Source: Candidatus Woesearchaeota archaeon (lineage in GTDB: Archaea > Nanobdellota > Nanobdellia > Woesearchaeales > UBA10200). From it: DNA of 45,229 nucleotides. The stretch covers positions 1 to 45,229 of the forward strand of contig JACPBN010000006.1 of the NCBI GenBank assembly GCA_016180275.1. The letters are read 5' to 3'. Every line of letters begins with the position of its first letter. Within the stretch, counting starts at the first letter, position 1. The translations under genes were made by a program, and so were the position numbers. The notes beneath the pieces are model-generated. The model was not told the origin of the DNA, searched no databases, and saw only the letters and a program-made list of their open reading frames with translations. Below are positions 1 to 45,229 of this stretch, piece by piece.

Positions 1-95
1 AGTTTTAGGACTACATCAGAGAATGAATCCTCTCCGTGTTTTAGATTTTTCAGCCTAAAATAAGCTTCATTTGACAACGAGATTACTTTTGTCAT
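1..95 (-). CDS. Partial VapB-like antitoxin (PF02697/COG1753 type). N-terminal part only; the gene runs off the left edge.
   Basis: Reverse-strand ATG at 95-93. Translation MTKVISLSNEAYFRLKNLKHGEDSFSDVVLKL fits the archaeal short-antitoxin signature (xKxIxLSxEAYxxLKxLK...SFSDV). Absent from the ORF track because it is truncated. Confidence 0.5.
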   Translation of the reverse strand, partial: MTKVISLSNEAYFRLKNLKHGEDSFSDVVLK

Positions 96-235
96 ACTGG
101 ATATGCATATGTATGCGTATATATTTAAATATTTGCTTTTAAATTTTATTTTATTATAGTATACTATCTAATCAACTTCTTGTTTAAGATAGATTTAATT
201 TTTATAAGTTTTTTATCACTAGTTTATGATATCAG

Positions 236-248
236 AAGCTTTATATAT
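236..248 (+). promoter_or_regulatory. BRE/TATA-like box (aagctttatatat) with no CDS downstream
   Basis: Matches the box recurring before many genes here (compare 35612, 41227). The next + strand CDS is 220 nt away; a palindrome and a hairpin plus T8 follow. Confidence 0.35.
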
Positions 249-267
249 TAGTTATATTATCCTAAAT

Positions 268-285
268 ATATACTAGCTAGTATAT
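268..285. promoter_or_regulatory. 18-bp perfect palindrome atatactagctagtatat (candidate operator)
   Basis: Perfect 9+9 inverted repeat 20-37 nt downstream of the TATA at 236. The half-site tagtata recurs at 407-413 and 423-429 near the ATPase promoter. Confidence 0.4.
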
Positions 286-290
286 TTATT

Positions 291-350
291 CCAAGTCTGC
301 ATAGAATTCTTCTACCCCCAAAACAGAAGAGCAGGCTTGGAGTTTTTTTT
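291..350 (+). terminator. Two-tier hairpin followed by T8. Possible 3' end of an ~80-nt small RNA, or an orphan terminator.
   Basis: Outer stem ccaagtctgc (291-300) pairs with gcaggcttgg (331-340), with one G-T wobble. Inner stem tcttct (308-313) pairs with agaaga (325-330). tttttttt follows at 343-350. It is GC-richer than its surroundings. Confidence 0.3.
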
Positions 351-433
351 CTTTGGATTTTGTATTGTGTTCTCGCAAGGAAAGATTTAAATAGTTGTAG
401 ATTATTTAGTATATATACTGTTTAGTATACTTT

Positions 434-446
434 ATTAATATAAAAA
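434..446 (+). promoter_or_regulatory. TATA-like box (attaatataaaaa) for the leaderless ATPase gene
   Basis: Lies ~24-30 nt upstream of GTG 470. A second BRE/TATA-like box aaagatttaaatag lies at 381-394. Confidence 0.35.
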
Positions 447-469
447 GTATGTAACAGAGCGTAATAATA

Positions 470-1642
470 GTGTACAAAAATATAGCAGCTGAAAATAGAA
501 AAAACTCAGTTAAGAGAGAGAATTACTTAGAGATACTCCTGAAGAATTTAGCTGAGCATAAGCTAAAGCGCGGGAGAAATCTTGCGTTAATTGGCAGCTT
601 AAATATTGGCAAAAGTTTTATTGTCAAAGAGTTTTTGACAAGAGCATCTGAGAATAATAATGCAGGTGGGGGTAATGCTGTTGCGTATGTTGATTTTTCT
701 CGAATCGGATTAACACCAGAGGAATTTGCCACCAAACTTTTGCTTGGTGTCACTTCCTGGCATCTGAGAAAAGAGGTTTCCAGTTTAGATGACTGCAAAC
801 TTGGCAGCGAGACTGCAAAGATTGTTGAGCAGGTAAAAAATGAATTTTTGAAAATAAAGCCTGACCATAAATTGTTAATTTCTTCTGCATTAAATTTTGC
901 TGAAGCGCTTTCCAAAGATAAGAATTTGCGCACAATAGTCTGTCTTGATGAATTCTGGAAGCTGCTTGAGTTCAATAATTATGAGCAGATTAAGGATGTT
1001 CTGACTTTCTTTAAGCAGATAATTTTTGCCCAATCACATGTTAAGTATGTTGTCATTGGAAGCGCAGTAACATTAATGAAAGAGATTTCTAAAAAGCTTG
1101 AATTTGAAGCTGTTGAAACGCTGCCGTTGAATTCCCGTGAGTTAGCAGAAGAGACAGGGAATGTTAAAGAAAATGATGAGCTCTATTATTATTCTGCAGG
1201 AATGCCGTTGTTTTTGAATGCAATAAAAGCAAGGCAGAAAATCTCTGGCTGTGATGTTAAAGAAGCATTTGTGATTGAGGCATTGTGGAAGCAGGGGATC
1301 ATCTATCATGCATGCAAGGATAAACTGGATGATTCTCTCGACAGGGCACGCGGCCGCGGGCTGCTGCTTACGATATTAAATGCAGTTGCCAATTCTGATA
1401 AAATAGCTGACTCTGACGGACTAAGGTTAAGTGAGGTTTCTCGCGCAATATACAGAAGCGCCGGAGTTACAAAAAATCTTGCTGAGAGGCTGGTTAAGGC
1501 TGATCTGCTTGTTAAAGAATCCGGAAGATTCAGGTTTAATGATTCTGTGTTAAAGTATTGGTTCAAAAATTTTACTTTGGGCAATGACTTTGAGGAGATT
1601 CCTACAAAAAATGAAATTCGCAGCATAGAGGTAAGGCTATGA
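470..1642 (+). CDS. AAA+ ATPase, Arch_ATPase-like, with a C-terminal winged-helix region
   Basis: Walker A GSLNIGKS, Walker B IVCLDEFW. C-terminal LSEVSRAIYRSAGVTKNLAERLVKADLLV looks like a wHTH. GTG start: there is no in-frame ATG before the P-loop and an in-frame stop at 452-454. The stop overlaps the next start (ATGA at 1639-1642). Confidence 0.75.
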   Translation: MYKNIAAENRKNSVKRENYLEILLKNLAEHKLKRGRNLALIGSLNIGKSFIVKEFLTRASENNNAGGGNAVAYVDFSRIGLTPEEFATKLLLGVTSWHLRKEVSSLDDCKLGSETAKIVEQVKNEFLKIKPDHKLLISSALNFAEALSKDKNLRTIVCLDEFWKLLEFNNYEQIKDVLTFFKQIIFAQSHVKYVVIGSAVTLMKEISKKLEFEAVETLPLNSRELAEETGNVKENDELYYYSAGMPLFLNAIKARQKISGCDVKEAFVIEALWKQGIIYHACKDKLDDSLDRARGRGLLLTILNAVANSDKIADSDGLRLSEVSRAIYRSAGVTKNLAERLVKADLLVKESGRFRFNDSVLKYWFKNFTLGNDFEEIPTKNEIRSIEVRL

Positions 1643-4600
1643 GAAAATCTGCTGAGAGCAATGGAAGCAGAAAGATGATGTTTGTAATAGTTTTAGCTCT
1701 CTTGCTAGCTTTAGTGTTGGCTACGTTGGTTAGTGCTGCATGGACTGATAATTTCACTAATCTAGGGGGAAAGTTCTCTGGATTTTCTTCCAGCAAATGG
1801 ACAGTGATACTGGTGAATGGGGCTTTGCTTGCAGGAGTTGGCTATGTTGGAAGCACATTATTGAATACTGGAGCAAATAAGATAGATGACAAGCAGATAA
1901 AAGCAATACAGCTTGCGTTAATTGGTGTTGGATTACTGATCGCTTACCAGATCTATGAGTCAGGGCTTCATGACTTGTTATGGAAAATTCCTGACATAAA
2001 TAATTTCATGCATATAAGAGTGATAGTTAACTTAGCATTGGTTGCTGCATTGCTTTACTTATTGTATACCTGGCTTAAGCTAAAGCCTGAGAAAGGCTCT
2101 GGATTGTTTGATGTCATCATAGTCGGAGTCATACTTATGATGTCAGTCACCATGGTGCATCCAGGCGAGAAATATGACAAGACAACCTACCATTATATCT
2201 GGGAATGGGAAAGCGTTGTGCCGTTCAGATTTTATCTGCTTGGAGACTCTGGGTGCACATTCTATGATTATAAAGGACAGTATTTTGAGGAGAATGGGAA
2301 ATGGATCTACGATGGGTTTGTAAATTCCGAGGTAACAGACGGAAACCTGATTCCTGAGCTTAATAAAGCAAAAGAATTGAGAGCAAAAACCGAAGAAGAG
2401 GTAACAGATCCAGAAGAGAAAAGATTTTATGGAATTATGAAAAACCTGCCGCCTGGCTATGTAACAGCAAAGACAAAAGTGGATAAATACTGTTATACCA
2501 AAGAAAGCATTGATGAATATCTTAAGCTTAAATCAGAAGACAAAGCATATACAGCAACTGTAAAGACGCCTTCTTCAGATGAGATCAGCGCAACAGGCGG
2601 ATTTGGAATCATCAGAGGATATCACTTAATTATTTTCATACTTGGAGCAATCATATTATCATGGGCTGCCAAAGTCTGGGAGCTTATGGCAAAAGCTGAG
2701 AATCTAAGCATTGCAATATCCATAATAATCGCAGCGATGCTTGCAAACGCCGGGACATCTATGCAATCATTTGCCTGGCTGATACAGATAATAATCATCT
2801 TAACATTGGTAAAGTCAATGGGCATAGAATTAAAGACAGCTGCTGCATGGGAAGAATTCTGGACATGGGTAGCACTTGCATTCTTCTCATGGATAGTAAA
2901 CTGGATTGCAACATCTGTTGATCCATCATATGGTCTGCCGATTGTCGGATGGATATTTGGATTTGCATTCAAAGGACTGTTCCCTACAATAGGATCTGCC
3001 ATTGTTGGGCTGTTGATACTATTATTATCAGGCTGGTACCTTTTCAGCGGCAGATGGCCAGAACACTGGTATATGAGATTAGGGATTGCTGCTGTAGCAT
3101 ACGGCATATTTTATTTTGTAATGCCACAGTATGCGACATCGCCAGGAGCCACATTAAAATTGCTATTATTAGTACTGTTATTTGCAGGAGTGATATTTGC
3201 AGGCAGCATGTGGTGGGGAGCATCAAAGGACAAGAAAGAGAAGAAAGAATCTATGCTGTTTAAGAGAGGAAGAGCACACATTTCCAATTTTGTAAGAGAA
3301 TGGCTAAATGACAATACATTGATAGCCCATATTAAGCAATGGTATGCGAGAATGACAAAACAACAGGTTAAGAAAATACCTGAAGTAGATATACCTGGCT
3401 TATTGCCATTTTATGTGTTGCAAAATCTGCCTTTATTTTATAATTTGTTCAATTTATGCAAAAGAACATGGATATATTATGCATATTGGGATGTGGTAAA
3501 GGCCCTTGATAAGCCTGATAACAAAGATGAAAAGAATAGAACCCCTAAGCAGCAGATTACTGATGGTATTGGGAATTATGTAAACCTGAAAAAAGTGAAG
3601 AAGCAGATAATTGATTACAGGTCTTCCCCAAGTAATTTATTAGGCCATTATGAATACGTAATGCTTGGGAAAGAGAAGAAGGCTGCTCAAGCAAGCAAGA
3701 CATATGCAGGATGGTGCAGCCACCATAAAAATCTGGCTAAAATCTATAATAAGACAGTTAAATTATTGCCGCAAGCATTGATTGCATTAGAGATAGGAGA
3801 TAAACAAGGATTCCAGCATTATGTAGGTGAGATACAATCATTGTTAAAGGATATGGATGGATTATTCACGAATATACCTGCCGCATATTCTCAAGTGAAT
3901 GATGAAGGCAATATAACAGCAATGGGTGAAGGATATATCAGAAGATTGCATGCATATTCGTGGCATAGCAAGCTTAGAAGCGCAATGATATATGCTTTGG
4001 GGATGGCAAATTCTGCATATTTATTTGATCATACATATAGGTTTGCAAATCCTGAAGCTGAATTAGAAGAAGGTGGCAAAGCTGGATGGAAAGTGGAGAA
4101 TGAAAGATATTATGAAGTCACTAATGATGGCAAATTTATCGATGACATAAATGAGTTTGTTGAGACAGGGACAGATATAAGGCAATATGTTGATGAGGAT
4201 TTTACAAAATATAGGAATGATGCAACTACGACAACAATTAAAAAATTAAAAGACCCTAGAGAAGTAATCACATTCAGTGATAATGTACCAAAAAATGCTT
4301 TCCAGGACATAATAAGCTGGATGAATACTGACTGGCTATTCTGGACAGATGATATGAAGTATGGCTTATACCATCTACGAAGCAGATCATTCAAAGATTA
4401 TGAAGAGAATTACCTAAAAAATCAATTCCATGATCATCATATAGGCAGGTCCAATAAGATCAACCGTGAAAATGGGTCATTTGACAGAAGAATCCTAACA
4501 AACCCAGGAATATGGAGATATTTAGGAAGAAGAAATTATTACGATAAAGACATCGGAAAATATGAGACATATAATCCTCTGCCATGGATATCATTGCACG

Positions 4601-4755
4601 GAATAACTGAATATCTCAAGCTTGAGTTTAGGAGAAGCTTTGATGATGCGCACCATAGGGAAGAAGCCATGGCACTATTCCCGGCAGCTGATAACCTAGA
4701 AGTTGCAGACGAGCTGATAACATCATTAAAAAAAGCATATACAAAGGGAAAGTAA
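1639..4755 (+). CDS. Large polytopic membrane protein (1038 aa), unknown family
   Basis: N-terminal signal/anchor MMFVIVLALLLALVLATLVSA. Roughly a dozen or more hydrophobic helices in the first ~520 aa, then a ~500-aa hydrophilic C-terminal region. Translationally coupled to the ATPase upstream. No motif I recognise. Confidence 0.8.
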   Translation: MRKSAESNGSRKMMFVIVLALLLALVLATLVSAAWTDNFTNLGGKFSGFSSSKWTVILVNGALLAGVGYVGSTLLNTGANKIDDKQIKAIQLALIGVGLLIAYQIYESGLHDLLWKIPDINNFMHIRVIVNLALVAALLYLLYTWLKLKPEKGSGLFDVIIVGVILMMSVTMVHPGEKYDKTTYHYIWEWESVVPFRFYLLGDSGCTFYDYKGQYFEENGKWIYDGFVNSEVTDGNLIPELNKAKELRAKTEEEVTDPEEKRFYGIMKNLPPGYVTAKTKVDKYCYTKESIDEYLKLKSEDKAYTATVKTPSSDEISATGGFGIIRGYHLIIFILGAIILSWAAKVWELMAKAENLSIAISIIIAAMLANAGTSMQSFAWLIQIIIILTLVKSMGIELKTAAAWEEFWTWVALAFFSWIVNWIATSVDPSYGLPIVGWIFGFAFKGLFPTIGSAIVGLLILLLSGWYLFSGRWPEHWYMRLGIAAVAYGIFYFVMPQYATSPGATLKLLLLVLLFAGVIFAGSMWWGASKDKKEKKESMLFKRGRAHISNFVREWLNDNTLIAHIKQWYARMTKQQVKKIPEVDIPGLLPFYVLQNLPLFYNLFNLCKRTWIYYAYWDVVKALDKPDNKDEKNRTPKQQITDGIGNYVNLKKVKKQIIDYRSSPSNLLGHYEYVMLGKEKKAAQASKTYAGWCSHHKNLAKIYNKTVKLLPQALIALEIGDKQGFQHYVGEIQSLLKDMDGLFTNIPAAYSQVNDEGNITAMGEGYIRRLHAYSWHSKLRSAMIYALGMANSAYLFDHTYRFANPEAELEEGGKAGWKVENERYYEVTNDGKFIDDINEFVETGTDIRQYVDEDFTKYRNDATTTTIKKLKDPREVITFSDNVPKNAFQDIISWMNTDWLFWTDDMKYGLYHLRSRSFKDYEENYLKNQFHDHHIGRSNKINRENGSFDRRILTNPGIWRYLGRRNYYDKDIGKYETYNPLPWISLHGITEYLKLEFRRSFDDAHHREEAMALFPAADNLEVADELITSLKKAYTKGK

Positions 4756-4756
4756 A

Positions 4757-6619
4757 ATGCCTGATGCCTTAGATACACAAAACGTTGGAAAAATAGAGGA
4801 TGATATCTTAACTGACTTAGGAGAAAGAATAGTAGAATTAGTTGAGCTAGAAAGAGAACTATCTAAAGCAGATGAGAAGAGAGAAAAGGCTAGAGCTATA
4901 ATCATGGATAAAGGGATACTTGCTCAAAAAAGCAAAAGATGGCAGAAGCTTGTAAGAGCTGTTGCAATGCTAGAGATATTACAGAAAAAACCAGAAGAAT
5001 TTATGCAGAGAAAAAGAGAGTATATCAGACAATTAGTGGGAGAAGCAACTTCTGGAAAGGAGATTAAGGATAAAAGTTTACTGGAGATTGCCAGCGTTAT
5101 AGCAAAGATAGATCTGCCTTCACCTGAGTTTTTGAGATTCTTGAAAGATGCTTTAGTTGCTGTAAATAAATTTGGCAAGAATAGCGCTGATGAAAGTTCA
5201 ATAAGGGAATTCAACGCTGAAATTGCAGGCTATGAAGCTAAAGTTGGCCAGCTGCCAGAAGAAGATAATGAGCAAAAGCAAAACAAGAAAAGTGCACTGG
5301 ATGTAATTGCCATGTTGAAGAGCTTAGCTAATGAAAATGAGCTGTATTACTTAAGCGCATACAGGCAAGACATAGAAGCATGGCCGCAATATGCCCAGAC
5401 AACATCTGAAGGGATAGGCTTTTTTAGCACCAGAGTAAAAGAGTATATAGAAGGAACTGAGCAAGCTACTACAAACAAAGGCGTGAGAATTAAAGGATTG
5501 GTCTCAAGATTCAGAGATACAAAGTTATGGAAATTAATTGAGGGGAATGATGCAATAAAAAATTTAAGGACTTATCCGCAGCAATTAAAATTTTATGATA
5601 TGATGAGAATTTACACTGAAAGTGCAGCTAAAGACCTGAATTGGGAAGGGACATTCAAGATGCCAAATGGCAAAGATGTGAAAATGCCATTCTTAGGCCC
5701 TCAAGGATTTTACCATAACCTAGATAAGGGCAGAAATTTCATAAGGTTGGTAAGAGATCATTTTGGAAACCATATTTTTGCAAATGATTTGGAAAGAGTG
5801 AAAAATGCTGTGCATGAGCAGCCTGTAAAATTTGTAGAAGAGTTCGCTAAATTTGAAGGGATAATAAAAAGCCCGCAGCACCAGATTGGAGTAATACATG
5901 CTGCCATGCAGGAGCTTAATAGAATATTGATGCTAAGAATCCTTCATTTAACACAAGAGATGCAAAAAAGAGTTTCTGAAGAAGAGAGGAAGATTGCCAA
6001 GATAATCAGAGGCTTAGGCGGAGAGCATGAAAGCGCAGTCAATGCACTGCAACATGTTATCGGCAAGAAAAAGACTGATTTAGAGAAAGAGTGGAATGCC
6101 CTGACATCAGCTTATGAATTTACAGAGGGCGAGCTTGTTGTAAGATACCTTGATGAAAGCACTGAAGTGAATGAGATTATAGAGCTTAACCTTAATCTGC
6201 ACGGGATTAACATAAGGTATAGTGAAAATGTGAGAAGACAGCTTGAAGCTGCAAAAAATCTTAAAGAGTTTGGAAGCACAATAACTACCGGTAATTTTAG
6301 CCCTGATGATATAATAAGTATCAACACAGGATTTACAGAATACTTGCCAACTCAAGCGCAGTTGAACAATGCAATTTTGGATAATAACAAAATTGAAGAA
6401 ATCCTAAGGCAGAAAGGCAGCGCTAACCTGCCTTTAATATTGGAAAAGATACAAAAATTAAAAGAGCTGATCCAAGACTATCAAAAATTGCATGAGACTA
6501 TAATGAAGATATTGCAAAAATTAGAGATTGAGAGCAATGCAACAGAATCTAGCACAACATCTGGAAACAACCTTAGTTCAAATAATGTAAATATCAAGTT
6601 TCCAGATAAAATTGTATAA
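4757..6619 (+). CDS. Coiled-coil-rich soluble protein (620 aa), unknown family
   Basis: Starts 1 nt after the previous stop. E/K/L/Q-rich heptad-like stretches at both ends. No TM segment and no catalytic motif recognised. Confidence 0.8.
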   Translation: MPDALDTQNVGKIEDDILTDLGERIVELVELERELSKADEKREKARAIIMDKGILAQKSKRWQKLVRAVAMLEILQKKPEEFMQRKREYIRQLVGEATSGKEIKDKSLLEIASVIAKIDLPSPEFLRFLKDALVAVNKFGKNSADESSIREFNAEIAGYEAKVGQLPEEDNEQKQNKKSALDVIAMLKSLANENELYYLSAYRQDIEAWPQYAQTTSEGIGFFSTRVKEYIEGTEQATTNKGVRIKGLVSRFRDTKLWKLIEGNDAIKNLRTYPQQLKFYDMMRIYTESAAKDLNWEGTFKMPNGKDVKMPFLGPQGFYHNLDKGRNFIRLVRDHFGNHIFANDLERVKNAVHEQPVKFVEEFAKFEGIIKSPQHQIGVIHAAMQELNRILMLRILHLTQEMQKRVSEEERKIAKIIRGLGGEHESAVNALQHVIGKKKTDLEKEWNALTSAYEFTEGELVVRYLDESTEVNEIIELNLNLHGINIRYSENVRRQLEAAKNLKEFGSTITTGNFSPDDIISINTGFTEYLPTQAQLNNAILDNNKIEEILRQKGSANLPLILEKIQKLKELIQDYQKLHETIMKILQKLEIESNATESSTTSGNNLSSNNVNIKFPDKIV

Positions 6620-6631
6620 ATAGGTGGAAAT

Positions 6632-9256
6632 ATGACTGAACAAAAAGCAGATGCACATGAACAAGGCGCACATGATGACAAGAGTGATAAAAGCGGATGG
6701 CTCAGTGCTCACGCTTTTAATGCAGTAACTGGTTTTGTGAGAGGAAGAATAGGAGGATATTGGAGAAGTTCACTGCCTCAGCCTTTAGAGTCTGGAAATG
6801 AGACACCTGTACAGGCTAGGCTATCAGATGAGAAAATATTTACAAGACTGGATAACATAGGCAGGCACCTCGGCGAGATAATAGAAGTTAGCTGGGATGA
6901 AGCTGAAGACTTAAAAGAAGAGATTACAAAAGAATACTTAAAGATAGGCCCATATAATGATTTGGAAAGAATTGATACTGAAATGCCTTTAACTGAAGGC
7001 GGCACAAATGTCAAGATGCCAAAAGAAGACAATACAAGAAGGGTAGAATATAAATGCCCGACCCTAGCCAGAACAAAGATCAGCATAAATAACCAAGAGT
7101 TTAATGATTTAACAGAGATAGGGAATTTTTTGCGCAATCATAGCACAGTGATAGATTTTACTGCCCTAAAAGAAAGGCTAGCTGTTTGGATTGAAAACGA
7201 GCTCAAGATAAAATCAATTGCAAAAAAGATCAGGGAATCAAATGCAGTTGCAGATGCAGTAAGCGCTATCAAGTATCCTAGCGGAAGAACAGATTTATAT
7301 GAATATACCCCATTAGAAGTTGAACCTGTTACTCTTCTAAATTTTGGAGGTGGAAAGGCTATTGGGCCAAAGCCAACATTTGACCCAATAAAGGATAAGC
7401 CTTTATTCGGAAAGAAACCATTTAACACAATATCTGATGTTTACAGCTTTGCCCAGACAAACCTTGCTGATTTCAGGAGATTTTTTATAGATGATTTAGA
7501 AAATAAAGAAATCCTTGTAGAATGGGTTGAGAAGGAACTGGGCTTAAAGGCATTGGCGAAAAAGATTTCAAAGATGTCCAGGGTAGATGAATTTCTGGGA
7601 TTTTTTCCTAGCAACAGGCCATTGGATTATCGCGAACCTGAATATGTTGAACAATTAACTTTTTTCGGATATAAAAATAATGTAGCTGATATTGTAAATA
7701 TTTTAGATTATTACAGAGGACAGATTACGTCCACTACGGCCCCTGATTTTGGGGAAGAGATCCAAACACGTAAAAACCAGCTGATAGGAGAAAAAGAAGG
7801 CTCATTAACAAAACTTATCTGGGTATTAGAGATAATAGGCAAAAATGAGAAAAACTTCTATAAGCAGCTAAGCGACATGAGAAAACACACAGCTGTGTTG
7901 AATGATTTAAGAAACACAATGATGAGAGAAAATTGGACAAAGCAGAGAGTTCATTTCAGGCATACTTATATGGTGACTAAAATGTACCATATATATAAGG
8001 AGAGGCCTGATGATATTGTATTTTTTAAGGATGCCCATGCTGATTTCAAAAGAGATGAAGAGACTGATTTTGGATTGGATGAGAATGGAATGCCATTAGA
8101 AGTTTATGAGCATAACGGTGAATGGTATGTATTGACTGATCACTGGTTTTATAATATTTCTCAGAATGAATGGCAGATGAAAAAAATAATAGAGAAAAAA
8201 GGAAAAGATAATGCCAGAAAAATTTTTTATGGCAGGGCTGATGGAAGCAAAGCATGGAACAGTGAACTAGGTGTGGGCCTTGCTAATATTTATAACAATG
8301 GCTTGGGAAGAAAAGTAGCAAAGGAATTTGTTGAGCCATTGGACCTAATCGAAGCAATAACATATATATGCACAAACTGGGACGCTTATAGAGATGATTT
8401 CAGAGATGGCAGGTTTCATCCGCACAGCAAGACTTACTATGATTATGTTTTAGCTGCAAATATATATCATCCTGTAACAAAGGAATTTAAAGGCATATGG
8501 CATAGTTTGTTTGGAGTTGTTGTGCCTGTGAATGCCATTACTGTTGGAAGAGGTAAGATGGTACAATGGAATTCTAACCCATGGAAAAGAATGCCAGTAC
8601 ATGGCGAAATTTTAGGAGAAAATATGGATGCAAGGCTTCCGTTTGATGAGCGGAGAGTAACACGGGAATTTGAATTAGAATACCTGGATTCTGCAGGAAA
8701 TATACAACATATGAAAGTTGATGATAAAAATAAACCGTATGTTAGAAAGCCTGCACATATGTGCCCTGCATTTGACAGGATATCTGTGCAAATAAAAGGA
8801 AAGGATGAAGAAGAAGCACATGGGCATGGCAATGTAGGAGGAGGCTTTTTCTCCAAAATCAAATCATTATTTGTTTCAAGGCATGAAGAAGAACCCCACA
8901 CAACAGCTGGAACACATGAAGACTTAAATGCTGTTGATAAAGGAGGATATGAAGAGAATTGGGTGCATTGGGGCAGAATGTATTATTATGAAGGTACAGG
9001 AGGCATAAATAATTTATCAGAGAATCCTGATCCTTGTACAAGCACAAGAGGGACTGCTAAATACGTAATAGACCGTGTCATAAGAGAAACTTCGAGCAAG
9101 GAAGAAGCCAGAAAAATATTAAAGGGGCATCTTTATGATTTCGGCGTAAGAAAACAAGGCATAGAGCTGATCGATGACCCATTTGGCGGTGCAGAAGAGC
9201 ACTTGCTAAGGTTTGGGAAGTATAAGGACAAATATAAGACTTATAGGCCAGGTTAG
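6632..9256 (+). CDS. Large soluble protein (874 aa), unknown family, with an internal ~60-aa duplication
   Basis: SD aggtgg lies 5 nt before the ATG. Repeated block FNxLxEIxxF...LxxWIExELxIKSIAKKI (aa ~153-210) and FNTISDVYSF...LVEWVEKELGLKALAKKI (aa ~261-322). No TM segments. Confidence 0.8.
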   Translation: MTEQKADAHEQGAHDDKSDKSGWLSAHAFNAVTGFVRGRIGGYWRSSLPQPLESGNETPVQARLSDEKIFTRLDNIGRHLGEIIEVSWDEAEDLKEEITKEYLKIGPYNDLERIDTEMPLTEGGTNVKMPKEDNTRRVEYKCPTLARTKISINNQEFNDLTEIGNFLRNHSTVIDFTALKERLAVWIENELKIKSIAKKIRESNAVADAVSAIKYPSGRTDLYEYTPLEVEPVTLLNFGGGKAIGPKPTFDPIKDKPLFGKKPFNTISDVYSFAQTNLADFRRFFIDDLENKEILVEWVEKELGLKALAKKISKMSRVDEFLGFFPSNRPLDYREPEYVEQLTFFGYKNNVADIVNILDYYRGQITSTTAPDFGEEIQTRKNQLIGEKEGSLTKLIWVLEIIGKNEKNFYKQLSDMRKHTAVLNDLRNTMMRENWTKQRVHFRHTYMVTKMYHIYKERPDDIVFFKDAHADFKRDEETDFGLDENGMPLEVYEHNGEWYVLTDHWFYNISQNEWQMKKIIEKKGKDNARKIFYGRADGSKAWNSELGVGLANIYNNGLGRKVAKEFVEPLDLIEAITYICTNWDAYRDDFRDGRFHPHSKTYYDYVLAANIYHPVTKEFKGIWHSLFGVVVPVNAITVGRGKMVQWNSNPWKRMPVHGEILGENMDARLPFDERRVTREFELEYLDSAGNIQHMKVDDKNKPYVRKPAHMCPAFDRISVQIKGKDEEEAHGHGNVGGGFFSKIKSLFVSRHEEEPHTTAGTHEDLNAVDKGGYEENWVHWGRMYYYEGTGGINNLSENPDPCTSTRGTAKYVIDRVIRETSSKEEARKILKGHLYDFGVRKQGIELIDDPFGGAEEHLLRFGKYKDKYKTYRPG

Positions 9257-9312
9257 GCATAGGTAAGCAAAGAGGAATATTATCTAGCAAATAAATATAA
9301 GAAATCACAAAA

Positions 9313-9378
9313 ATGAGCATCACAAACATAACCAAGCACGAAGACTATCTCAAGAAGCAGCGCATGAACAGACTGTAA
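9313..9378 (+). pseudogene. Copy A of the 5' end of the 13518 gene (21 codons then stop)
   Basis: MSITNITKHEDYLKKQRMNRL* aligns with MPTDKLAQHEEYLRKMHKNRL of the intact gene at 13518. The leader ataagaaatcacaaaaa matches copy C at 16 of 17 nt. Confidence 0.7.
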
Positions 9379-9410
9379 GCAATGAATGACCGATGAGGAT
9401 AAAATAAACC

Positions 9411-9426
9411 GAAAGGTTTAAATATA
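9411..9426 (+). promoter_or_regulatory. BRE/TATA box (gaaaggtttaaatata) of ATPase cassette 1
   Basis: Consensus-like box upstream of ATG 9473. The spacing is lengthened by the tandem 15-mer duplication that follows. Confidence 0.45.
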
Positions 9427-9456
9427 ATTATAAAAATAATCATTATAAAAATAATC
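9427..9456. repeat. Perfect tandem duplication, 2 x 15 bp (attataaaaataatc)
   Basis: 9427-9441 is identical to 9442-9456, with a partial third copy (attt). Located between the TATA box and the start codon. Confidence 0.85.
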
Positions 9457-9472
9457 ATTTAAGGCGCCTAAG

Positions 9473-10867
9473 ATGAAATTTTACAACAGAGAGCAAGAAC
9501 TAGCTGAGATAGAGCATTTTTATAAGAATAAGCCTGCGATGCTAGTCATAACAGGAAGAAGAAGGATAGGCAAGACTGAGCTGGTAAAGAAGATAAAGAA
9601 ACAAGTGTATTTCTTTGTTGACAGCGAAAAATCAGAAACAATGCTGATACAGGAATTTTTCTCTGAATTAAAACAAAATTTTGAAGTGGATAAGCTGATA
9701 AAAGTGTCTAGCTGGGAAGAGCTTTTTGACCTAATCTTTAAAATTGCGCAGAAAAAGGAGATAGTTGTTTCTTTTGACGAGTTTCAAAGGTTTTTAAAGA
9801 TAGACCCATCAATAATATTCCAGCTCCAAAAATATTGGGATATGCACAAAAATAAGTCTAAAATATTTTTAGTTTTTACTGGATCTTCTGTCGGCATGAT
9901 CAAGAAGATCTTTATCGAGAATAATGCGCCGCTCTTTAAGAGAGCGCAGAATATAATCTATCTTAAGCCATTCAAGTTCAAGATTATCAGGGAAATCATG
10001 GCAGATTTTGGAATTAAGAAATTTGAAGAACAAATCCGCATATATGCGCTTTTCGGCGGAATTATCAACTATTACAGCCTGATGGATTTTTATAATGTTA
10101 AAAACTTAGAAGAGATATTTGAAAAGCTCATCCTAAGAAGATATGCACCATTGAAAAATGAAGTAAGAGAGGTTTTTATAGAGGAATTTGGAAAAGAGCA
10201 CAAGACATATTATTCAATACTTGCTGCATTGGCTGCAGGCAAAAATACAAAAAAAGAGATTGAAGATGTCGTAGATGTCAAAGGCACATCACTTTCTCCT
10301 TATTTTTATGACTTGATCGATATATTAAATATCGTTGACATTGAATTGCCATTTAATGAAGACAAAGGATCAAAAAAAGGAAGATATTCCCTTAAGGATA
10401 ATTTCTTTAAATTTTGGTTTAGGTTTATATTCAATAACATGAGCTATTATGAAAAAGAAGATTTTGCCCATATAGATAAGCTAATAAACAATAATTTTAA
10501 TGCTTTTGTAGGCCATGGCTTTGAAGAGATTTGCATGGAGTTAATCGAAGAAGATATAGTAAGACTGCCGTTTGAATGGACAAAAATAGGGAGATGGTGG
10601 TCTAGAAGAGGAGAAGAGATAGATATAGTAGCAGCAAATAATAATACTAAAGAAATTATGTTTATTGAATGCAAATGGCAGGAAGATGTAAATGCTGAAA
10701 AGGTACTGTCTGAGCTAAAAGAAAAAGCAAAGCTTGTTGAATGGCATAATGCAGATAGAAAAGAGCATTATGCAATATTTGCTAAAAGCTTTAAAGAATC
10801 TAAAAACATTATTGACAAGAATTTTTTGCTTTTTGAGCTAAATGATATTGAAAAGTTATTAAAGTAA
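9473..10867 (+). CDS. Archaeal AAA+ ATPase with a DUF234-type C-terminal domain
   Basis: MKFYNRExEL start, Walker A GRRRIGKT, Walker B VVSFDEFQ. C-terminal EEIDIVAANNNTKEIMFIECKWQ is the nuclease-fold-like DUF234 signature. Confidence 0.85.
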   Translation: MKFYNREQELAEIEHFYKNKPAMLVITGRRRIGKTELVKKIKKQVYFFVDSEKSETMLIQEFFSELKQNFEVDKLIKVSSWEELFDLIFKIAQKKEIVVSFDEFQRFLKIDPSIIFQLQKYWDMHKNKSKIFLVFTGSSVGMIKKIFIENNAPLFKRAQNIIYLKPFKFKIIREIMADFGIKKFEEQIRIYALFGGIINYYSLMDFYNVKNLEEIFEKLILRRYAPLKNEVREVFIEEFGKEHKTYYSILAALAAGKNTKKEIEDVVDVKGTSLSPYFYDLIDILNIVDIELPFNEDKGSKKGRYSLKDNFFKFWFRFIFNNMSYYEKEDFAHIDKLINNNFNAFVGHGFEEICMELIEEDIVRLPFEWTKIGRWWSRRGEEIDIVAANNNTKEIMFIECKWQEDVNAEKVLSELKEKAKLVEWHNADRKEHYAIFAKSFKESKNIIDKNFLLFELNDIEKLLK

Positions 10868-10893
10868 GTTTAATGTTAGGCTATAGAGTAAAA

Positions 10894-10996
10894 ATGACCA
10901 TCAACAAACATAACCAAGCACGAAGAGCACCTAAAAAAGCAGTACAAGAATAGATTAGAGGCTCTTAAAGACATCCATCATGAAGACAGGTTTTAG
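10894..10996 (+). pseudogene. Copy B of the 5' end of the 13518 gene (frameshifted, ~33 codons)
   Basis: One extra nt near the start relative to copy A, then TKHEEHLKKQYKNRLEALKDIHHEDRF*. The last 31 nt (cttaaagacatccatcatgaagacaggtttt) are identical to 13588-13618 of the intact gene. Confidence 0.8.
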
Positions 10997-10998
10997 TT

Positions 10999-12348
10999 AT
11001 GAAAGAATCCGAAACACTTGAGCTAAAAACATCAACATCTGAATTAAAGGAAGCCATAATCTCAATAGTTGCAATGCTGAACAAGCATAAGAAAGGCAAA
11101 GTGATATTTGGAATGGGAGATGATGGAACTGTTATTGGGCAGATGATTAGCGACAACACATTGAGAGAAGTATCACAAGCCATATTTGATAACATTGAGC
11201 CTAAGATATATCCGACGATTGCTGTAGAAGAGCCATCTATTGCAGTAAGTTTTGAGGACAATAATGCACCTTTTACAGCATATGGCAGAGCCTATATTAG
11301 AGTCGGCACAGAAAATAAAAAGATGACCCAACAAAAATACAATGAGTTATTATCCCTGAAAGCTACAAAACTAGAGTGGGATGCCCTGCCAATAAAAAAT
11401 ACATCAATAAAGGATATAGATCAAAAAAAAGTAGCTGCTTATCTTGAAAAAAGAGAGCAAAATAGAAGAATATCGAAGAAGATAAGCATGAAAAATCAGG
11501 AATTCCTAGAGAACATTAATGCATTGACAAAAGACGGTTTAGTGACAAATGCAGGTATGCTATTTTTCGGCAAAAATCCACAGAAACATATTTTACATTC
11601 TTCACTAAGGCTTGTAAGGATAAAAGGAACAGATATAGGCGGATTAATCTTAGACAGGATTGATGGCACCGGCACCTTATGGGAGATGGTAGAGCAAGCA
11701 GAGGATTTTATAAGAAGAAACATTAAATTAATAGGCTATAAAACTGAAAAAAGCTTTCAAAGGCAGGATAGATTTGAATACCCGATAAGCGCTTTAAGAG
11801 AAGCTATAATAAATGCGCTCATACATAGAAATTATCTGATAAAATCTGAGGCAATAGCTTATATTTATGATGATAAGATAGAAATTCTTAATCCTGGATT
11901 ATTCCCTAAAGGAACTACACCTGAACATCCAAAACATATCCCAAGAAATTTCTTGCTCAGCCAATATATGTATGATATCGGAGAAGTTGAAAAATATGGC
12001 TCAGGAATATTATCAATAAAAAAGAGATGCAAGGAAAATGGGAATAAATTGCCTAAATATGTATTTTCCGAACTTCACACTAAAATAATCTTCTATTCAT
12101 TAGAGCCAGAGAGAACTACCATGAGCAGCGGATTAAGTGAGGGATTAAGTGAGGGATTAAGTGAGGGATTAAAATCACTCCTTAATATTGTAATAAATAA
12201 TCCTGGAATTAAAGCTGTTAAAGTAAGCGAACTTTTACAAAGGCCTATAAAAACAATAGAAAGACAGATAAAAGAGCTAAAGCAAAAAGGCTTCATTGAG
12301 AGAAGAGGAAGCAGGAAAACAGGAGGATACTGGGAGATAAGTAAATAA
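10999..12348 (+). CDS. AlbA_2 (Schlafen-like, divergent AAA) plus HATPase_c_4-like plus C-terminal wHTH protein
   Basis: N-terminal ESETLELKTSTSELKEAIISIVAMLNKHKKGKVIFGMGDDGTVIG. Central YPISALREAIINALIHRNY. C-terminal VSELLQRPIKTIERQIKELKQKGFIERRG. Confidence 0.8.
   Translation: MKESETLELKTSTSELKEAIISIVAMLNKHKKGKVIFGMGDDGTVIGQMISDNTLREVSQAIFDNIEPKIYPTIAVEEPSIAVSFEDNNAPFTAYGRAYIRVGTENKKMTQQKYNELLSLKATKLEWDALPIKNTSIKDIDQKKVAAYLEKREQNRRISKKISMKNQEFLENINALTKDGLVTNAGMLFFGKNPQKHILHSSLRLVRIKGTDIGGLILDRIDGTGTLWEMVEQAEDFIRRNIKLIGYKTEKSFQRQDRFEYPISALREAIINALIHRNYLIKSEAIAYIYDDKIEILNPGLFPKGTTPEHPKHIPRNFLLSQYMYDIGEVEKYGSGILSIKKRCKENGNKLPKYVFSELHTKIIFYSLEPERTTMSSGLSEGLSEGLSEGLKSLLNIVINNPGIKAVKVSELLQRPIKTIERQIKELKQKGFIERRGSRKTGGYWEISK
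12130..12172 (+). repeat. In-frame tandem 12-bp repeat (ggattaagtgag x3 plus a partial copy) encoding (GLSE)3GL
   Basis: 12130-12141, 12142-12153 and 12154-12165 are identical. The repeat forms a linker before the C-terminal wHTH. Confidence 0.9.
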
Positions 12349-12360
12349 GAAACCACAAAA

Positions 12361-12450
12361 ATGCCAATCAACAAGCTAACACAACATGAAGAATATTTTA
12401 AGAGGCAGTATAAGGATAGGTTGGAAGCAATAAATAACCGTAAACTTTAA
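12361..12450 (+). pseudogene. Copy C of the 5' end of the 13518 gene (29 codons then stop)
   Basis: MPINKLTQHEEYFKRQYKDRLEAINNRKL*. Homology to the intact gene ends after RLEA, where the TATA box of the next cassette begins. Confidence 0.75.
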
Positions 12451-12454
12451 ATAT
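12442..12454 (+). promoter_or_regulatory. TATA box (aaactttaaatat) of the MNT-HEPN cassette
   Basis: Ends 24 nt before ATG 12478, which is leaderless spacing. Confidence 0.5.
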
Positions 12455-12477
12455 CAGTTGATAACTATAGTTGACAT

Positions 12478-13005
12478 ATGATAACTAAAGATAACAGCCT
12501 AAAAGTGATGGAAGTTTATTATAACAACCCTAGCGGAACTTTCCATATAAGGGAGCTTGCAAGGATCACAGGATTATCTAGCACAGGAATCATAAAGATA
12601 GCCAAGAGATTAAAGCAAGACGGATTATTAACATCAGAAAAGAAGAATGTTATTGAGGAGATAAGGCCAATATTAGAGACAAAGTTTTACCTGATGAAGA
12701 GGCTATATAATACTTATTCATTATATGAAAGCAGATTAATAGAGGAATTAAAGCATTTTTACGAACAGCCTGAAGCAATAATATTGTTCGGAAGCTATGA
12801 AAAAGGGACTGATAATGAAAAAAGTGACATAGATATAGCGGTGATAACAAATAAGCAAAAGCTCCCTGAATTAACAAGATTTGAAAAAAAGCTTAAGAGA
12901 AAGATAGACATTTTAACAATAGACCTTAAGAGCGCATCAAAGGAGTTTAAGAATTCGCTGGCTAATGGAATTGTGCTTGAAGGATATCTGGAATTGATAA
13001 AATGA
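12478..13005 (+). CDS. wHTH-fused nucleotidyltransferase (MNT-type antitoxin-like)
   Basis: N-terminal HIRELARITGLSSTGIIKIAKRLKQDGLL (wHTH). NTase motif ILFGSYEKGTDNEKSDIDIAV. Confidence 0.8.
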   Translation: MITKDNSLKVMEVYYNNPSGTFHIRELARITGLSSTGIIKIAKRLKQDGLLTSEKKNVIEEIRPILETKFYLMKRLYNTYSLYESRLIEELKHFYEQPEAIILFGSYEKGTDNEKSDIDIAVITNKQKLPELTRFEKKLKRKIDILTIDLKSASKEFKNSLANGIVLEGYLELIK

Positions 13006-13053
13006 TGACATTAAATAATAATATGATGCAACAATAAGAACATCGCACTAAAA

Positions 13054-13515
13054 ATGATACAGCCATTTGAATATTACATAAGAGAGAACCTAGTTGGAAA
13101 AACTGCCCCAAATACAAGCTTAGCCCTGGCTTTGATTAAAAAAGCAGAGAAAAGATTTAAGCGCATACAAAAGGCAGAAATTGCAGAAGATGAATCTACA
13201 CTGATCTTTGAAGATATATACGAAGCGATGAGAGAAGCCGGACAATCATTAATGCAGCTAGCGCAATACAAGCCATACTCTCATGAAGCAGTTATTGCAT
13301 TTCTTGATGACAAAGAACTGTTAGCCAAGATGAATATCAACATCCTTGATAATTACAGGATCCTGAGAAATAAGGCGGTATATCAAGCAGAGGAGATATC
13401 TTTGGAAAAATGCAAGGAAGCATTTAATTTTGCTAAAATAACCATCCCAAAGCTTAAAATAAAGTTTTTAGAGATGAATAAAAAGACTGATTTACAAAAA
13501 AACAAAGAAGCTTAA
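13054..13515 (+). CDS. HEPN-like partner of the nucleotidyltransferase
   Basis: All-helical ~150-aa protein directly after the NTase. Motif YRILRNKAVYQ (RNxxxY at the position of HEPN Rx4-6H). Same arrangement as 15629-16048. Confidence 0.6.
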   Translation: MIQPFEYYIRENLVGKTAPNTSLALALIKKAEKRFKRIQKAEIAEDESTLIFEDIYEAMREAGQSLMQLAQYKPYSHEAVIAFLDDKELLAKMNINILDNYRILRNKAVYQAEEISLEKCKEAFNFAKITIPKLKIKFLEMNKKTDLQKNKEA

Positions 13516-13517
13516 CT

Positions 13518-14450
13518 ATGCCAACCGACAAACTAGCGCAGCACGAAGAATACTTAAGAAAGATGCACAAGAATAGGCTGGAATCCCTTAAAGACATCCA
13601 TCATGAAGACAGGTTTTTTGAGACAGGGCTTGGCAATAATCTGCTTGAATTAAAGAATGCGGTCCATGACCTTGCTGAGAAAGGAAAAAAGATTACTTCT
13701 AAAGAGATTAAAGCAGTAATTGGCAACCAAAATATAAAAACAGAGTTAAGAAAATTCATTTATGCCAGAGTTGGGCATTTAATTAAAGAAGCTGAGTACC
13801 TCAAGAATGTTGCCTGCGCAATTGAAAATGAAAAGCATGATTCAAAGCATCTGGAGCATTTTGTGGAGAATATTGAAAGCTATGCCGTACACCTGAAAAA
13901 AGAGAGGGAGAGGGAGGTTGAGCATCTATTGCATAATTTCAGGCATACATTTGCAAGCTTGCTGCATCCGATAACTGCACATGAGCATAAATTAGCTGGT
14001 TTGCTGGAAAAGAACGTGCATCTGCTGAGGACATTGCTGCATAAGGATGAGCTAAGGCATTTTGCAGAGAATCTTCACAATGATGATGTGATCAATAAGA
14101 TGAAAGAGAGATTTGGCGAGAATAAGACTGGCAAAGCACTGTATCATTTTATTGAGCAGCATACTAAACTAAAATCATTGCCCGAGAAATTGATTGAGCG
14201 CGGGAGAAAAGTTTTTTCACGCGAATTGACAAAACATGAAGTTTTATTTAAAATCGCAGACATGCTTAATGAGAGAGCTGAGATTCTTGAGGAAAAAGCA
14301 AACAAGAAGATAAGAAAGATTATTGGCAAACAGATAAAGGCAATTGAGTATAAATGGGAGCAGGCAAAGAAAAAAAGCAGCAAATTGCTTGATGAGGCAT
14401 TAGAGCACCATTCCAAGATGGAAAGGTTCTATAGGAAGATTGGGCTATAA
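13518..14450 (+). CDS. Histidine-rich helical/coiled-coil protein (310 aa), unknown family. Its 5' end is the repeated target sequence.
   Basis: Long ORF with many H residues in helical context (HLEHFVENIESYAVHLKK, HLLHNFRHTFASLLHPITAHEHKL). The intact N-terminus matches fragments A-C. Confidence 0.75.
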   Translation: MPTDKLAQHEEYLRKMHKNRLESLKDIHHEDRFFETGLGNNLLELKNAVHDLAEKGKKITSKEIKAVIGNQNIKTELRKFIYARVGHLIKEAEYLKNVACAIENEKHDSKHLEHFVENIESYAVHLKKEREREVEHLLHNFRHTFASLLHPITAHEHKLAGLLEKNVHLLRTLLHKDELRHFAENLHNDDVINKMKERFGENKTGKALYHFIEQHTKLKSLPEKLIERGRKVFSRELTKHEVLFKIADMLNERAEILEEKANKKIRKIIGKQIKAIEYKWEQAKKKSSKLLDEALEHHSKMERFYRKIGL

Positions 14451-14474
14451 TTCTATAATTTATTGCCATTTTTT

Positions 14475-14492
14475 TTGCGAAAAGTTTATATA
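14475..14492 (+). promoter_or_regulatory. BRE/TATA box ttgcgaaaagtttatata
   Basis: 18-mer identical to 15073-15090. Ends 22 nt before ATG 14515. Confidence 0.55.
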
Positions 14493-14514
14493 CCAGATGG
14501 TATCTATAGGTATC

Positions 14515-14760
14515 ATGAATACACAAATAAACTTGCGATTATCGAACCAGACACTAATTTCCGCTAAAGATTATTCTAAAAGGCACGGATTTAGCACGGT
14601 CCAGGAATTTATTAAGGAGACTGTAAGGGAAAAATTGTTTGAAGAGCCAGATATATCTGGAGAAGAATTAGAGCTTGTAAATAAGCTTGCCATAGCAACT
14701 GAAGAAAAAAATTTATATGGCACAGAAGAGGAATTATTTAAGAGGTTAAAAAGAAGATAG
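14515..14760 (+). CDS. Ribbon-helix-helix (CopG-like) antitoxin
   Basis: MNTQINLRLSNQTLISAKDYSKRHGFSTVQEFIKETVREKL fits beta-strand/helix/helix. I use ATG 14515 rather than the track start 14440, because the TATA box lies inside the longer ORF. Confidence 0.6.
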   Translation: MNTQINLRLSNQTLISAKDYSKRHGFSTVQEFIKETVREKLFEEPDISGEELELVNKLAIATEEKNLYGTEEELFKRLKRR

Positions 14761-14761
14761 A

Positions 14762-15058
14762 ATGGAATATATAATTAAGCCTTCTGAATTTTTCTTAGAA
14801 CAGATATCCGAATTAAGCGATGACGCTGCAAGGATAGTTGAAGATAAGATAAGAATGCTAAAGATTAATCCATTTAGGTTTAAGAGGATTGAAGGATATA
14901 GCTTATTTTTGTTTCGAATACGATTTGAGGATAATAGAAAAGAAAAGCGCGCGATATATCTAGTAGATAAGCCATATGTTAAGATTCTTTGCATTTTAGA
15001 TAGGGATAATGATTATAAGGGCCTAAAAAAATATTTGAAACAGCTAGGCTACCTATAA
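14762..15058 (+). CDS. RelE/ParE-superfamily toxin-like protein
   Basis: 98 aa, starting 1 nt after the RHH stop. Pattern IxxKIxxLKxNPFRFKRIEG...LFRIRF...KRAIYLVD...VKILCILDR is typical of the RelE/ParE fold. Confidence 0.55.
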   Translation: MEYIIKPSEFFLEQISELSDDAARIVEDKIRMLKINPFRFKRIEGYSLFLFRIRFEDNRKEKRAIYLVDKPYVKILCILDRDNDYKGLKKYLKQLGYL

Positions 15059-15072
15059 ATAGATTAACTGGC

Positions 15073-15090
15073 TTGCGAAAAGTTTATATA
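15073..15090 (+). promoter_or_regulatory. BRE/TATA box ttgcgaaaagtttatata
   Basis: Identical 18-mer to 14475-14492, upstream of ATG 15123. Confidence 0.55.
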
Positions 15091-15093
15091 TTT

Positions 15094-15109
15094 GTCCATA
15101 TTTATGGAC
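15094..15109. promoter_or_regulatory. Inverted repeat gtccata-tt-tatggac (candidate operator)
   Basis: Perfect 7-bp arms immediately downstream of the TATA box, covering the expected transcription start of the wHTH-NTase gene. Confidence 0.4.
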
Positions 15110-15122
15110 TTAAGTACTAAAA

Positions 15123-15632
15123 ATGGGACAAGAAACCATTATTATGGACAAAATAGCAGGATTATTGTATGAATATCCTGAAAAGGAGTTTACAATCAGA
15201 GAAATCTCTAAGAATATTAAGATACCAAAATCCACAGTGCAAAAGTATTTATCTGACCTTAAAGAAAAAGGGCTTGCAGATAATAGAAATAAAGCAAGCA
15301 ATTCTGCTTTATTCAGGGTTAAAAAAACAAATTATTATATCGAAAAGATTTTTGAAAGTGGTTTGATAGAATATCTCGAAAAAATATTAAGGCCTAGCTG
15401 CATAATTCTTTTTGGAAGCTTTAGAAAAGGAGAATCAGATAAAGACAGCGATATAGATATTTTTGTAGAGACCGTTGAGAAAAAGAAAGTAAATTTAGAA
15501 TTATTTGAAAAGAAGCTAAAACATAAGATAGACTTATTTATCGAAAAAGACATTAATGATTCACCTCAAAATTTAAAACTAAATATTATAAATGGGATAA
15601 AACTAGCCGGCTTTGCCAGGATAAAAACATGA
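15123..15632 (+). CDS. wHTH-fused nucleotidyltransferase (MNT-type), paralogue of 12478-13005
   Basis: FTIREISKNIKIPKSTVQKYLSDLKEKGL (wHTH). ILFGSFRKGESDKDSDIDIFV (NTase motif). Confidence 0.8.
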   Translation: MGQETIIMDKIAGLLYEYPEKEFTIREISKNIKIPKSTVQKYLSDLKEKGLADNRNKASNSALFRVKKTNYYIEKIFESGLIEYLEKILRPSCIILFGSFRKGESDKDSDIDIFVETVEKKKVNLELFEKKLKHKIDLFIEKDINDSPQNLKLNIINGIKLAGFARIKT

Positions 15633-16048
15633 TAACTTGGAATAACTGCGATAAGAATTTTATTAAAAAAGTTGAGATAGATATATTTAGGATTAAATCT
15701 ATTGCAGAAAAAGCATTTCAAAGAAAAAAAGTTATTGATAATCTTAAAGAGAGCGAAGAAAATACCTCTTTTATTGTTGAAGGATATTATGAAGTAATTA
15801 AAGAGCTGTTAGTTGCATATCTCTTAAGGAATGGCCTTAGATCAAGAAATCACCAATGCCTAATAGCATATTTTTATGCCCAAAATCCTAGCTTGGAAGG
15901 CGAGGCTAAATTTATTGAACAACTTTTATACTATAGAAACAGGCTAGATTATTATGGAGAGAGTATCCCAACAGATTTCTATAAAAGGAATAAGCAAGAA
16001 ATATCTAAGATTATAGATATGCTGGAGAAAATAGCCAGAATAAACTAA
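15629..16048 (+). CDS. HEPN-like partner (ATGA overlap with the NTase)
   Basis: Helical 139-aa protein with motif LLYYRNRLDYYGE (RNxxxY). Start overlaps the NTase stop. Confidence 0.6.
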   Translation: MITWNNCDKNFIKKVEIDIFRIKSIAEKAFQRKKVIDNLKESEENTSFIVEGYYEVIKELLVAYLLRNGLRSRNHQCLIAYFYAQNPSLEGEAKFIEQLLYYRNRLDYYGESIPTDFYKRNKQEISKIIDMLEKIARIN

Positions 16049-16065
16049 GCCTAAATAACTTTTCT

Positions 16066-16082
16066 CACAAAAGATTTATATA
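16066..16082 (+). promoter_or_regulatory. BRE/TATA box cacaaaagatttatata
   Basis: Consensus-like box upstream of operon 2. The palindrome tatacgtata (16097-16106) and the direct repeats atatacgt (16133-16140, 16144-16151) lie between it and the start. Confidence 0.45.
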
Positions 16083-16151
16083 GCCAAATCCTATTATACG
16101 TATAAAAACGTGGATATAAGTTATTAGAAGATTATATACGTGCATATACGT

Positions 16152-16337
16152 ATGACTAAAAAAAGCAGTAAAGAAAGCAATAAGGAGAAATTTACGCTAT
16201 ATCTGGACAAGACTCTTAGAGACAGCTATAAAGAATTCTGCCAATTAAGAGGCTATATTCCTTCCAGGATGATTGAGATTTTCATTGAGCAGGAACTGCA
16301 AAAAGCCAGAGAGGATGCTAAAAAGAGAGTAAAATGA
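16152..16337 (+). CDS. Small ribbon-helix-helix-like DNA-binding protein
   Basis: MTKKSSKESNKEKFTLYLDKTLRDSYKEFCQLRGYIPSRMIEIFIEQEL fits the RHH pattern. ATG 16152 is preferred over the track GTG 16140. The stop overlaps the next start (ATGA at 16334-16337). Confidence 0.5.
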   Translation: MTKKSSKESNKEKFTLYLDKTLRDSYKEFCQLRGYIPSRMIEIFIEQELQKAREDAKKRVK

Positions 16338-17407
16338 AAATGACTGCTAAAAAAAATAAAAACAATGCAAAGAAAAATAGCAAGAAGATTGCATTTTACG
16401 TATTTATTGCACTGATAATAGCAATTAATCTGTCAATTATTGCATATGCAGCATCTACTGACAGATTCTGGGATATTGTTGAAAAGATGTATGATTTTGA
16501 GTCAAGGTATGAGAAAAATCTGAAAATATGGGACTTTTTGCTGTTCTCAACAATATTTAACATAATTGCATGGATTGGATTAGTAAAAGCATTCCCGGAT
16601 AATAAAGCAGCAGCTTTCATATTAGCCTTAGTAATAGGCGTAGCGCTTGGTTTGGGAGCAGTGAAAGGAAACCTAACTGTCAAATTCTTTGTTCCATTTG
16701 TGAAGAATATATTGTTCTTTATAGTTATGGGCATAATATTTTTTGTGCTGATTAAGTTTGACATGAACAAATTCCTTGCGTTTATTTTAGCTTTGGTTAT
16801 TACTTTTGTTGCGTTCAATGTGCTTGGGCTGTTTGGCGCAGTTGATACAGGAGGATTGTTCGGAGGAAAGACAAGCTATGACACTTATGATCAGATAAAT
16901 GACCGATTAATTGCCCTGGGCAACAATTATCGTGTCACGTTTGATATTTCAGATGATATTGCTGCAAAGAGCAAGAAGCTCAGAGTGGCGATGCAGAGAG
17001 AGCAAGGAAAGCTGGAGGAAGAGCTCAAAAAGAACCCTAATGACAAGACTGCAAAATCCAAGCTTGATCAGGTCATTGCACACATAAATGAGCTGAATGA
17101 GCTTGAGAGAAAAGGTGCGCTGCTTGAGAAGGAAGAAGAGAAGAAAATCGCAGAGAGAGCTGCAATAGAGTATGATAAGTTCAGGGAGAATTTGACAGAA
17201 ATAAAGAAATTGAAAGGGGATACTCCCGAGCAAGTAAATGCAAAATTTGTTGACCTGAAAAAATTGAATGATGTGATTGAAGAGGAAGAAGGGAAAGTTA
17301 AAGGAACAACTATACCAACTCCAGCACCCACTGGTACTCCGACTCCACCTGCAGGTACAACACCAACAAGCGGAGCAGCTGCATCTGGACCAAATGCTGC
17401 TGATTAA
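16334..17407 (+). CDS. Membrane protein (signal anchor plus 4 TM), coiled coil and P/T-rich tail. Paralogue of 25299-27404.
   Basis: Conserved TM core AAAFILALVIGVALGLGAVKGNLTVKFFVPFVKNILFF...FLAFILALVITFVAFNV (nt ~16607-16831). Coiled coil KLEEELKK...LLEKEEEKKIAERA. Tail TPAPTGTPTPPAGTTPTSG. Confidence 0.8.
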   Translation: MKMTAKKNKNNAKKNSKKIAFYVFIALIIAINLSIIAYAASTDRFWDIVEKMYDFESRYEKNLKIWDFLLFSTIFNIIAWIGLVKAFPDNKAAAFILALVIGVALGLGAVKGNLTVKFFVPFVKNILFFIVMGIIFFVLIKFDMNKFLAFILALVITFVAFNVLGLFGAVDTGGLFGGKTSYDTYDQINDRLIALGNNYRVTFDISDDIAAKSKKLRVAMQREQGKLEEELKKNPNDKTAKSKLDQVIAHINELNELERKGALLEKEEEKKIAERAAIEYDKFRENLTEIKKLKGDTPEQVNAKFVDLKKLNDVIEEEEGKVKGTTIPTPAPTGTPTPPAGTTPTSGAAASGPNAAD

Positions 17408-17435
17408 ACTGCCAAAATCAATACTGCAAAGCAGA

Positions 17436-20318
17436 ATGAAGCATAATAAAATAACCGGAAAGAGAATCATTCTGAGTTTGATAGTTGCAATGCTATTGTC
17501 TTTAGTGATTGTATCTGCCTTAGATGAGAAAAAAATAAAATTGGATGAGCTAGAAAGCATAAAGAAATTAGTCTTGGCTGAGAGACTCAATTCATTCAAT
17601 ATAGTAAAAGCAAAGATTGAGAGATTGCTGAGCGATAAGACATCTGACGGAAAAGATAAGGATGCTGGGGCGATTAAAACTGATAATGATTTAGCGCAGA
17701 AGTTTATTGTTGCATTGACTGAATCTGCGTTTTTAACAGATGAGCAGAAAGGGACATTGACTAATTTACAGACAAGCCAAAGCGCTGCAGCAGCGATAGC
17801 TAAGGAGAAATCTGTTTTTAGCGGCTGGAGATTATGGGCAGCGATACCATTGGTACTTGCATTGATTTATATGTTATTATTGAGAAAGAATAGGTATAAG
17901 ACTGCTGGGAAAGGGATTGGATTTGGAGGAAAATGGCTCTGGCTAATGATAAGCGGGAAAAAAGGAAAGCTGGATGCGATTGAGAGATATAACAACCAGA
18001 TGCTGGAGTTAGAGAATAGGTCAAGGACAGAAATCAAATATATTGTTGATAAATTACTAAAGCAAAAAGAAGAGCTAATTGCCGCAAACGTAAAGAAAGC
18101 AAGCCAGCTTGTGTATTTAGGGCAGCTTGTTGTTAGGAGAATATTTGTTAAAGGCCATGCAAAAGAGCTGTTGGTAGATAAGAAACCTGTAAAAATAGAA
18201 GACGTTGGTGAAATAGAGCCTATCAGGATAGATGAGGTATTGGCTGAACTTGAGAAAATAAATAATAATCTCCCAGTAAAATTAAATGAGATAGTCGGCA
18301 ACCATATAACCATTGTGCAAAGGCATAAAAATCTTCTGGATGAGATTAAAGCGCTTCGCATCAAGACAAATGCTTCTGCACAAAGATTGGCTAATAATTC
18401 ACGAGTAAAAAATGTTTTGGGCAGCAAGATTGCGCAGATGGATTCTGCTGTTGCAAATATGCAGCAGATAATACAGGCACTAGATGACCTTGGTACAAGA
18501 TTAAACAGGAGTGTAGGAGTATTGGAGCAAGGATATGCCAGACAAAACGAATCAATAAAGCTTGAGAATGGCAACTTAAGCGAACTGATCCGTATCATAG
18601 ACAAAAAGTTCCAGGATTTTGCCAATGTTGCGCAGGATATATCTCATGAAGCAAACAAGATCGAACAGTCATTTGCCACCAGAGAAAAAAGAGTGTATAA
18701 CCTGATTGATGCAATCATCAAAAAGATTGAGCAAGAAAATGCAAAAATTCAGAACAGTGCAGGCAATGTAAATACTGGTGAGGCAGATAAATTGATTGAT
18801 GCTGCTACCAATATTGCCAGCATAGCAGAGCGATTAGCTTTGTTCAGGCAAAAAACTGATAAGATAACCACTGAACATCTTAAGTCATTCATTAAAGTAG
18901 TTAAACTGTTAAAGAATGATTTTCCAGAGGTAACGCTGGAAGAATTTAAAGAACAATTGGAAGGATTTGTTATTGTGCATAAGAATAAAGAGTTTAAGAT
19001 AGTTGAGGTTAGCGGAGATAATGTAAAATTGGAAGGAGTAAGCGATGCGATTTCGTTTGAACAGCTAAAGAATATAGATGATTTCTTGGCTAAGAGACAA
19101 TTAAGAAATTTATTGACCCATATTCTGACAAATGCAACTTACTTTGACAATAATGTTTTGAGAGATGTTGTTAATATATTTTTAGAGTTAAAAAATGCTG
19201 AGCCAAGTGCAAAGTTGGAGGAGTTCAAGAGTTTATTAATAGATAAGATAATTAGATACACTACAGAAACAAATGCCTTTATCGGATATAAGATTAAGAA
19301 TGTGATTGAAGATAAGCTTTTTGTTGTTAAAATAGATGAAAAAGATGCAGAAGATCGAACTATTTTAAAATTAGAGATTACACAAATAAAAAATCTATTG
19401 GAGAGAGCAACTGCACCTGCAGCAGCACCTAATCCTGCTCCTACACCAACACCACTTCCACCAAACGCAAGTGCTACATCCCAAGCAAAATACGCAATTA
19501 TTTCAGACATCCATAGCAACCTGCAGGCATTTCAAGCTGTGTTACAGGATATTGCAAAACAAGGAATCCCTGACTCAAATATCTATTGCTGCGGAGATAT
19601 TGTTGGCTATGGAGGAAATCCGAATCAGTGCGTGCAAATAATAAAAGATAGAGATATTAAATGGGTGTTGGGAAACCATGAGTTTGCTATACTTAATCCA
19701 GGCTATGCAGAAAAAGCCGGATTTAATGCATCAGCAACTGCTGCTGTTAACTGGCAGATAACAGAGCTAAATGAGAAATCAAAAGAATTCTTAAATGCAC
19801 AAAAACAAGAAAATTATATATTAGTGAGAGATGATTTTGTTATTGTGCATAGTGAATTAACTAAACCAAAAGAGTTTATGTATCTTTCTGAAGATTTGTA
19901 CAAAAAAACTGGCATAAACTTTGGTATTTTGCTGGGAGATAATTTCAATATATTATCAAAATATAATAAAAGAATTTGCTTTATTGGACATAGCCACATG
20001 CCTGAAATTTGGACAATTGATGCTAATAATAAAATGGAAAAGGGAGATATAAATATGCAGGATAAAAAAGGAATAGTTGATATTACAAATGCAAAAAACG
20101 TAATAGTCAATGTTGGAAGCGTAGGCCAGCCTAGAGATGGAGACACAAGAGCATGCTATGTGATTTATGACAAAGAAAATAGCAAAATTGCTATAAGGTA
20201 TGTAAGAGTAGGTTATAATGTTGCAGCTGCACAACAAGCTATTCTAAGTAGAATCCCTGATGGATATAATGAAGTTGCGGCAAATTATATGGCAGAAAGA
20301 CTAGCTAATGGCAGATAA
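17436..20318 (+). CDS. Membrane-anchored long coiled-coil protein with a C-terminal metallophosphoesterase (calcineurin-like) domain
   Basis: ATG 17436 gives MKHNKITGKRIILSLIVAMLLSLVIVSA (anchor); a second TM is WAAIPLVLALIYMLLL. About 600 aa of helical repeats follow, then the P/T/A linker APAAAPNPAPTPTPLPP. MPP motifs: AIISDIHSN, GDIVGYGG, GNHE, GHSH, GSVGQPRDGD (nt ~19484-20315). Confidence 0.85.
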   Translation: MKHNKITGKRIILSLIVAMLLSLVIVSALDEKKIKLDELESIKKLVLAERLNSFNIVKAKIERLLSDKTSDGKDKDAGAIKTDNDLAQKFIVALTESAFLTDEQKGTLTNLQTSQSAAAAIAKEKSVFSGWRLWAAIPLVLALIYMLLLRKNRYKTAGKGIGFGGKWLWLMISGKKGKLDAIERYNNQMLELENRSRTEIKYIVDKLLKQKEELIAANVKKASQLVYLGQLVVRRIFVKGHAKELLVDKKPVKIEDVGEIEPIRIDEVLAELEKINNNLPVKLNEIVGNHITIVQRHKNLLDEIKALRIKTNASAQRLANNSRVKNVLGSKIAQMDSAVANMQQIIQALDDLGTRLNRSVGVLEQGYARQNESIKLENGNLSELIRIIDKKFQDFANVAQDISHEANKIEQSFATREKRVYNLIDAIIKKIEQENAKIQNSAGNVNTGEADKLIDAATNIASIAERLALFRQKTDKITTEHLKSFIKVVKLLKNDFPEVTLEEFKEQLEGFVIVHKNKEFKIVEVSGDNVKLEGVSDAISFEQLKNIDDFLAKRQLRNLLTHILTNATYFDNNVLRDVVNIFLELKNAEPSAKLEEFKSLLIDKIIRYTTETNAFIGYKIKNVIEDKLFVVKIDEKDAEDRTILKLEITQIKNLLERATAPAAAPNPAPTPTPLPPNASATSQAKYAIISDIHSNLQAFQAVLQDIAKQGIPDSNIYCCGDIVGYGGNPNQCVQIIKDRDIKWVLGNHEFAILNPGYAEKAGFNASATAAVNWQITELNEKSKEFLNAQKQENYILVRDDFVIVHSELTKPKEFMYLSEDLYKKTGINFGILLGDNFNILSKYNKRICFIGHSHMPEIWTIDANNKMEKGDINMQDKKGIVDITNAKNVIVNVGSVGQPRDGDTRACYVIYDKENSKIAIRYVRVGYNVAAAQQAILSRIPDGYNEVAANYMAERLANGR

Positions 20319-20330
20319 AATTTTTTTGTA

Positions 20331-20391
20331 AGGATATTTTACCCCTGCTAAAATATTAGGTTATGTAATAATAGCAGGGTTGTTTATAAAT
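20331..20391. repeat. Direct repeat copy 1 (61 bp) with an internal GC hairpin and TATA-like end
   Basis: aggatattttacccctgctaaaatattaggttatgtaataatagcagggttgtttataaat. Stem ccctgct/agcaggg. About 53 of 61 nt are identical to 21959-22019. Confidence 0.8.
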
Positions 20392-20411
20392 GAGCTATGT
20401 TTCCAGCAAGA

Positions 20412-21662
20412 TTATTCTACTAAACTTGGCATCAATGCTGTTTTCCATGCAGGCACTAGCTTTATTAAATGATTTTTAGCTTTTATGCCCTGCTCAGTAT
20501 CCTTAGTTATCACAACAGCAGAAGTTTGCTTGAATTTTTCCATAAAATAATGTAAATTAGTGAGATCTTCATTTTTTATAGTTTCCTTATATTTTACTTC
20601 TATCGGCTTTTTATTTTTTATTATGTCAATTTCTTTCTCATGCTCTCGCCAATAGTATTTAGCATCAAATAGTGCAATAAATAGATTTTCAATAACTTTA
20701 CTTTCATCCAAATTTAAGCAAAAGCATGGATGATAAGGATAAACTTTTCTTAGTTTCCTAGATGAACTTAAAGCGCTACCCCTATAATTTTTGACTATCC
20801 GTATCAGCAGCCCTTGTGCTAAATAATTTATATGCTTGCCAAGAGTTTCTTTGCCTCTTTTAAGATCTTTTGCCAAGTTGTCTATGTTAAGTATTATGCC
20901 TCCTTCTTCAAAAAATATGTCTTTTAAAGTTTCTAATAGTTCAATGTCAACATCTTTAAATTCCTTTTTGATATCGTAAGAAAGGACTCTGCTAATTATG
21001 AATTCATGGATGTATTTTTTTGCTGAAAGCTCATCTCTTAAGATAGCAATTTCAGGAAAAGGAGTTTTTAGATACCATTTAAAATGATTCTTAAGCTCTG
21101 ATTCATGCAGAATAATCTTCTTCTCTTCTATTCTGATGCCATTTAATAACAGCCATTCATTAAAGCTTAACGGCTCTAATTTTAAAAAATTAATTCTTCC
21201 AGCTAAACTCTCAGCTATATTCTTTGTCAATGTTAGATATGAAGAGCCTGAGATGAAAAATTTTATATTAGGGTAGAGATCATAAAATATTTTTAATTTG
21301 TTCTGCCAGTCATCTAATTTCTGTATCTCATCAAAAAAAACAAAATATTTGCCATTTTCTAAATCTAAAGAATGCAGCTCTGTATATACTTTAAGTATTT
21401 CTTTAACTTCTGCAACTTTCTGGTCGAAAGAAAAGTAAAGGAGATGTTCTGGCTTAATACCTTTCTTTATTAAGTGTTCAATAGTTTGAAAAAACAATGT
21501 AGATTTACCAGTTCTTCTTAACCCAAATAATGCAATTATTTGTTTAGAGGATATGTAGTTGATTATCTTGCTCAATAATTCTCTCTCAAAATGTTTTGCT
21601 AAGTCTTCTTTAACTTTTCCGGTTTTCCACCAAGGATTGAATAAGAGCAGGATATCTTTCAT
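20412..21662 (-). CDS. AAA+ ATPase, AAA_14 plus DUF4143 type
   Basis: LFNPWWKTG start motif, Walker A GLRRTGKST, Walker B FVFFDEIQ. Overall layout matches 35649-36995. Confidence 0.85.
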   Translation of the reverse strand: MKDILLLFNPWWKTGKVKEDLAKHFERELLSKIINYISSKQIIALFGLRRTGKSTLFFQTIEHLIKKGIKPEHLLYFSFDQKVAEVKEILKVYTELHSLDLENGKYFVFFDEIQKLDDWQNKLKIFYDLYPNIKFFISGSSYLTLTKNIAESLAGRINFLKLEPLSFNEWLLLNGIRIEEKKIILHESELKNHFKWYLKTPFPEIAILRDELSAKKYIHEFIISRVLSYDIKKEFKDVDIELLETLKDIFFEEGGIILNIDNLAKDLKRGKETLGKHINYLAQGLLIRIVKNYRGSALSSSRKLRKVYPYHPCFCLNLDESKVIENLFIALFDAKYYWREHEKEIDIIKNKKPIEVKYKETIKNEDLTNLHYFMEKFKQTSAVVITKDTEQGIKAKNHLIKLVPAWKTALMPSLVE

Positions 21663-21686
21663 TTTACAGCATTAAAGTATGAAAAG

Positions 21687-21699
21687 TATATAAATTTTT
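21687..21699 (-). promoter_or_regulatory. BRE/TATA box (minus strand aaaaatttatata) of the ATPase gene
   Basis: Ends 25 nt upstream of the minus-strand ATG at 21662 (leaderless spacing). Confidence 0.5.
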
Positions 21700-21752
21700 C
21701 GTTCTGAAACTAGAACGAATGTTTATATTATTCGTTCTGAAACTAGAACGAA
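21698..21752. promoter_or_regulatory. Two identical 22-bp palindromes ttcgttct-gaaact-agaacgaa, 33 bp apart, flanking a second TATA-like box
   Basis: 21698-21719 and 21731-21752 are identical. The first abuts or overlaps the minus-strand BRE; gtttatatta lies between them. Confidence 0.6.
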
Positions 21753-21958
21753 TAAAAGGAAGGATAATAGAGAAAGCCATTGAGATGTTTTCAAAAGCTA
21801 GTATTGATCTACTAGGTTTTGTATGCCTTTAGAAATATTTGGAACTAAGGCATCTAAGAAAGCTTCATTTGAGATAATTCCTGTATCTCTTAAATATAAT
21901 AATGCCTGTGTTAATGCCTGCAAGAATGTTTTGATCTAGAGATGGATATTATAGATTG

Positions 21959-22019
21959 AGAATATTCCACCCCTGCTGAAATATCAGTTTTTGTCATAAT
22001 AGCAGGGTTGTTTATAAAT
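21959..22019. repeat. Direct repeat copy 2 (61 bp)
   Basis: agaatattccacccctgctgaaatatcagtttttgtcataatagcagggttgtttataaat. Same hairpin arms and the same 3' gggttgtttataaat as copy 1. Confidence 0.8.
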
Positions 22020-22076
22020 AACCAAAAAAAGCAAAGATATATACCTAATAGGTATTATACCTGATAAGTATATAAA

Positions 22077-22493
22077 ATGAAATTTTACAACCGCGAAGAG
22101 GAATTTGAAACATTAGACAAGCTTTGAAAAGAGCATCTATGAATTATTGGCTTCAAAGAAGATTGAACTGCCCTTTAAATATACTATGCTTGGCACACAA
22201 TGGGGAAGATTTAAAGGAGAAAAAGGAAAAAATACTTATGAGATTGATTTAATGGCCGTAAATGAGCAGAAAAAACAAATTTTGTTTGCTGAGTGCAAAT
22301 GGCAAGGGAAGATTAATGCTTCAGAGATAACTAATGAGCTATCAACTAAAGCACATATGTAGATTGGAATAAAGATGGAAGAGAGGAATACTACCTTATA
22401 TTTGCAAAAAGCTTTTCAAAGAAGATCAAGGAATGGCAAGGAAAAGAAGTAATATGCTATGATCTAGATGATGTTAAGAGAATGCTGAAATAA
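22077..22493 (+). pseudogene. Degraded DUF234-type ATPase gene (N-terminal 16 codons, large internal deletion, frameshift)
   Basis: MKFYNREEEFETLDKL* matches the start of 9473. Then ...IELPFKYTMLGTQWGRF...EIDLMAVNEQKKQILFAECKWQ matches its C-terminal domain. After the stop at 22360 a +1 shift continues DWNKDGREEYYLIFAKSFSKK...DDVKRMLK*. Confidence 0.8.
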
Positions 22494-23106
22494 GGTAGGC
22501 TATTAGAGTCAAATTTTCCGGAGCTTTATAGCATAGTTGATAAGTACTTTCCAATTTATAGGGCTATTCAGTGCCTTTGCTATATTATTTATATAACTTT
22601 AATTTTTTATTAGATTATTCAGTTAATAAATTGAATTGATGAATAATAGAGACAGGTTTTTGTAATTATTGAGCAGGTAGAGTGATTATATTGTGAAAAT
22701 GTAGCCAGATTAATCAATTATTATAGAGAATATTTTAGTAAGTAGAAATATAAAATATTTCAGAGTAATTAGATTGTTGATGTTATGAATTGTTGTATTC
22801 GATAGGAAGGACATATATTCTGTATTGAAGACAGGCATAAAAGCCAATGAGATGGTTAAGAGATTAAGGCAGCACTAACACATAATGGATTTGTAAATAA
22901 AGAAGCAGCTGCAAGAAACTTAGAAATGTTCAAGAAATTGTATAATGCTTAAATTAATAACAGATTATTCTATTACTCAGTTATGTATTTTAGTAATTAA
23001 GTTATTTTATTATTATGTTTAATATTATGGTAATTTGAATATACATGGTTAGATAGTTGAATTATAGCTATTTCTAGTAATTATTCAATCAAATAATTGA
23101 AAAACG

Positions 23107-23119
23107 AAAGATTTATATA
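23107..23119 (+). promoter_or_regulatory. Orphan consensus BRE/TATA box (aaagatttatata)
   Basis: Good match to the local promoter consensus, but no ORF starts within ~200 nt. It lies in an ORF-free decayed zone. Confidence 0.3.
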
Positions 23120-23320
23120 CTAAATTTAATATTTTAGTAATTTGAATATTGATTTGTATTTTTTATTTAGTTTAATTTTTAATAGTGATCTGCACTAGCC
23201 AAGGGAAAAGAGGAAAAAAAGAAAGCTATTATTGAGGGAAAGAATCCTGAAAGAAGAAGTGAGAATAATATGACATAAAGTTTTTAAAGATGAATAACTT
23301 GATAATAGCCGTGATGCAAA

Positions 23321-23539
23321 ATGAAAATAGAAGAATTAAAAAAACAATATAAGGATGAATGGGTGCTGGTAGAAATCATTGAAGAGGATAAATTAAATAG
23401 GCCACAAGAAGTTAAATTGATTGCGCATAGCAAAAATAGAGATGATACATATGATGCTATGGTAAAAAATAAAAAAAAATACACCTACCATTTTTATACA
23501 GGAGAAATCCCTGAAAAAGGTTATGCGGTGGCATTTTAA
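23321..23539 (+). CDS. Small DUF5678-like protein
   Basis: 72 aa: LKKQYKDEWVLVEII...VKLIAHSKNRDDTYDAMVK. Its stop overlaps the next start (TAATG). Assignment is from memory of the family pattern and is tentative. Confidence 0.45.
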   Translation: MKIEELKKQYKDEWVLVEIIEEDKLNRPQEVKLIAHSKNRDDTYDAMVKNKKKYTYHFYTGEIPEKGYAVAF

Positions 23540-23925
23540 TGGGAAATCATAATTTGGATAAGAACGCTTCAGTAATTGTTATTGAAGTATTGATAGAAAA
23601 TAAAGGCATTAAGAAAAAATTAAAGATGGTCCTTGATACAGGCGCCACATATACCTTAATCCCATGGCAGGTTGCAGAAGCGCTGAATATGGAGCCTGCC
23701 TTAAGTAAAACAAGGGCAGATATTATAACGGCATCTGGAGTAGAAAAAGTTCCATTGATGTTTGTTGAATCTGTTGCTGCATTTGATAAAAAAGCAGAGA
23801 ACGTCAAAATAATTGTCCATGACCTGCCAGCAAAAAGCTATGTAGATGGATTATTGGGATTAAGCTTTTTGAGAAATTTTAATCTTCATATTAATTTTAA
23901 GGAAGGATACTTAGAGTTAACATAA
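23539..23925 (+). CDS. Retropepsin-like (clan AA) aspartic protease
   Basis: Catalytic [11 protein letters not shown] motif. The 128-aa size and the C-terminal [11 protein letters not shown] pattern are typical of single-domain retropepsin-like proteases. Confidence 0.75.
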
Positions 23926-23939
23926 AAAGAGGAACTACT

Positions 23940-24284
23940 TTGTCCAACAACATCGCAAAAATACTCGGCAAAGATACTGTATGGCTTATTCTGGAAGAGT
24001 TAGCTAGAGGCAATAAAACACCCACTGAATTGGCTGAGAAATTCCAGATGTCAGTAGCTAATGTAGATAATTTTCTTGCAAGATTAGAGGATAAGCAGAT
24101 AGTAAAAAGAACTAAGAAAATCAAGAAAGGCCGCGGAAGACCATTTACTGAATATGCACTAGACAGATGCCCAATTATTGTAATGATACCCAGCCAAGGC
24201 AAGAAAGTCCTGCTTGAGCTGAATGATAATGATCTCAATGAGTTAAATGAATTTATCAGGAAGAATAATGGTGAGCAGGTCTGA
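23940..24284 (+). CDS. Winged-helix (ArsR-like) transcriptional regulator
   Basis: [47 protein letters not shown] start with SD aagagg 7 nt upstream. The last 24 nt are duplicated at 25273-25296. Confidence 0.6.
24261..24284. repeat. Direct repeat copy 1 (24 bp), the 3' end of the regulator gene
   Basis: aagaataatggtgagcaggtctga, identical at 23 of 24 nt to 25273-25296. Confidence 0.85.
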
Positions 24285-24335
24285 GAAATAAAAAAGAATA
24301 CAATAACTTAAGGTCACAATTTGTTACCATAAAAA

Positions 24336-24360
24336 AAGGTATCGCAAAATGCGATACCTT
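24336..24360. other. Strong hairpin aaggtatcgc-aaaat-gcgatacctt
   Basis: 10-11 bp perfect stem between the regulator gene and the ORF6N gene, inside the inserted segment. Could be a terminator, an operator or a recombination site. Confidence 0.5.
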
Positions 24361-24388
24361 AAATGTTTGGAGAAGAGGTAAGAAAAAT

Positions 24389-25267
24389 ATGCCCAGAGAA
24401 TTAGCTGTTTTTAATCAAGAAGAGGTTAAAAGCAAGATTTACACTATTCGCGGATTACAAGTAATGCTAGATAGGGATTTAGCTGAACTTTACGAAGTTA
24501 CAACATTTAATCTTAATAAGGCGGTTAAAAGGAATAGTAAGAGATTTCCATTAGATTTTATGTTTCAATTAACAGAAGAAGAATACAGTAACTTGAAATT
24601 CCATTTTGGAATATCAAGTTGGGGCGGTCGAAGAACCTTACCTTATGCTTTCACTGAACAAGGCGTAGCAACGCTTTCAGGTGTATTAAAAAGTACTAAA
24701 GCTATTGAGGTTAATATTCAGATAGTTAGAGCATTTGTCGCTATGAGAAAGTTTATTTCCGCAAATGCTCATATCTTTCAGAGATTAGATACTGCTGAAA
24801 CTAAACTGATTGATCATGATAAGAGATTTGAGCAAGTGTTCAAAGCAATTGAAAGCAAAAGCATCAAGCCTGAGAAAGGCATATTTTTTGACGGGCAGAT
24901 ATTTGACTCATATAAATTCGTTTCAGATATCATCAGAACAGCTAAAAAATCGATTGTTTTGATCGACAATTACATAGATGATTCTGTTTTGACGCTATTC
25001 AGCAAGAGAAATAATAATGTGCAAGCCATCATATTTACTAAAGAGATCTCTAAGCAATTATCCCTTGACTTAGCCAAATATAATTCACAATATCCTTCAA
25101 TTGAACTGAAAGAGTTTAAGCAGTCGCATGACAGGTTTATCATAATTGACAATAAGGAAGTCTACCATTTTGGAGCATCATTGAAAGACTTGGGAAAGAA
25201 ATGGTTTGCTTTCTCAAAATTTGATAAAGATGCATTTAAGCTTTTAGATAAGCTATGGTTAAAATGA
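24389..25267 (+). CDS. ORF6N-domain (KilA-N-related) DNA-binding protein with a C-terminal degenerate PLD-like region
   Basis: N-terminal IYTIRGLQVMLDRDLAELYEVTTFNLNKAVKRNSKRFPLDFMFQLT...LPYAFTEQGVATLSGVL. C-terminal SIVLIDNYIDD...HDRFIIIDNKEVYHFGASLKDLGKK. Confidence 0.8.
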   Translation: MPRELAVFNQEEVKSKIYTIRGLQVMLDRDLAELYEVTTFNLNKAVKRNSKRFPLDFMFQLTEEEYSNLKFHFGISSWGGRRTLPYAFTEQGVATLSGVLKSTKAIEVNIQIVRAFVAMRKFISANAHIFQRLDTAETKLIDHDKRFEQVFKAIESKSIKPEKGIFFDGQIFDSYKFVSDIIRTAKKSIVLIDNYIDDSVLTLFSKRNNNVQAIIFTKEISKQLSLDLAKYNSQYPSIELKEFKQSHDRFIIIDNKEVYHFGASLKDLGKKWFAFSKFDKDAFKLLDKLWLK

Positions 25268-25272
25268 CAATA

Positions 25273-25296
25273 AAGAATAACGGTGAGCAGGTCTGA
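25273..25296. repeat. Direct repeat copy 2 (24 bp), ending 2 nt before ATG 25299
   Basis: aagaataacggtgagcaggtctga. Confidence 0.85.
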
Positions 25297-25298
25297 AT

Positions 25299-27404
25299 AT
25301 GAGAAGCAATAATTTTAACAATAAATTTATGAGAAAGTTGATTGTGAATATTTCATATATAATAATAGCTCTGATGCTTAGCATTGTCGTAATAAATATC
25401 GCAAGCGCAGAAACAACACTTGAGCAGGATGTTGCAAGTTTTGGGAGGTCAGCATTAGGAAAACTAAGCGGGCAAAGCAACACGAAAGGAGTTGGCAATG
25501 ACCCCATACAAGGCACAGGCAAGCTGGTTGATTTTTATAACAGGAACCAGAGCCTGATAGATTTCTTTATCATGTTTGCACTGTTCTGCAGCATTGCATT
25601 AATTGGATTAAAGAAGACAGGATTTGGGGAGTCAGGAGGAAATGCCATGAAGGGATTAGCGATTGCAGTTGGAGCAGCATTGGCAATTGCTGCATTAAAA
25701 GCCGGATATTCCCCTAGCTTTTTTGTGCCATTTGTAAAGAATTTCCTGTTCCTGATAATATTCTTTGTAATATTTATGGTAATAAAAGCCACAATGAGTC
25801 AAAATGTTCTCCTTGCATTTATTTTGGCTTTAGTAATAACATGGGTTGCATTTAATGTAGCTAATTTGGTGTTAGAAGGCAAGGAGAATAAGTTTGACAT
25901 GGCGAATGTGTTCAAATTGATGGCAGGCTCTCCGACTGATACAGACGAACAGAGAAGGCTGAGCAATATTGAGGTAAGGCAGACACAAGATGAGCTGGAC
26001 GCGCTTTACGAAGAGAAAGGGCGTCTTGAAGAATTGATTGGAAATGGAGAGTATAAATCAAAGTTTTTAGTGGAGCAAGCACGTGAGAGTGAAAAAGATG
26101 AGAAGAAAAAAGCAAACTTAATGAGATTATTTGATGTGATGGGAAAAATAGAAGAGCTTGAGGCAAAGATGCAGAAAGAGATGGGCAAGAGATTTGATTA
26201 TGACAAACAAAATCCTACAACGCCTAAACTAAATTTAAGAATAAGTGATGATAAAACTAAATTAATTTGCACAATTGACCCTACAACAGGAAAGATGTCT
26301 GGCGCTCCTGAAAATGTGAATAAAGACATAAAATACAGATTTGAGTTTTCTGTTGACGGTAATGTTAAGAAATATTATGATATTGATTATAAGGACAGGG
26401 CAACTGAACAGACGTATTCATTAGAAAAAGAAGGAGTTTGGAAATGCAAAGTTTATGCTTATATAGAAACATACGGCAAGACACCAGACCAAGTTACGCC
26501 GGGAGAGGCAATGCTGGATTATTTAGGCGCAGAACATGAAGCAGATAAAACTGCATTTGAGACTAATAAAGCAATAATAGAAAGCGAGAGAGAAGCTACT
26601 GATAAAATTAATGGTGCAGTTGCTGCATTGAAAGGATTAAAAGGAAGGACATACTATAATAGGAATAAAAACGAAATAGATAAGTTTATAAATGCTGGAG
26701 AAATAAAGGTTAAAGCAATAAATGTTTACAAAGAAGTTACAACTGAGCAGGCAACTATTGCTAGCATAACAGGTACTACAGCAACAGAGATAGCAAGTAA
26801 GAAAAAAGCTAAAATTGATCCTTTGATTAGTAAAATACAAGAGGTGTTGAATATCTGGAAACCTTATAGAGGCATTGATACTGCATTTGATGCACTTCTT
26901 GATAATAAGTTAGCTGAGTTAAAAGGTTCTTCTCCTGATACAACTATCCCTAATTTTGCTGGAAAAAGAAATGTAGATAGTTCATCTGGACAAAAATACA
27001 CTTTAACAGATGATGACGAATTTATAAATGGCCAGCCGAAAGGTGAGTACGGAGTAAAAATTAATTTTGGGCCAAAAGAGATAATGGTTGCACAAAAACA
27101 AACTATCAGGCTTTCTATATCCTTGGATAGCGAGATACCTAATAAGTTTAGAATAATTTTCGGCCATGCCGTGAATCAGGTTTTAGCTAGCCAGACAATT
27201 GATGAGACAATAGATAATTCTGCTAAGACAATCAACTTTGAGATTCCTGTTACTAGTTATGATGCACGTAATTCGCAGAAAGAGATAATTGTAGAAGTAT
27301 ATGATATGGATGGAAATACAGCGAGTACAAATATTGTTAGATTTGAATATAATGTAAATGTACAGCCTGCAGGACCAATACAATATGGCTCTGGAAAATT
27401 ATAG
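25299..27404 (+). CDS. Membrane protein (signal anchor plus 4 TM), coiled coil and a ~420-aa beta-rich C-terminal region. Paralogue of 16334-17407.
   Basis: Core AMKGLAIAVGAALAIAALKAGYSPSFFVPFVKNFLFL...LLAFILALVITWVAFNV (nt ~25647-25868) aligns with the operon-2 protein. Coiled coil DELDALYEEKGRLEELI...IEELEAKMQKE. Confidence 0.8.
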   Translation: MRSNNFNNKFMRKLIVNISYIIIALMLSIVVINIASAETTLEQDVASFGRSALGKLSGQSNTKGVGNDPIQGTGKLVDFYNRNQSLIDFFIMFALFCSIALIGLKKTGFGESGGNAMKGLAIAVGAALAIAALKAGYSPSFFVPFVKNFLFLIIFFVIFMVIKATMSQNVLLAFILALVITWVAFNVANLVLEGKENKFDMANVFKLMAGSPTDTDEQRRLSNIEVRQTQDELDALYEEKGRLEELIGNGEYKSKFLVEQARESEKDEKKKANLMRLFDVMGKIEELEAKMQKEMGKRFDYDKQNPTTPKLNLRISDDKTKLICTIDPTTGKMSGAPENVNKDIKYRFEFSVDGNVKKYYDIDYKDRATEQTYSLEKEGVWKCKVYAYIETYGKTPDQVTPGEAMLDYLGAEHEADKTAFETNKAIIESEREATDKINGAVAALKGLKGRTYYNRNKNEIDKFINAGEIKVKAINVYKEVTTEQATIASITGTTATEIASKKKAKIDPLISKIQEVLNIWKPYRGIDTAFDALLDNKLAELKGSSPDTTIPNFAGKRNVDSSSGQKYTLTDDDEFINGQPKGEYGVKINFGPKEIMVAQKQTIRLSISLDSEIPNKFRIIFGHAVNQVLASQTIDETIDNSAKTINFEIPVTSYDARNSQKEIIVEVYDMDGNTASTNIVRFEYNVNVQPAGPIQYGSGKL

Positions 27405-27424
27405 TTAATGAAAGATAATTAAGA

Positions 27425-30400
27425 ATGAGAGAATTTAATACAATTAAAAAAACAGGTGTAATATTTCTGTTAGCTGTGGCTTTATTCTTGTTATTATCTG
27501 CTTTAGGCTATTCAACCCCTGATGATTGCCTATCAAACCAAGATTCAAGGATAGAAGCTTCATGGAGGTTATTCCATAAAAATTCTCAAGGCAAATACAC
27601 TACTAAAAATGAAGTCAAGGACGGATATAATTTCTTAAAGGCTGCCGGTGTTGTAAAGCAACGTTTGACAGAATGCGGCGGACGTGATTACTATAAGAAA
27701 ACTGTTTCTGTATCTGTAGGAGGAAGCACAACCCCAATTTATATTGATGACATATATGACTTAATGAAAACAAGAGCAGAAGCCTTAGGAGTATTAACAG
27801 AATATTATCTTTTATTTCCTGATATCTATAGAGGGATATCAACAGACAAGGTAACTTTTGAGCTTCATGTTAAGATTCCAGATGCATTGAATACATACTT
27901 TGAATCTGTTAGCGGATACCCTGTAATTTATGCTGAAGCTGAGAATAATAGGTTAAACCCTCCGGCAATATCATTTGTTGAGAAAAGGCCTGGCTCACCT
28001 GATTCAGTATATGTATATAGAGGAGAAGTAAGTCTGTTTAGAGATACCGAGAATGTAATTTTTAGATCGCAAATATATAATGGTTTTGGATTAAAGGATT
28101 TCAGCGCAAGCTATACTAAAGGAAGCTCGCAGAGTATTAATTTAATCTTTGAGAAATTAGGCGTTACTACACATAAGCTTGTTATTAATACTTATGCAGA
28201 GGCAGATTTAGGGGCCGGTGGAGTAGAAAAAAGAGTAATAGATGGTGTTGTAACAGACCCTAATAGCTTACCAAATGATTTGGTAAGTGTATATAGATTA
28301 GACGGCTCAACCAGAACAAAGATTATAGACAACAAAAGGGCAACATTTACTGTTGATGTAGCTATTGGGAGTAATTATGAAATAGAATGGAAAGATCTCT
28401 TAAGCACACAGTCATTGCAGAGAGAAATGGAAAGATATACCATCTCGTTAGCTAATGTTAGCACAACAGAAAGCAGGTTTGAAAATGTGTATAAATTGCA
28501 AAAAGTGACTAAGCCTATTACAGTCAGTAGAAGATCAAGTAACTCTATCGAGATTATAATGCCAATAGAGTTTCAAAGCCAAGTTAATTTTAATTCAAAG
28601 AGCAATTATTTAATTCATCAAGTAGGTAACGATGCAAATAGCCTAACAATCCAGGATGTTGAGCCAGTCACTAAAACAAGCGATAGCAGGGTTATTGTAT
28701 TAAATGTTGGAAATCAACAAAAAGGAGTGCAGTATGATGTCTGGCTAATTACAGGAGCAGGCAATAAGTTTTTAGGAAGATTTGTAGGAGATGCGCAAGA
28801 GACATTACAGTTTACTGCAGGAAGTGTGACATTTGACCCATCTGTCGGGAATATTGGGCAGCTAACGCCTGGGCAGAGCAAGGAATTTGTTGCTACCTTG
28901 GATAGTAGTTTTCCTTCAACAGGATTAACATGGGAATGGCAAGTATTGCAAGGAAGTAAAGATATAACAGATACAGCACAGAAAAATGCAGTCAGAAGAT
29001 ATTTATTTACTGCACCAAATATTGCAGGGGAATATATTGTTAAATTAATTTTAACGCAAACATCCCAAGCAACAAAAAAAACCGGATTTTGGATATTCTC
29101 ATCAACTGAAACTGTAACCAAATCGAATCCTATTAATCCAACTGCAATTAATAAAAGAGCAGAATGGAGATTAACAATTAATGACAAAGCAACTGTGCAA
29201 GACAGATTAACACAGATAGAATCAAAAATTGGACAAGCTAATGCAGAAAAGCAGAAACATGACGAGTTAATCAATACTATTTATAACAAACTACGAGCAG
29301 AGAGAGATGGTGTTAAAACAAATGCACTCATAAATATCAATGGTGCTCTAAAAAAATTAGATGAAGCACTGAAGAATAATTTTAAAGATATTAACTTAGA
29401 TGATCCAGCCAATGCATATCTTGTAAATAAAAAGGCTGAAGTAGAGCAATTAAAGATTTCATTTACTGCTATAAAGACAAAGACAGAAAATATAAATCTT
29501 GATGGGCCGCAGTTTAAGTACGATAAAGCTTTCTTTGACACAAATCTTAAGTTTAATCAACAGCCAGTTAGTGGTCAGACATTTAGAGTAGATAGGATTT
29601 CTATAACTGATGTAACTGGTCTTCAGACTGGTGTAACAAAAGATGCCGTGTTTAATTATGTTAAGAAGACATGGGGACAAAAAACTATAAGCGGTAAACC
29701 TATAGATCCACAAACAGGAGATGATGATACTGCCATATTTACAGTTAAAAAGCCAACTGTTAGAGAAGGCTCAATAGTAACTTTAGAATTATTTGCAAAA
29801 GAGGGAGAAATGCAAGGCAAAAAGATTACTGAATTTACTTGGACAATAGATACTCCATTAGACGTTGGCTTGAATGTTGTTAAGGAAAGAACAGATGATG
29901 TAGTTAGGCCAGGAGATGTTTTAACATTTAATATTGTGCCAAAGCAACAGGGTGTTGATTTTGAGGAATATAAGAAAAGAATTAAATCAACTGCATGGGC
30001 AGTAAATCCTGCTACCGGAGCAACTAAAACAGAAGAAGCAATAGATCACTCAAAAGTTAAGTTTGATGATGCCGGAACATATACTATTACTGCTACTTTT
30101 GATTCTGAGTATGCAGATGTAGCTGGAGTAAAAGCTGAAACACAAATAACTGTTGAATTGCCTGATGATGAACCAAAGATTATGCTGATAAGTGCACAAG
30201 CAGAGAAGTTATACAATGAAGGCAAGACTGAATTATCAGCTGCAAATGCTGAAAAGCCACAAAACCAACAGAAAAGGGATGCTGCAAAGAAAAAATTAGA
30301 AGATGCTAAAAGATTATATGATCAATTAGATAAAAAATTTGAGGCAGCAAAAGCTGCTAATAAGCAATTTGCAGGATTGACAATTACACAGCCACAGATT

Positions 30401-31849
30401 AAACAGAAAATAACAGATATTGATAAATTAATACAAGATGAATATACTGCTAAACCAGTTGAGTTTGCATTTACTAAGCCAGATCCAAGCACTGTAGTAA
30501 GTGGTAAGCATGAAGTGACAAAAGGAGCAAAGGTAGAATTTGAGATTAAAGTTGATAGTAAAGTAATTGTGCCAAATTTCAAATGGGTTTATGATCAGAG
30601 CAAGATAAAAATAGATAGAACTACACTTGGAGCAAATACTGGCTCAGGAGAAGTTTTAGCAAATGTTGGAGAAGAGTTTGATGTAAGTGTAAAAACAGAT
30701 GATGAAAGTTTACAAGCAATTGCAAGATTTAAAGTTGTTGATACCCCATCTACTAAGATTAAAATAACACCTATCGGAACAACAGATTTAGATTCATCTG
30801 ATAATGTTGTTGAAGTTAATCTAGCACCAGAAGAAGAGCTTGGTTTTAATGTTGAAACTAAACCAGCAGGCAATGCTGTCCAAGCAAACAAAGTTAGAGA
30901 AGGTGATTTACTAGAAACATTAGATTATCCTGCTAAAGATAAAATTCATGTTAAGTTAAAAGGAACTGCAGCCAGTCCTGCAACAGTTGAATTATCTGTA
31001 AATGATCCTACTAGTGGCTCTACTGCAACGCCTGTCACTATAAAGATCAATGTAAAAGATAAAGGAACTATATTTAGAATAAATGCACCAAAGGATAAAT
31101 TGCTAAGAAATGAAATGATAAAGATTGGAATAGAGCCTGCTACAATTCCTGCAACAGATATTACTTGGGCATTAGATTCAGCTAGCCAAGCTTTTGCTAC
31201 TATCAATAATCAAGGCGAATTAATAGTTAAAGAGAGTGTAGGATTTGGCTCCAAAATTACAGTTACAGCAGCCTATAAGGGCAGCTTAAGGTTAACAACT
31301 GCACAACAAACAAAAGAATTTAGTGTAGTTAATTCACTTACAGTTGCATTTACTTTAACGCCATCTCAAAGAACCCTAAAGCAAGGTGATACTGAAACGT
31401 TTACTGCTGTCGTTAAACCAGTAGAAAATGTAGTTATAACAAAGTGGGAGAAGATAGGAGATACTTTGAATGAGGTTGAAGAAGTCAGTAAAAATCAAAA
31501 TTCAATAACTGTTAAGATCAAAGATGTGCCTAATAGTGTACCTGGAAGCAAAATAATATTAAAAGCAACTACTGATGATGGCAAAGAATCTAGTGTTGAG
31601 ATTACAATCGGGGATAAGAATGATAAGACAATAACATTATATGATGAAACAACAAAAACTGCAGATACATTGGAAGGAAATTTCAATGGCGCAACTGCTA
31701 AAGTTGGAACAGAAACATATGTGCAGTTTGATGGCAAATGGTATAAGCCTGCTGGCAAAAGCATACCTTATCTGAAAGTATTGTTCAATGCTGCAAAGAA
31801 CAAAGGTGAAGTTGATCCTGTAAAGATACAGGCATTGTTTGATAAATAA
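27425..31849 (+). CDS. Giant secreted protein (1474 aa) with multiple Ig-like/beta-sandwich repeats and two coiled-coil inserts
   Basis: Signal peptide VIFLLAVALFLLLSALGYS. T/V/K-rich beta repeats. A Big_2-like segment ATINNQGELIVKESVGFGSKITVTAAYKG. Coiled coils around aa 590-680 and 925-985. No C-terminal TM anchor. Confidence 0.8.
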   Translation: MREFNTIKKTGVIFLLAVALFLLLSALGYSTPDDCLSNQDSRIEASWRLFHKNSQGKYTTKNEVKDGYNFLKAAGVVKQRLTECGGRDYYKKTVSVSVGGSTTPIYIDDIYDLMKTRAEALGVLTEYYLLFPDIYRGISTDKVTFELHVKIPDALNTYFESVSGYPVIYAEAENNRLNPPAISFVEKRPGSPDSVYVYRGEVSLFRDTENVIFRSQIYNGFGLKDFSASYTKGSSQSINLIFEKLGVTTHKLVINTYAEADLGAGGVEKRVIDGVVTDPNSLPNDLVSVYRLDGSTRTKIIDNKRATFTVDVAIGSNYEIEWKDLLSTQSLQREMERYTISLANVSTTESRFENVYKLQKVTKPITVSRRSSNSIEIIMPIEFQSQVNFNSKSNYLIHQVGNDANSLTIQDVEPVTKTSDSRVIVLNVGNQQKGVQYDVWLITGAGNKFLGRFVGDAQETLQFTAGSVTFDPSVGNIGQLTPGQSKEFVATLDSSFPSTGLTWEWQVLQGSKDITDTAQKNAVRRYLFTAPNIAGEYIVKLILTQTSQATKKTGFWIFSSTETVTKSNPINPTAINKRAEWRLTINDKATVQDRLTQIESKIGQANAEKQKHDELINTIYNKLRAERDGVKTNALININGALKKLDEALKNNFKDINLDDPANAYLVNKKAEVEQLKISFTAIKTKTENINLDGPQFKYDKAFFDTNLKFNQQPVSGQTFRVDRISITDVTGLQTGVTKDAVFNYVKKTWGQKTISGKPIDPQTGDDDTAIFTVKKPTVREGSIVTLELFAKEGEMQGKKITEFTWTIDTPLDVGLNVVKERTDDVVRPGDVLTFNIVPKQQGVDFEEYKKRIKSTAWAVNPATGATKTEEAIDHSKVKFDDAGTYTITATFDSEYADVAGVKAETQITVELPDDEPKIMLISAQAEKLYNEGKTELSAANAEKPQNQQKRDAAKKKLEDAKRLYDQLDKKFEAAKAANKQFAGLTITQPQIKQKITDIDKLIQDEYTAKPVEFAFTKPDPSTVVSGKHEVTKGAKVEFEIKVDSKVIVPNFKWVYDQSKIKIDRTTLGANTGSGEVLANVGEEFDVSVKTDDESLQAIARFKVVDTPSTKIKITPIGTTDLDSSDNVVEVNLAPEEELGFNVETKPAGNAVQANKVREGDLLETLDYPAKDKIHVKLKGTAASPATVELSVNDPTSGSTATPVTIKINVKDKGTIFRINAPKDKLLRNEMIKIGIEPATIPATDITWALDSASQAFATINNQGELIVKESVGFGSKITVTAAYKGSLRLTTAQQTKEFSVVNSLTVAFTLTPSQRTLKQGDTETFTAVVKPVENVVITKWEKIGDTLNEVEEVSKNQNSITVKIKDVPNSVPGSKIILKATTDDGKESSVEITIGDKNDKTITLYDETTKTADTLEGNFNGATAKVGTETYVQFDGKWYKPAGKSIPYLKVLFNAAKNKGEVDPVKIQALFDK

Positions 31850-31881
31850 GAATCACTTGAGATTAAATAAAACTAATAAAA

Positions 31882-32517
31882 ATGAAATCAAAAACTAGAT
31901 TAATAACAATAAGCGTAATGATTTTAGTAATTCTCTCTATTTTAAGCATCTTTGTTTCTGCTGATGTAAAGTTTGGAGTAGAGGAGACAAGTGACTTGAT
32001 AACTGCAATTAAAGAGGAAAGCGATTATAATAATTTATTGGCAATGTTTGATGCTGGATTGATGGAAGATGCAGTTAAGGCTGATGCCAAGATAAAAGAA
32101 AGATTATCTTCTTTGGTTGCAAGAAACGGATGGAAAAAGCCTGATTTTTTAACTGATGAGGATGTAAGTAAAAAGAAAGCTGAATTAGATAAACTACAAA
32201 AAGATTTAGAAAAATCAGAAAAAGAAGCAACCAAAGCTGAATCAACAGCAAGCGCAGTAAAGTATGGCGGCATAGGTGGCATTGTTTTGGTTATTGTAAT
32301 AATTATATTTGTAGGGATCAGAAAATACGGCAGTGCTAAGACAATGCTAACACCAGGAGGCACTGCACTAGGCGCGCAGGCAGCAGCAGAAGTGACTGCA
32401 AACCAGGAAGCTTTAGATGCATTGTTCAGGAGAAAGCAGGAGATATTGAGACAGTACCAAGCTGCAGTAAATACAGGCAACATACCTGAAGCAAGGAGGC
32501 TTTATGGCAGCAGATAG
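31882..32517 (+). CDS. Single-pass membrane protein with signal peptide
   Basis: Signal LITISVMILVILSILSIFVSA. TM GGIGGIVLVIVIIIFVGI. Helical regions on both sides. Overlaps the next gene by 14 nt. Confidence 0.7.
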   Translation: MKSKTRLITISVMILVILSILSIFVSADVKFGVEETSDLITAIKEESDYNNLLAMFDAGLMEDAVKADAKIKERLSSLVARNGWKKPDFLTDEDVSKKKAELDKLQKDLEKSEKEATKAESTASAVKYGGIGGIVLVIVIIIFVGIRKYGSAKTMLTPGGTALGAQAAAEVTANQEALDALFRRKQEILRQYQAAVNTGNIPEARRLYGSR

Positions 32518-33988
32518 CTTAACAGTTGTAAATAAGCAGATATTGAAGGCAATAGAGGACATGATAATGTCATTGAAGCATATTGAGGAGTCTGAGATAG
32601 CTGCTGCTACTGTTGATGTAAGGGAGATGAATGAGCTTAATGATTTTGCAAACAGGCATACTGAATATTTATCAAGGCATCCGCAGTATAAGAAATTGGT
32701 TGAGCTTACCGGAGCTGCAGGAAAAACTGAGCAGGACAGAAGATTATTGGCTGTAAAATTGATCAAGCAGGAATATGGGCCATTACTAGAGCTAAGAAAG
32801 CAGGTTGATGATGAGCTGGCTGAAAGAGATACAGAAGTAGCTGGAGAGAAAGCAGAGCTTGAAAAGGATTTTGAATTTGTGATAAAAGATAATAAGATAG
32901 GTGCATTAGAATTAATTATGGATCGTACCAAAACTGTACATTATTTTGCTGGGTTTAGAATTGCAGAGAAAAGAGCTGAATTTAAAGCAGCGCTTGAAGC
33001 TAATGTTAAAAATACTTTAGCATTAAGACAATTTATACAGGAAAATTTTGAGGAAAAACAATATCTGCAAAGAAATACGGCGACTACAACCACGCATTAT
33101 TATTGGGCTGCTAAGGGCGATCTGCAAGCAAAGTATGATGACCTGCAGTATTATCAAGATATGAATGGAATTGTACGTCCAGATTTCACTAAATGGGTTG
33201 ATAAATCAAAGCTAGAAAGATTTGTTAGACAACATCTTACAGTATTATTGCCAAGGCAACAGAAGATACTAGAAGCAATCGAGAAAGACGCGAAAGTAAT
33301 ACAGTTAGCTGAACAGCGTGTAGCAGAGCAGTTTGAGCAGGAAAAGAGCTTAAAAGAAATAGTAAAAAAGAAGATTAAAGTTGAGGCAAAAGAGTTTGAT
33401 GAGATACATGGCGGCAAAATCCCTGAGAAATATAAAAATTTAGTTAAAGAACTTTCTTCGCCTAAATATTTGCGTAATGTTATTGAAAGAGCAAGAAACA
33501 GCACAGACCCAAACTTTAAAGACAAGCCAGTTGAAGTGCTTAAGCAGGATATTGACCAGAAAATACCTCAAGACCAGGCAGAGCTTAAGGGATTATTGCT
33601 GAAGGAGTTAATTCCTAGGTTAGAAAAGGAGTTAAATGTATTGGCAAACAGAAAGCCTGCAAAGCTTGTAGATGATACATTAAAAGAGATCGATAAAGAG
33701 TTGATAAAATTAAATAAAGAAGGGAAAACAGGAATAGCTATGTATAATGTTGATAAAGATGCAATGGCTTTGAAGCAGAAGATTGATTATGTCAGAAACT
33801 TGATTGTAAGCTCACCATTGACAAGAGAGGAGAGAGTTAAAGCAGCAGGATCTTTTAATGTAAGAACTGTGAGGGCAATGATAAGATTTTATACTCGTGA
33901 AAAGTTAGGTTTTACAGCTGACCAAGTTTTAAAACAGATTCCTGCGTTAAGAGAAATCACAACGGAAGAGCTAAGCAGGTATAAGTAG
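32504..33988 (+). CDS. Coiled-coil-rich soluble protein (494 aa), unknown family
   Basis: Long ORF, E/K/L/Q-rich, no TM. Overlapping start links it to operon 3. Confidence 0.75.
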   Translation: MAADSLTVVNKQILKAIEDMIMSLKHIEESEIAAATVDVREMNELNDFANRHTEYLSRHPQYKKLVELTGAAGKTEQDRRLLAVKLIKQEYGPLLELRKQVDDELAERDTEVAGEKAELEKDFEFVIKDNKIGALELIMDRTKTVHYFAGFRIAEKRAEFKAALEANVKNTLALRQFIQENFEEKQYLQRNTATTTTHYYWAAKGDLQAKYDDLQYYQDMNGIVRPDFTKWVDKSKLERFVRQHLTVLLPRQQKILEAIEKDAKVIQLAEQRVAEQFEQEKSLKEIVKKKIKVEAKEFDEIHGGKIPEKYKNLVKELSSPKYLRNVIERARNSTDPNFKDKPVEVLKQDIDQKIPQDQAELKGLLLKELIPRLEKELNVLANRKPAKLVDDTLKEIDKELIKLNKEGKTGIAMYNVDKDAMALKQKIDYVRNLIVSSPLTREERVKAAGSFNVRTVRAMIRFYTREKLGFTADQVLKQIPALREITTEELSRYK

Positions 33989-34156
33989 TTGTTATTTTTA
34001 AATAATATAGCCATCATATTTCTATTCTCCTTATATCGTATTTATGTTATCTGCTTAAAACAAATATAGCAGCAAGCAAGAAGGCTCTCTAAAAGACATT
34101 TTTTAGGTGAATCAGGATCGCATCAAAGTTATTGCTATTTATATCTTACAGTATAT

Positions 34157-34170
34157 AAAAGCTTATATAT
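34157..34170 (+). promoter_or_regulatory. BRE/TATA box aaaagcttatatat
   Basis: Ends 24 nt before ATG 34195. Confidence 0.5.
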
Positions 34171-34194
34171 TAAATATAATTCTGGTTATATAAT

Positions 34195-35409
34195 ATGAAT
34201 TATATAATAAAGAGAAGAGAAACAAGCGAAATTATTAGCAAAAAATCATGGATTTTAGTATATGGAAGAAGAAAAGTCGGCAAAACTTTTATGCTAAGGG
34301 ATTTATGCGGATTTGAAAATTATTACACCATTAAAAAAGATTTGAGCGTAATTGCTAATAAAGGAACATTGCCAATTAATAGCCTTATCCAGGAAATAAA
34401 AGAACTGCTTTCACAGAATAAGGCCATAGTAATTGATGAATTTCAGCGCCTTGATGAGAGTATTTTAGAGGAAATAGCTATTTTACACCCTAAAGGAAGA
34501 GTAATATTATCTGGCTCAAGCCTTAGGGTCGTGAAAAAAATATTTGAGCCTAAATCGCCTATGCTAGGCTTTTTTACACCATATAAGATAGGATTTATAA
34601 GGCCAACTGATATAATGCTTAGCCTAAAGCAAAAATTTGATTATGACAAAATTATAGAGTTGGCTACTTTCTTAAGAGAGCCCTGGATTATACCTATGTA
34701 CAACAATGAAAGCACAATTAATTTTATTTATGGGCTTATCTGCGAATCAAAATACACAATTGCTGCGCTCATAGGAGAGATTTTTACAGAGGAAGAGCGC
34801 GAGCTGACAATAAAATATGAAGCGATATTAAACTTAATCGGCTCAGGGATTTGGAATGCAAATGAATTAACATCAATATTGTATTCAAGAAAACTCATTC
34901 CAGACCCCAGCCAGACACATATTATCCAATACTTAAAAAACCTAGAGGAAATGGAGCTGATAGAAAGCATAAAGCTCCATAAGAGAAAAGAGCATTATTA
35001 CAGGCTTATTTCTCCCATCATGAATATTTATTATTATTTAGACAGCAGATATGATATTAGCAACAGGACAATATCGCTTGATGAAGTTAAGCCAACATTA
35101 GAGAAATTAATGCATTTAGAGATACAGAATTTTATTGCTGACTTATTTGCTGAACTTTATAAGGGTAGGAAGGAATATTATATTTCCATGGACAAAGAAG
35201 TAGATTTTATCATCACAAAAAGAAATAAGGCTGAAGTTATAGGAGAAGTCAAATGGAAAAAAATAACTAAAGAAGATATTTCTAAATTTAGAAGAAATTC
35301 AGAAGATCTGCACGGCAAAAAGATTTTGGTATGCAAGCAAGGGAAATCTGAGCAGGAGATAGAAGTTATAACGCCCAAAGAGCTTATAGCAATGGCGCAA
35401 AAAGCATAG
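34195..35409 (+). CDS. Archaeal AAA+ ATPase, Arch_ATPase/DUF234 type
   Basis: Walker A GRRKVGKT, Walker B AIVIDEFQ. C-terminal EVDFIITKRNKAEVIGEVKWKK matches the DUF234-type domain. Confidence 0.8.
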   Translation: MNYIIKRRETSEIISKKSWILVYGRRKVGKTFMLRDLCGFENYYTIKKDLSVIANKGTLPINSLIQEIKELLSQNKAIVIDEFQRLDESILEEIAILHPKGRVILSGSSLRVVKKIFEPKSPMLGFFTPYKIGFIRPTDIMLSLKQKFDYDKIIELATFLREPWIIPMYNNESTINFIYGLICESKYTIAALIGEIFTEEERELTIKYEAILNLIGSGIWNANELTSILYSRKLIPDPSQTHIIQYLKNLEEMELIESIKLHKRKEHYYRLISPIMNIYYYLDSRYDISNRTISLDEVKPTLEKLMHLEIQNFIADLFAELYKGRKEYYISMDKEVDFIITKRNKAEVIGEVKWKKITKEDISKFRRNSEDLHGKKILVCKQGKSEQEIEVITPKELIAMAQKA

Positions 35410-35593
35410 ATATTAGCTGAGAGTAAAGTATACTGCTTATGCTCAAACATAATTTGCGCAATGGCAGAATACATAATATTTCATGCATCCATAATACTCA
35501 AAAATGGGTAGTTAGGCTGCTTAGAATAGAATATCCATATTGAATTGGTTGAGCCGGAAATGCCTGAGCTTAGATATAAAATTTTAAGATTGG

Positions 35594-35623
35594 CTGGTAT
35601 TGTAATACCAGAAGCTTTATAAA
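35594..35623 (+). promoter_or_regulatory. Perfect inverted repeat ctggtatt-gt-aataccag abutting the TATA box aagctttataaa
   Basis: Palindrome 35594-35611, TATA 35612-35623. ATG 35649 lies 25 nt downstream. Confidence 0.5.
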
Positions 35624-35648
35624 GGTGTAGGTATTCTATTACCATAAG

Positions 35649-36995
35649 ATGGCAGATTTACCGTTATTAAATCCTTGGTGGAAAGGAAGGCAATACATAC
35701 AAGAAGACAAGCATATCAAGGAGTATGAGGAAAAAAAGTATAAATGGGAGCCAAAGCTTGAGATAAAATTATTGCCGGACAATATTTTCACTTTACGCGG
35801 CCCAAGGCAAGTAGGCAAGACAACATTAATGAAGCTCTTTATCAGGAACCTGCTTAAAGAGAATATTGATGAAAAAGCCATATTTTTCTGGAGCTGTGAT
35901 GAACTGGTTGATTTTAGGGAGCTAGCTGTAGTATTAAGAGAGTATTTGAGCTTTTCTGAAGGCATAAGAGAGAGATATATGTTCTTAGATGAAGTCTCAA
36001 AAATAAAAGAATGGCAGAGAGCAGTAAAAAGCCTGCATGATTCAGGAGAATTAAAAGGGTGCTGTATGATGCTGACTGGATCGCATACGCTTGACATAAA
36101 GCATGGCGCTGAATTAATGCCAGGGAGAACAGGAAAGCTTGGCAAAGATGTAAAATTGTTGCCTATGTCATTTTCAGAGTATGTAAAAGTCATTAAACCT
36201 GAGATTGCTGCGAAAATAAAGAAAATAAACCTAAAAAAGATTTCACATAAAGACATCAAAGCAGCAAAAATATTTGATTCTGAATTAAAAAAGCTGTTTA
36301 GCCAATACCTCATTACTGGCGGGTTTCCACTTGTTATCAATGAGTTTCATAACAACAAAGAGATTCCAGAATACGTTTACGAATTGTATTACAGATGGGT
36401 TATTGGAGATATTGTCAAATGGGGCAGGCAAGAAAAAATAGCAATACAGCTATTGAAATCAATTATAGTAAAGCAAAGCTCTGCCATCAGCTGGGACTCA
36501 TTGGCAAAAGAAGCTGAAATCAAGAGTCATAAGACAGTTTCTGCCTATGTGGAAGATTTTGAGAATATGTTTGTGTTACTAGTGCTTTATTACTTGGAGA
36601 TTAACAAAAAGCTGCCTGATTTTGCCAAAAATAAAAAATTATATTTTATTGACCCATTTATCTACCACATATTCAGAAAAAAGATATATTTTAAGGATAT
36701 TGAGATAGGGCCAGAGCTTATTGAAGCAGCAGCAGCTTCTAACTTAGCAAGGCTATCAGATGTTGGCTTGTTTCCAAAAGCATATTATTGGAAAAACAAA
36801 TTTGAAGTAGATGTTTTACTGAACATTAAAGATAGCCTATTTCCATTTGAGATCAAATACCAGAATACAATAAGAAGAGAAGACTATCGCGGCTTATTTC
36901 ATTTTAACAAAGGAATCTTAGTCACTAAACACACATTAGAGCTTGGCAATAAATACAATGCTATCCCTGCGCATATATTGCTTGCAATGATCTGA
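35649..36995 (+). CDS. AAA+ ATPase, AAA_14 plus DUF4143 type
   Basis: LLNPWWKGR start motif, Walker A GPRQVGKT, Walker B YMFLDEVS. Same family as 20412-21662. Confidence 0.85.
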   Translation: MADLPLLNPWWKGRQYIQEDKHIKEYEEKKYKWEPKLEIKLLPDNIFTLRGPRQVGKTTLMKLFIRNLLKENIDEKAIFFWSCDELVDFRELAVVLREYLSFSEGIRERYMFLDEVSKIKEWQRAVKSLHDSGELKGCCMMLTGSHTLDIKHGAELMPGRTGKLGKDVKLLPMSFSEYVKVIKPEIAAKIKKINLKKISHKDIKAAKIFDSELKKLFSQYLITGGFPLVINEFHNNKEIPEYVYELYYRWVIGDIVKWGRQEKIAIQLLKSIIVKQSSAISWDSLAKEAEIKSHKTVSAYVEDFENMFVLLVLYYLEINKKLPDFAKNKKLYFIDPFIYHIFRKKIYFKDIEIGPELIEAAAASNLARLSDVGLFPKAYYWKNKFEVDVLLNIKDSLFPFEIKYQNTIRREDYRGLFHFNKGILVTKHTLELGNKYNAIPAHILLAMI

Positions 36996-37080
36996 ATTAT
37001 ATTTAAATGCAGATAGCAACTATAAGGCTCAGATGATAAATATCCCATGCACGCGTATACCACTCACGAGCAGAAAATCA

Positions 37081-37093
37081 AAAGTTTTATATA
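37081..37093 (+). promoter_or_regulatory. BRE/TATA box aaagttttatata
   Basis: Consensus-like, ~110 nt before the next start. That gene has an SD, so a leadered transcript is plausible. Confidence 0.4.
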
Positions 37094-37202
37094 CAATCGC
37101 TGATTATAATTATTAAAAAAGAGGAAAGCAAATAAAACATGAAAAGAGGCAGATGAAGTTCTGCTTTTAATAAGAGCTAATAAAAAGTTATAAGAGGTGT
37201 TG

Positions 37203-38207
37203 ATGATGGTTGAATTAGGATTAGCATTCAAGAATACTAGCGCAGGCACATTTAATTCTATGCTGAGATATTGGGAAATGCGTTATGAAATTAAGAATTT
37301 GACAAAAGATGAAGCTGCTGTCAAAAGTGATGATGCTATTGTTAGAAAAAGCATTGAAAGGCATAATGTTGAAGCAGCACAAGCTGCGATAAAGAAATTA
37401 GATACAGATGCCCAGCTGGCATTTACAGCTGTCCATAAGCTTGTCCAAAATGATTTTCTAAGCCTGAAAGTATTAGGCAGAGTTATCTTGGAAGCAGAGG
37501 GTGTTTTGCATGATCAGGTTAAAGAGTTAAAAGAAGCCGAAAAAAATAAATTATTATCTCCTCAAGAAGTAAGACAACAATTAGCTTTGCTTGCAAAAGA
37601 TGAATCTGATATTGGGCATTTATCTACGGCAAGAATATTTGATCTGCTTAATAGGGCAAGATTGGCTGTTAATGGATTAATGCATTTAATTCAAGGCGAG
37701 ATGGATTCTGCATTTTTTGTAAAAACTAGATTCTTTGCTGATGGAAGATGGGTAAACTATTTTGTGATGAGGTATGAAGCTGCCCAATTAAGAAGAAGCA
37801 TTACCAAAGCACATTCGAGAGAAGGGGCATTAAAGAAGCATGCAAATGCCATTAACAAGCTGATTAAATTTAAGAAAGGTGGAAAAAGTGAAGCAGAAGA
37901 ATTCGGAGCAGAGGAAAAAGATATGCATATATTCGTAGCATTGCTAAAAGATGCTTTTGTCGATGTATATAAAGTGTTTGTCAGAAGCTTATTGATGTTT
38001 GAAAAGATGATTAAGATAATAAAAAGAGAAGAGTTTGATGTAAAAAAATGGGTTTCACAATATGAAATACCTGCATCAATGGGCGAAATAGATAAAACTG
38101 CTAAAGAGAAGTTGCTTGGATATGCAAAAGCTACTTTAATTAATATTAATAGAGATATCAACCAACTGGATTCCTTGAGATCTCAGATTGGGAAAGCAGC
38201 AGTATAA
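37203..38207 (+). CDS. Helical/coiled-coil protein (~334 aa), unknown family
   Basis: Long ORF. SD aagagg(tg) at 37192-37199 favours ATG 37203 or 37206 over the track GTG 37197. Confidence 0.7.
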   Translation: MMVELGLAFKNTSAGTFNSMLRYWEMRYEIKNLTKDEAAVKSDDAIVRKSIERHNVEAAQAAIKKLDTDAQLAFTAVHKLVQNDFLSLKVLGRVILEAEGVLHDQVKELKEAEKNKLLSPQEVRQQLALLAKDESDIGHLSTARIFDLLNRARLAVNGLMHLIQGEMDSAFFVKTRFFADGRWVNYFVMRYEAAQLRRSITKAHSREGALKKHANAINKLIKFKKGGKSEAEEFGAEEKDMHIFVALLKDAFVDVYKVFVRSLLMFEKMIKIIKREEFDVKKWVSQYEIPASMGEIDKTAKEKLLGYAKATLININRDINQLDSLRSQIGKAAV

Positions 38208-38300
38208 ACCTGCTTAATTTATTTTATTAACTGTTTTAATTTATTTTTTTAGTATTATAAGTTGATTAGATTACTAACATAAAAAAGAGGCCAGATACCA

Positions 38301-38693
38301 ATGATGGAAACAAAGGATTTTGTAAGCGGATTTGTCGGGTTCCTGTTGGCAGCTTTAGGAGCACTGCCATTATTGAGCAAGATGGGAGTTGGGCCAACAT
38401 GGTTTGCATTGCAGGGGTTTCCTATACAGATAGCTGCGTATATTCTTGCAGTTGCCGGGTTTTATCTGATGATTAATTCTGTGATAGAGATAACAAACAG
38501 CAATGCAGTAGGGTGGATGAGCTTTATGATTGCAGTCGGTGTTATGGCTGTTGGGATTTTGCAGGTATTATTTAGATTTCATATAGGGCCGCCGCAGTTT
38601 GAGCTGAGCTTTATCAAAGACACATTCTATTATGTCATTTTCTTAGTGCAGGGCATATTCCTGATGATAGCGATGTTTGCGATGGAGCTGTAG
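38301..38693 (+). CDS. Small integral membrane protein (about 4 TM)
   Basis: Hydrophobic segments FVGFLLAALGALPLL, IQIAAYILAVAGFYLMI, WMSFMIAVGVMAVGILQVL, YYVIFLVQGIFLMIAMFA. SD aagagg upstream. Confidence 0.7.
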   Translation: MMETKDFVSGFVGFLLAALGALPLLSKMGVGPTWFALQGFPIQIAAYILAVAGFYLMINSVIEITNSNAVGWMSFMIAVGVMAVGILQVLFRFHIGPPQFELSFIKDTFYYVIFLVQGIFLMIAMFAMEL

Positions 38694-38767
38694 GGTTACA
38701 TTTTATAATGCATATAATCTAAAAAATCTTAATTTTATAGGATGGATGATATATTTTTAGTGGTTAC

Positions 38768-38869
38768 AGATGTACCCCTAATTTGGGTACGAATGTACCA
38801 AAAGATTTAAATAGATGAAAGAGATTCTAGGATACAAATGTACCCATAACTTGGGTACAAACGTAACCA
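38768..38869. promoter_or_regulatory. Promoter with two ~33-bp direct repeats, each containing the inverted repeat gtaccc...gggtac, flanking the TATA box aaagatttaaatag
   Basis: Copy 1 agatgtacccctaatttgggtacgaatgtacca (38768-38800). TATA 38801-38814. Copy 2 aaatgtacccataacttgggtacaaacgtaacca (38836-38869). Confidence 0.55.
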
Positions 38870-39267
38870 TGAACATAGACAACCATCTGGAAAGATTGAA
38901 AGAAAGCATTGAAGCATTTGATGAAGCGATAATAAAGGACATTGTAAAAAAGCAAAGAAATATCGGATTTAATGCTTCTGCGGCAGCAGCAGATATGTTT
39001 GAGATTTTTTTACATAAAAACAACCTGATAGACCCAGGCTTTGTTGTAAAGCATGAATGGTTCAAATCAAAAAATAAGGTAAAAGATAAATTCCCGTATG
39101 AGTTTGAAAAAAAGGAGGAAATTCTAGATTTAATGCATAGGGTCGAAGAAAGAAGGGATTCCCTATGTTATGGAAAACCGCAATCTGAAAAAGTTGTTGA
39201 AGACTTTATTTTAAAATTTCAGGAATTGAAAAAGCTGTTTAAAAGCATAGGTGTTGAAATTGAATAA
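38869..39267 (+). CDS. HEPN-like protein, partner of the downstream nucleotidyltransferase
   Basis: Helical protein with motif VEERRDSLCYGK (Rx5Y-G, like RNRLDYYGE at 15629). ATG 38869 is chosen because the track start 38815 sits immediately after the TATA box, upstream of any transcript it would drive. Confidence 0.5.
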   Translation: MNIDNHLERLKESIEAFDEAIIKDIVKKQRNIGFNASAAAADMFEIFLHKNNLIDPGFVVKHEWFKSKNKVKDKFPYEFEKKEEILDLMHRVEERRDSLCYGKPQSEKVVEDFILKFQELKKLFKSIGVEIE

Positions 39268-39871
39268 ACTAAAAGCTTACAGCATGGATTTTGCGTCATT
39301 TTTGCTTGAAAATATAGATGCAAGAGAAATAAGAAACATAATATTATTTGGAAGTGTAGCCAGAGATGAAGCTGATATAGATAGTGATGTAGATTTATTT
39401 ATCGATTTAGTTAGCCCAAAAAAAAAACTTGAAGAACAAATCAACGCTACTCTAGATAAGTATTACAAAACAGTGAAATATACGAACTATTGGAGGCTAA
39501 AAGGGATAGATAATCAAATTAGCCTAAAAATCGGTGACTTGAACGAGTGGAAAGACCTCAAAAATAGCATTATTTCAAATGGAATAACACTATACGGCAA
39601 GTTTAAAGATACTCCTAATGGAGCAGAGCATAAGACATTATTTTCCTGGAGACAAATAAAGCCTGAATCAAAAAGAATTTCATTATCAAAAAAATTATTT
39701 GGCAGAAAAGAAAAGAAAAAATTTTATGAGGGACTTTTGCAGAAATATGCAGGCAGAAAAATAAGCACTGGCAGTATTTTGGTCCCTGATGAGCACGCCA
39801 ATATCTTCATTAGTATGTTTAAAAGCATGAAAATTGCAGTAGAAATAAGAAAAATTGTCGAGTACACATAA
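39251..39871 (+). CDS. Nucleotidyltransferase-domain protein (MNT-like)
   Basis: ILFGSVARDEADIDSDVDLFI motif. GTG 39251 overlaps the upstream gene; the alternative ATG 39284 is also possible. Confidence 0.75.
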   Translation: MLKLNKLKAYSMDFASFLLENIDAREIRNIILFGSVARDEADIDSDVDLFIDLVSPKKKLEEQINATLDKYYKTVKYTNYWRLKGIDNQISLKIGDLNEWKDLKNSIISNGITLYGKFKDTPNGAEHKTLFSWRQIKPESKRISLSKKLFGRKEKKKFYEGLLQKYAGRKISTGSILVPDEHANIFISMFKSMKIAVEIRKIVEYT

Positions 39872-39934
39872 CTAAGCAAAAGTATTATAAACAATAAAAT
39901 ATTCTTCACTTATTAAATTAAAAAAGAGGTAAAA

Positions 39935-40645
39935 ATGGAAATAAAATTGTTTAAGAAGCCAAAAAACCCGATAATAATAAACGGGTTTCCTGGATTTGGG
40001 TTAGTAGGGACAATTGCAACTGAATTCTTATTGGATCATTTAAAGACAGAGTTTATCGGCAAGATTTGGATTGATGAACTGCAGCCAATGGTTGCTGTGC
40101 ATGAAGGGAAGTTGGTTGAGCCATTAGGTATATTTTATAATAAAAATTATAATATTGTAATAGTGCACGGCATAACTGCAATTAAAGGCTTTGAATGGAA
40201 AGTGGCAGAAGCTGTGATTGAGATTTCTCAGCAATTAAATGCAAAAGAAATTATTTGTTTGGAAGGCGTAGGCAGTTTACAGCCAACAGATGAGCCAAAA
40301 ATATATTATTATGCGTCAACAGAAAATGCCAAGCAAGGGCTAAAGAAAGCAGGCTGTGAAGATCTGAAAGAAGGCATTATAATGGGAGTAAGCGGATGCA
40401 TACTAGTTAGAGGCGATAGGTTTTTAAATTCCTGTATTTTTGCTGAAACACACAGCAATCTGCCAGATTCTAAGGCAGCAGCTAAAGTCATTGAAGTGCT
40501 TGACAAGTATTTGGGCTTAAAAGTTGATTATAAGCCATTATTAGAACAAGCTGAGAAATTTGAGGACAAACTAAAGATGATTATGCAAAAAGGCCAGGAA
40601 GCTGAAAAATTAAATGATTTGAAGAATCTGAGTTATATGGGATAA
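39935..40645 (+). CDS. PAC2-family proteasome assembly chaperone (PbaA/PbaB-like)
   Basis: PIIINGFPGFGLVGTIATEFLLDHL...IGKIWIDELQPMVAVHEGKLVEPLGIFY is the characteristic PAC2 N-terminal pattern. SD agaggt lies 6 nt upstream. Confidence 0.8.
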   Translation: MEIKLFKKPKNPIIINGFPGFGLVGTIATEFLLDHLKTEFIGKIWIDELQPMVAVHEGKLVEPLGIFYNKNYNIVIVHGITAIKGFEWKVAEAVIEISQQLNAKEIICLEGVGSLQPTDEPKIYYYASTENAKQGLKKAGCEDLKEGIIMGVSGCILVRGDRFLNSCIFAETHSNLPDSKAAAKVIEVLDKYLGLKVDYKPLLEQAEKFEDKLKMIMQKGQEAEKLNDLKNLSYMG

Positions 40646-40710
40646 TAAGAAAAAGAGGATAAAGATAAAAGAGAGGTCAATAATAATCAGCTCAAAATAT
40701 TGGTGGAAAC

Positions 40711-41118
40711 ATGATCAAACTTTTTTTTGACAGTGAAGATGCATTGTGGGGAATGATTGTAGGCGCATTAGTGCTTGGATTAGCTGGTTCGTTGCCTGGC
40801 AATATCAAGATTCCTTTTAATAAAGAAATACTTATAGGGGCATTAGTTCTTTATGTGCCAATAATTCTGATGGACATCGGGCATGAGATACATGATTTAA
40901 GCAGGCATCCGTTTTTTATTCTGCTCTCAATACTGCATAGTTTGGTTGATCTGGCGATAGTTGTAGGCTTCTTTGCATTGTTTTTTAATTTTAACCTGCC
41001 TTATATCTCTGAGTTTGTTGTGCCATTATTAAAGAACGCTTCGACACTGATTTATGTTGGATATTTCTTTCTGGTAGGCAATTTTATCTGGTTAGTGCTT
41101 TATCCGTTTGTGATGTGA
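40711..41118 (+). CDS. Small integral membrane protein (about 4 TM)
   Basis: Hydrophobic segments; SD ggtgg upstream. Confidence 0.65.
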   Translation: MIKLFFDSEDALWGMIVGALVLGLAGSLPGNIKIPFNKEILIGALVLYVPIILMDIGHEIHDLSRHPFFILLSILHSLVDLAIVVGFFALFFNFNLPYISEFVVPLLKNASTLIYVGYFFLVGNFIWLVLYPFVM

Positions 41119-41226
41119 TGAGTGAGAGTTTTAGTATTAGGCACTATGACAATAGCTTGTTTCTTAGCTGATTTTGTTGATTTTAATTGGATTTTGTCGT
41201 CAATAAATATATAAAGTATATGGAAT

Positions 41227-41238
41227 AAGCTTATATAT
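41227..41238 (+). promoter_or_regulatory. TATA box aagcttatatat
   Basis: Ends 21 nt before ATG 41260. Confidence 0.5.
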
Positions 41239-41259
41239 CGTTGAATTATTAAATATTGC

Positions 41260-42141
41260 ATGTACGCAGAAGAATATCTTGACAAGCTGGCAATTGAATT
41301 AAAATTAAGAGGATTTACAGAAAGGACCATAGGTAATTATTGCTATCAGACAAAGAAGTTTCTTGAGTTTAGTAAAGTTGATCCAAAGAAAGCAAGCCAA
41401 GATGAGGTTAAGAAGTACATGGCATATTTATTGAGTGATAGAAACTACAAGGCAAGCTCTGTTAATCTGCTTGTTTCTGCATTAAAGTTCTTTTTCAATG
41501 AGATAATCAAGCATGATATAGTAAATGGCCTCAAAGCCCTAAAACAGGAGAAAAAATTGCCTACTATGCTGTCACAGGATGAGTTAAAACACTTGATAGA
41601 TGTAACAGACAATATTAAGCATAAACTGCTGATAGAGTTTATGTATAGCGCAGGATTACGTGTTAGTGAAGCAGTTAAAATCAAAGTTAACGATTTAGAT
41701 TTTGATGAGAAAATGGGAATAATTAGATCAGGCAAAGGCAGAAAAGACAGGCATATAATACTTTCTGAAAAGCTGATTGAGCAGTTAAAAGTATATTTAG
41801 CGGATAGGGATAAGAATACAAATAATGATGATGATAATGATGATAATAATAAACATAATAATGCCAGTGAATATGTATTTGCAGTTAAAGACAGGCATTT
41901 GGGCATAAGACAAGCTCAGCAGATAATTAAAGATGCAGCCATTAAAGCAAGTATTAAGAAAAGAATTTATTGCCATGCATTGAGGAGCAGTTTTGCTACG
42001 CATTTGTTGGAAGCAGGAACTGATATTAGGATAATTCAAGAGCTTTTGGGGCATAGTAATCTAGCAACGACTGAACGTTATACAAAAATAAGTAATGAGC
42101 AGCTGAAGAAGGTTATTAGCCCATTGGACATGATGGCTTAA
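41260..42141 (+). CDS. xerA: Tyrosine recombinase, XerA/XerC/XerD-like, with an N/D-rich low-complexity insertion
   Basis: N-terminal SAM-like YLxxLxxxGFTERTIxNY. Catalytic GLRVSE (R), HALRSSFATH (HxxR), LLGHSNLATTERYT (H, Y). Insertion DKNTNNDDDNDDNNKHNN at nt 41809-41862. Confidence 0.85.
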   Translation: MYAEEYLDKLAIELKLRGFTERTIGNYCYQTKKFLEFSKVDPKKASQDEVKKYMAYLLSDRNYKASSVNLLVSALKFFFNEIIKHDIVNGLKALKQEKKLPTMLSQDELKHLIDVTDNIKHKLLIEFMYSAGLRVSEAVKIKVNDLDFDEKMGIIRSGKGRKDRHIILSEKLIEQLKVYLADRDKNTNNDDDNDDNNKHNNASEYVFAVKDRHLGIRQAQQIIKDAAIKASIKKRIYCHALRSSFATHLLEAGTDIRIIQELLGHSNLATTERYTKISNEQLKKVISPLDMMA

Positions 42142-42262
42142 AGCAGCAATTTTGTATTTTGAATATATTTTTTCTTATTAATTTAACACTATTCTGTGTT
42201 TTTTAGTGTGATTAGATTTCATTCTTTTTTGATTTTTACTAGAGATTTATTTCCCATATACA

Positions 42263-42283
42263 AATAATAATAATAATAATAAT
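42263..42283. repeat. Microsatellite (aat)7
   Basis: Seven perfect aat units in the AT-rich convergent intergenic region. Confidence 0.9.
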
Positions 42284-42716
42284 ATATTTTGAAATAAATA
42301 TTTTAGTTTTTAGTTATAATTTTTAATTTTTTTTGAATATAAAATATTTAAGCGTTGTTTAAAAGTATTAGTTAATATCAGGTTTTACAAAATTAGTATA
42401 TACATTAGGTACACTAATTTTGGAATATCTTAATTTATTCTAGCAAAAAATTAATTAAATAATTAGGATATATTTAACTACACCATAATAAGTTTTAAAG
42501 GAGTTTATCCTTATTTTAGCAAAAACTGCGTCTTAGATATATTAGACGCAGATATTGTTTATATTGATTTCTTAATCTAAGAACTATACCATATTAGAAA
42601 AAATGTTAAATATAGATACAATAAGTCATACACGTTTTAGTGTATATATTTTAAGCAATAACTGCTATTTTTATTTAGTTAGTAAAGTATAAATATATAA
42701 TAAAAGATTAAAAATA

Positions 42717-43274
42717 TTAAGCAACTAGTACTTGCTGTGTAATTTTCAATAGGTTGGTTTTTGTTTGATAATCACGAAATTGCTTATCAATACTATAATA
42801 AGATCTGCCGTTTAAGTAAGTTTTAATTAATGGAACACCCTTTTCAATCATGCTAGAAATGTACTCAGTAACTAAATTTTCTGGCAACCCAAGTTTTTCA
42901 ACAAGGTCTTTATACGAAAAAGCTTTGTTTGGATTAGTGTAAAGCACTAAAAATAATCGCTTTTCTTTTGATGTTAAATGTTGAATGTGATAGGAAGTCT
43001 CACTTTTTGCCTCTTTTATAAGGTCATCTGCCTTAGCTAATCCACGCAAAAAGAGCTGTATATTATCAAGCCTTTCGTTTAACTTGGTAATTTTAGAGTC
43101 TAATTGAGAAATATACCCATAATTAGCCTGTATTTCAGAAGTATTTTCATTAATTACCTCTAAATGCTCATTTAATTCATTATTTATCTCAAGAACTATA
43201 TTTTGAACTGCATTTATGGCTTGATTTGAGCCAGAAGCAATAAATCTATCCTTTTGCATAGCTAAATCTGTCAT
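42717..43274 (-). CDS. Coiled-coil plus C-terminal winged-helix protein (185 aa)
   Basis: N-terminal heptad-like region. C-terminal KRLFLVLYTNPNKAFSYKDLVEKLGLPENLVTEYISSMIEKGVPL. Confidence 0.6.
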   Translation of the reverse strand: MTDLAMQKDRFIASGSNQAINAVQNIVLEINNELNEHLEVINENTSEIQANYGYISQLDSKITKLNERLDNIQLFLRGLAKADDLIKEAKSETSYHIQHLTSKEKRLFLVLYTNPNKAFSYKDLVEKLGLPENLVTEYISSMIEKGVPLIKTYLNGRSYYSIDKQFRDYQTKTNLLKITQQVLVA

Positions 43275-43432
43275 CTAAATCCACCCCCGTTTATAAAATT
43301 AAATTAATACATCTGGAAGATAAACATTCTAAAACCAGATAAAAATCCCCCAAGATATGATATTAGTATAGTAATTTGTAGCAGGCACTTGTATATAAAG
43401 GTTTCTGTTTTTTGGTATCTTGTCGACGAGAA

Positions 43433-43951
43433 CTAGTGTTTTTGGCTAGTAGCTTTTACCTTAACTAAATATGTTTTTTCCTTGCCTTCCCATAATGTGC
43501 TGATGTCTGAAAGCTCTTCAAGCTCCTCTAAAATGCGATAAAATGAGCTTTTAGAGCATAAACCTTGTTCCTCAACTACCATCTCCCTAAGCTGATGCGC
43601 AGAAATCTTTTCGTATTTATGAATCATGGAGACTAACATGTTCTTTAAATAATCTTTTGAGTTTTTTGTGATCTTTTTCAGCAATTTTTCACGCAAATTA
43701 GCCCTTAAATTTGATTTTTGATGTTCAATTATCTGAATTTTCTCTTGTAAGATAGGAGAAGGCTGTTGATGACTAAATGAGGTATTTTTGAACTCATTTA
43801 TCTGTGACTGTAATGTATTAAGCTTGAAATTTACGTCATGGTACAAGTAATACTCATCAATTGACTCTCTTACTAACTGCTTTACTAATTTATCATTTTT
43901 TTCTTTAAATTCTTGCATGCCAAAACTCACTTCTTGAGTAATCAGTGGCAT
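43433..43951 (-). CDS. Coiled-coil plus C-terminal winged-helix protein (172 aa), same architecture as 42717-43274
   Basis: C-terminal ISAHQLREMVVEEQGLCSKSSFYRILEELEELSDI. Minus-strand BRE/TATA-like aaaagatttttataa at ~44069-44086. Confidence 0.6.
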   Translation of the reverse strand: MPLITQEVSFGMQEFKEKNDKLVKQLVRESIDEYYLYHDVNFKLNTLQSQINEFKNTSFSHQQPSPILQEKIQIIEHQKSNLRANLREKLLKKITKNSKDYLKNMLVSMIHKYEKISAHQLREMVVEEQGLCSKSSFYRILEELEELSDISTLWEGKEKTYLVKVKATSQKH

Positions 43952-44092
43952 TAAATCATGCCTTAGCTCATGGTAAAGCTCGTATTTGATTCAACTGAGT
44001 AATTTTTTTTGGCGTTTCAGTATCCGGTTTTCTTGTAAAAAATAGCATTTTTTGATAGGTAAGTAAAGCAATTATAAAAATCTTTTGTTTTT

Positions 44093-44147
44093 TGGGATGG
44101 TCCTGGGAATATATTGGGACTATCTTGGGAACATTTTGGGAATGAAA
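44093..44147 (+). repeat. Iteron-like cluster 1: five TGGGA(A/T/C) motifs at exactly 11-bp spacing
   Basis: Motif starts at 44093, 44104, 44115, 44126 and 44137, followed by aaagcttttataatcgagaatatt. Confidence 0.85.
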
Positions 44148-44199
44148 AAGCTTTTATAATCGAGAATATTACTTATAAAAAAGCTATAAATATTTTTAG

Positions 44200-44258
44200 T
44201 GGGAATGTCTTGGGATAGTATTGGGAATGTTTTAGGAATATGATAGGAAGGAGGGAAT
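44200..44258 (+). repeat. Iteron-like cluster 2: five T(G/A)GGA(A/T) motifs at exactly 11-bp spacing, plus one irregular copy
   Basis: Motif starts at 44200, 44211, 44222, 44233 and 44244, with an extra gggaa at 44253. Followed by aaaaataatcgagaaatta. The cluster is offset 107 bp from cluster 1. Confidence 0.85.
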
Positions 44259-44623
44259 TTTCAAAAAACTAAAAAATAATCGAGAAATTAAATAAAAATA
44301 ATTAAAAAAATAAAGAGAAGTTATAAAATGATAAAAGAGAATGGAAAGAGTGGTTTAATGGAGAGTTAACCTAAAATAGGGCGAAAACATTTTAAAATAG
44401 GTATAAACCTAATTAAATAAGCTTTTAGACAATTAGAGCAAATGAGAGATGAACTATAAACAACAAAGTGAGAATTAAAATGGCTAAAAACAGATTATAA
44501 GTTTATTATAGGCAATCTAGACCAATTGGATGAGATGAAGTTGTTTTAGTGATATGATGAAAGTGAGAGATGATAAAATTGGATATTAATTACTAAAATA
44601 GGTTTAAAGAGGTTTTAAAGCAG

Positions 44624-44643
44624 TTTTATGAGTAAAAGTGAGT
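44624..44643 (+). repeat. 20-nt copy of the leader that precedes the methyltransferase start
   Basis: ttttatgagtaaaagtgagt is identical to 45083-45102. Confidence 0.85.
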
Positions 44644-45082
44644 GATTAAAACAGATAAAAATCGATCAAAATGAGCTAAAAATACCAAAAAAGAGAGAAT
44701 AATGGAGATAATAGTAGAAGAAAATGGAAAAGATGATCCTAAAAATGGAATAAATAGAGTGAGAAGCCGGAAAATAACAAATAGAGTATTAATGACCATA
44801 AGTTTATTATAAGTAGTTTATAGGCAGTTTAAAAAGATAAGTGAGTATTAAAATAGTAGATATTTTAGCAATAGATGTCTAAGAGAAGGCCATTTATAGC
44901 CAAATATAGAACTTTTAGAGCAAAAAGAATATAAGCATGTGGATAATACTGCTTTGTTTAGAAGCACAGATTACGATCTATAATGCACTATTAGCCTATT
45001 ACTAGTTATTATAGGTAAATAGATGATAGATGAAGTGAGCGAATACTTTTTATATAATGAGGTTATAATAGTTATAAACTAA

Positions 45083-45102
45083 TTTTATGAGTAAAAGTGA
45101 GT
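45083..45102 (+). repeat. 20-nt leader ending 5 nt before ATG 45108
   Basis: ttttatgagtaaaagtgagt. It contains the AAGTGAG motif that recurs seven times between 44466 and 45101. Confidence 0.85.
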
Positions 45103-45107
45103 ATTCC

Positions 45108-45229
45108 ATGGACATAACAAAATCAAAGCTGGCAATAATTTTGTCTAAGTTAGCAAATAATGATAAGCAAAATATTGGCCTAGAGCAGTATGAATTACCT
45201 AGCGAGAGGGCTGCAGACCTATTATGGGG
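45108..45229 (+). CDS. Partial COG2263/METTL5-like RNA methyltransferase (N-terminus only, runs off the right edge)
   Basis: MDITKSKLAIILSKLANNDKQNIGLEQYELPSERAADLLW resembles the conserved KxLxxxLSKL...LEQYxTPxxxAAxxLW start of this family. Too short to be sure. Confidence 0.45.
   Translation, partial: MDITKSKLAIILSKLANNDKQNIGLEQYELPSERAADLLW

Follow-up and report, generated by a model that had tools for sequence, protein, structure and literature searches.

A conserved operon of Woesearchaeota and Nanoarchaeota that probably encodes an undescribed membrane-anchored complex

Introduction

What is built by four tightly packed genes, one for a P-loop ATPase, one for a large polytopic membrane protein and two for large soluble proteins, in the genome of a woesearchaeon? 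DPANN archaea such as the Woesearchaeota have tiny genomes, lack many biosynthetic pathways and are thought to depend on hosts, and to our knowledge their envelope machinery is almost wholly unknown. The operon measures ~9 kb and so takes up a considerable part of a genome this small. An original prediction, made from the letters alone, took it for an ATPase-driven membrane machine.

Here, we examine this reading by means of profile searches, structure modelling and comparison of gene order. The window, i.e. the whole stretch of DNA that was analysed, comprises 45,229 nucleotides and is the entire contig of one Candidatus Woesearchaeota archaeon.

Results and Discussion

Four open reading frames are confirmed on the forward strand, preceded by an AT-rich region:

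386–446, forward strand: AT-rich upstream region with TATA-like boxes (direct sequence reading)
470–1642, forward strand: gene 1, P-loop NTPase of 390 aa with a GTG start (ORF, Pfam and orthologue alignment)
1639–4755, forward strand: gene 2, polytopic membrane protein of 1038 aa (hydropathy, AlphaFold2 model)
4757–6619, forward strand: gene 3, soluble protein of 620 aa (positional orthologues joined by iterative HMM)
6632–9256, forward strand: gene 4, soluble protein of 874 aa (hydropathy, HMM, hhalign)

The close packing of the genes reads as predicted. Genes 1 and 2 share an ATGA overlap at 1639–1642, with GAGGT 7 nt upstream, genes 2 and 3 are separated by 1 nt (TAA-a-ATG, 4753–4759), and the 12-nt gap between genes 3 and 4 contains AGGTGG (TAA-atAGGTGGaaat-ATG, 6617–6634). 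TATA-like boxes are found at 386–393 (TTTAAATA) and 435–442 (TTAATATA). Since the second of these lies ~28 nt ahead of the GTG start of gene 1, the region 386–446 is a possible archaeal promoter, which would give a leaderless or short-leader transcript; a sigma-70 scan is not applicable to archaea.

At least 12 further loci of divergent lineages repeat this order of ATPase, membrane protein, gene 3 and gene 4. The loci that have it are L001, L002/L005, L003+L004, L006, L007, L008, L009–L011, L012, L013, L014, L015/L016, L017 and L018, and the gene 1 orthologue precedes the membrane gene wherever the locus extends that far. Over seven lineages the identities are 32–51% for the ATPase, 25–36% for the membrane protein, 20–30% for gene 3 and 27–40% for gene 4, and the orthology of all four genes is backed by iterative HMMs and hhalign. 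The gene order, which had been named as a check, is thus kept far beyond close relatives, in proteins that are ~20–50% identical.

Ribosomal protein L35Ae adjoins the cluster in four lineages (L009, L014, L016 and L018), and TctA is also nearby in L009 and L014. Such a constant position beside L35Ae in deeply divergent lineages points to vertical inheritance and away from the mobility of an island. That the operon belongs to a virus, plasmid or other mobile element is very hard to credit. The genes of the contig lie nearly all on one strand, and an ORF6N gene and a tyrosine recombinase are present elsewhere on it, but the synteny is stable, other housekeeping genes besides the ribosomal one adjoin the operon in relatives, genes 1–4 have no match in PHROGs, and no relatives of the operon appear in pattern scans of IMG/VR viral contigs.

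We now turn to the individual proteins. The prediction of an Arch_ATPase-like P-loop protein stands as far as the motifs are concerned, in that gene 1 carries the Walker A (GxxxxGK[ST]) and Walker B (hhhhD[DE]) patterns of PF01637 as GSLNIGKS and IVCLDEF. Walker A and the Walker B Asp are invariant in eight orthologues. The family assignment does not stand in the same way, as the best Pfam match, ATPase_2 (PF01637), scores 22.1 bits against a curated cut-off of 33.2. ATPase_2 is also the commonest Pfam match among the orthologues (six of eight, best E 1.3e-6). Gene 1 is described as distantly ATPase_2/TniB/AAA_16-like, every match being below the Pfam curated cut-offs; NACHT/AAA_16 and PADLOC mad8 (E 6.7e-5) are matched weakly as well.

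Regarding the classical AAA+ features, a conserved ARG motif is present and the catalytic Walker B glutamate is variable, the residue after the Asp being E, N or D in different orthologues (DEF, DNF, DDF). This variation fits the "ATPase-driven" part of the original prediction less well. With the glutamate not conserved, gene 1 would be better explained as a nucleotide switch than as a motor. The C-terminal segment is conserved (LSEVSRxIYRSAxVTKxLxxRL...F) and resembles an HTH plus wing, with zero matches to Pfam HTH models.

Within the larger proteins, the following domains and repeats are delimited:

2152–2616, forward strand: mixed alpha/beta domain of gene 2 between TM helices, aa 172–326 (hydropathy, AlphaFold2 model)
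4246–4743, forward strand: C-terminal domain (CTD) of gene 2, a new domain of ~165 aa, aa 870–1035 (family alignment, HMM)
7085–7585, forward strand: internal repeat copies of gene 4, aa 152–206 and 259–318 (BLASTP E 9e-7)
8321–9157, forward strand: CTD of gene 4, aa 564–842 (CTD HMM E 2.9e-33)

Gene 2 had been described as having a dozen or more TM helices and a ~500-aa soluble domain. Hydropathy and the AlphaFold2 model agree with this, giving 12 TM helices within aa 11–526, followed by a soluble C-terminal region of 510 aa (aa 530–1038). The model was built from a 105-sequence alignment and has a pLDDT of 73.4, with values below 50 at aa 436–510. The ~150-aa domain at aa 172–326 is located between TM5 and TM6 and has a conserved Cys pair (C206 and C285), and a K/R-rich segment comes just after TM12. 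The topology is based on this medium-confidence model and the positive-inside rule. Given that rule and the Cys pair, the aa 172–326 domain is probably extracellular, and the 510-aa C-terminal part is probably cytoplasmic. The gene 2 family has 162 representatives, and the named members examined are all from Woesearchaeota or Nanoarchaeota.

One option to be considered at this point is a DNA-handling machine, in which an ORC/TniB-like wHTH ATPase would bind DNA and link it to the 12-TM protein. Such a machine might tether or segregate the chromosome, or it might take up or transfer DNA in a symbiont that scavenges nucleotides. The matches of gene 1 to TniB, ORC-CDC6-like and ATPase_2 proteins, all of them DNA-associated switch ATPases, point in this direction, as do its wHTH-like tail and its tight coupling to a large polytopic membrane protein. 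However, no DNA-binding domain, nuclease domain or translocase domain (FtsK/VirB4/HerA) is recognised in genes 2–4, and the gene 2 model lacks the obvious pore-forming architecture of known channels. The idea is purely inferential, and we regard it as improbable.

Gene 3 evolves fastest in the operon and is assumed to be mostly helical. It had been called a coiled-coil protein, which holds only in part: a crude heptad scan gives heptad-like stretches at aa 14–47 and 561–594, ~11% of the length, but the conserved core (aa ~195–420, including MPFLGPxGFYHNLDKGxNFIRxxRxxFGNHxFA) is not obviously a coiled coil. Gene 4, on the other hand, is soluble with an internal duplication just as described. 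Hydropathy gives no TM helix, and a tandem ~55-aa duplication is found in the variable N-terminal half, the C-terminal half being conserved. A shallow-alignment model of gene 4 has a pLDDT of 37 overall and is confident only at the repeats (~80 at aa 145–210 and 265–320).

It is important to point out that genes 2 and 4 have a C-terminal domain in common. The CTD of gene 2 has the consensus EWxxxxxDxRxGxxHPxSRxxxDY ... PAFDxEAL ... YWGR ... NPxPxxSxxG, and that of gene 4 is a paralogous copy, split by a ~120-aa His/Glu-rich insertion. The two are linked by colinear BLASTP and hhalign matches, the gene 4 CTD matches gene 4 of distant loci with an hhalign probability of 99%, and the CTD HMM detects the domain in genes 2 and 4 at every locus. 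Genes 3 and 4 were said to have no recognisable domains; this remains true in that they match no known family, but the paralogous CTD means that genes 2 and 4 are not unrelated. Two new protein families and one new domain, the CTD, are defined here and are open to annotation and modelling.

For genes 2, 3 and 4, no match was found in Pfam, NCBIfam, PHROGs, PADLOC or PDB profile searches, and in PADLOC-DB v2 the same applies to the His-rich protein His310 discussed below. Foldseek searches with the gene 2 model yield only noise, both against the PDB (best SLC9C1, E 0.41, TM-score 0.07) and against BFVD (best E 0.036, tape-measure). The sensitive searches thus assign none of the three large proteins to a characterised family, and the predicted lack of transporter, secretion, pilus or known-defence signatures in them holds in Pfam, NCBIfam, PADLOC and Foldseek. 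A secretion, pilus or conjugation machine (T2SS_E/FlaI, FlaJ/TadC, VirB4/HerA/FtsK) was rejected, with no profile of this kind matching in Pfam or NCBIfam for the four proteins and 54 family members, and so was a transporter (ABC, MFS, RND and others), with no match in the same two libraries and only noise from Foldseek against the PDB.

The genes could also be neighbours that form no complex, gene 1 being a wHTH protein that regulates transcription of the genes behind it, with genes 2–4 as independent envelope or cytoplasmic proteins. The wHTH-like C-terminus of gene 1 is conserved, nearby transcription units start with small regulators (e.g. an RHH ORF at 16140–16337), and RHH genes are found upstream in relatives and wHTH genes of 170 aa in distant loci. 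However, genes 1 and 2 overlap by 4–14 nt in all 12 loci in which both are called, at 25–50% identity. This universal overlap points to stoichiometric co-production, not a usual arrangement between a regulator and its target, and the CTD common to genes 2 and 4 speaks for a functional tie between these two. We therefore consider independent neighbours distinctly unlikely.

Downstream of gene 4, the window contains an array of cassettes that ends at His310:

9297–9392, forward strand: remnant R1 of the His310 5' end, directly after gene 4, a truncated ORF encoding MSITNITKHEDYLKKQRMNRL and a stop
9473–10867, forward strand: cassette 1, protein of 464 aa with ATPase_2 and DUF234 (PD-(D/E)XK-like) (Pfam)
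10888–10994, forward strand: remnant R2 of the His310 5' end, frameshifted
10999–12348, forward strand: cassette 2, protein with SLFN/AlbA_2, HATPase_c_4 and wHTH domains (Pfam)
12345–12440, forward strand: remnant R3 of the His310 5' end, encoding MPINKLTQHEEYFKRQYKDRLEAINNRKL and a stop
12478–13515, forward strand: cassette 3, wHTH-nucleotidyltransferase (MNT) gene followed by a 153-aa partner
13518–14450, forward strand: His310, helical protein of 310 aa with 8% His (75–79% identity in the subclade of the window)

The 153-aa partner in cassette 3 occupies the position of a HEPN gene, and its relative in L005 matches Pfam HEPN. This cassette is shared with L006 at 86% nucleotide identity, compared to 68–78% for the flanking genes. 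Every cassette is flanked by copies of the His310 5' end, four copies of ~70–100 nt around three cassettes, and in the window and four related loci such remnants follow gene 4 immediately and also follow each cassette. His310 must therefore originally have followed gene 4, and the proposal that the His-rich gene was the fifth member before the cassettes came in is confirmed. Within the subclade of the window, His310 is thus ancestral to the operon as its fifth gene; it is restricted to this subclade and stands outside the deeply conserved core. The insertion site at its 5' end is a clear case of toxin-antitoxin and defence-type genes accumulating at one specific site in DPANN genomes, and is useful for the study of gene flow in uncultured archaea.

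In the same subclade, genes 2–4 are 28–45% identical, compared to 75–79% for the flanking ATPase and His310, and the locus is rich in VapBC, MNT-HEPN, DUF234 ATPase and SLFN/AlbA_2 cassettes. Cassette richness and fast divergence of genes 2–4 are both known from conflict systems too.

An anti-virus or conflict system at the membrane would have a STAND/ORC-like ATPase that senses invasion, with the membrane and CTD proteins as effectors (membrane disruption, abortive infection). It would account for the cassettes gathered at the locus, for genes 2–4 evolving far faster than genes 1 and 5, and for the weak NACHT/AAA_16 and mad8 matches of gene 1. However, the three large proteins are without PADLOC match, no nuclease, protease or other effector domain is recognised, and the constant position beside L35Ae suggests vertical inheritance. 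Moreover, the cassettes were inserted later, with remnants of the target gene on either side of each, and thus say little about the ancestral operon; the DUF234, SLFN/AlbA_2 and HEPN cassette genes are absent from the distant loci. A defence system is thus unlikely, and we tentatively favour a core ATP-switched membrane complex over it.

With the operon conserved in Woesearchaeota and Nanoarchaeota and no known family or fold matched, the four genes probably encode an undescribed membrane-anchored complex. The fuller reading, a lineage-specific, vertically inherited operon of these DPANN archaea for a new membrane-anchored complex, likeliest on the cytoplasmic membrane face, comes close to an even chance in our estimate. 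In the proposed model, the N-terminus of gene 2 and its 510-aa C-terminal part would be in the cytoplasm, and the aa 172–326 domain outside, where it would link the complex to the cell surface. Gene 1 (ORC/TniB/ATPase_2-type, with the wHTH-like tail) would dock on the cytoplasmic part of gene 2 and, rather than being a motor, would serve as an assembly switch or matchmaker that depends on nucleotide. The CTD of gene 4 would pair with that of gene 2 and so bring gene 4 to the membrane, gene 3 would act as a scaffold, and His310 would be an added fifth subunit in the subclade of the window, possibly metal-binding.

The most likely role is a core cell-envelope or membrane-organisation function rather than accessory defence, "core" being inferred here from synteny and not from prevalence. 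More specifically, we tentatively propose a new machine specific to Woesearchaeota and Nanoarchaeota, with a 12-TM platform, the CTD in one anchored and one soluble subunit, a helical scaffold and an ORC/TniB-like switch ATPase in control, its folds being without known relatives. It may have a core function in these ultra-small symbiotic archaea, such as the organisation of an envelope contact or uptake site. The operon is intact across deep divergence, beside a ribosomal protein gene, and as its proteins are without known relatives it offers a tangible candidate, open to test, for a cellular machine that defines the lineage.

Comparison with Known Systems

The NTPases of PF01637 (ATPase_2), ORC/Cdc6, TniB and AAA_16 resemble gene 1 in their Walker motifs, length and C-terminal wHTH-like segment. 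Gene 1 differs from PF01637 proteins in having no DUF234 nuclease domain, and the true ATPase_2+DUF234 protein of the window (9473–10867) has no significant BLASTP similarity to it. We know of no description of obligate coupling to a polytopic membrane protein as a feature of the PF01637 family.

The pairing of an ATPase gene with an adjoining gene for a large polytopic membrane protein is reminiscent of the archaeal type IV pilus and archaellum (FlaI/PilB with FlaJ/TadC), and the operon region is likewise rich in membrane and surface proteins. However, gene 1 has no T2SS_E/secretion-ATPase match and the operon no FlaJ/TadC match, pilin or prepilin peptidase, and the greater part of gene 2, like both partner proteins, seems to lie in the cytoplasm.

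With Zorya, Kiwa and other membrane defence systems in PADLOC-DB, the operon shares the multi-gene layout, the membrane component and the NTPase, as well as large fast-evolving proteins of unknown fold and defence or toxin-antitoxin genes nearby. The differences are that genes 2–4 have no PADLOC match or recognised effector domain and that the housekeeping synteny is conserved.

Finally, the cassette array may be compared with integrons and gene-end-restoring elements. An integron proper was rejected, as no integrase is adjacent and the only tyrosine recombinase (41260–42141) is ~27 kb off. The array nevertheless has the same promoter-proximal cassettes of one to two genes, inserted serially at one site and each bounded by repeats, but the repeats here duplicate the 5' end of the target gene instead of being attC hairpins.

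Gene order and conservation of the operon

The window is a complete contig of 45,229 bp from a Candidatus Woesearchaeota archaeon. The four genes between its positions 470 and 9256 make up a genuine system, conserved but hitherto undescribed; in the literature searched, no description of the operon was found. The ORFs lie exactly where the original prediction placed them:

470-1642, plus strand: gene 1, 390 aa, GTG start
1639-4755, plus strand: gene 2, 1038 aa, annotated on the contig as hypothetical protein HYU06_00545
4757-6619, plus strand: gene 3, 620 aa
6632-9256, plus strand: gene 4, 874 aa

Reading of the sequence at the junctions bears out the tight packing that had been claimed. Genes 1 and 2 share an ATGA overlap at 1639-1642 with GAGGT upstream, the gene 2/3 junction is TAA-a-ATG at 4753-4759, and between the TAA of gene 3 and the ATG of gene 4 there are 12 nt containing AGGTGG. 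The genes form a translationally coupled, conserved four-gene unit that has no known relatives. A sigma-70 promoter and terminator scan was set aside as uninformative in archaeal DNA.

A word-indexed search with gene 2 gave a single homologue, with 39% identity, on contig L001, in which the gene order is identical to that of the window operon. Motif scans and look-ups added the close relatives L002/L005, L003 with L004, and L006, all from Woesearchaeota. Among these relatives conservation is good for the flanking genes but not for the three large proteins encoded by genes 2-4 (see the table). The contigs of eight distant gene 2 members all show an ATPase_2-like gene overlapping the membrane-protein gene and, if they reach far enough, one or two large genes after it (the distant loci are L007, L008, L009-L011, L012, L013, L014, L015/L016, L017 and L018). 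Iterative HMMs built on the window proteins recovered positional orthologues of all four genes. Gene 4 is connected to its distant counterparts with an hhalign probability of 99%, and gene 3 is linked via intermediates only, the direct hhalign E-value being ~0.01.

Table. Identity to the window in the close-relative group, and identity across seven lineages.
Gene 1 ATPase: 75-77%; 32-51%
Gene 2 membrane protein: 44-45%; 25-36%
Gene 3: 28-31%; 20-30%
Gene 4: 37-40%; 27-40%
His310 (His-rich 310-aa gene downstream): 75-79% in close relatives
DUF234 ATPase: 72% in close relatives

The gene for ribosomal protein L35Ae adjoins the cluster in L009, L014, L016 and L018, and TctA is found near it in L009 and L014. 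Pattern scans of the IMG/VR viral contigs gave no relatives of the operon. A scan of the genome collection with ATPase motifs was also empty, the chosen N-terminal patterns being too specific. On the basis of the gene order kept in divergent loci, the L35Ae context and the lack of IMG/VR relatives, we conclude that this is a genuine operon of old, chromosomal standing; that it is a mobile element is highly improbable.

A frameshift divides the membrane-protein gene of L002 (MAG UBA10200; 2194-5071), with the other compared genes at 100% protein identity to L005, and in L004 gene 4 is in pieces of 794 and 176 aa (3402-6220). These split genes are either assembly errors or cases of recent pseudogenisation.

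The encoded proteins

Gene 1 encodes a P-loop NTPase with Walker A GSLNIGKS and Walker B IVCLDEF. In Pfam it comes closest to ATPase_2 (PF01637), TniB and AAA_16, every match lying under the curated cut-off, and ATPase_2 is the commonest match among the orthologues (six of eight). The position following the Walker B Asp varies between E, N and D and, because the catalytic Glu is not conserved, gene 1 is not regarded as a motor. The C-terminal wHTH-like segment is strongly conserved in the orthologues. A wHTH-like segment could belong to a regulator, but that the locus is a regulator plus unrelated neighbours is quite unlikely, and that the four genes make up a DNA-tethering or DNA-uptake machine is improbable. 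The DUF234 ATPase encoded downstream was considered as a paralogue of gene 1 and dropped, since there is no significant similarity.

For the whole set of operon proteins, Pfam, NCBIfam, PHROGs and PADLOC returned only the sub-threshold ATPase matches, with none for genes 2-4, and sequence-profile searches against the PDB with alignments of 2 to 105 sequences gave only noise. In these searches the large proteins show no recognisable domain, as had been proposed, and fall in no characterised family; their gene order recurs in other genomes. The label of coiled-coil protein given to gene 3 overstates the case, in that heptad-like periodicity is present only near the ends. The internal duplication of gene 4 is recovered (aa 152-206 versus 259-318, E 9e-7).

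An AlphaFold2 model of gene 2 from a 105-sequence alignment (pLDDT 73.4, pTM 0.51) has 12 TM helices within aa 11-526, with a mixed alpha/beta domain between TM5 and TM6 (aa 172-326) that carries a conserved Cys pair, C206 and C285. The region of aa 534-788 is helical and is followed by an alpha/beta C-terminal domain. Taking the K/R-rich stretches at the N-terminus and after TM12 together with the 12 helices, we infer that both termini would be cytoplasmic and that the aa 172-326 domain would lie outside. The sequence GDSGC in the latter was considered as a serine-hydrolase/GDSL signature and rejected, as it is missing from the consensus of the distant homologues. When the model was compared by Foldseek with the PDB and BFVD, no relative emerged: nothing had E <0.03 and TM-scores were <0.1, the best hit having E 0.41 and a TM-score of 0.07 in the PDB and E 0.036 in BFVD, the latter being tape-measure noise. 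A profile search with HMMER against 1.84 billion representative proteins yielded 162 relatives, 102 of them at E <=1e-10, most having an N-terminal signal/TM region and the conserved C-terminal ~150 aa. All named members examined are hypothetical proteins from Woesearchaeota or Nanoarchaeota, and a Pfam scan of 54 distant homologues gave zero families.

Gene 4 has no TM helix. Its AlphaFold2 model, based on a 3-sequence alignment, has a pLDDT of 36.9, and Foldseek on this low-confidence model was uninformative. Low-complexity segments rich in His, Glu and Gly (ADAHEQGAHDD; EEEAHGHGNVGGG...HEEEPHTTAGTHED) occur at window positions 6632-6700 (aa 1-20) and 8800-8960 (aa ~725-765), and are shared by the orthologues. 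These segments and the His310 protein, 8% of which is His, hint at metal binding in a putative complex.

A domain shared by genes 2 and 4

At its C-terminus gene 2 has a domain of ~165 aa (870-1035), here called the CTD, with the motifs EW...D.R.G..HP.SR...DY, PAFD.EAL, YWGR and NP.P..S..G. The same series is repeated in gene 4 as TNWDAYRDDFRDGRFHPHSKTYYDY, CPAFDR, WVHWGRMYYYE and SENPDPCTSTRGTAKY, broken by a His/Glu-rich insertion. Pairwise comparison of the gene 2 CTD with gene 4 gives a weak signal (E 0.001 with BLASTP and with hhalign alike). A CTD HMM, in contrast, matches both genes in every locus, with E 2.9e-33 for the window gene 4. The iterative profiles of the two genes also find one another, at E-values inflated by iteration because the profiles hold both families, although admission to a profile needed E <1e-3 at each step. 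Each operon therefore encodes this novel domain twice, once anchored in the membrane and once in a soluble protein. Most simply, the two copies would pair.

His310 and the inserted cassettes

Between gene 4 and His310 lie cassettes of the DUF234 ATPase, SLFN/AlbA_2-wHTH and MNT-HEPN types, accompanied by copies of the His310 5' end (R-repeats):

9297-9392: R-repeat 1, directly after gene 4, a truncated His310 start that encodes MSITNITKHEDYLKKQRMNRL followed by a stop
10888-10994: R-repeat 2, after the DUF234-ATPase gene, frameshifted
12345-12440: R-repeat 3, after the SLFN/AlbA_2 gene
13503-13617: fourth copy, at the start of the intact His310 (13518)
L001 11307-11378: repeat in a relative
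L004 6225-6294: repeat in a relative
L005 12714-12797: repeat in a relative
L006 6849-6910, 7025-7117 and 8171-8221: repeats in a relative

A profile search with the repeat found a matching arrangement in L001, L004, L005 and L006, in each of which a copy follows gene 4 immediately and another marks the true His310 start; L006 has extra copies between cassettes. In all five independent loci, the inserted cassettes, each of one or two genes, all have a ~70-100-nt copy of the His310 start at their boundaries. Insertion has thus recurred at the 5' end of His310, and three cassettes with four repeats resemble the expected outcome of serial site-specific integration into it. The outcome is like that of an integron cassette array, but the repeats are not integron-like, and no integrase adjoins the array. 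The MNT-HEPN cassette common to the window and L006 has 86% nucleotide identity, versus 68-78% for the flanking genes.

The repeat copies after gene 4 and at the true start bear out the proposal that His310 was the fifth member of the operon before the cassettes were inserted. Iterative HMMs and hhalign detected no His310 homologue in the distant loci, and for this reason His310 is an accessory of the window's subclade, outside the core. Genes of 310, 311 and 303 aa downstream in distant loci were dropped as homologues (hhalign probability <1%).

A defence or conflict system draws its support mainly from the fast evolution of genes 2-4 and from the defence and toxin-antitoxin cassettes at the locus. 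Those cassettes are, however, secondary insertions, and we consider this explanation unlikely.

Just after His310, two small ORFs of 106 and 98 aa (14440-15058) have 97% protein identity to L005 14789-15368, compared to <=75% for neighbouring genes. The 106-aa ORF weakly matches DUF6364/DUF6290, families that include antitoxin-like proteins. The pair suggests a recently exchanged toxin-antitoxin-like cassette.

The wider neighbourhood

Upstream and divergent from the operon, the relatives carry two tiny RHH genes (45-68 aa) and an array of 3-4 tandem membrane-protein paralogues (~250-330 aa) with long charged or Q-rich tails, none with a Pfam match:

L005 1-2535, minus strand: RHH and membrane-protein array
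L003 775-3639, minus strand: the same array
L009 5472-8447, minus strand: the same array
L014 5061-8544, minus strand: the same array
L008 1-958, minus strand: the same array

In the window, a partial edge ORF (1-103, minus strand) starting MTKVISLSNEAYFRLKNLKHGEDSFSDVVLKL has the look of a VapB-type antitoxin, and in L001 the corresponding place upstream of the ATPase is occupied by VapB and a PIN gene.

The "intergenic" stretch 16061-16341 has 80-86% DNA identity across L001, L004 and L005, exceeding most local coding sequence, and holds a TATA-like box and repeated TATACGTAT motifs. A 65-aa RHH-type ORF (16140-16337) ends over the start of a 357-aa multi-TM protein gene (16334-17407). The next operon probably starts in this stretch, which would serve as its autoregulated promoter-operator. 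The 357-aa protein is a paralogue of the N-terminal TM domain of a 701-aa protein in a second cluster (25299-27404), and its family is also found downstream of the operon in L008 (10517-11542), L009 (19035-20474), L014 (19300-21462) and L015 (10079-10810). In the distant loci a ~170-aa wHTH protein precedes each member, and one member carries SdrD_B/SpaA-like Ig domains as a fusion. Taken more widely, the region has the appearance of a conserved neighbourhood of membrane and surface proteins.

Further along, 17277-20318 encodes a 1013-aa protein that has two TM helices and ends in a calcineurin-like metallophosphoesterase domain; in L005 its counterpart is divided between genes of 692 and 414 aa, and an SLFN/AlbA_2 gene is inserted upstream. 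AAA_14/DUF4143 ATPases are encoded at 20412-21662 (minus strand), 34195-35409 and 35649-36995, along with further MNT-type cassettes; close to the 3' end of the contig are PAC2 (39935-40645) and, after it, a tyrosine recombinase (41260-42141). Nearly all ORFs are on the plus strand, and the GC skew is positive along almost the whole contig.

Proposed function and comparison with known systems

Because the operon keeps its synteny with housekeeping genes and is apparently confined to a single archaeal lineage, we tentatively favour a core role in the envelope or in membrane organisation. The proteins would assemble into a complex at the cytoplasmic side of the 12-TM protein, with gene 4 tethered through CTD-CTD pairing and gene 3 serving as scaffold. 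The gene 1 NTPase may act as a nucleotide-dependent switch or matchmaker, like its nearest relatives ORC/Cdc6, TniB and ATPase_2.

The novelty is high: the protein families are new, as is one domain, and the PDB and BFVD yielded no related fold at the sensitivity available. Among known families, gene 1 alone has a recognisable relative, ATPase_2, and there it falls below the Pfam threshold. Having none of the defining features of FlaI/FlaJ-type ATPase-plus-platform systems or of membrane-anchored defence operons, the operon is similar to both in outline only.

Follow-up and report, generated by a model that had tools for sequence, protein, structure and literature searches.

Organisation of the 874-aa/310-aa gene junction

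The window is a stretch of 45,229 nt from Candidatus Woesearchaeota archaeon (DPANN; GCA_016180275.1, contig JACPBN010000006.1, forward strand, positions 1-45,229) and was analysed over its whole length. Three small defence or toxin-antitoxin cassettes are lodged in it between two operon genes encoding proteins of 874 and 310 aa, and a new copy of the 310-aa gene's 5' end stands after each (Table 1). The 874-aa gene is the last gene of the upstream operon and its stop at 9256 marks the left flank of the hotspot. The first gene of this operon (390 aa) gave weak matches only, to ATPase_2, TniB and AAA_16, and profile searches revealed no domain match for the 1038-, 620- and 874-aa genes. The 310-aa gene starts 2 nt past the stop codon of the HEPN-like gene, is devoid of a leader and had no match in Pfam, PDB, PHROG or NCBIfam.

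Table 1 Features of the window. Positions refer to the forward strand.
Feature	Position	Strand	Basis
Upstream operon, four genes (390-aa AAA ATPase, 1038 aa, 620 aa, 874 aa)	470-9256	+	ORFs
Copy A: leader (-16) and codons 1-22 of the 310-aa gene, then J1 GCAATGAATGACCG	9297-9392	+	
Inferred promoter of cassette 1: BRE/TATA CCGAAAGGTTTAAATA, then tandem operator-like repeat ATTATAAAAATAATC (twice)	9409-9459	+	sequence reading
Cassette 1 cargo: DUF234-type ATPase, 464 aa	9473-10867	+	Pfam, PADLOC
Copy B: short leader and codons 1-33, +1 frameshift (extra A)	10890-10994	+	
Cassette 2 cargo: AlbA_2/Schlafen-like, HATPase_c_4 and wHTH, 449 aa	10999-12348	+	Pfam
Copy C: 16-nt leader and codons 1-23, then junction J1 GCAATAAATAACCG	12345-12440	+	
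Putative promoter of cassette 3: BRE/TATA CGTAAACTTTAAATAT and palindrome CAGTTGATAACTATAGTTGAC	12441-12477	+	inverted repeat I1
Cassette 3 cargo: HTH-MNT nucleotidyltransferase (12478-13005) and 153-aa HEPN-like partner (13054-13515)	12478-13515	+	
Target gene, intact, His-rich, 310 aa; its first 100 nt (13518-13617) form copy D	13518-14450	+	
Second bracketed unit: 61-nt direct repeats 20331-20391 and 21959-22019 (87%)	20331-22019		self-blast
AAA_14/DUF4143 gene inside the second bracketed unit	20412-21662	-	
Third bracketed unit: 24-nt repeat 24261-24284 and 25273-25296 (96%) around an ORF6N cassette (24389-25267)	24261-25296	+	
XerA-type tyrosine recombinase	41260-42141	+	Pfam Phage_integrase 8e-42

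The mini-ORF of copy A (9313-9378) translates to MSITNITKHEDYLKKQRMNRL and ends at an in-frame TAA, at a codon where the other copies read GAA; that of copy C (12361-12450) translates to MPINKLTQHEEYFKRQYKDRLEAINNRKL, again followed by a stop. Copy B (10894-10996) translates to MTITNITKHEEHLKKQYKNRLEALKDIHHEDRF once the extra A is taken out, and its final 31 nt (CTTAAAGACATCCATCATGAAGACAGGTTTT) equal copy D exactly. The leaders of A and C match in 16 of 17 nt. By blastn against the window, identities amounted to 81% over 91 nt for B and D (E 2.7e-19), 83% over 65 nt for A and B (E 1.8e-13), 72% over 96 nt for A and C (E 1e-9) and 73% over 66 nt for C and D (E 1e-5), with identical blocks of 22-31 nt in some pairs (A-B, B-D). 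The four copies are co-oriented, lie exactly at the cassette boundaries and are the strongest repeats of the 45-kb window (blastn E 1e-5 to 3e-19): a self-blast at E < 1e-4 returned only the copy pairs, the 61-nt pair at 20331/21959 and one DUF234 paralogue, and tblastn with the N-terminal 40 aa of the 310-aa protein found only the four copy sites (E < 1e-3). The coordinates and peptides given for the copies in the original prediction, including the B-D identity and the leader match, proved correct throughout, and the similarity it had described is far above chance for the window.

The cassettes are compact, self-contained accessory units that encode toxin-antitoxin or defence-type functions, and the predicted cargo of a DUF234 ATPase, an AlbA_2 protein and an MNT was recovered by Pfam and PADLOC. 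The ATPase matched DUF234 (1e-24) and ATPase_2 (9e-22) in Pfam and PDC-S27 in PADLOC (6e-43), and the HTH-MNT protein matched Polbeta/NTP_transf_2 and PDC-M05A (2e-17). The proposed 153-aa HEPN partner matched none of the Pfam HEPN models and, weakly, only the HEPN-partner models of PADLOC (PDC-M05B, E 1.3e-3). Most cassettes have a predicted BRE/TATA promoter of their own. The MNT-HEPN cassette extends from just 5' of its promoter to the stop codon, and this promoter recurs in the loci L002, L019, L026 and L027; the promoter-like layout of cassette 1 is also found 5' of DUF234 in L001, with remnants kept in L002. The AlbA_2 unit is nearly a bare ORF without a recognisable promoter of its own: its ATG follows the end of copy B after 4 nt and its stop codon falls within the leader of copy C.

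The junction in related Woesearchaeota

The junction was compared in eight related Woesearchaeota contigs; the gene order of the upstream operon is conserved in L001-L004 and L008. The site is empty in two of them, L004 and L005, where 9 nt separate the 874-like gene from the 310-aa gene and neither a partial copy nor a mini-ORF is present. The six non-empty loci hold one to four different cassettes, with a single one in L001 (DUF234) and in L008 (MNT180+160), two in L003, four units in L006 and at least four units plus cassette remnants in L002, and cassette order is permuted from strain to strain. The MNT175-HEPN cassettes of the window and L002 are 86% identical over 1126 nt and differ in their neighbouring copies and in their rank in the array. 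The 874-aa/310-aa junction of this conserved operon is a recombination hotspot, as had been proposed for the 5' end of the 310-aa gene, and cassette content varies at exactly this position (L001, L002, L003, L006 and L008 differ).

Decaying partial 5' copies were present at five of the six filled loci, preceding cassettes in L001, L002 (three copies), L003 and L008; in L006, which contains cargo, a partial copy was undetectable. Decay is evident from the in-frame stop in A, the frameshift in B, the lost ATGs of L001p and L002p2 and a 23-nt deletion in L002p3; GACT and the TGTAA stop are common to copy A and L002p2. Since the copies decay and relatives with an empty site have no mini-ORF, the data support the reading of the partial copies as insertion scars and not as a conserved leader-peptide family.

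The partial copies of the window match intact genes of other strains at least as well as their own. Copy A is 83% identical to the intact L006 gene, copy B is 86% identical to the intact L002 gene and 81% to D, and copy C with its leader is closest to the intact L001 gene, at 83.5% over 85 nt compared with 73% to D. The pN/pS values between partial and intact copies were 0.15 (C-L001i), 0.18 (B-L002i), 0.12 (L008p-L008i), 0.26 (C-D) and 0.32 (B-D), and those among intact genes 0.11-0.33. When mutations were simulated at random, nonsynonymous change stayed at or below the observed level in a fraction of 0.039 of the runs for B, 0.022 for C and 0.23 for A, which is indistinguishable from neutral decay; these codon tests cover only 21-33 codons, ignore transition bias and are of modest significance. 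Synonymous changes abound among the differences, so the copies resemble alleles of different lineages, consistent with the suggestion that they are 5' ends of diverged orthologues. Copy A calls for a correction: the segment that extends from the 3' end of the 874-aa gene to DUF234, and includes copy A (colinear with L001p), runs colinear with L001 and has the 72% identity also seen in the flanking genes; at least this insertion is old and was inherited vertically rather than imported recently. The N-terminal variants of the intact genes mostly track strain relationships, and some of the copies may accordingly be old duplicates made in situ. Two copies are mosaics: L002p2 is A-like on its left (37/45, TAA stop shared) and C-like on its right (30/32), and copy B has an A-like start next to its D-identical end.

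Bracketed units at other gene termini

The two other bracketed units that had been proposed for the window are real. The 61-nt repeat contains a hairpin (CCCTGCT..AGCAGGG) and TTGTTTATAAAT, and L003 has one copy of it and no AAA_14 gene; the 24-nt repeat (GAATAAyGGTGAGCAGGTCTGA) is the duplicated 3' end of a 114-aa HTH gene. Three other Woesearchaeota genomes show the same architecture with an unrelated gene, tRNA_bind, whose 3' end supplies the repeat: L027 has one cassette with a 69-nt direct repeat (85.5%), and L026 and L019 have three cassettes each, differing in order and orientation. On a smaller scale, an AlbA_2 homologue lies in L007 and L008 at yet another junction, which is empty in L001 and L003, again with a short duplication of the start of the downstream gene, and in L020 a MazE-like pair is bracketed by a 45-nt repeat (89%). 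Across 12 loci (177 kb), 23 direct and 4 inverted repeats spaced 300-5000 nt were counted, a ratio biased by the choice of several loci for containing the gene or the cassette. The repeats in use are the 5' end of the 310-aa gene, the 3' end of tRNA_bind, the start of a metallophosphatase gene, the 3' end of the HTH gene and a region upstream of ERCC4; as the sequence is different at every locus, one fixed att site cannot account for them all. This recurrence, in the window and in other genomes, agrees with the common process that had been postulated, and gene ends seem to serve as reusable docking sites with no integrase nearby.

Mechanism of insertion

With moderate confidence we favour homology-driven insertion and reshuffling, by out-of-register or Campbell-type recombination on the gene terminus. 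Accessory cassettes would enter the junction one after another in a reaction driven by homology, with no dedicated integrase. The incoming DNA would bring its own leader and the first 20-33 codons of the 310-aa gene, which would thereby stay intact, and the older 5' end would be displaced upstream as a dead fragment and gain stops, frameshifts or loss of the start codon. DNA of the order partial copy, cassette, gene could arrive, possibly in linear form, from a related strain and pair, out of register, with the intact 5' end already present; alternatively, flanking copies could recombine to release a cassette circle that would re-enter by a single Campbell-type crossover. Either route would add, delete or reorder cassettes and leave mosaic copies. 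The system may have been seeded by a few primary illegitimate joins, after codon 23 (J1) and after codon 33 (AlbA_2). Points against homology-driven insertion are that some duplications are only 16-24 nt long, which is short for RadA-type recombination, and that L006 has cargo but no detectable partial copy. Intermediates such as a circle, an empty-site read or a hybrid junction within one population were not observed. Tandem accretion and cassette arrays are already known kinds of phenomenon, and we rate the hotspot as a variant on both.

The main rival is an integrase acting in trans, namely tandem accretion of minimal or decayed, CIME-like integrative elements by a tyrosine integrase with the target-gene terminus as att site; we consider it possible, though rather unlikely. 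The enzyme could stem from a plasmid or a virus or be of the low-specificity IntpTN3 type, and the element would bring a replacement gene end, as tRNA-targeting elements do. For archaeal integrases, att sites of 8-69 bp have been reported in tRNA genes and in the 3'-distal portion of protein genes, as have tandem arrays (PMC6563490); integrase-less CIMEs and accretion arrays have been described in bacteria (PMC5704250), and IntpTN3 performs a homologous-recombination-like reaction between identical segments of at least 104 bp (PMC8371274). The 24-96 nt direct repeats of gene termini resemble such att sites, the 22-31 identical nt in the A-B and B-D pairs would fit, and the break after codon 23 recurs with a similar filler (J1, GCnnAAATrACCG) next to four cargo types, for which a site-specific cut could account as well as common ancestry with cargo swapping. 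However, about 10 arrays of independent assemblies have no integrase inside or adjoining them, and the only tyrosine recombinase of the window lies outside the array, 28 kb off, in line with the original prediction; it is XerA-type (NCBIfam XerA_Arch 219.8 bits, cutoff 220; PDB 4a8e, 1.8e-43). One specific integrase cannot serve loci that each have a different repeat. Nor does the repeat belong to the cassette itself, since MNT175-HEPN is found next to more than one repeat. Trimming of cassettes to the interval from promoter to stop is unlikely to result from random decay of larger elements, the copies share no block beyond coding constraint and no dif-like dyad symmetry, and neither the 5' core nor MNT175 had a match in viral contigs. 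Of the two mechanisms originally proposed, homology-armed insertion fits better and serial site-specific integration less well, neither being proven, and the earlier interpretation as a whole is partly supported.

The label integron-like, also used originally, is not supported in a mechanistic sense. An archaeal integron or an integrase-less attC cluster (CALIN) is extremely improbable, even though the array is tandem and co-oriented with small cassettes enriched in toxin-antitoxin-type genes, and archaeal MAGs, among them Nanoarchaeota, have been reported to contain integrons and CALINs (PMC9668308). The repeats are coding-sequence fragments and no imperfect palindromes; they form no attC-like hairpin, and on either strand their folding is poorer than that of shuffled controls (z +0.7 to +2.5); the window encodes no IntI, the XerA-type protein reaching 211.5 bits against the integron integrase model (cutoff 265) in a two-piece match that is split where the IntI-specific insert should be, and the cassettes themselves carry the BRE/TATA promoters. 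Almost as improbable, and largely refuted by the comparative data, are functional mini-ORFs, i.e. leader peptides or regulatory 5' elements needed for cassette expression and kept by selection. Copies A and C still have an ATG and a leader, in which an AT-rich, TATA-like stretch lies ~20-27 nt upstream, and most cassette promoters are directly preceded by a partial copy, but lesions lie at varied positions, lengths and C-termini differ, the copies have no Rfam match and no better folding than shuffled sequence, and the tRNA_bind repeats derive from a 3' end and face the cargo in either orientation. Target-site duplication is distinctly unlikely as well: a transposition-like or repair-associated insertion, by staggered breaks or microhomology-mediated template switching, would duplicate 16-100 nt of the resident target in situ, and the copies would later diverge. 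It would suit the younger pairs near their own intact gene (L003p-L003i 93%, L002p3-L002i 91%, L027, L020), a duplicated length that differs per event (16-96 nt), the strain-tracking N-terminal variants and the A-DUF234 segment shared with L001. Yet differences rich in synonymous changes (L008p-L008i, 9/12.2 synonymous against 5/56.8 nonsynonymous sites) and the low simulated fractions for B and C are not expected if one partner decayed neutrally, no transposase is present, and no cassette-flanking terminal inverted repeats were noticed. The permuted cassette order also speaks against duplication in place, as does the leader of copy C, which is homologous to those of A and L001i and absent from its presumed sisters B and D, and in L019 and L026 the partial copies are closer to each other than to the intact gene end.

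Organisation of the array

The 874-aa gene and the His-rich 310-aa gene of this DPANN MAG contig (GC content of the window 34%) are separated by three cassettes, single-operon units of 1.1–1.6 kb that are delimited by copies A to D of the 5' end of the 310-aa gene, copy D being that of the intact gene. The 310-aa protein is identical to HYU06_00580 and, like the 1038-, 620- and 874-aa proteins encoded upstream, matched no Pfam, NCBIfam, PHROG, PADLOC or PDB entry. A TniB/AAA match of the first gene of the operon was discarded as a weak clue that no transposase backs, and a scan for sigma-70 promoters and terminators was uninformative since the host is an archaeon.

The protein of cassette 1 scored above the cutoffs of Pfam ATPase_2 (78.4 bits) and DUF234 (87.2 bits) and matched PDC-S27, a candidate defence family, with 5.6e-43; its predicted architecture is an N-terminal ATPase_2 followed by a C-terminal DUF234 domain. 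The nucleotidyltransferase (MNT) half of cassette 3 matched Polbeta (3.6e-13), NTP_transf_2 (1.2e-11) and PDC-M05A (2e-17), and its 153-aa partner gave a weak match to HEPN-partner models (PADLOC PDC-M05B, E = 1.3e-3) and none to Pfam HEPN. Within the AlbA_2 gene of cassette 2, a perfect 12-nt tandem repeat, GGATTAAGTGAG (~3.5 copies, 12130-12172), codes for GLSEGLSEGLSEGL between the HATPase_c_4 and wHTH domains. Operator-like dyads or tandem repeats belong to the cassette promoters generally (9426-9459, 12455-12475, 15090-15135).

Coordinates of the array, of the same junction in relatives and of comparison sites (L, related or comparison locus; MNT types are named by size)
Feature	Locus	Position	Content or remark
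Co-directional upstream block	window	470-9256	390-aa AAA ATPase, then 1038-, 620- and 874-aa proteins
Copy A	window	9297-9392	partial 5' end
Cassette 1 cargo	window	9473-10867	DUF234/ATPase_2 protein; PADLOC PDC-S27
Copy B	window	10890-10994	partial 5' end
Cassette 2 cargo	window	10999-12348	AlbA_2 + HATPase_c_4 + wHTH protein
Copy C	window	12345-12440	partial 5' end
Cassette 3 cargo	window	12478-13005; 13054-13515	HTH-MNT nucleotidyltransferase; 153-aa partner
Copy D	window	13518-13617	5' end of the intact gene
310-aa His-rich target gene	window	13518-14450	no recognisable family or solved relative
Junction	L004, L005		empty; most distant relatives (58%)
Junction, partial copy	L001	8338-8421	cargo DUF234
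Junction, partial copies	L002	6103-6173; 7216-7291; 5950-5975 (doubtful)	cargo MNT175 + HEPN, MNT208, 297 + 165 aa, two DUF234-cassette remnants
Junction, partial copy	L003	6221-6295	cargo MNT208 + DUF1016-type nuclease
Junction	L006		cargo DUF234, 297 aa, MNT208, 217 aa
Junction, partial copy	L008	8872-8933	cargo MNT180 + 160-aa pair
tRNA_bind hotspot	L026	3305-7001	three cassettes, three or four tRNA_bind end copies
tRNA_bind hotspot	L019	3909-7394	three cassettes, four copies; other order, mixed orientation
tRNA_bind hotspot	L027	7877-9089	
AlbA_2 at metallophosphatase start	L008	12956-14330	
AlbA_2 at metallophosphatase start	L007	3467-4842	
AlbA_2-type site, empty	L001	14417-14425	
AlbA_2-type site, empty	L003	10553-10564	

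The copies are decaying gene ends

The original prediction of four copies was borne out: reading of the sequence confirmed their positions and peptides, and MAFFT and a repeat finder aligned them. In blastn against the whole window the copies matched with 81% identity over 91 nt (B–D, E = 2.7e-19), 83% over 65 nt (A–B, 1.8e-13), 72% over 96 nt (A–C, 1e-9) and 73% over 66 nt (C–D, 1e-5), and tblastn with the first 40 residues of the 310-aa protein found matches at only these four places of the window. A self-comparison of the 45 kb at E < 1e-4 returned only the copy pairs, a 61-nt pair at 20331/21959 and a DUF234 paralogue; chance likeness in AT-rich DNA is ruled out by these E-values and the self-comparison. 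Copy A has TAA where the other copies have GAA, copy B has one extra A, the start codon is gone from the L001 partial copy and the second of L002, 23 nt are missing from the third of L002, and after codon 23 the tails vary from copy to copy. Since they decay in this way, match no Rfam family and fold no better than shuffled single strands, the copies are scars and not a peptide or RNA family.

The intact window allele reads RKMH at codons 14-17 (13557-13568), where all close relatives and all partial copies have KKQY or KRQY. Between nt +24 and +68 of the gene D is the outlier, with 31/45 identity to each other copy, so that the apparent divergence of A to C from D is inflated.

Cargo at the junction varies between relatives

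A lookup by the exact sequence of the 310-aa protein gave no entry. By similarity, the protein has only seven matches in a collection of 5.8 billion proteins, the window's own and six relatives at 58–82% identity, and the junction was viewed in eight independent contigs, those of the protein matches and one further metagenome contig. An insertion hotspot at the 5' end of the 310-aa gene had been proposed, and adjacency of the two flanking genes in relatives had been named as a check. In L004 and L005 the 874-like gene ends 9 nt before the ATG of the 310-aa gene and no partial 5' copy was found; elsewhere the cargo is variable, and partial 5' copies stand ahead of cassettes in five loci. The same mini-ORFs in all relatives, with no variable cargo, would have spoken for a conserved leader; since L004 and L005 lack mini-ORFs and the cargo varies, the hotspot reading holds. 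In L006 cargo is present with no detectable partial copies. The doubtful copy of L002, 26 nt long, has 92% identity to the core that encodes HEEYLKK and falls within a 29-aa ORF (5909-5998) in the disrupted 3' end of an 881-aa gene; it could be either a fourth scar or a product of chance and was left out of the count.

Homology to the gene ends after codon 23 (...yTGGAA) in A, C and the partial copies of L001, L002 (second and third) and L008, and more loosely in that of L003. A short filler, GCnnAAATrACCG, then leads directly into a BRE/TATA box, CCGnAAnnnTTTAAATA, which serves DUF234, MNT175, MNT180 or MNT208. Copy B extends as far as codon 33, and only 4 nt and no promoter separate it from the AlbA_2 ATG; the AlbA_2 stop codon falls within the leader of copy C, and the spacers outside copies A to D measure 2–26 nt. 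The BRE/TATA box plus filler was considered as a recombination motif of cassette ends and rejected: the window holds five loose matches versus 0.69 expected, only that at 9406-9424 is relevant, and the pattern therefore reads as a promoter consensus.

Origin of the copies and order of arrivals

The partial copies of the window are at least as near to the intact genes of other strains as they are to D. A is 83% identical to the intact gene of L006; B is 86% identical to the intact gene of L002 versus 81% to D, and C, including the leader, 83.5% to that of L001 versus 73% to D. Synonymous changes make up most of the differences between copies in a codon-level count, with pN/pS values of 0.15 (C and intact L001), 0.18 (B and intact L002), 0.12 (partial and intact L008; synonymous 9/12.2, nonsynonymous 5/56.8), 0.26 (C–D), 0.32 (B–D) and 0.49 (A–D); the range between intact genes is 0.11–0.33. 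In a simulation that placed the observed number of differences randomly on D, runs with nonsynonymous changes no more numerous than those observed made up a fraction of 0.039 (B), 0.022 (C) and 0.23 (A). The codon pattern thus favours the earlier reading of the copies as ends of diverged orthologues and suggests that they diverged as parts of working genes in different lineages, but this evidence is of moderate strength, given the shortness of the stretches and the neglect of transition bias. Discrete N-terminal allele types were rejected as clean evidence of import: the A/B and C types are separated by 1-nt indels that compensate each other and proved less sharply distinct than first taken, and therefore the codon-level test was relied on.

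Some copies are mosaics. The second partial copy of L002 is A-like on its left (37/45, with GACT and the TGTAA stop in common) and C-like from the junction on (30/32), and B is A-like at its start and identical to D at its end. The MNT175–HEPN cassette is 86% identical between the window and L002 over 1126 nt, first in the L002 array and last in that of the window. L002 and L003 retain promoter/operator stubs of cassettes without the genes.

L001 is colinear with the window from the 3' end of the 874-aa gene through A into DUF234, at the 72% also seen for the flanking genes, so that this first insertion is old and shared with L001. The sequence upstream of B aligns with the 3' flank of DUF234 in L001, so that B is the positional equivalent of the intact L001 5' end, and the leader of C is homologous to those of A and of the intact L001 gene. 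In the simplest reading of these alignments, AlbA_2 would have come with a leader and 5' end (C), displacing B, and MNT175–HEPN would then have come with D, displacing C.

Gene-terminus repeats at other sites

Close homologues of the HTH-MNT175 family number more than 446, and the few of them that have a source name are labelled Woesearchaeota or Nanoarchaeota. Elsewhere its cassette adjoins the 3' end of a tRNA_bind-domain gene, and the repeat consists of the last 13–17 codons of that gene. A single cassette and a 69-nt repeat (85.5%) are found in L027 and L028. The partial copies of L019 and L026 are more like each other than the intact end. The cargo at this hotspot (L019, L026, L027) comprises one to three TA-type cassettes (MNT175 + HEPN, HepT + MNT, an AbiEii pair, a Polbeta pair), whose order and orientation vary between genomes.

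In L007 and L008, AlbA_2 lies between a 383-aa gene and a metallophosphatase-like gene and is fused to a duplicate of the first 16 nt of the latter. The left copy consists of the leader and ATGAACAATAACAAAG and is joined in frame with AlbA_2; the right copy, ATGAAGAATCATAAAA, overlaps the AlbA_2 stop codon. The AlbA_2 unit looks like a bare ORF to which the flank would supply the stop codon in each context.

As had also been claimed, further units of the window are bracketed by duplicated gene boundaries: the AAA_14 unit by 61-nt repeats, of which L003 has a single copy and no AAA_14 gene, and the ORF6N unit by a 24-nt repeat of the 3' end of an HTH gene. Direct repeats at 300–5000 nt spacing outnumbered inverted ones 23 to 4 over 12 loci, in a sample biased to such loci. 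No flanking repeat was seen at the MNT175 pair of L011, in L006 or at the second MNT–HEPN pair of the window. The latter (15059-16070; genes 15123-15632 and 15629-16048) is an HTH-MNT and HEPN-like pair between a 98-aa and a 65-aa gene; apart from two similar BRE/TATA boxes, its flanks show no clear duplication. L007 and L008 lack the pair, and L003 keeps only a promoter/operator stub (9044-9100).

Several smaller observations concern such units. In L020, a MazE-like TA pair lies between two 45-nt direct repeats (89%; 8494-8538/9352-9396) of the sequence upstream of ERCC4, and the interval has the motif TGTCCAGTG(G/T)GAA four times, once inverted. In L001, downstream of the 310-aa gene, a 95-nt inverted repeat (74%; 10960-11054 and 12880-12970) surrounds a 131-aa + MNT232 cassette, unlike the direct repeats elsewhere. 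Two palindromic TTCGTTCTGAAACTAGAACGAA (21700-21755), probably an operator, lie upstream of the minus-strand AAA_14/DUF4143 gene of the window. Just right of the repeat at 21959 is a decayed second DUF234 ATPase gene (22078-22423), 69% identical to 10616-10798, with its start and first codons intact, followed by an internal deletion and stops.

Recombination machinery and mechanism

The only tyrosine recombinase of the window (41260-42141) lies 28 kb from the array and is of the XerA type, with 219.8 bits to NCBIfam XerA_Arch (cutoff 220), 211.5 bits in two separate stretches to the integron-integrase model (cutoff 265) and the XerA-like 4a8e as best PDB match. No Phage_integrase or other recombinase family was found among the called genes of L001-L008, L011, L019, L020, L026 and L027 (±4–10 kb per locus) or of the window array; the tested arrays thus have att-like direct repeats of a gene terminus and no integrase. 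In the few strains compared, identical blocks of 22–31 nt occur in the pairs A–B and B–D, but in different parts of the repeat; all copies have just one motif in common, CAyGAAGA, which coding constraint (HEE) fixes as well. A dif-like site consists of two 11-nt inverted arms and a 6-nt spacer (PMC8371274); in 15 aligned copies no 28-nt position of such an 11-6-11 dyad reached a mean arm complementarity of 5.5/11, the window background being 2.9/11. No transposase family was found in the array, nor casposase; lists of inverted repeats held no terminal pairs at cassette ends, and the duplications are diverged and 16–96 nt long. The window has no tRNA or known RNA family as target, and viral contigs gave no match to the 5' core or the MNT175 cassette.

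Several of these findings argue against a dedicated site-specific system. A docking sequence that differs per locus, a cassette (MNT175) found with different docking sequences, free orientation at the tRNA_bind locus, mosaic copies and the lack of integrase, attC and dif fit recombination on borrowed homology, to which we give even chances as the explanation of the array. Incoming DNA of the order partial copy–cassette–gene could pair out of register with the resident intact end, or a cassette could be looped out between two copies and re-enter by a single crossover. The recurrent breakpoint at codon 23 and the similar filler would then represent one old illegitimate join, inherited while the cargo behind it was swapped. 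Out-of-register pairing of incoming DNA at repeats, creating repeat-bordered tandem structures, has been shown for pneumococcal transformation (PMC3784515).

Accretion by a tyrosine integrase acting in trans is the main rival, though less probable. Published cases include archaeal att sites of 8–69 bp at gene ends, along with tandem arrays (PMC6563490), CIMEs without integrase (PMC5704250) and an archaeal integrase whose activity resembles homologous recombination (PMC8371274); about ten arrays without an integrase nevertheless make it unlikely. The codon pattern and the relationships among leaders speak against pure duplication of the target site upon insertion, which would also leave repeated gene ends but appears improbable. 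That the copies are a leader-peptide family is very hard to reconcile with the empty sites and the decayed copies. The integron-like reading of the original prediction, or a CALIN, did not survive direct tests and has next to no likelihood: no IntI is encoded on the window contig, and folding of copies A to D as ssDNA, on both strands, revealed no attC-like hairpins, with z of +0.7 to +2.5 versus shuffles, so that the copies fold worse than random.

Tentatively, recombination on borrowed homology may extend to a wider process, for which we see perhaps one chance in three: Woesearchaeota, and perhaps DPANN more widely, would use integrase-free, homology-templated cassette capture, in which a duplicated gene terminus serves as portable docking site and minimal TA/defence cassettes excise, move between strains and stack into integron-like arrays via the host recombination machinery. 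This would be a functional analogue of integrons without attC and IntI and would explain how 'mobile' TA modules move without mobility genes. The phenomenon itself is solid and general within the lineage; the mechanism is what we infer from it.

Relation to known systems

TA and small defence modules encode no mobility functions, and their insertion is largely unexplained outside integrons and larger mobile elements. Yet such modules are described as highly mobile (for example PMC2701414). Here the footprint of insertion is unusually legible, with sites that are empty or hold one or several cassettes, with permuted orders, and with fossil gene ends as a record of one event after another, at no fewer than two independent hotspots in uncultivated DPANN archaea. 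If the process is homology-driven, episymbionts with streamlined genomes would be able to exchange accessory immune genes and leave their operons undisturbed, and there would be a simple computational signature of cargo (a partial gene-terminus repeat bracketing a 1–2 kb insert) and a testable model (recombination out of register or via circles). Should a trans-acting recombinase be responsible instead, the arrays would be a handle for finding it.

The array functionally resembles an integron or a CIME-accretion island, with a fixed site, stacked compact cassettes, an intact target gene and strain-variable content, but is a member of neither, since IntI and attC are missing and the att-like repeats come without an integrase. 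In CIME/iMGE accretion (e.g. ICESt1-related islands at fda, tRNA-targeting archaeal arrays) units are likewise split by direct repeats of a gene terminus, the target gene stays intact as the newcomer supplies the replacement end, and integrase-less units exist (PMC5704250, PMC6563490). Our array departs from this scheme: insertion is at the 5' end of a protein-coding gene that belongs to an operon, each unit comprises a single operon, about ten arrays of this kind lack an integrase, and the repeat varies by locus, with one cassette having different repeats. Integron arrays and CALINs, archaeal ones included, share compact, mostly co-oriented, TA/defence-rich cassettes whose order and content vary between close relatives at one insertion point beside a fixed gene; here, however, attC hairpins, IntI and attI are lacking, the site is a borrowed piece of host coding sequence and the cassettes have their own promoters.

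In the orphan toxin–immunity arrays downstream of rhs or cdiA genes, repeats of a conserved gene fragment split displaced modules, and growth is attributed to incoming DNA that recombines homologously at this fragment, with displacement of the older module. Our array may be viewed as their mirror image, a useful analogy for growth by recombination: their displaced modules are alternative C-terminal tips of one gene with immunity genes, whereas our cargo has no relation to the target gene, whose 5' end forms the repeat (at the tRNA_bind locus, a 3' end) and whose product is not diversified. The tycheposons of marine cyanobacteria, many of them cargo-only, are tandem units at hotspots split by partial copies of a target tRNA gene, which is similar to the array; they are defined by tyrosine recombinases and tRNA targets, neither of which is present here. 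Merodiploids of S. pneumoniae share repeat-bordered tandem structures formed by out-of-register pairing, but are experimental and bacterial, with IS-derived repeats and duplications of 100–900 kb (PMC3784515), as compared to 40–100-nt repeats, ~1-kb inserts and a deduced mechanism in an uncultivated archaeon. A literature search found no description of DPANN arrays of minimal TA/defence cassettes delimited by gene termini.

Near the end of the window, a noncoding AT-rich region (44088-44245) contains about a dozen GGGA-core repeats (TGGGAAT, TGGGAAC, TGGGAT, TGGGAC and variants) at irregular spacing of ~9–13 nt and is possibly a replication origin or protein-binding array. A 32-nt direct repeat is found at 44612-44643 and 45071-45102.

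Follow-up and report, generated by a model that had tools for sequence, protein, structure and literature searches.

The question raised by this locus is how two similar membrane proteins, each encoded directly behind a small DNA-binding protein and ahead of a very large gene, are related, and what they do. The original prediction took them as the heads of two operons sharing a membrane platform that docks different large effector or surface modules. The window, i.e., the whole stretch of 45,229 nucleotides that was analyzed, encodes the two proteins, termed A and B, as follows.

16334..17407, + strand: A, 357 aa; signal peptide/anchor, four-helix core, charged and probably helical ectodomain of about 155 aa, Pro/Thr-rich tail
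16466..16849, + strand: core of A, residues 45-172; family HMM E=1e-40; AlphaFold pLDDT 90.4
25299..27404, + strand: B, 701 aa; described from hydropathy, BLASTP and an AlphaFold model of residues 299-701
25494..25892, + strand: core of B, residues 66-198; family HMM E=4e-44

The predicted kinship of A and B in their transmembrane (TM) part was borne out by pairwise alignment. Full-length BLASTP aligned the proteins over 289 aa with 32% identity (E=1e-15), and the two cores were 45% identical. The strings FFVPFVKN (A118/B141), LAFILALVIT (A148/B172), and VAFNV (A159/B183) were found identical in both. The Smith-Waterman score of the two cores was 213, compared to 40.7 ± 7.5 for 2000 shuffles with composition preserved (z=23, best shuffle 83). 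The remaining multi-TM proteins in the window scored 56 or less, and a profile made from the two cores retrieved only A and B among the window ORFs. A likeness stemming merely from TM-helix composition, the reservation raised originally, was excluded by these results, and A and B are by this evidence true paralogues.

Hydropathy and the AlphaFold model of the core agreed with the predicted layout of an N-terminal signal peptide/anchor and four helices. The coiled coil also predicted for both proteins was not confirmed; a crude heptad test was not significant for residues 176-330 of A (44 of 300 shuffles reached the observed score) or residues 199-310 of B (140 of 300). As both segments are 40% charged and poor in Pro and Gly, they are probably helical. 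In B, the signal peptide is followed by an outer N-terminal segment of about 45 aa, the core, the charged helical segment, a beta-sandwich, a helical bundle, a linker, and a second beta-sandwich. Foldseek with the model of residues 299-701 retrieved generic Ig-like, MSP, and macroglobulin folds; no S-layer structure was among the top 50 hits.

The core had no match in Pfam, NCBIfam, PADLOC, PHROGs, PDB, or BFVD, no channel or stator match by Foldseek (best E=0.6), and no relative in the viral contig collection. An exhaustive profile search of 1.84 billion proteins gave a family of 136 clusters at the 50% identity level, of which all named members are a 'hypothetical protein' from Woesearchaeota or Nanoarchaeota. 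The possibility that the core belongs to a known ubiquitous membrane family was thereby answered in the negative, and we regard it as a previously undescribed, rare family limited to these DPANN lineages. Members range from 85 to 1318 aa with the core always near the N-terminus, and each genome has a low copy number of one or two. The family invariants are D28 (98%), F36 (96%), F29 (93%), and P82 (93%), and the core of A carries the Asp, Phe, and Pro. In the topology derived below, the invariant Asp lies at the outer end of TM1 and the invariant Pro at that of TM3. The degree of their invariance suggests a role of the core beyond passive anchoring.

Topology was assigned by the positive-inside rule and by domain types. 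The core loops are only 4-6 residues long, and the mean number of K+R per loop in the family was 2.6 for TM1-TM2, 2.5 for TM3-TM4, and 1.0 for TM2-TM3. From these charges, together with the extracellular-type domains that follow the core, we strongly infer that both termini of the core lie outside the cell and that the downstream region is displayed on the surface. The domains found after the core were OmpA-like in P0037, P0048, P0064, and P0076 (above the Pfam cutoff) and an SLT lytic transglycosylase domain directly after the core in P0061 (73 bits); others were PAN, SdrD_B/SpaA, CarboxypepD_reg, and DPY, and Ig-like and Cys-rich modules also occur in the family. The same core is in this way joined to very different modules, and A and B themselves have no recognisable binding or enzymatic module. 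An additional TM helix was present in 47 of the 111 members with a long C-terminal region (exactly one in 43), with a median ectodomain of 108 aa and a median cytoplasmic tail of 317 aa; in P0037 and P0127 the core and one such helix flank an OmpA domain. The clade of the window has separate downstream single-pass genes instead of a fused second half. The variable modules are mostly fused to the core, on the predicted extracellular C-terminal side of the same polypeptide. Docking of separate partner proteins is suggested by gene order and, for the single-pass partner only, by the pattern of fusion and fission.

The neighbors of A and B are as follows.

16140..16337, + strand: RHH protein, 65 aa, CopG/RepB-regulator-like; Pfam RepB-RCR_reg 22.1 bits, cutoff 21
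17436..20318, + strand: single-pass partner of A, 960 aa; Metallophos_2 E=7.6e-14; PDB 3rqz E=1.7e-24
23940..24284, + strand: wHTH protein, 114 aa, ArsR/MarR-type; HTH_5 28.9 bits, cutoff 22
24261..25296, + strand: insertion with an ORF6N gene (24389-25267); 24-nt direct repeats at 24261-24284 and 25273-25296
27425..31849, + strand: secreted protein, 1474 aa; signal peptide, no other TM helix, beta-rich
31882..32517, + strand: single-pass protein, 211 aa; signal peptide, ectodomain of about 88 aa, one TM helix, cytoplasmic tail of about 58 aa
32504..33988, + strand: cytoplasmic protein, 494 aa; start overlaps the end of the 211-aa gene; family kept in L003

The junction sequence showed the expected ATGA overlap between the RHH stop and the A start, and the leader upstream of RHH (16061-16139) is kept in locus L001. 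The 1013-aa ORF behind A probably starts at ATG 17436, and its 960-aa product has a signal peptide, an ectodomain of about 97 aa, a TM helix (130-151), a long cytoplasmic helical region, and a C-terminal PPP/ApaH-like metallophosphoesterase; it also matched the PHROG NinI-like Ser/Thr phosphatase (E=4e-10). Because of the positively charged flank after its TM helix, the phosphoesterase is predicted to face inside. The earlier question of orientation is thereby answered with the ectodomains of A and B out and the phosphoesterase in, as judged from loop charges and TM flanks.

The ORF6N insertion is 1012 bp, and in its flanking repeats the 3'-terminal stretch of the wHTH gene is present twice. 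The ATG of B begins 2 nt after the second repeat copy, and in L003, where the insertion is missing, the wHTH gene and a B-type gene abut directly. This agrees with the proposal that wHTH lies 2 nt from B once ORF6N is discounted, and points to the wHTH gene as the ancestral immediate upstream neighbor of B; the insertion is outside the system. A very large gene was indeed found downstream of both A and B. The 'Ig-like fibre' label given to the 1474-aa protein rests on sub-threshold I-set and PKD matches only. Its positional equivalent in L003 has 1122 aa and is almost unalignable, while that of the 211-aa protein, whose ectodomain contains a significant heptad segment (2 of 300 shuffles), has 315 aa.

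Identity between the window and L003 was 95% for the orthologous wHTH protein, 71% for the B core, and 29% for the B ectodomain, the fibre being essentially unalignable. Compared to L001, it was 81% for RHH, 83% for the A core, and 36% for the A ectodomain. These gradients agree with the claim that conservation is concentrated in the membrane part, and indicate that the core is a discrete membrane module with soluble parts and partners that diverge quickly.

A and B are accompanied by further conserved genes.

470..1642, + strand: leading P-loop ATPase, family F3; weakly ATPase_2/AAA_16-like
1639..4755, + strand: polytopic membrane protein, 1038 aa, family F2; cytoplasmic C-terminal domain of about 500 aa
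4757..6619, + strand: cytoplasmic protein, 620 aa, family F6; part of the conserved locus
6632..9256, + strand: cytoplasmic protein, 874 aa; C-terminal domain paralogous to that of the 1038-aa protein
13518..14450, + strand: 310-aa protein, family F7; directly before the RHH gene in L001 and L005
37197..38207, + strand: 336-aa protein, family F9; recurs downstream of core genes
38301..38693, + strand: four-TM protein, 130 aa, family F5; 52-65% identity across loci, always adjoining F9

The 1038-aa protein had no match in Pfam, NCBIfam, or PDB, and the 874-aa protein none in PDB or Pfam. F3 orthologues head the locus in L010, L014, L015, L016, and L017, and the order F3-F2 and onward to the core was found in these five and the window, i.e., in every locus with sufficient upstream sequence; it was partly present in L001, L005, L007, and L011. 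The locus comprises the ATPase, the polytopic membrane protein, and large cytoplasmic proteins, together with one or two core genes and single-pass partners, and often the PPP-like phosphoesterase. Two core genes occur in the window and in four other genomes (L010, L014, L015, and the MAG holding L001 and L003); L014 resembles the window in having a Metallophos giant between the two. Several genomes keep the locus in synteny from rpL35Ae to PAC2, and in L011, L014, and L015 it is surrounded by genes for ribosomal proteins and other housekeeping functions. An M23+SLT gene is found inside the L015 locus. The synteny is as compatible with a housekeeping envelope structure as with a host-contact device.

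In the window the locus is interrupted by genes of mobile or defence type (ATPase_2+DUF234, AAA_14/DUF4143, Schlafen/AlbA_2, HTH-nucleotidyltransferases, ORF6N, and a tyrosine recombinase), which are missing from the syntenic loci. The look of separate operons is mainly due to these insertions, and the two 'operon heads' turned out to be fixed parts of one conserved multi-gene locus. A small DNA-binding gene before each core gene was found in the window and its close relatives (RHH in L001 and L005, wHTH in L003) but was absent in L008, L010, L011, L013, L014, and L015; the gene upstream of the core in L007 is an HTH-nucleotidyltransferase of mobile type. What survives of the platform idea is a discrete core with divergent modules, which are mostly fused to it within one locus.

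Altogether, we lean toward the core being a conserved anchor in the membrane that carries rapidly evolving surface modules within an envelope-spanning complex, probably for cell-to-cell contact. Outside the cell, A would display a helical, charged stalk and a Pro/Thr-rich tail, and B a stalk along with a helical bundle and two beta-sandwiches. Gene order and fusions suggest that the ectodomain of A or B pairs with the short ectodomain of the downstream single-pass protein, whose cytoplasmic part would carry the phosphoesterase in operon A and lead to a separate cytoplasmic protein in operon B. Core protein and partner would then form a link across the membrane, as suggested by the two halves being one polypeptide in 47 of 111 distant members. 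B probably keeps the TM-less 1474-aa protein at the cell surface. The assembly would most likely mediate contact with other cells, in some lineages binding or cutting the bacterial cell wall, while its outward-facing parts diversify rapidly. RHH and wHTH would regulate transcription locally, each limited to a particular clade, and be translationally coupled to A and B. Castelle et al. (2021; PMC8204110) independently proposed attachment to bacterial cell walls as the role of extracellular SLT proteins in Woesearchaeota and Pacearchaeota.

A housekeeping S-layer-type envelope, with B as anchored stalk, the 1474-aa protein as outer canopy, and the rest assembling or anchoring the envelope, would account for the beta-sandwiches of B, for the synteny beside rpL35Ae and PAC2, and for the gene order of the window and L003, where a stalk-like anchored protein comes directly before a very large secreted one that is TM-less. 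We consider it rather unlikely, as no large secreted gene follows the core in L005, L007, L010, L014, L015, L016, or L017, archaea have none of the peptidoglycan at which SLT and OmpA-like modules are directed, and no S-layer structure appeared among the top 50 Foldseek hits. A fibre almost unalignable beside a wHTH protein so well conserved would also be extreme for a lattice-forming structural protein. The literal model of two autonomous regulator-headed operons, whose platform docks a separately encoded phosphoesterase or fibre, draws on the large gene after each core gene, the conserved non-coding leaders upstream of both regulators, and the RHH-A and wHTH-B coupling kept in L001, L005, and L003. 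It is quite unlikely, given that more distant loci lack the regulators, that A and B share one conserved locus, that the variable modules mostly belong to the same polypeptide as the core, and that a cytoplasmic phosphoesterase tethered by its own TM helix does not need docking.

The invariant Asp28 and Pro82, a core conservation far beyond anchoring needs, and the several members with a core and an OmpA-like domain, reminiscent of MotB, could instead indicate an active unit working through the Asp, be it ion-conducting, stator-like, or of channel/transport type. Such a unit is very doubtful, and so is its coupling of ion flow or lipid binding to the ectodomain, loosely like MotB/ExbD. The Asp would lie at the outer end of TM1, unlike that of MotB near the cytoplasmic end, the loops are short, no second charged residue within the membrane is conserved, the locus has no MotA-, ExbB-, or TolQ-like partner or Pfam match to those families, and Foldseek found no channel or stator. 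That the region is an anti-phage defence island, or a virus or plasmid that has integrated, with A and B as its membrane components, is highly improbable and already largely refuted. RHH regulators are common on plasmids and the window has many mobile or defence-type genes, but the latter are insertions absent from syntenic loci. The conserved genes lack PHROG or PADLOC matches except for the phosphatase domain and noise, no viral contig held a relative, and the locus is set among housekeeping genes in L011, L014, and L015.

As an anchor for surface modules, the core family can be compared to several known systems. In Sulfolobales, the two-component S-layer consists of SlaA and the anchored stalk SlaB, which has just one TM helix, at its C-terminus, as its anchor. 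The likeness is an anchored beta-sandwich stalk encoded beside a very large TM-less beta-rich secreted protein; B is anchored by an N-terminal four-helix core, gene order and orientation of parts differ, most core loci lack the large secreted partner, and neither a Pfam search nor Foldseek of the B ectodomain gave a match to SlaB/SlaA. MotB/Pal-type anchors resemble P0037, P0048, P0064, and P0076 in having a membrane anchor before an outward OmpA-like domain, and membrane-bound lytic transglycosylases or conjugative cell-wall hydrolases (VirB1, PrgK) resemble P0061 in having an anchor before an outward SLT domain. In those systems a single TM helix or a lipoprotein serves as the anchor, whereas the core is a conserved four-helix bundle in an organism without peptidoglycan; A and B lack OmpA-like and SLT domains, and the locus has no MotA, VirB4, or other hallmark partner. 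Tetraspanins offer a functional analogy only, as small four-helix bundles that could organise membrane partner proteins; there is no homology, their conserved Cys pattern is absent from the core, and the large ectodomain follows TM4 rather than lying between TM3 and TM4. Polymorphic surface and toxin families share the conserved N-terminal module with highly variable C-terminal modules, conservation that falls steeply along the gene, and the presence of paralogues in a single genome; the core family differs in having no detected toxin or immunity modules and in being chromosomal and syntenic, with one or two copies and no expanding cassette array. The SLT proteins treated in the relevant part of Castelle et al. 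(2021; PMC8204110), where Module 98 comprises 51 families, reach 3000 aa and are there defined by SLT, not by a four-helix N-terminal core or a locus, and A and B have no SLT domain. They resemble the core family in lineage, in being mostly unannotated, lineage-specific families, and in surface modules targeting the bacterial cell wall, to which the SLT domain of P0061 and the M23+SLT gene of L015 correspond.

The two membrane proteins of the window, A (357 aa, 16334-17407, + strand) and B (701 aa, 25299-27404, + strand), were found at the positions of the original prediction. They align by BLASTP over 289 aa at 32% identity (E=1e-15). Their cores (the common four-helix membrane module) are 45% identical, and both proteins contain the exact strings FFVPFVKN, LAFILALVIT and VAFNV. 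In Smith-Waterman alignment the A core scored 213 against the B core, compared to 40.7 ± 7.5 for 2000 composition-preserving shuffles (z=23), and the window's other multi-TM proteins scored <=56 against either core. A two-core profile found no match beyond A and B in the six-frame translation of the window. The similarity of A and B is therefore due to homology and not to the hydrophobic composition of TM helices.

The signal anchor and four TM helices ascribed to both proteins were confirmed. As read from the sequence, each N-terminus starts with positive charges, continues with a hydrophobic segment and has an AxA-like site (AYA/AS for A; ASA/E for B), and AlphaFold predicts a four-helix core. 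The coiled coil was not: in a crude heptad test confined to the soluble segments, 44/300 shuffles reached the observed score for A 176-330 and 140/300 for B 199-310, which is not significant. Since these segments are ~40% charged and low in Pro and Gly, they are probably helical. The ATGA overlap between A and the upstream gene encoding a 65-aa ribbon-helix-helix protein (RHH; 16140-16337) was as described. The ATG of B lies 2 nt after the second repeat copy flanking an ORF6N insert, i.e., 2 nt from the gene for a 114-aa winged-helix protein (wHTH) once the insert is discounted. This discounting was correct, since the wHTH gene and a B-type gene are directly adjacent, without insert, in L003 (one of the related loci L001-L017 from other genomes). 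The 1013-aa ORF as listed starts at TTG 17277 and overlaps A. Judged from orthologue starts in L001 and L004, its true start is likely ATG 17436 (MKHNK...).

The HMM search proposed for the core was done exhaustively with HMMER, using a two-sequence core profile against 1.84 billion cluster representatives, and gave 136 proteins at E<=1e-3, 62 of these at E<=1e-10. Word-indexed protein searches returned two fragments with the two-core profile and three matches with a 44-sequence profile, probably because the index was swamped by hydrophobic words; the family emerged by the exhaustive search. Among the 136 proteins, with lengths from 85 to 1318 aa, the core is always located at approximately residues 30-190. 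Where members carry a name it is always "hypothetical protein", and the source is Candidatus Woesearchaeota or Nanoarchaeota. In a 126-sequence alignment the near-invariant positions were Asp28 (98%), Phe36 (96%), Phe29 (93%) and Pro82 (93%), located within the motifs Y..(I/V)DF, GL.K and PF.KN. We defined the family by an N-terminal signal peptide, four helices, Y..(I/V)DF at TM1, GL.K after TM1 and PF.KN at TM3. Both A (E=1e-40) and B (E=4e-44) were assigned to it by the 126-sequence HMM, and both have the family's invariant D, F and P. The AlphaFold model from a 44-sequence alignment (pLDDT 90.4) has four long helices preceded by two short ones. In the A-type orthologue of L001 (9426-10553), 14-15 aa within TM4 are duplicated in tandem and in frame (NKFLALILALVITFV NKFLAFILALVITFV), which could be a real variant or an assembly artefact.

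No family match to A or B was found in Pfam, NCBIfam, PADLOC or PHROGs; with respect to Pfam-A and NCBIfam, neither protein belongs to a known ubiquitous membrane family. Comparing 44 diverse cores to Pfam with a limit of E<=1 gave scattered sub-threshold noise only (DUF2070 in 9/44, best E=0.012; Yip1 in 6/44), as did PADLOC for the conserved locus genes (mad8, E=7e-5, for the ATPase; PDC-S66, E=0.002, for A's charged region). Foldseek of the core model gave no significant match (PDB best E=0.63, TM ~0.3; BFVD best E=0.52), and no relatives of the core family were found in a viral contig collection. Literature searches for a described surface locus of Woesearchaeota gave nothing specific. While the idea of a conserved membrane anchor that carries modular surface proteins is familiar, the family, its motifs, predicted topology and locus are undescribed as far as the present searches show.

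Across the family, the mean number of Lys and Arg per loop was 2.6 for TM1-TM2, 2.5 for TM3-TM4 and 1.0 for TM2-TM3. By the positive-inside rule, the N- and C-termini of the core would therefore face outward. Independent support for an outward C-terminus comes from extracellular-type domains located after the core. Among 86 full-length members scanned, five carry an OmpA-family domain immediately past the core (above the Pfam gathering cutoff in P0037, P0048, P0076 and P0064) and two have SLT (73 bits at approximately residues 198-350 in P0061). Further post-core domains were PAN, SdrD_B/SpaA, CarboxypepD_reg, DPY/DUF7107 and bMG3. On the question of which parts face in or out, we infer that the soluble parts of A and B would be outside and the phosphoesterase downstream of A inside.

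This phosphoesterase belongs to the 960-aa partner of A, which has a signal peptide, a ~97-aa ectodomain and one TM helix followed by RKNRYK..GKK. The position of this positive stretch places the long helical region and the metallophosphoesterase in the cytoplasm. The C-terminus matched Metallophos_2 (52.4 bits, cutoff 27; E=7.6e-14), PDB 3rqz (E=1.7e-24) and a NinI-like Ser/Thr phosphatase (PHROG, E=4e-10), and the translation contains SDIHSN, GDIVGYG and GNHE, in line with the D-x-H, GD and GNHE motifs of a Calcineurin-like/PPP-type metallophosphoesterase. Core genes of the window's clade are followed by a single-pass protein of this kind (signal peptide, short ectodomain, one TM helix, cytoplasmic part), for example:

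Single-pass partner proteins
17436-20318, window
31882-32517, window
L005, 523 aa
L008, 574 aa
L003, 315 aa
L016, 444 aa

A further TM helix was found in 47 of the 111 family members having >=100 aa after the core, and 43 of these 47 have exactly one. Median lengths are 108 aa for the ectodomain and 317 aa for the tail past that helix; in P0037 and P0127 an OmpA-like domain lies between the core and the further helix. The simplest reading is that the core-ectodomain-TM-tail proteins of distant lineages would correspond to two gene products in the window's clade. Such a fusion or fission predicts that both ectodomains touch and that the cell surface is thereby linked to proteins in the cytoplasm. 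In L013 the core gene is directly preceded by the gene of a 1621-aa FHA-domain protein (L013 1-4866). This single case, taken with the PPP-like phosphatase, hints at phospho-threonine signalling.

The original prediction regarded A and B as belonging to two operon heads. When the genes near the core were catalogued, as it had proposed, by clustering the neighbors in loci of diverse family members, A and B were instead found to sit in one conserved locus. The recurrent order starts with F3 and F2, continues with F6 (or a different cytoplasmic protein), a soluble F2 paralogue and in some loci F7, and reaches the core gene. After it come a partner that is single-pass or cytoplasmic, frequently a Metallophos protein, frequently also a second core gene, and then F9, F5 and PAC2 (F numbers denote recurring protein families). 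F3 is a P-loop ATPase (weakly ATPase_2/AAA_16-like), F2 is polytopic with 470-1250 aa, and F5 has 130 aa and four TM helices. The window holds every element of this order, including A, A's partner and B:

Further conserved genes of the locus in the window
470-1642, F3 P-loop ATPase
1639-4755, F2 1038-aa polytopic membrane protein
4757-6619, F6 620-aa cytoplasmic protein
6632-9256, soluble F2 paralogue, 874 aa
13518-14450, F7
37197-38207, F9
38301-38693, F5 130-aa four-TM protein
39935-40645, PAC2

F3-F2 was located upstream of the core in all loci with enough upstream sequence (the window, L010, L014, L015, L016 and L017). Two core genes per locus were found in the window, L010, L014, L015 and the MAG yielding L001 and L003, and in L014 a 1535-aa Metallophos protein is encoded between them, as in the window. 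A neighbor-joining tree of ~130 core residues groups the upstream copies of the window and L015 together, apart from a second group formed by their downstream copies, which weakly suggests an old duplication of the core gene. L011, L014 and L015 have the locus beside rpL35Ae and other housekeeping genes; the locus is chromosomal and vertically inherited.

The cytoplasmic C-terminal domain of the 1038-aa F2 protein (3814-4752) and the C-terminal part of the soluble 874-aa protein (7622-9253) are paralogous (iterated HMMER ~1e-25), and the same pairing was found in L005, L007 and L010. This shared domain had no Pfam or PDB match. Sequence and profile comparisons of the domain, the 874-aa and the 1038-aa protein to PDB gave noise only, and a word-indexed protein search with the 874-aa protein gave one match. 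F5 (38301-38693) is 52-65% identical across loci, far better kept than the large proteins of the locus, and always adjoins F9. PAC2 follows F5 in the window, L007, L010 and L015 and is either part of the system or a mere syntenic neighbor. Inside the cluster, L015 encodes a Peptidase_M23+SLT cell-wall hydrolase (14777-15955), a possible link to peptidoglycan attack.

Both small upstream genes encode DNA-binding proteins of the types proposed. The 65-aa protein matched Pfam RepB-RCR_reg at 22.1 bits (cutoff 21; 27.6 bits for the L005 orthologue), in agreement with a ribbon-helix-helix fold, and the 114-aa protein matched HTH_5 (28.9, cutoff 22) and MarR (28.2, cutoff 24.6), in agreement with a winged helix of the ArsR/MarR type. 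Their association with the core holds for close relatives, with RHH in L001 and L005 and wHTH in L003, but not for the family at large: both genes are missing in L008, L010, L011, L013, L014 and L015. The upstream gene in L007 belongs to a mobile HTH-nucleotidyltransferase family. RHH (81% amino-acid identity) and wHTH (95%) are the best-conserved genes of their respective operons, and conserved non-coding DNA precedes both (16061-16139 compared to L001 for RHH; 22964-23228 compared to L003 for wHTH). They are best read as putative local regulators specific to this clade.

Between the conserved genes we identified ATPase_2+DUF234, Schlafen/AlbA_2, HTH-nucleotidyltransferases with small partners, AAA_14/DUF4143 ATPases, a retropepsin-like protease and ORF6N. 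As these are absent at the matching positions of close relatives, they are insertions. The ORF6N gene (24389-25267) lies within a 1012-bp insertion (24261-25296) bounded by 24-nt direct repeats (24261-24284 and 25273-25296, 23/24 identical). By these repeats the final 24 nt of the wHTH gene (its 3' end) are present twice. The insertion sits precisely at the wHTH/B junction, is absent in L003 and resembles a small site-specific mobile unit. At 23229-23924 the window has a 72-aa ORF and a gene for a 128-aa retropepsin-like aspartyl protease (PF13975, E=3e-15); both are absent at the L003 counterpart, where the conserved leader (22964-23228 in the window) is directly followed by the wHTH gene. 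Compared to L001 and L005, the conserved locus is broken at 14451-16060 and 9473-13515 by ATPases and by small genes arranged in pairs, among them HTH-nucleotidyltransferases (each with a small partner downstream), a possible RHH/toxin pair, ATPase_2+DUF234 and Schlafen AlbA_2/HATPase_c_4. Junctions between the genes of this locus appear to accumulate mobile or defence cargo.

Two identical copies of a 22-nt palindromic unit, TTCGTTCTGAAACTAGAACGAA, are located at 21698-21719 and 21732-21753, 34 nt start to start, just upstream of an AAA_14/DUF4143 ATPase gene (20412-21662, - strand), and look like an operator. A XerC/D-type tyrosine recombinase (Phage_integrase, E=8e-42) with an Asp/Asn-rich low-complexity insert (NTNNDDDNDDNNKHNN) is encoded at 41260-42141. 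Nearly all genes of the window (1-45229) are on the + strand, GC skew is positive in every 2-kb window and cumulative skew climbs steadily, which suggests that the whole window is probably on one replichore or leading strand. Rfam and tRNA scans of the window found none.

Downstream of B a 1474-aa protein is encoded (the fibre; 27425-31849, + strand). Its description as "Ig-like" was not confirmed, the sole matches in favour being sub-threshold ones to I-set and PKD. It has a signal peptide and no further TM helix, so that a receptor would have to retain it at the cell; B, encoded next to it, would be the prime candidate. AlphaFold modelled B 299-701, from three sequences only, as a beta-sandwich (pLDDT ~85-90), a helical bundle (85-95), a disordered linker and a second beta-sandwich (55-60). 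Foldseek matched generic Ig-like folds to this ectodomain, in a single domain each (arrestin, MSP/PapD-like, complement macroglobulin). These modelled folds are compatible with a surface protein and are not diagnostic. Between the window and L003 identity falls from 95% for wHTH to 71% for the B core, 29% for the B ectodomain and essentially none for the fibre. The conserved parts are merely 76-84% identical at the DNA level, and recent cassette swapping behind near-identical heads was therefore rejected. Together with the gradient, this favours a core under purifying selection, with the remaining parts diverging fast.

Woesearchaeota and related groups are ultra-small archaea, abundant but uncultivated, that presumably live attached to other cells. 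We hold, with slightly more confidence than doubt, that the core would be a conserved membrane anchor or socket displaying fast-evolving modules on the Woesearchaeal surface, within an envelope-spanning complex encoded by the locus. The role of the complex would probably be cell-to-cell contact, and in some lineages the displayed module may bind or cut bacterial peptidoglycan, in agreement with what Castelle et al. (2021; PMC8204110) proposed for SLT proteins in these archaea. We put forward only tentatively that the locus of approximately ten genes might encode a previously undescribed envelope-spanning machine for attaching to, and in some lineages breaching, other cells including bacteria, with the core as membrane socket and the ectodomains setting partner specificity. 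Its parts would be the P-loop ATPase, F2 and its soluble paralogue, F6, F7, one or two cores, single-pass partners with the PPP-like phosphatase, F9 and F5.

A "hypothetical" pair has here become a family with motifs, an HMM, a predicted topology and a genomic context. Its tie to modules that bind or cut peptidoglycan offers testable candidates for cell contact and a marker for asking which lineages target bacteria; to this end the ectodomain type could be scored across genomes. Approximately six more conserved families of the locus are without any annotation; a single machine built from them, should there be one, would be novel. All of this is deduced from the sequences of hypothetical proteins, and families of this sort are frequent in the lineage.

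The other readings we consider to be of lower probability. A mobile or defence element is very improbable: a prophage, plasmid or defence island was rejected, as no relatives were found on viral contigs and the conserved genes showed no viral hallmark and, noise and the phosphatase domain aside, no PHROG or PADLOC match. The literal docking model of two operons is quite unlikely given that A and B lie in a single locus. For an active role of the core in handling ions or lipids, which is improbable, the invariant Asp and Pro would speak. Stator anchors of the MotB/ExbD/TolR type have a single TM helix with a conserved Asp near the cytoplasmic end, a MotA-, ExbB- or TolQ-like partner and an OmpA-like or periplasmic C-terminal domain. 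The core differs by its four helices and by an Asp that positive-inside topology places at the outer end of TM1. No gene of the locus had a MotA-, ExbB- or TolQ-like Pfam match, and an OmpA-like or periplasmic domain, absent from A and B, is present only in some other family members.

An S-layer-type envelope system, drawn by analogy with SlaB/SlaA, appears unlikely. A SlaB-type stalk has an N-terminal Sec signal, beta-sandwich domains, a coiled coil and a single C-terminal TM anchor. B resembles it in having a signal peptide and beta-sandwiches, whereas the anchor of B is N-terminal with four helices and its coiled coil is unsupported; the top 50 Foldseek matches of the B ectodomain included no S-layer structure.

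Follow-up and report, generated by a model that had tools for sequence, protein, structure and literature searches.

P0002, a protein encoded in a stretch of 45,229 nucleotides from a Candidatus Woesearchaeota archaeon (the whole of the DNA analysed, here called the window), is probably a cytoplasm-facing, membrane-tethered phosphoesterase that serves as the enzyme arm of a small membrane complex encoded by an RHH-regulated operon. This reading starts from the observed domain content and motifs of the protein, the conservation of its operon, the coexistence of fused and split forms and a restricted distribution, and it extends to a putative substrate and signalling role. The operon and the parts of P0002 are arranged as follows:

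16140..16337, + strand: RHH/Arc-like small DNA-binding protein of 65 aa, whose gene opens the operon (match to PHROG 582, Arc-like repressor, E 1.9e-4)
16334..17407, + strand: P0009, a polytopic membrane protein of 357 aa (translation, hydropathy)
17436..20318, stop codon included, + strand: P0002, the stalk-metallophosphoesterase fusion gene, 960 aa (translation, Pfam, homologue search)
17463..17522, + strand: predicted TM1 or signal anchor of P0002, aa 10-29 (hydropathy 2.97; four K/R ahead)
17523..17825, + strand: predicted helical ectodomain of ~100 aa, aa 30-130 (topology from hydropathy and charge; helices 32-65, 77-95 and 102-119 from AlphaFold)
17826..17885, + strand: predicted TM2, aa 131-150 (hydropathy and charge; a K/R-rich juxtamembrane stretch follows)
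17958..18854, + strand: predicted cytoplasmic antiparallel helical bundle, aa 175-473 (AlphaFold2, pLDDT 75-95; ~80-100 Å long)
18948..19085, + strand: predicted small beta domain, aa 505-550 (strands 512-515, 518-526, 529-532 and 538-540, with a 'LEEFK' helix leading in)
19086..19400, + strand: variable helical region, poorly predicted, aa 551-655 (pLDDT 26-44)
19413..19463, + strand: P/T/A-rich linker APAAAPNPAPTPTPLPP, aa 660-676 (sequence)
19482..20315, + strand: metallophosphoesterase (MPP) domain, placed in the 3rqz/SapH/ApaH-like branch, aa 683-960 (Pfam, PDB profile, Foldseek, alignment)

P0002 is read from one unbroken + strand ORF, whose longest frame spans 17277-20318. The start at ATG 17436 agrees with that of P0004, the closest relative, and the gene-caller version of the protein (P0003) starts at 17394. 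An assembly or frameshift artefact was considered as the origin of the fusion and rejected, because the frame is continuous and three metagenome contigs and one GTDB genome hold another fused form, independent of this one. The ORF is real, and the original prediction of a membrane-anchored fusion, in which a long helical region carries an intact MPP domain, is upheld by hydropathy, Pfam and motif alignment. A literature search found no paper coupling Woesearchaeota with a metallophosphoesterase.

At the C-terminus, the segment from aa 685 to 914 passes the curated Pfam cut-offs of the calcineurin-like metallophosphoesterase superfamily (PF12850, E 6.7e-14, 52.6 bits against a cut-off of 27; PF00149, E 2.8e-11, 44.6 bits against 21.5). 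The domain carries SDIH at 690-693, CGD at 719-721, GNHE at 746-749, VHSE at 804-807, GHSH at 851-854 and GSVGQPRDGD at 894-903, and all five metal-binding or catalytic motif types (DxH, GD, GNH[DE], H and GHxH) are represented. These motifs, which apart from VHSE had been noted before at this end of the protein, stand in column register with PDB 3rqz and with standalone relatives, the active-site residues aligning column for column with 3rqz. This structure, from Sphaerobacter thermophilus, is the top PDB relative (phmmer E 1.7e-24, profile E 3.3e-66; Foldseek match to 3rqz_B, E 7.9e-12, TM 0.80 on target). The profile order then runs through 1nnw, 2gju, SapH (E 2.8e-16), 2qjc (a putative Ap4A hydrolase), YfcE, lambda phosphatase (4.3e-5) and ApaH (2.5e-4). 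In a comparison with the Mre11/SbcD, ApaH and YfcE classes, the 3rqz/SapH/ApaH-like branch is closest and no Mre11/SbcD entry is listed; as judged from profile and fold matches, the domain falls in this branch, with at most a distant relation to Mre11/SbcD. The NCBIfam equivalog for the symmetrical Ap4A hydrolase ApaH (NF001204) gives 30.7 bits against a cut-off of 176, with only the first 75 residues matching.

The catalytic domain, including GxVGQPRDG, is held in common with 3rqz and with more than 7,600 standalone 'metallophosphoesterase family proteins' of ~240 aa, which begin directly with this domain; thousands of them are 36-40% identical, and their public names are generic only. Whereas these relatives are free and soluble, in P0002 the MPP closes a membrane-anchored helical protein of 680 residues, and in the split forms it is encoded directly after the stalk; the MPPs of the module contain three lineage-specific insertions that are absent from the standalone proteins. 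The standalone family is of the COG0639 type, labelled in public records as ApaH/PP2A-family or predicted phosphodiesterase, and 3rqz itself has no biochemical function on record. SapH/Spr1479 of Streptococcus pneumoniae (PDB 3qfm; Foldseek E 2.2e-8, TM ~0.7), ApaH and lambda phosphatase share the branch of the MPP superfamily but are soluble, and their identity to the P0002 domain is low (22-24%). The title of the 3qfm entry reads asymmetric Ap4A hydrolase and phosphodiesterase.

Relatives of the remainder of the protein are few. HMMER with aa 1-665 against 1.8 billion representative proteins returns five matches, all in this small family; stalk relatives occur only in the organism's own GTDB genus and a few metagenome contigs, and the phyletic survey confines the fusion to the same range. 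Clade I consists of the window (fused) and L001 (split, 66-72% identical), in which a 764-aa stalk is followed by a 312-aa MPP gene 22 nt downstream. Clade II consists of L002/L009 (fused, 996-1009 aa) and L005/L010 (split, 674 aa plus 414 aa). The split forms encode the MPP in a gene of its own downstream of the stalk, without an export signal, and the gene boundary falls at different points of the domain order. Fused and split forms thus coexist in each clade, which speaks for a functional link between stalk and MPP; the two gene forms count as independent evidence for parts that work together. The catalytic motifs are all intact in the window, L001 and L005/L010. In P0013, of the sister fused lineage, the MPP domain is still full length and its motifs have decayed (GNIH for SDIH, GEHD for GNHE, AHTQ for GHSH, GLSSDG for GQPRDG), so not every lineage with the module needs catalysis.

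The two N-terminal hydrophobic segments anticipated in P0002 are found at aa 10-29 and aa 131-150, with Kyte-Doolittle 19-residue means of up to 2.97 and 1.99. Ahead of TM1 lie four K/R and no acidic residues; the 30 residues after TM2 contain nine K/R and no D/E (eleven and none in P0004), and this K/R-rich stretch is retained in P0004 and P0013. No further hydrophobic segment is present in aa 151-960 (maximum KD19 0.91), and the split-form MPP proteins lack any (maximum KD19 1.09). From hydropathy and charge counts, the topology of P0002 is predicted to be N-in, loop-out, C-in, because positive charge lies N-terminal of TM1 and C-terminal of TM2 and the chain should return to the cytoplasm. 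Residues 151-960 would then be cytoplasmic, and the only part of the protein predicted outside the cell is the stretch of ~100 residues between TM1 and TM2. A VSA-L motif at TM1 could be a signal-peptidase site. The ectodomain has 0 N-glycosylation sequons, where 0.6 would be expected, and the cytoplasmic stalk has 7 (expected 3.2), counts too small for use in topology.

In the AlphaFold2 model of aa 165-560 (monomer, 5-row alignment, mean pLDDT 84.9, pTM 0.64), the stalk is predicted to form a bundle of four long antiparallel helices (52-68 residues), with a fifth, shorter helix as its cap. The helices span aa 175-233, 265-317, 323-390, 392-443 and 447-473, with lengths of 59, 53, 68, 52 and 27 residues, and short strands appear at aa 252-260. 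The alignments behind the AlphaFold models are shallow (5-9 rows), and two of the five stalk models reach pLDDT 55-58 only. The '~600-aa coiled coil' of the original prediction holds as a long helical region, but in the monomer model it is not an unbroken one of 600 residues, being a compact rod of ~80-100 Å with beta elements; a dimer may still adopt a coiled coil. The beta domain at aa 505-550 is 65% identical to P0004, and a second, diverged copy is probably located at aa 588-655, where the internal similarity is weak. For aa 551-655, of which aa 559-655 are modelled as helical at low confidence, BLAST against the equivalent region of relatives detects no similarity. The P/T linker proposed between the stalk and the MPP is present (APAAAPNPAPTPTPLPP, aa 660-676), and other S/T/P-rich linkers precede the MPP in relatives.

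The stalk gives only two hits in Pfam, NCBIfam, PADLOC and PHROG, Na_Ca_ex_C at 22.4 bits, under its cut-off, and phrog_3590 at E 0.0037; a family with a defined role was found in none of the four. Foldseek with a stalk-only model returns nothing at E <= 1e-3, the single MCP-related match being insignificant (rank 48, E 0.11). In VIA-align, all matches of the stalk model are to generic helical bundles, BAR domains or trypanosome receptor bundles. Foremost among these is the de novo design 8gl3 (Z 15.1, rmsd 2.3 Å, 187 residues aligned), whose Z is within the range expected for any long-helix bundle; these matches neither name a stalk family nor exclude one. The layout, for which no described system had been known at the outset, keeps that standing: the stalk matches no family in the four collections, and its PDB fold matches are generic helical bundles only.

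The order of RHH, P0009 and stalk genes is constant in every related locus. The RHH gene has an alternative ATG at 16152, and its stop overlaps the P0009 start (ATGA, 16334-16337); its product is 81-86% identical in L001, L002 and L003, in an unchanged position. The N-terminus of P0009 is K/R-rich; five hydrophobic segments (aa 19-37, 65-86, 92-110, 118-140 and 146-168) and a charged helical C-terminal region follow, with the P/T-rich tail already remarked on in this upstream protein. P0009 is predicted to be N-in, with the C-terminal region outside. Across the related loci P0009 is 56-77% identical in one comparison, with a nearly invariant TM core, and 56-83% in another, in which the stalk is 23-64% identical. 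A complex prediction for P0009 with stalk aa 1-175 scores 0.57 (best control 0.00), the runs agreeing in at least 69% of contacts with a partner pLDDT of at least 70. Of 80 solved complexes, 58 pass the mark set for such predictions, as do 2 of 110 mismatched pairs, and scores of 0.60 or below hold only 7 of the 80 solved complexes, together with both passing mismatches. The model lends weak support to a contact between P0009 and the N-terminal part of the stalk.

Of 400 genomes of the same order, 13 contain the 5-TM core of P0009, which also recurs in a paralogue at 25299-27404. In the order's other genera, this core is followed by a gene for a protein of 540-810 aa, never with an MPP, and the MPP is for this reason regarded as an addition confined to the present genus. 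Several of these partner proteins share the topology of P0002: after a signal or TM1 come a small ectodomain, TM2 and a helical region in the cytoplasm. Homology between the stalk and these partners is not established: hhalign finds no similarity to one of them and marginal matches to two others (E ~1e-3, probability 16-19%), covering the N-terminal 40-60 residues only. On the opposite strand, the operon is flanked by a gene for an AAA_14/DUF4143 ATPase. A viral or plasmid origin of the locus was rejected, there being no PHROG structural or replication matches and the locus order being shared with other genera of the order.

In the proposed mechanism, the membrane complex comes from a single operon, in which the RHH regulator is followed by the 5-TM core P0009 and then by the stalk protein with its phosphoesterase. 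The stalk protein would insert by its two membrane helices, leaving ~100 helical residues outside that may dock on a conserved outer loop or on the core of P0009. Such a docking role fits, because TM1 (47-53% across clades) and the first outer helix (aa 30-70, the best conserved stalk segment between clades, 50% identity) are conserved at ~50%, compared with 21% for the cytoplasmic bundle. The cytoplasmic part would comprise the 80-100 Å bundle, one or two beta domains, a flexible P/T linker and the two-metal phosphoesterase. From the membrane insertion and the layout of this bundle it would follow that the stalk keeps the enzyme at a fixed distance below the membrane, beside the complex. The enzyme would most likely hydrolyse a small phosphoester or phosphoanhydride, such as a nucleotide-derived signal (dinucleoside polyphosphate, cyclic nucleotide), or a phosphoprotein, and it may respond to what the outer part senses. 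The term receptor-like refers here to the layout, because no known signalling module was found: at Pfam E <= 0.01, P0002 contains no HAMP, MCP-signal, HisKA or comparable signalling domain.

In two-TM receptors, TM1 and TM2 enclose a small helical ectodomain, and a helical bundle in the cytoplasm leads on to an output domain. P0002 follows this order as two-TM chemoreceptors and sensor kinases do, with segments 10-29 and 131-150 placed around the ~100-aa helical loop, but it differs from them in its phosphoesterase output and in lacking HAMP, MCP-signal and HisKA. EzrA and ZipA are bitopic helical tethers, membrane-anchored and with a mostly helical cytoplasmic part; unlike P0002, they have no MPP. 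The MPP subfamily itself recurs in P0005-P0008 (28-34% identity), which from their composition are most likely bacterial. In P0005, P0006 and P0007, the MPP comes first, followed by one TM at ~residue 300 and then by discoidin or PA14 domains, and in P0008 the MPP is fused to a Ser/Thr kinase. The first three resemble the predicted P0002 in being membrane-anchored and in keeping the MPP in the cytoplasm, whereas their domain order is opposite and the helical bundle is missing. By analogy, P0005-P0008 may serve as a precedent for receptor-like proteins with a single membrane pass and an inner domain from this subfamily. It is conceivable, though unlikely, that the module represents an unknown type of archaeal transmembrane receptor, in which the ectodomain and the 5-TM partner would report an envelope event (host contact or virus attack), the four-helix bundle would relay it and the ApaH-like phosphoesterase would reset a nucleotide or phosphoprotein signal.

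A rather slim chance is given to an anti-virus or conflict module, in which the membrane pair would sense an envelope event such as virus entry and the phosphoesterase would be the effector or would clear a signal, for instance by breaking down a nucleotide second messenger or draining a nucleotide pool. The region of the operon is indeed rich in defence-type cassettes (MNT/HEPN pairs, a RelE-like pair, Schlafen/AlbA_2, ORF6N, and AAA_14/DUF4143 and ATPase_2/DUF234 ATPases), yet the operon is part of the locus's conserved backbone rather than an insertion like these cassettes: in other genera, too, the 5-TM core and the partner gene stand beside the p1038/p620/p874 genes. The stalk evolves fast (23-49% identity) compared with its neighbours (56-83%), the family is limited to one genus and catalytic residues are lost in one lineage, as a conflict module might show; however, PADLOC-DB 2.0 contains no match to P0002 and only a marginal one to P0009 (PDC-S66, E 0.0023), and no nuclease, NADase or pore-forming effector is present.

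The loss of several metal-binding residues from a full-length domain in P0013, the location of the module between two conserved membrane/surface-protein operons and the lineage-specific MPP insertions missing in standalone relatives would also suit a scaffold. The MPP would then be mainly a binding or structural head, and the protein a structural strut in an apparatus of the membrane or surface whose genes lie around it. This is improbable, as the catalytic motifs in the window, L001 and L005/L010 are intact and match the 3rqz active-site pattern, which is not expected without selection for catalysis.

The original prediction was that the phosphoesterase might lie outside the cell, displayed on a long stalk and acting on external substrates or on a host-cell surface. 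P/T linkers are commoner in exported archaeal proteins, and one precedes the MPP, with a similar tail on P0009; the N-terminal segment resembles a signal peptide, and the organism is a DPANN archaeon, probably host-attached. Outside display has nevertheless become very improbable: P0002 has two hydrophobic segments, not one, with charges that should send the chain back to the cytoplasm (C-in), the split-form MPPs carry neither a hydrophobic segment nor an export signal, the standalone relatives start at the catalytic domain, and the related single-pass fusions P0005-P0007 have the MPP inside. A membrane-tethered Mre11/SbcD-like nuclease working without an SbcC/Rad50 ATPase, also suggested earlier, is hardly credible: the MPP fold alongside long helices loosely recalls SbcCD, but the profile and fold searches rank 3rqz/SapH/ApaH-like proteins, the solved structures closest to it belong to small-molecule phosphoesterases and protein phosphatases, no Mre11/SbcD chain occurs among profile matches at E <= 0.1 or the best 50 Foldseek matches, Pfam finds no Mre11_DNA_bind or capping domain, and no SbcC/Rad50/SMC-type gene is adjacent.

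DPANN archaea have tiny genomes, in which a large share of the membrane and surface genes are without known function. Read as a cytoplasm-facing phosphoesterase on a membrane tether, P0002 ties an enzyme of well-understood catalytic mechanism to an orphan membrane module; its reach is limited, the family being restricted to one genus. Surface display toward a host is an attractive idea that is probably wrong and is corrected here. In conclusion, the phosphoesterase domain is a practical way into this module, as its substrate would hint at the role of the membrane pair, and if the receptor reading were true, repeated gene fusion and fission together with catalytic decay in one lineage would represent a signalling module built and rebuilt within one DPANN genus.

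P0002, a 960-residue protein, carries a two-metal phosphoesterase with intact motifs; fused or as a neighbouring gene, the enzyme is genetically linked to a helical protein with two TM segments, a 5-TM protein (P0009) and an RHH regulator. The architecture is read, with moderate confidence, as a cytoplasmic enzyme tethered beneath the membrane, next to the P0009 complex; that the module serves in defence is unlikely.

P0002 lies in a single unbroken reading frame on the plus strand (17277-20318). Starting from the ATG at 17436 it comprises 960 aa, and its initial residues agree with those of its closest relative, P0004 (the stalk protein of related locus L001); the public gene call for the same gene, P0003, starts at 17394, 14 codons upstream. 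Pfam places a calcineurin-like metallophosphoesterase (MPP) at aa 685-914, and the first 680 residues, mostly the stalk ahead of it, give no credible Pfam match. The MPP motifs named in the original prediction are all found, and match PDB 3rqz and standalone relatives column for column in the alignment; the two N-terminal hydrophobic segments and the linker that it had described are likewise present.

Features of P0002 (window 17436-20318, plus strand; protein positions)
aa 10-29 and 131-150, hydrophobic segments (TM1, TM2)
aa 175-233, stalk helix, 59 residues (both AlphaFold2 runs)
aa 252-260, short beta hairpin (AlphaFold2)
aa 265-317, stalk helix, 53 residues (both runs)
aa 323-390, stalk helix, 68 residues (both runs)
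aa 392-443, stalk helix, 52 residues (both runs)
aa 447-473, stalk helix, 27 residues (both runs)
aa 512-540, strands of a small beta domain (AlphaFold2)
aa 559-655, predicted helical region, pLDDT <45 (AlphaFold2)
aa 660-676, linker APAAAPNPAPTPTPLPP
aa 690-693, SDIH
aa 719-721, CGD
aa 746-749, GNHE
aa 804-807, VHSE
aa 851-854, GHSH
aa 894-903, GSVGQPRDGD

In AlphaFold2, whole P0002 has a mean pLDDT of 67.6 (alignment of 9 rows), and aa 165-560 alone reach 84.9 with a pTM of 0.64 (5 rows). In the predicted model the five stalk helices pack back against each other, forming a rod of ~80-100 Å. The region originally proposed as a ~600-aa coiled coil is long and helical as described, but its helices fold into a bundle in the AlphaFold2 models, so the original observation holds in part. 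From these monomer models, built on shallow alignments, the stalk region is probably a bundle and a single extended coiled coil is unlikely. Foldseek with the stalk model finds no match in the PDB at E <= 1e-3. VIA-align returns generic long-helix bundles only, led by the de novo designed bundle 8gl3 (Z 15.1, rmsd 2.3 Å, 187 residues) and followed by BAR domains and trypanosome receptor bundles at Z 10-12, values that VIA-align itself describes as usual for helical rods. Within aa 496-655 (window 18930-19400), a helix that terminates in ‘LEEFK’ together with the small beta domain after it apparently forms a unit present twice (aa 496-550 and 588-655), with what looks like a further copy at the P0004 C-terminus; the copies resemble each other weakly in sequence.

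Searched exhaustively with P0002 aa 1-665, a set of 1.8 billion representative proteins yields five: P0002 itself, P0004 (764 aa, 49-52% identity over aa 1-552), an 84-aa fragment, and P0012 (674 aa) and P0013 (996 aa), each at 28% identity. Among 401 genomes of the order, the stalk profile matches only the window's genome and two others of the same GTDB genus; two more rows in these 401 genomes (E 1.2e-5 and 9.4e-4) are short pieces only and are taken as chance. The relatives' contigs and the two GTDB genomes present four arrangements of stalk and MPP.

Arrangements of stalk and MPP
Window, fused, 960 aa
L001, split, 764-aa stalk and 312-aa MPP 22 nt downstream, the MPP 66-72% identical to the P0002 domain
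L002/L003/L004/L009, fused, 996-1009 aa
L005/L006/L007/L010, split, 674 aa and 414 aa

By pairwise identities of all three proteins, the window pairs with L001 and L002 pairs with L005. Both clades thus hold one fused and one split form, a pattern that takes two or more events of fusion or fission to explain. The gene boundary also differs in position within the domain series: the terminal domain of the L001 stalk is internal in the fused P0013, immediately before the MPP, and the P0013 stretch just ahead of the MPP also matches the last part of the extension that the L005 MPP protein carries at its N-terminus. Fused and split forms with a shifting boundary are classical evidence for stalk and MPP acting together. 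The MPP of the fused L002-type protein is the most diverged (35-38% identity to the others). In P0013 (L002:1921-4911, L009:10561-13590) it is full-length with key catalytic residues lost (GNIH, GEHD, AHTQ, GLSSDG), a probable pseudo-enzyme within the same module. A non-catalytic scaffold role for the MPP, as P0013 might suggest, is quite improbable beside the intact motifs of P0002.

Ahead of TM1, P0002 holds four K/R and no acidic residues; in the 30 residues following TM2, K/R and D/E number 9 and 0 in P0002, 11 and 0 in P0004, and 7 and 2 in P0013. Because K/R flank TM1 on its N-terminal and TM2 on its C-terminal side, the well-established positive-inside rule predicts the N-terminus inside, aa 30-130 outside and aa 151-960 inside. 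TM1 could alternatively be a cleaved signal peptide (VSA-L), which leaves the side of the C-terminal part unchanged. Hydropathy reveals no further hydrophobic segment in aa 151-960. The separate MPP proteins of split relatives lack a hydrophobic N-terminus (19-residue hydropathy peaks at 1.09), which independently supports a cytoplasmic C-terminal part, and in the aligned standalone relatives the catalytic domain begins at the protein start. Display of the enzyme outside the cell, as first suggested, is therefore not supported and is highly improbable: the charge pattern predicts the opposite side, and neither the separate MPPs nor the standalone relatives show an N-terminal export segment.

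Against solved structures, the MPP profile ranks 3rqz first (3.3e-66), then 1nnw, 2gju, SapH (3qfm, 2.8e-16), 2qjc (a putative Ap4A hydrolase), YfcE, lambda phosphatase and ApaH. Foldseek agrees, with 3rqz at TM 0.80 and SapH at ~0.7, then PP1-type phosphatases. An SbcD-like nuclease, the other early suggestion, is barely credible, with no Mre11/SbcD among the listed profile and Foldseek matches and no SbcC-like gene in the neighbourhood. The score against the ApaH equivalog model lies far under the cut-off, so a specific substrate cannot be assigned. More than 7,600 standalone relatives (152-487 aa, those listed ~240 aa) share 34-40% identity and carry generic names only. Some single-pass proteins with discoidin or PA14 domains outside have a member of the same MPP subfamily as their N-terminal, cytoplasmic domain, and elsewhere the subfamily is joined to a Ser/Thr kinase.

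Window features beside the P0002 gene
10999-12348, Schlafen AlbA_2/HATPase_c_4/wHTH gene, 4 kb upstream of the module
14497-14760, antitoxin-like gene
14762-15058, RelE-like gene (PHROG 1213, E 4e-5)
16094-16105, perfect 12-bp palindrome TTATACGTATAA, upstream of the RHH gene
~16133-16153, two further TACGT-core sites
16140-16337, 65-aa RHH/Arc-like gene (PHROG 582, E 1.9e-4)
16334-17407, plus strand, P0009, 357 aa
25299-27404, 701-aa protein with a paralogue of the P0009 5-TM core (~44% identity over aa 75-190)

The RHH gene end and the P0009 start overlap (ATGA), 28 nt separate P0009 from the stalk gene, and this order is found in all related loci. The palindrome and TACGT-core sites (region 16094-16155, overlapping the RHH gene start) look like putative operators for operon autoregulation. 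With its K/R-rich N-terminus and five hydrophobic segments, P0009 is predicted to place its charged helical C-terminal region and P/T tail outside. Between clades, stalk identity is best kept in TM1 and the first outer helix (~50%); the cytoplasmic bundle stands at 21%. Modelling P0009 together with stalk aa 1-175 as a complex lends weak support to contact: the score is 0.57 (best control 0.00), with at least 69% contact agreement across runs and partner pLDDT of at least 70. Of 80 solved complexes 58 pass the mark, as do 2 of 110 mismatches; scores of 0.60 or less hold only 7 of the 80 solved complexes, and both passing mismatches.

The 5-TM core is more widespread: 13 of the 400 other genomes have it, in ORFs that range from 258 to 1692 aa, and a locus often holds two copies. 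The 701-aa core paralogue is the first gene of the next operon, in which a 1474-aa protein is also encoded; a pair of core genes separated by a few kb is found in many genomes of the order as well. In other genera, counterparts of the window genes p1038, p620 and p874 lie before one or two 5-TM-core genes, and the next gene encodes a 540-810-aa protein, several of which show the stalk layout (signal/TM1, small ectodomain, TM2, cytoplasmic helices). The other-genera loci examined hold no MPP and no detectable stalk homologue. Since core and partner occur there without it, the MPP reads as an addition made at genus level to a two-protein membrane module of wider occurrence. The proteins following the core at L037:5068-7089 and L038:8821-11022 have an N-terminal pattern in common with the stalk (signal/TM segment, acidic ‘DE’ stretch, helix with an L-x-ER motif; marginal hhalign support), which may be a common docking element.

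The antitoxin-like/RelE-like pair is 97-99% identical to that at L005:6611-7169, whereas conserved flanking genes reach only 55-76%, suggesting that lineages recently exchanged this toxin-antitoxin cassette. A homologue of the Schlafen AlbA_2 gene (44% identical; L005:8607-9965, L010:876-2222) lies between the 5-TM and stalk genes, indicating that this operon tolerates inserted genes at its junctions.

In conclusion, the catalytic domain comes from a large family in which it is unremarkable, and the stalk is an orphan family confined to one genus; as far as the literature searched goes, their combination is undescribed, as are its repeated fusing and splitting and the loss of catalytic residues in one lineage. 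The enzyme and bundle are predicted to be cytoplasmic, with the outer 100 residues contacting P0009. The bundle and linker would keep the enzyme beneath the membrane, beside the complex, where it would hydrolyse a phosphoprotein or a small molecule derived from a nucleotide, and this hydrolysis may answer an outer signal.

Follow-up and report, generated by a model that had tools for sequence, protein, structure and literature searches.

ORF6N-Family Gene Flanked by Direct Repeats of a Regulator Gene End at a Regulator/Membrane-Protein Junction of a Woesearchaeota-Like Archaeon

Gene Organization and Direct Repeats

The window analysed here, a stretch of 45,229 nucleotides from a Candidatus Woesearchaeota archaeon, carries on its forward strand a gene for a wHTH (ArsR/MarR/Lrs14-like) regulator (23940–24284, 114 aa, TTG start) and, further along the same strand, the gene for a 701-aa membrane or surface protein (25299–27404), which is the first gene of a surface-protein operon and is followed by a gene for a 1474-aa protein (27425–31849). 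The 701-aa protein is fast-evolving, with 42–58% identity to its orthologues. Between the regulator and the membrane-protein gene lies a segment of 988 nt (24285–25272, plus strand), which is missing from six related assemblies and is composed of the relic of an ORF6N-family gene, an intact ORF6N gene and a 5-nt 3' tail, CAATA.

This segment is bracketed by a direct repeat. Copy 1 (24261–24284, plus strand; AAGAATAATGGTGAGCAGGTCTGA) is the final 24 nt of the regulator gene with its TGA stop included, and copy 2 (25273–25296, plus strand; AAGAATAACGGTGAGCAGGTCTGA) is identical to it at 23 of 24 positions, the single mismatch being a T to C change from copy 1 to copy 2 that is synonymous in the regulator frame. 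An earlier note on this DNA had reported the recurrence of the 24-mer with one mismatch as well as the spacing of 2 nt from the end of copy 2 to the ATG at 25299, and both are borne out. Its judgment that chance is an unlikely origin for the pair also seems reasonable, since the 24-mer, with up to 3 mismatches allowed, matches these two places in the whole window and no others, and none of 100 dinucleotide-preserving shuffled windows gave two matches. Inspection of the 24-mer revealed no dyad symmetry or palindromic structure, and there is no palindrome at the 3' end of the insert, which reads TGACAATA and passes directly into the host repeat.

As the window is a metagenome-type assembly and repeats are able to cause chimeras, it is important to consider whether contigs were wrongly joined at this short repeat. 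We regard such a mis-assembly as extremely improbable: the left and right junctions are each covered, with 100% identity, by a Logan contig of independent origin (L001 and L002, respectively, from two different runs), the same gene order is present in other samples (L005/L009, L006, and L007), and assembler k-mers are longer than 24 nt.

The Segment Between the Repeats

According to the earlier note, the repeats enclose only a strong hairpin and the ORF6N gene. Both are indeed there, but the word “only” does not hold, since the hairpin is contained in the relic of a second ORF6N-family gene (24287–24370, plus strand, ~100 nt). One frame of this relic reads NKKEYNNLRSQFVTIKKGIAKCDTLNVW and shares 76% identity over 17 aa with the ORF6N domain of P0061, and in L032 a homologue of the relic forms the end of a truncated 106-aa ORF6N ORF, with a full-length ORF6N gene directly downstream. 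The hairpin itself is a perfect palindrome with an 11-bp stem (24336–24360; AAGGTATCGCAAAATGCGATACCTT, core GGTATCGCAAAATGCGATACC) and a predicted stability of −17.6 kcal/mol (z = −5.1). Its core is the exact VSQNAIP-coding sequence within the intact ORF6N gene of L031, while L032 has a compensated variant of the palindrome, and its terminator-like appearance is confined to the minus strand (T7 tail). We therefore rejected the hairpin as a terminator of the regulator or as a structure of the cassette, as it is a palindromic coding fragment inside the ORF6N relic and lies on the wrong strand for such a role.

A scan for promoters and terminators returned this minus-strand relic coding sequence as the sole terminator-like site in the insert, together with sigma-70-type promoter matches at the level of shuffled sequence, a consensus that is in any case irrelevant for an archaeon. 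There is no intergenic oligo-T on the plus strand at the insert ends, and T-runs of at least 5 in 24285–25298 occur only at 24408 and 24884, inside the ORF6N coding sequence. The Rfam scan of 22–26 kb at E ≤ 1 gave two sub-threshold chance matches only. The stretch GAAATAAAAAAG just past copy 1 had been taken as a remnant of a membrane-gene start of the L012 type (TTGAGAAATAAAAAAAG), a reading that is now ambiguous as the stretch is A-rich and also fits the relic (..NKKEY..).

The intact ORF6N gene (24389–25267, plus strand) encodes a protein of 292 aa in which the ORF6N DNA-binding domain at the N-terminus is followed by a long helix and, at the C-terminus, by a PLD-like/RhuM-like domain. Pfam PF10543 (ORF6N) is matched by residues 15–99 with 113.4 bits against a cutoff of 27.8, and the PADLOC PDC-S05 profile PDLC04869 by residues 6–288 over positions 10–299 of 306 (E = 1.4e-124), and by these profile matches the protein is a PDC-S05 candidate defence protein. 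A sequence search of the PDB with the ORF6N protein gave nothing significant, so a fold search was needed. The C-terminal residues ~165–288 are modelled as a PLD fold with a pLDDT of ~85–93, and the Foldseek matches comprise NucT, Zucchini, PLD3/4, F13, FAM83, and Tdp1, with TrmBL2 matching across the full length. When the family-invariant H247-D-R249-F-x-I-I-D254 ... G262-A-S-L-K-D is set against the catalytic HxK(x)4D(x)6GSxN, the His and Asp are kept, whereas Lys is changed to Arg and GSxN to GASL. Non-catalytic PLD-like domains, namely TrmBL2, FAM83, and MITD1, are among the top structural matches.

The ORF6N family has more than 8000 homologues, with proteins 70–84% identical to this one in Woesearchaeota, Nanoarchaeota, Micrarchaeota, Altiarchaeales, and some bacteria, and with members on bacterial plasmids as well. 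Viral contigs yielded only 5 distant relatives, which argues that the family is not mainly viral, and the phage collection yielded partial matches only. One PDC-S05 representative protected E. coli against T7, T5, and T4 (preprint, 10.1101/2024.09.26.614923), and PDCs are reported to be enriched in DPANN archaea (PMC12988326). The reports of PDC-S05 that we found in the literature deal with its defence role, and none with insertion accompanied by target duplication or with an operon-junction context.

Translation Across the Junction

Termination-reinitiation coupling in archaea requires overlaps or very short gaps between genes (PMC6728339, PMC10666635), and the window and its relatives have this geometry, with co-directional genes that are joined by ATGA or TTGA overlaps or by a 2-nt gap. 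All regulator orthologues found, down to 48% identity, precede a membrane-protein gene that either overlaps them by 4 nt or begins after a gap of 2 nt, which argues that the presumably coupled junction is ancestral. The last codons of the regulator (..KNNGEQV*) contain an SD-like GGTGA/AGGT, which in uninterrupted relatives acts for the gene that follows, and in the window it is copy 2 that holds the membrane gene's original translation-initiation region (GGTGA..AGGT..TGA). The parallel that had been drawn with operon 2 stands: at 16334–16337 a 65-aa RHH-like gene and a paralogous membrane-protein gene share an ATGA stop/start overlap.

Copy 2 also forms a mini-ORF of 10 codons, MTIKNNGEQV* (25264–25296, plus strand), whose ATG overlaps the ORF6N stop (ATGA) and whose TGA lies 2 nt ahead of the membrane-gene ATG. 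In L005 the TGA of the corresponding mini-ORF, MTIKNNGEMI*, overlaps a TTG start. This arrangement suggests that the mini-ORF spans the distance between the stop of ORF6N and the start of the membrane gene and probably preserves translational coupling. The ATG of the mini-ORF comes about trivially, from a TGA preceded by any codon whose last base is A. Constraint on the mini-ORF is seen in 3–4 substitutions only, and with so few we set aside as weak the argument that the copy differences, all of them synonymous, point to a functional peptide.

Occupied and Empty Junctions in Related Genomes

The junction is polymorphic for the insertion. Comparison with related genomes, which the earlier note had proposed, recovered the uninterrupted junction in six assemblies (L003, L004, L012, L014, L015, and L008) whose regulators are 93–96% identical to that of the window. 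In L003 and L004 the identical 24-mer occurs once and the regulator stop is followed, after 2 nt, by the ATG; removal of one repeat and the insert from the window had been predicted to leave the stop 2 nt from the membrane-protein start, and L003 is exactly “TGA + 2 nt + ATG”. The other four (L012, L014, L015, and L008) have a stop/start overlap of 4 nt (TTGA). For the window locus itself the predicted empty junction is ..GGTGAGCAGGTCTGAATATGAG.. In P0008, with a regulator 85% identical, the regulator and the gene after it overlap by 4 nt according to the gene table, so that this is probably a further empty site.

The earlier note held that its reading would fail if relatives always carried the ORF6N gene with the same two repeats, and the empty sites show that they do not. 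They also bear on the notion that the repeat is a functional signal, such as an operator for the regulator, a shared terminator or an RNA element, beside an ordinary resident ORF6N gene. While copy 2 plausibly functions in ribosome binding or coupling, and each occupied lineage has conserved copy 1 as well as copy 2, the six assemblies without ORF6N have the sequence once each, the 24-mer is the regulator's own coding 3' end with no Rfam match and no palindromic structure, and the sole terminator-like structure belongs to the relic coding sequence and is wrongly oriented for this function. We consider this explanation highly improbable.

A second occupied lineage (L005, L006, and L007; regulator 82% identical) has the same ORF6N gene at the same junction and in the same orientation, which brings the occupied lineages at this regulator/membrane-gene junction to two only. 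The duplications are lineage-specific: in L005–7 both copies are that lineage's own sequence (GGTGAGATGATTT, as against GGTGAGCAGGTCTGA in the window), with five lineage-specific positions common to copy 1 and copy 2. The right boundary, TGACAATA|AA.., is the same in the window and in L005–7, while the left junctions differ, with the ~100-nt relic in the window as opposed to 10 nt in L005, and the regulator stop of L005–7, TAG, arises at the junction. With the same left boundary, the duplication measures 24 nt in the window and 22–23 nt in L005, lengths that describe two events only. In both occupied lineages the AAT of copy 1 is replaced by AAC in copy 2, a hint that copy 2 may owe its left part to the cassette and not to a fresh duplication.

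The ORF6N gene is younger than its flanks. Between the window and L005 its dS is 0.61 (bootstrap 0.45–0.83), far below the regulator dS of about 2.4, which is saturated, while the regulator dS between the window and the empty-site L012/L014 is 1.4–1.6. Judged by these divergences, the ORF6N gene is horizontally mobile and has entered the same junction at least two times in different lineages. A single ancient insertion, followed by vertical descent, several precise losses and homogenization of the copies by gene conversion or selection, could account for the finding that, of more than 8000 homologues, the ORF6N genes of the window and L005 match each other best (84% vs. at most 79%) and share an identical right junction, TGACAATA, with its mini-ORF; precise deletion would also be possible between 24-nt direct repeats. 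However, this scenario has to reconcile two very different dS values in the same genome pair, it needs at least two precise losses as the empty-site lineages are nearer to the window than L005 is, and the five concerted changes in the 24-nt repeat demand repeated short-tract conversion. It seems very unlikely to us.

Search for Mobile-Element Machinery

The insert has no transposase, terminal inverted repeats, or integrase. Pfam recognised ORF6N as the sole domain of the single intact ORF, and NCBIfam and PADLOC gave no transposase; no inverted repeats link the insert ends, and the two 50-nt termini match each other in inverted orientation over 6 nt at most; and no tyrosine or serine recombinase is encoded across 23.3–34 kb, the window's sole tyrosine recombinase being an XerA-like gene 16 kb away (41260–42141). 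The tRNA scan of the window found none, which argues against a tRNA-targeting island. Hybrid arms of the attL/attR kind were not seen, as both copies are host-type in both lineages apart from one shared copy-2-specific base (AAC).

Two known kinds of module were considered and rejected. For an integron cassette there is no attC at the 3' end and no adjacent intI/attI, and the sole palindrome belongs to the relic coding sequence on the 5' side of the intact gene. For a Xer (dif/pdif) module there are no 28-bp dif-like sites, with their two 11-bp inverted arms and 6-bp spacer, and the 24-mer is without dyad symmetry.

Other ORF6N Loci and Cassettes

The ORF6N loci L017–L027, L030, and L031 lie in unrelated contexts and have no flanking repeats, so the duplication is not a general signature of the ORF6N gene. 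The search for ORF6N genes flanked by other duplicated host sequences, which the earlier note had proposed, recovered L005–7 with a duplication of its own regulator end; most other ORF6N loci are repeat-free. Another ORF6N gene lies between an AbrB-like regulator and a surface-protein gene in L028/L029, where the duplicated regulator 3' end is fused to the C-terminus of the ORF6N protein and an ATGA overlap leads onto the surface gene. A 12-nt repeat in L032, at the ORF6N start (ATGAATAGAGAA) and the start of the next gene (ATGAATAGAAAA), was rejected as too short to tell from chance.

The window has two further sets of single-gene cassettes flanked by direct repeats, with a cassette array at 9322–13617. 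Duplication lengths are 22–24 nt at the ORF6N junction, 61 and 69–91 nt in the other window cassettes and ~260 nt in L028, and the longer duplications are only 60–87% identical. Varied lengths and diverged longer copies are less in keeping with a staggered cut of fixed size than with homologous arms that had diverged before they recombined.

This brings in shuffling of the Campbell type, in which a circle or fragment carrying the regulator 3' end or the target 5' end undergoes a single crossover at chromosomal homology, such that the repeats are the host copy and the donor copy and excision regenerates the circle and the empty site. The spread of lengths (24, 61, 69–91, and ~260 nt) and the identity of the longer repeats are what donor and recipient alleles would give, the copy-2-specific AAC is common to both lineages, an element enzyme would be unnecessary, in line with the absent recombinase, and both site reuse and arrays such as 9322–13617 are accounted for. 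However, cross-lineage transfer, which the dS values indicate, predicts hybrid repeats, with a copy 1 that has the donor's right half, and the right halves are identical and host-type in both lineages. In addition, the 12 nt (AATAATGGTGAG) common to the targets of the two lineages is very short for homologous recombination, and the first capture of an arm is left unexplained by the model. We rate this explanation as possible, if rather unlikely.

Proposed Mechanism and Significance

The earlier note had proposed the insertion of a one-gene mobile unit without a recombinase of its own. This largely holds, given the empty sites, the second lineage and the lack of a recombinase, TIRs, and tRNA; the exception is the hairpin, which is not a cassette structure. 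The explanation that we favour, and consider reasonably likely, is that a promoter-less and recombinase-less ORF6N cassette was inserted at the coupled stop/start junction and duplicated 22–24 nt of the regulator end. The repeat may be a target-site duplication from a staggered cut or a recombination arm.

In this proposed course of events, the host would be a Woesearchaeota-like DPANN archaeon with an operon leading from the wHTH regulator to the translationally coupled membrane protein, and the cassette, consisting of the intact ORF6N/RhuM-PLD-like gene and the relic of an older ORF6N gene, would enter in the orientation of the operon. Integration would duplicate the last 22–24 nt of the regulator, copy 1 retaining the regulator C-terminus and stop, and copy 2 rebuilding the SD-like sequence and the stop-beside-start geometry for the membrane gene. 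Copy 2 and the ATG that overlaps the ORF6N stop would then make up a 10-codon relay ORF that hands terminating ribosomes to the membrane-gene start. The duplication itself could arise at integration through staggered breaks and fill-in or through microhomology-primed repair, with catalysis supplied in trans or, possibly, by the PLD-like protein that the cassette encodes. Precise excision could be mediated by the direct repeats, for which the predicted circle junction of the excised cassette is ..TTAAAATGACAATA + 24-mer + GAAATAAAAAAGAATAC.., and the ORF6N gene would be expressed from transcripts that start at the regulator promoter and read through.

DPANN archaea have tiny genomes with few recognisable mobile elements, CRISPR or R-M systems, and are rich in single-gene candidate defence genes. 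The locus described here is a comparatively documented case, with one site occupied, six empty and a second insertion of independent origin, in which a candidate defence gene entered an operon without disrupting it and the duplicated gene end doubles as a predicted ribosome hand-over signal. If the pattern generalises, for which the two further cassette sets in the window and the analogous ORF6N insertion in another metagenome give some grounds, it would be a simple route of gene gain and loss in reduced genomes, and a duplicated gene end around a single ORF would be an annotation signature of recent acquisition. If it does not, the locus is a well-supported but ordinary insertion polymorphism. 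As a conjecture that we think unlikely, DPANN archaea may have an undescribed class of recombinase-less, promoter-less cassettes (ORF6N/PDC-S05, AAA_14-DUF4143, DUF234 ATPase, Schlafen/AlbA_2, and MNT-type) that integrate at translation-initiation regions or gene ends with a target duplication of 20–100 nt, build arrays and preserve coupling. The catalyst of the duplication step might act in trans or, in the case of ORF6N, might be the encoded protein itself, with its DNA-binding and PLD-like parts, working as a transesterase.

Comparison With Known Systems

Integron cassettes, which have also been reported in Archaea, are promoter-less single ORFs in the orientation of an upstream promoter, are mobile without a recombinase of their own and can form arrays. 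The ORF6N cassette is likewise a promoter-less single ORF with no recombinase of its own, and the array at 9322–13617 in the window is comparable, but there is no attC with R/L boxes and no intI/attI, and the repeats are the end of a local host gene rather than a cassette-borne site. The PeSL “mobile regulatory cassettes” of T4-type phages, and phage morons, have short direct repeats of expression signals around single accessory ORFs. There, as here, repeats permit gain and loss without a dedicated recombinase and the gene rides on transcription of the host operon; the difference is that the present repeat derives from the flanking genes, as their 3' coding end or translation-initiation region, instead of being a promoter with a stem-loop, and that it lies in a DPANN chromosome.

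Casposons produce a target duplication of 14–15 bp, and Cas1-Cas2 duplicates the CRISPR repeat. The ORF6N junction resembles both in that more than 10 nt of a defined target beside or in a gene 3' end are duplicated and the site is reused, and differs from them in having no Cas1, no TIRs, one small cargo gene and a duplication length that is not clearly fixed. With site-specific integrative elements, which target a gene's 3' end and bring a replacement for it (att core repeats), it shares a repeat that is the 3' end of a target gene left intact afterwards, whereas here there is no integrase and both copies are of the host-lineage type instead of attL/attR hybrids.

In the “orphan” arrays of Rhs/CDI systems, toxin tips are replaced at 3' ends by homologous recombination. 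The piling up of truncated conserved-end copies beside new modules is similar, as L028 has an 81-aa 5' fragment and the array at 9322–13617 has four 5' fragments, but in the present cases it is the 5' end or initiation region that is duplicated, and cargo and target gene are unrelated. As for the cargo itself, it belongs with the PDC-S05/ORF6N-RhuM-like candidate defence genes, whose PDC-S05 profile it matches end to end.

An insertion between the regulator and membrane-protein genes

The window is AT-rich (GC ~34%), and protein matches place its host among Woesearchaeota-like DPANN archaea. The regulator gene (23940–24284) encodes a 114-aa winged-helix protein with ArsR/MarR/Lrs14-like matches, and its final 24 nt (AAGAATAATGGTGAGCAGGTCTGA, 24261–24284) recur with one T to C change at 25273–25296, ending 2 nt 5' of the start (ATG 25299) of the 701-aa membrane-protein gene (25299–27404). 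This repeat, described in the earlier note, was reproduced: 0 of 100 shuffles gave two matches to the 24-mer, and a third copy is absent from the window even when up to 3 mismatches are allowed. Mis-assembly is rejected as very improbable, since the left junction (in L001) and the right junction (in L002) are each matched at 100% identity by Logan contigs from different sequencing runs.

Regulator orthologues were gathered by protein search, context look-ups and pattern scans of metagenome and genome collections. The uninterrupted junction for which relatives were to be compared is indeed present: in L003/L004 (NCBI MAG and Logan; regulator 93% identical to the window's) the identical 24-mer occurs once and the junction reads TGA, 2 nt (ag), ATG, which is exactly the window minus one repeat and the DNA between the repeats. 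Other empty sites have a TTGA stop/start overlap (L012, L015 (UBA10200), L014 (RIFCSPHIGHO2) and L008; regulator 94–96%) or an ATGA overlap with the membrane gene (L010/L011 and L016 at 63–64%, L013 at 48%). Since the junction is tight in all uninterrupted orthologues, this comparison of sequences indicates that tight coupling of regulator to membrane gene is the ancestral state, relative to which 24285–25272 (988 nt) is an insertion. With the empty sites and a second occupied lineage behind it, the insertion reading survives the tests named in the earlier note, and we accord a low probability to the repeat being purely a functional signal.

The paralogous regulator and membrane-protein operon at 16140–17407 (operon 2; membrane gene 16334–17407) likewise has the stop/start overlap previously reported, with ATGA at 16334 leading from a 65-aa RHH-like gene into the membrane-protein gene. 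The membrane/surface protein of 25299–27404 diverges very fast (42–58% identity to orthologues, compared with 82–96% for the adjoining regulator), and lineages differ in its N-terminal codons and in how it starts, with ATG 2 nt past the stop or with TTG inside a TTGA overlap. Directly 5' of the regulator (23321–23925), a 72-aa ORF shares 1 nt (TAATG) with a gene for a 128-aa retropepsin-like aspartyl protease (PF13975/PF13650); this neighbourhood is not kept in L003, where an MNT/HepT toxin-antitoxin pair is found instead.

Repeated use of one junction

In L005 (= L009), L006 and L007, a 292-aa ORF6N gene 84% identical to the window's occupies the same junction in the same orientation, next to a regulator 82.5% identical to the window's. 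The repeats there are that lineage's own sequence, with copy 1 reading AGA AAA AAT AAT GGT GAG ATG ATT TAG and copy 2 ATA AAA AAC AAC GGT GAG ATG ATT TGA (window: ...AAG AAT AAT/C GGT GAG CAG GTC TGA), and five lineage-distinguishing positions are common to both copies within each lineage. The right boundary is alike in the two occupied lineages (ORF6N stop, CAATA, repeat) and the left is unlike, with only 10 nt from regulator stop to ORF6N ATG in L005, whose TAG stop is created at the junction, and 105 nt in the window.

Between the window and L005, the regulator gives a dN of 0.126 and a dS of 2.4 (saturated; bootstrap median 1.5), while ORF6N gives a dN of 0.083 and a dS of 0.61 (bootstrap 0.45–0.83). 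Against empty sites, the window's regulator has a dN of 0.038 and 0.046 and a dS of 1.57 and 1.43 (L012 and L014, respectively), or 0.038 and 0.56 (L003). The ORF6N dS is well below that of the regulator, which shows that ORF6N passed between the occupied lineages long after their split; taken with the lineage-specific repeats, it means that the junction was entered at least twice, each time between copies of local sequence. That the insert was inherited vertically from one event is thus very unlikely, and vertical inheritance with gene conversion, which would have to accommodate the same dS values, has a low probability. The ORF6N family fits a horizontally mobile gene in its distribution, with more than 8000 homologues, top matches of 70–84% identity in several DPANN phyla, Altiarchaeales and some bacteria, and relatives ~50% identical on Legionella, Bacteroides and other plasmids. 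One strain has the ORF6N locus of P0025 in otherwise identical form, with an IS200-type Y1 transposase gene (L022, 2411–2848) in place of the upstream neighbours, so the surroundings of ORF6N genes are plastic in this way too.

Content of the insert

The intact ORF6N gene (24389–25267) encodes a 292-aa protein with an ORF6N domain that matches the PADLOC candidate defence family PDC-S05 end to end (E = 1.4e-124), and by these matches it is a clear member of both families. Its C-terminal half is ~50% identical to annotated RhuM-family proteins, with weak C-terminal matches to NsnC and the Mokosh PLD protein MkoB. With 36 homologues as input, AlphaFold models the C-terminal domain alone with confidence (pLDDT ~85–93 at residues ~170–270; overall mean 67). 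In Foldseek searches, this predicted domain resembles the PLD-fold proteins NucT, Zucchini, PLD3/4, F13, FAM83, MITD1 and Tdp1, and the full-length model the archaeal chromatin protein TrmBL2 (wHTH, long helix, PLD-like domain). An invariant H-D-R-F-x-I-I-D...G-A-S-L stands where PLD nucleases carry HxK(x)4D...GSxN, and nuclease activity of the protein is no more than a possibility. PDCs are enriched in DPANN archaea (PMC12988326), one PDC-S05 representative is protective in E. coli against T7, T5 and T4 (preprint 10.1101/2024.09.26.614923), and RhuM-like proteins are associated with R-M loci (PMC3710099). Domain searches of the insert found no transposase or integrase domain, which bears out the earlier view of a unit encoding no recombinase; its termini have no terminal inverted repeats, and it holds no tRNA or Rfam family.

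The 105-nt spacer between regulator stop and ORF6N ATG encodes in one frame NKKEYNNLRSQFVTIKKGIAKCDTLNVW, a match to the ORF6N domain in other members of the family (e.g., KEEYENLRSQFVTLNKG in P0061), and it also matches codons of the insert's own intact ORF6N gene (repeat D4). The strong hairpin noted at 24336–24360 is real (z = −5.1), but the spacer around it is not anonymous. The hairpin core (24339–24359) is a perfect palindrome, GGTATCGCAAAATGCGATACC; in L031 (1358–1378), these 21 nt recur unchanged within the intact ORF6N gene, where they code for VSQNAIP, although that gene has otherwise diverged. In L032 (1172–1191), the compensated variant GGTATCACAAAATGTGATAC, whose compensatory pair change alters an amino acid (A to V), ends a truncated 106-aa ORF6N ORF ~29 nt 5' of a full-length ORF6N, a layout like the window's. 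The position within the L031 gene and the shared layout in L032 identify the hairpin as relic ORF6N coding sequence. The conserved palindrome and compensatory change suggest selection on a DNA or RNA hairpin, which may be a hotspot of recombination where the ORF6N domain has its variable 'LxSQxxTS' repeats. A role as terminator of the regulator was ruled out, as the hairpin's T-run lies on the minus strand only.

Probable translational coupling across the insertion

On the plus strand, neither end of the insert has an intergenic oligo-T run; the only T-runs of at least 5 between 24285 and 25298 (24408 and 24884) lie within ORF6N coding sequence, which makes transcriptional read-through across the insert plausible. 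Archaeal termination-reinitiation coupling requires overlaps or very short gaps (PMC6728339, PMC10666635). Every uninterrupted relative has an SD-like GGTGA/GGAGA in the regulator's last codons and a stop that overlaps the membrane-gene start or lies 2 nt before it. The lineage-specific last six bases track the start type: CAGGTC-TGA-nn-ATG makes AGGT 6 nt 5' of the ATG, and (C/A)(A/T)GATT-TGA provides a TTG start within a TTGA overlap. A 1-kb insertion would by itself break this coupling, and copy 2 would give the membrane gene back its original initiation region. The final ORF6N codon ends in an A that, together with TGA, forms an ATG (ATGA overlap) in the regulator's frame, opening a mini-ORF (MTIKNNGEQV-stop, 25264–25296) that ends 2 nt before ATG 25299; the same mini-ORF in L005 (MTIKNNGEMI-stop) ends in the TTGA overlap with its membrane gene. 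The target duplication may thereby double as a translational relay.

In L028 (341–1900; ENA ERZ27254845 k141_1265730) and L029, an independently inserted ORF6N (76% identical) separates an AbrB-like regulator gene from the gene for a 500-aa surface protein. The ORF6N frame continues straight into the duplicated regulator 3' end (...LDKL-ESERGGR-stop), overlapping the surface-gene ATG (ATGA), and a truncated 81-aa copy of the surface-gene 5' end lies upstream; the duplication (~260 nt, roughly 60–76% identical) covers the regulator 3' end and ~70 codons from the start of the surface gene. At the L028 locus, gene calling in the source record passed over two TGA codons. Given the mini-ORFs and this fused end, survival of ORF6N insertions seems to depend on re-creating the downstream gene's hand-over signal.

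Other cassettes and the origin of the duplication

Four 69–91-nt copies, 62–83% identical, of the start codon region and first 25–35 codons of gene 13518–14450 (MPTDKLAQHEEYLRK...) lie at 9322–9390, 10904–10994, 12370–12438 and 13527–13617, the first three truncated or frameshifted. An accessory cassette follows each: ATPase_2+DUF234 (9473–10867), Schlafen/AlbA_2+HATPase_c_4+HTH (10999–12348), and HTH+nucleotidyltransferase (12478–13005) plus 13054–13515. The region 9322–13617 looks like serial cassette insertions in which the 5' end of one target gene was duplicated each time. A 61-nt direct repeat (20331–20391 and 21959–22019, 87% identical, internal inverted repeat CCCTGCT...AGCAGGG), beginning 13 nt past the stop of operon 2's 1013-aa gene, brackets a minus-strand AAA_14/DUF4143 ATPase gene (20412–21662), by its layout another single-gene unit between duplicated local sequence. 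Just 5' of that gene's start, two tandem copies of the palindromic motif TTCGTTCTGAAACTAGAACGAA (21690–21750) are operator-like.

Insertion/empty-site polymorphism, repeated use of one junction, duplications of local sequence, horizontal movement and the lack of a unit-encoded recombinase characterize the locus, and cassette insertion with target duplication, its mechanism left unspecified, is a reasonably probable account of them. That the duplication was made at integration is favoured by both copies being host-type in both lineages, by its common left boundary and by the similar lengths (24 and 22–23 nt). Homology-driven, Campbell-type integration of a cassette carrying a captured arm is a doubtful though real competitor: in both lineages an AAT of copy 1 is AAC in copy 2, other cassettes have far longer duplications (~260, 61 and 69–91 nt) that differ more between their copies, and most other ORF6N loci compared have no flanking repeats. 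The earlier idea of target duplication by a one-gene mobile unit thus stands as to insertion, local duplication and mobility, and is still weighed against this competitor as to how the duplication arose.

Comparison with known systems

A 293-aa XerA-like tyrosine recombinase (41260–42141; NF040815 'site-specific tyrosine recombinase/integron integrase', 219.8 bits for a cutoff of 220) is encoded 16 kb from the insert, with no demonstrable link to it or to the repeat-flanked cassettes. The insert differs from IS elements in having neither transposase nor TIR, from integrase-borne islands in having no integrase or hybrid att sites, from integron cassettes in having no attC/intI, from Xer modules in that its repeat has no dif-like dyad, and from casposons in having no Cas1/TIR. 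It is akin to integron cassettes, phage morons and PeSL cassettes as a promoter-less single ORF riding an upstream promoter, gained and lost via flanking repeats. The locus is a well-documented case of a mobile candidate defence gene inserted into a coupled operon. Repeat-flanked single-gene units occur more than once in the window, so that a broader and as yet undescribed mechanism in DPANN genomes is conceivable. On present evidence, the known kind is cassette-type gene mobility, of which this locus is a variant rather than a categorically new system.
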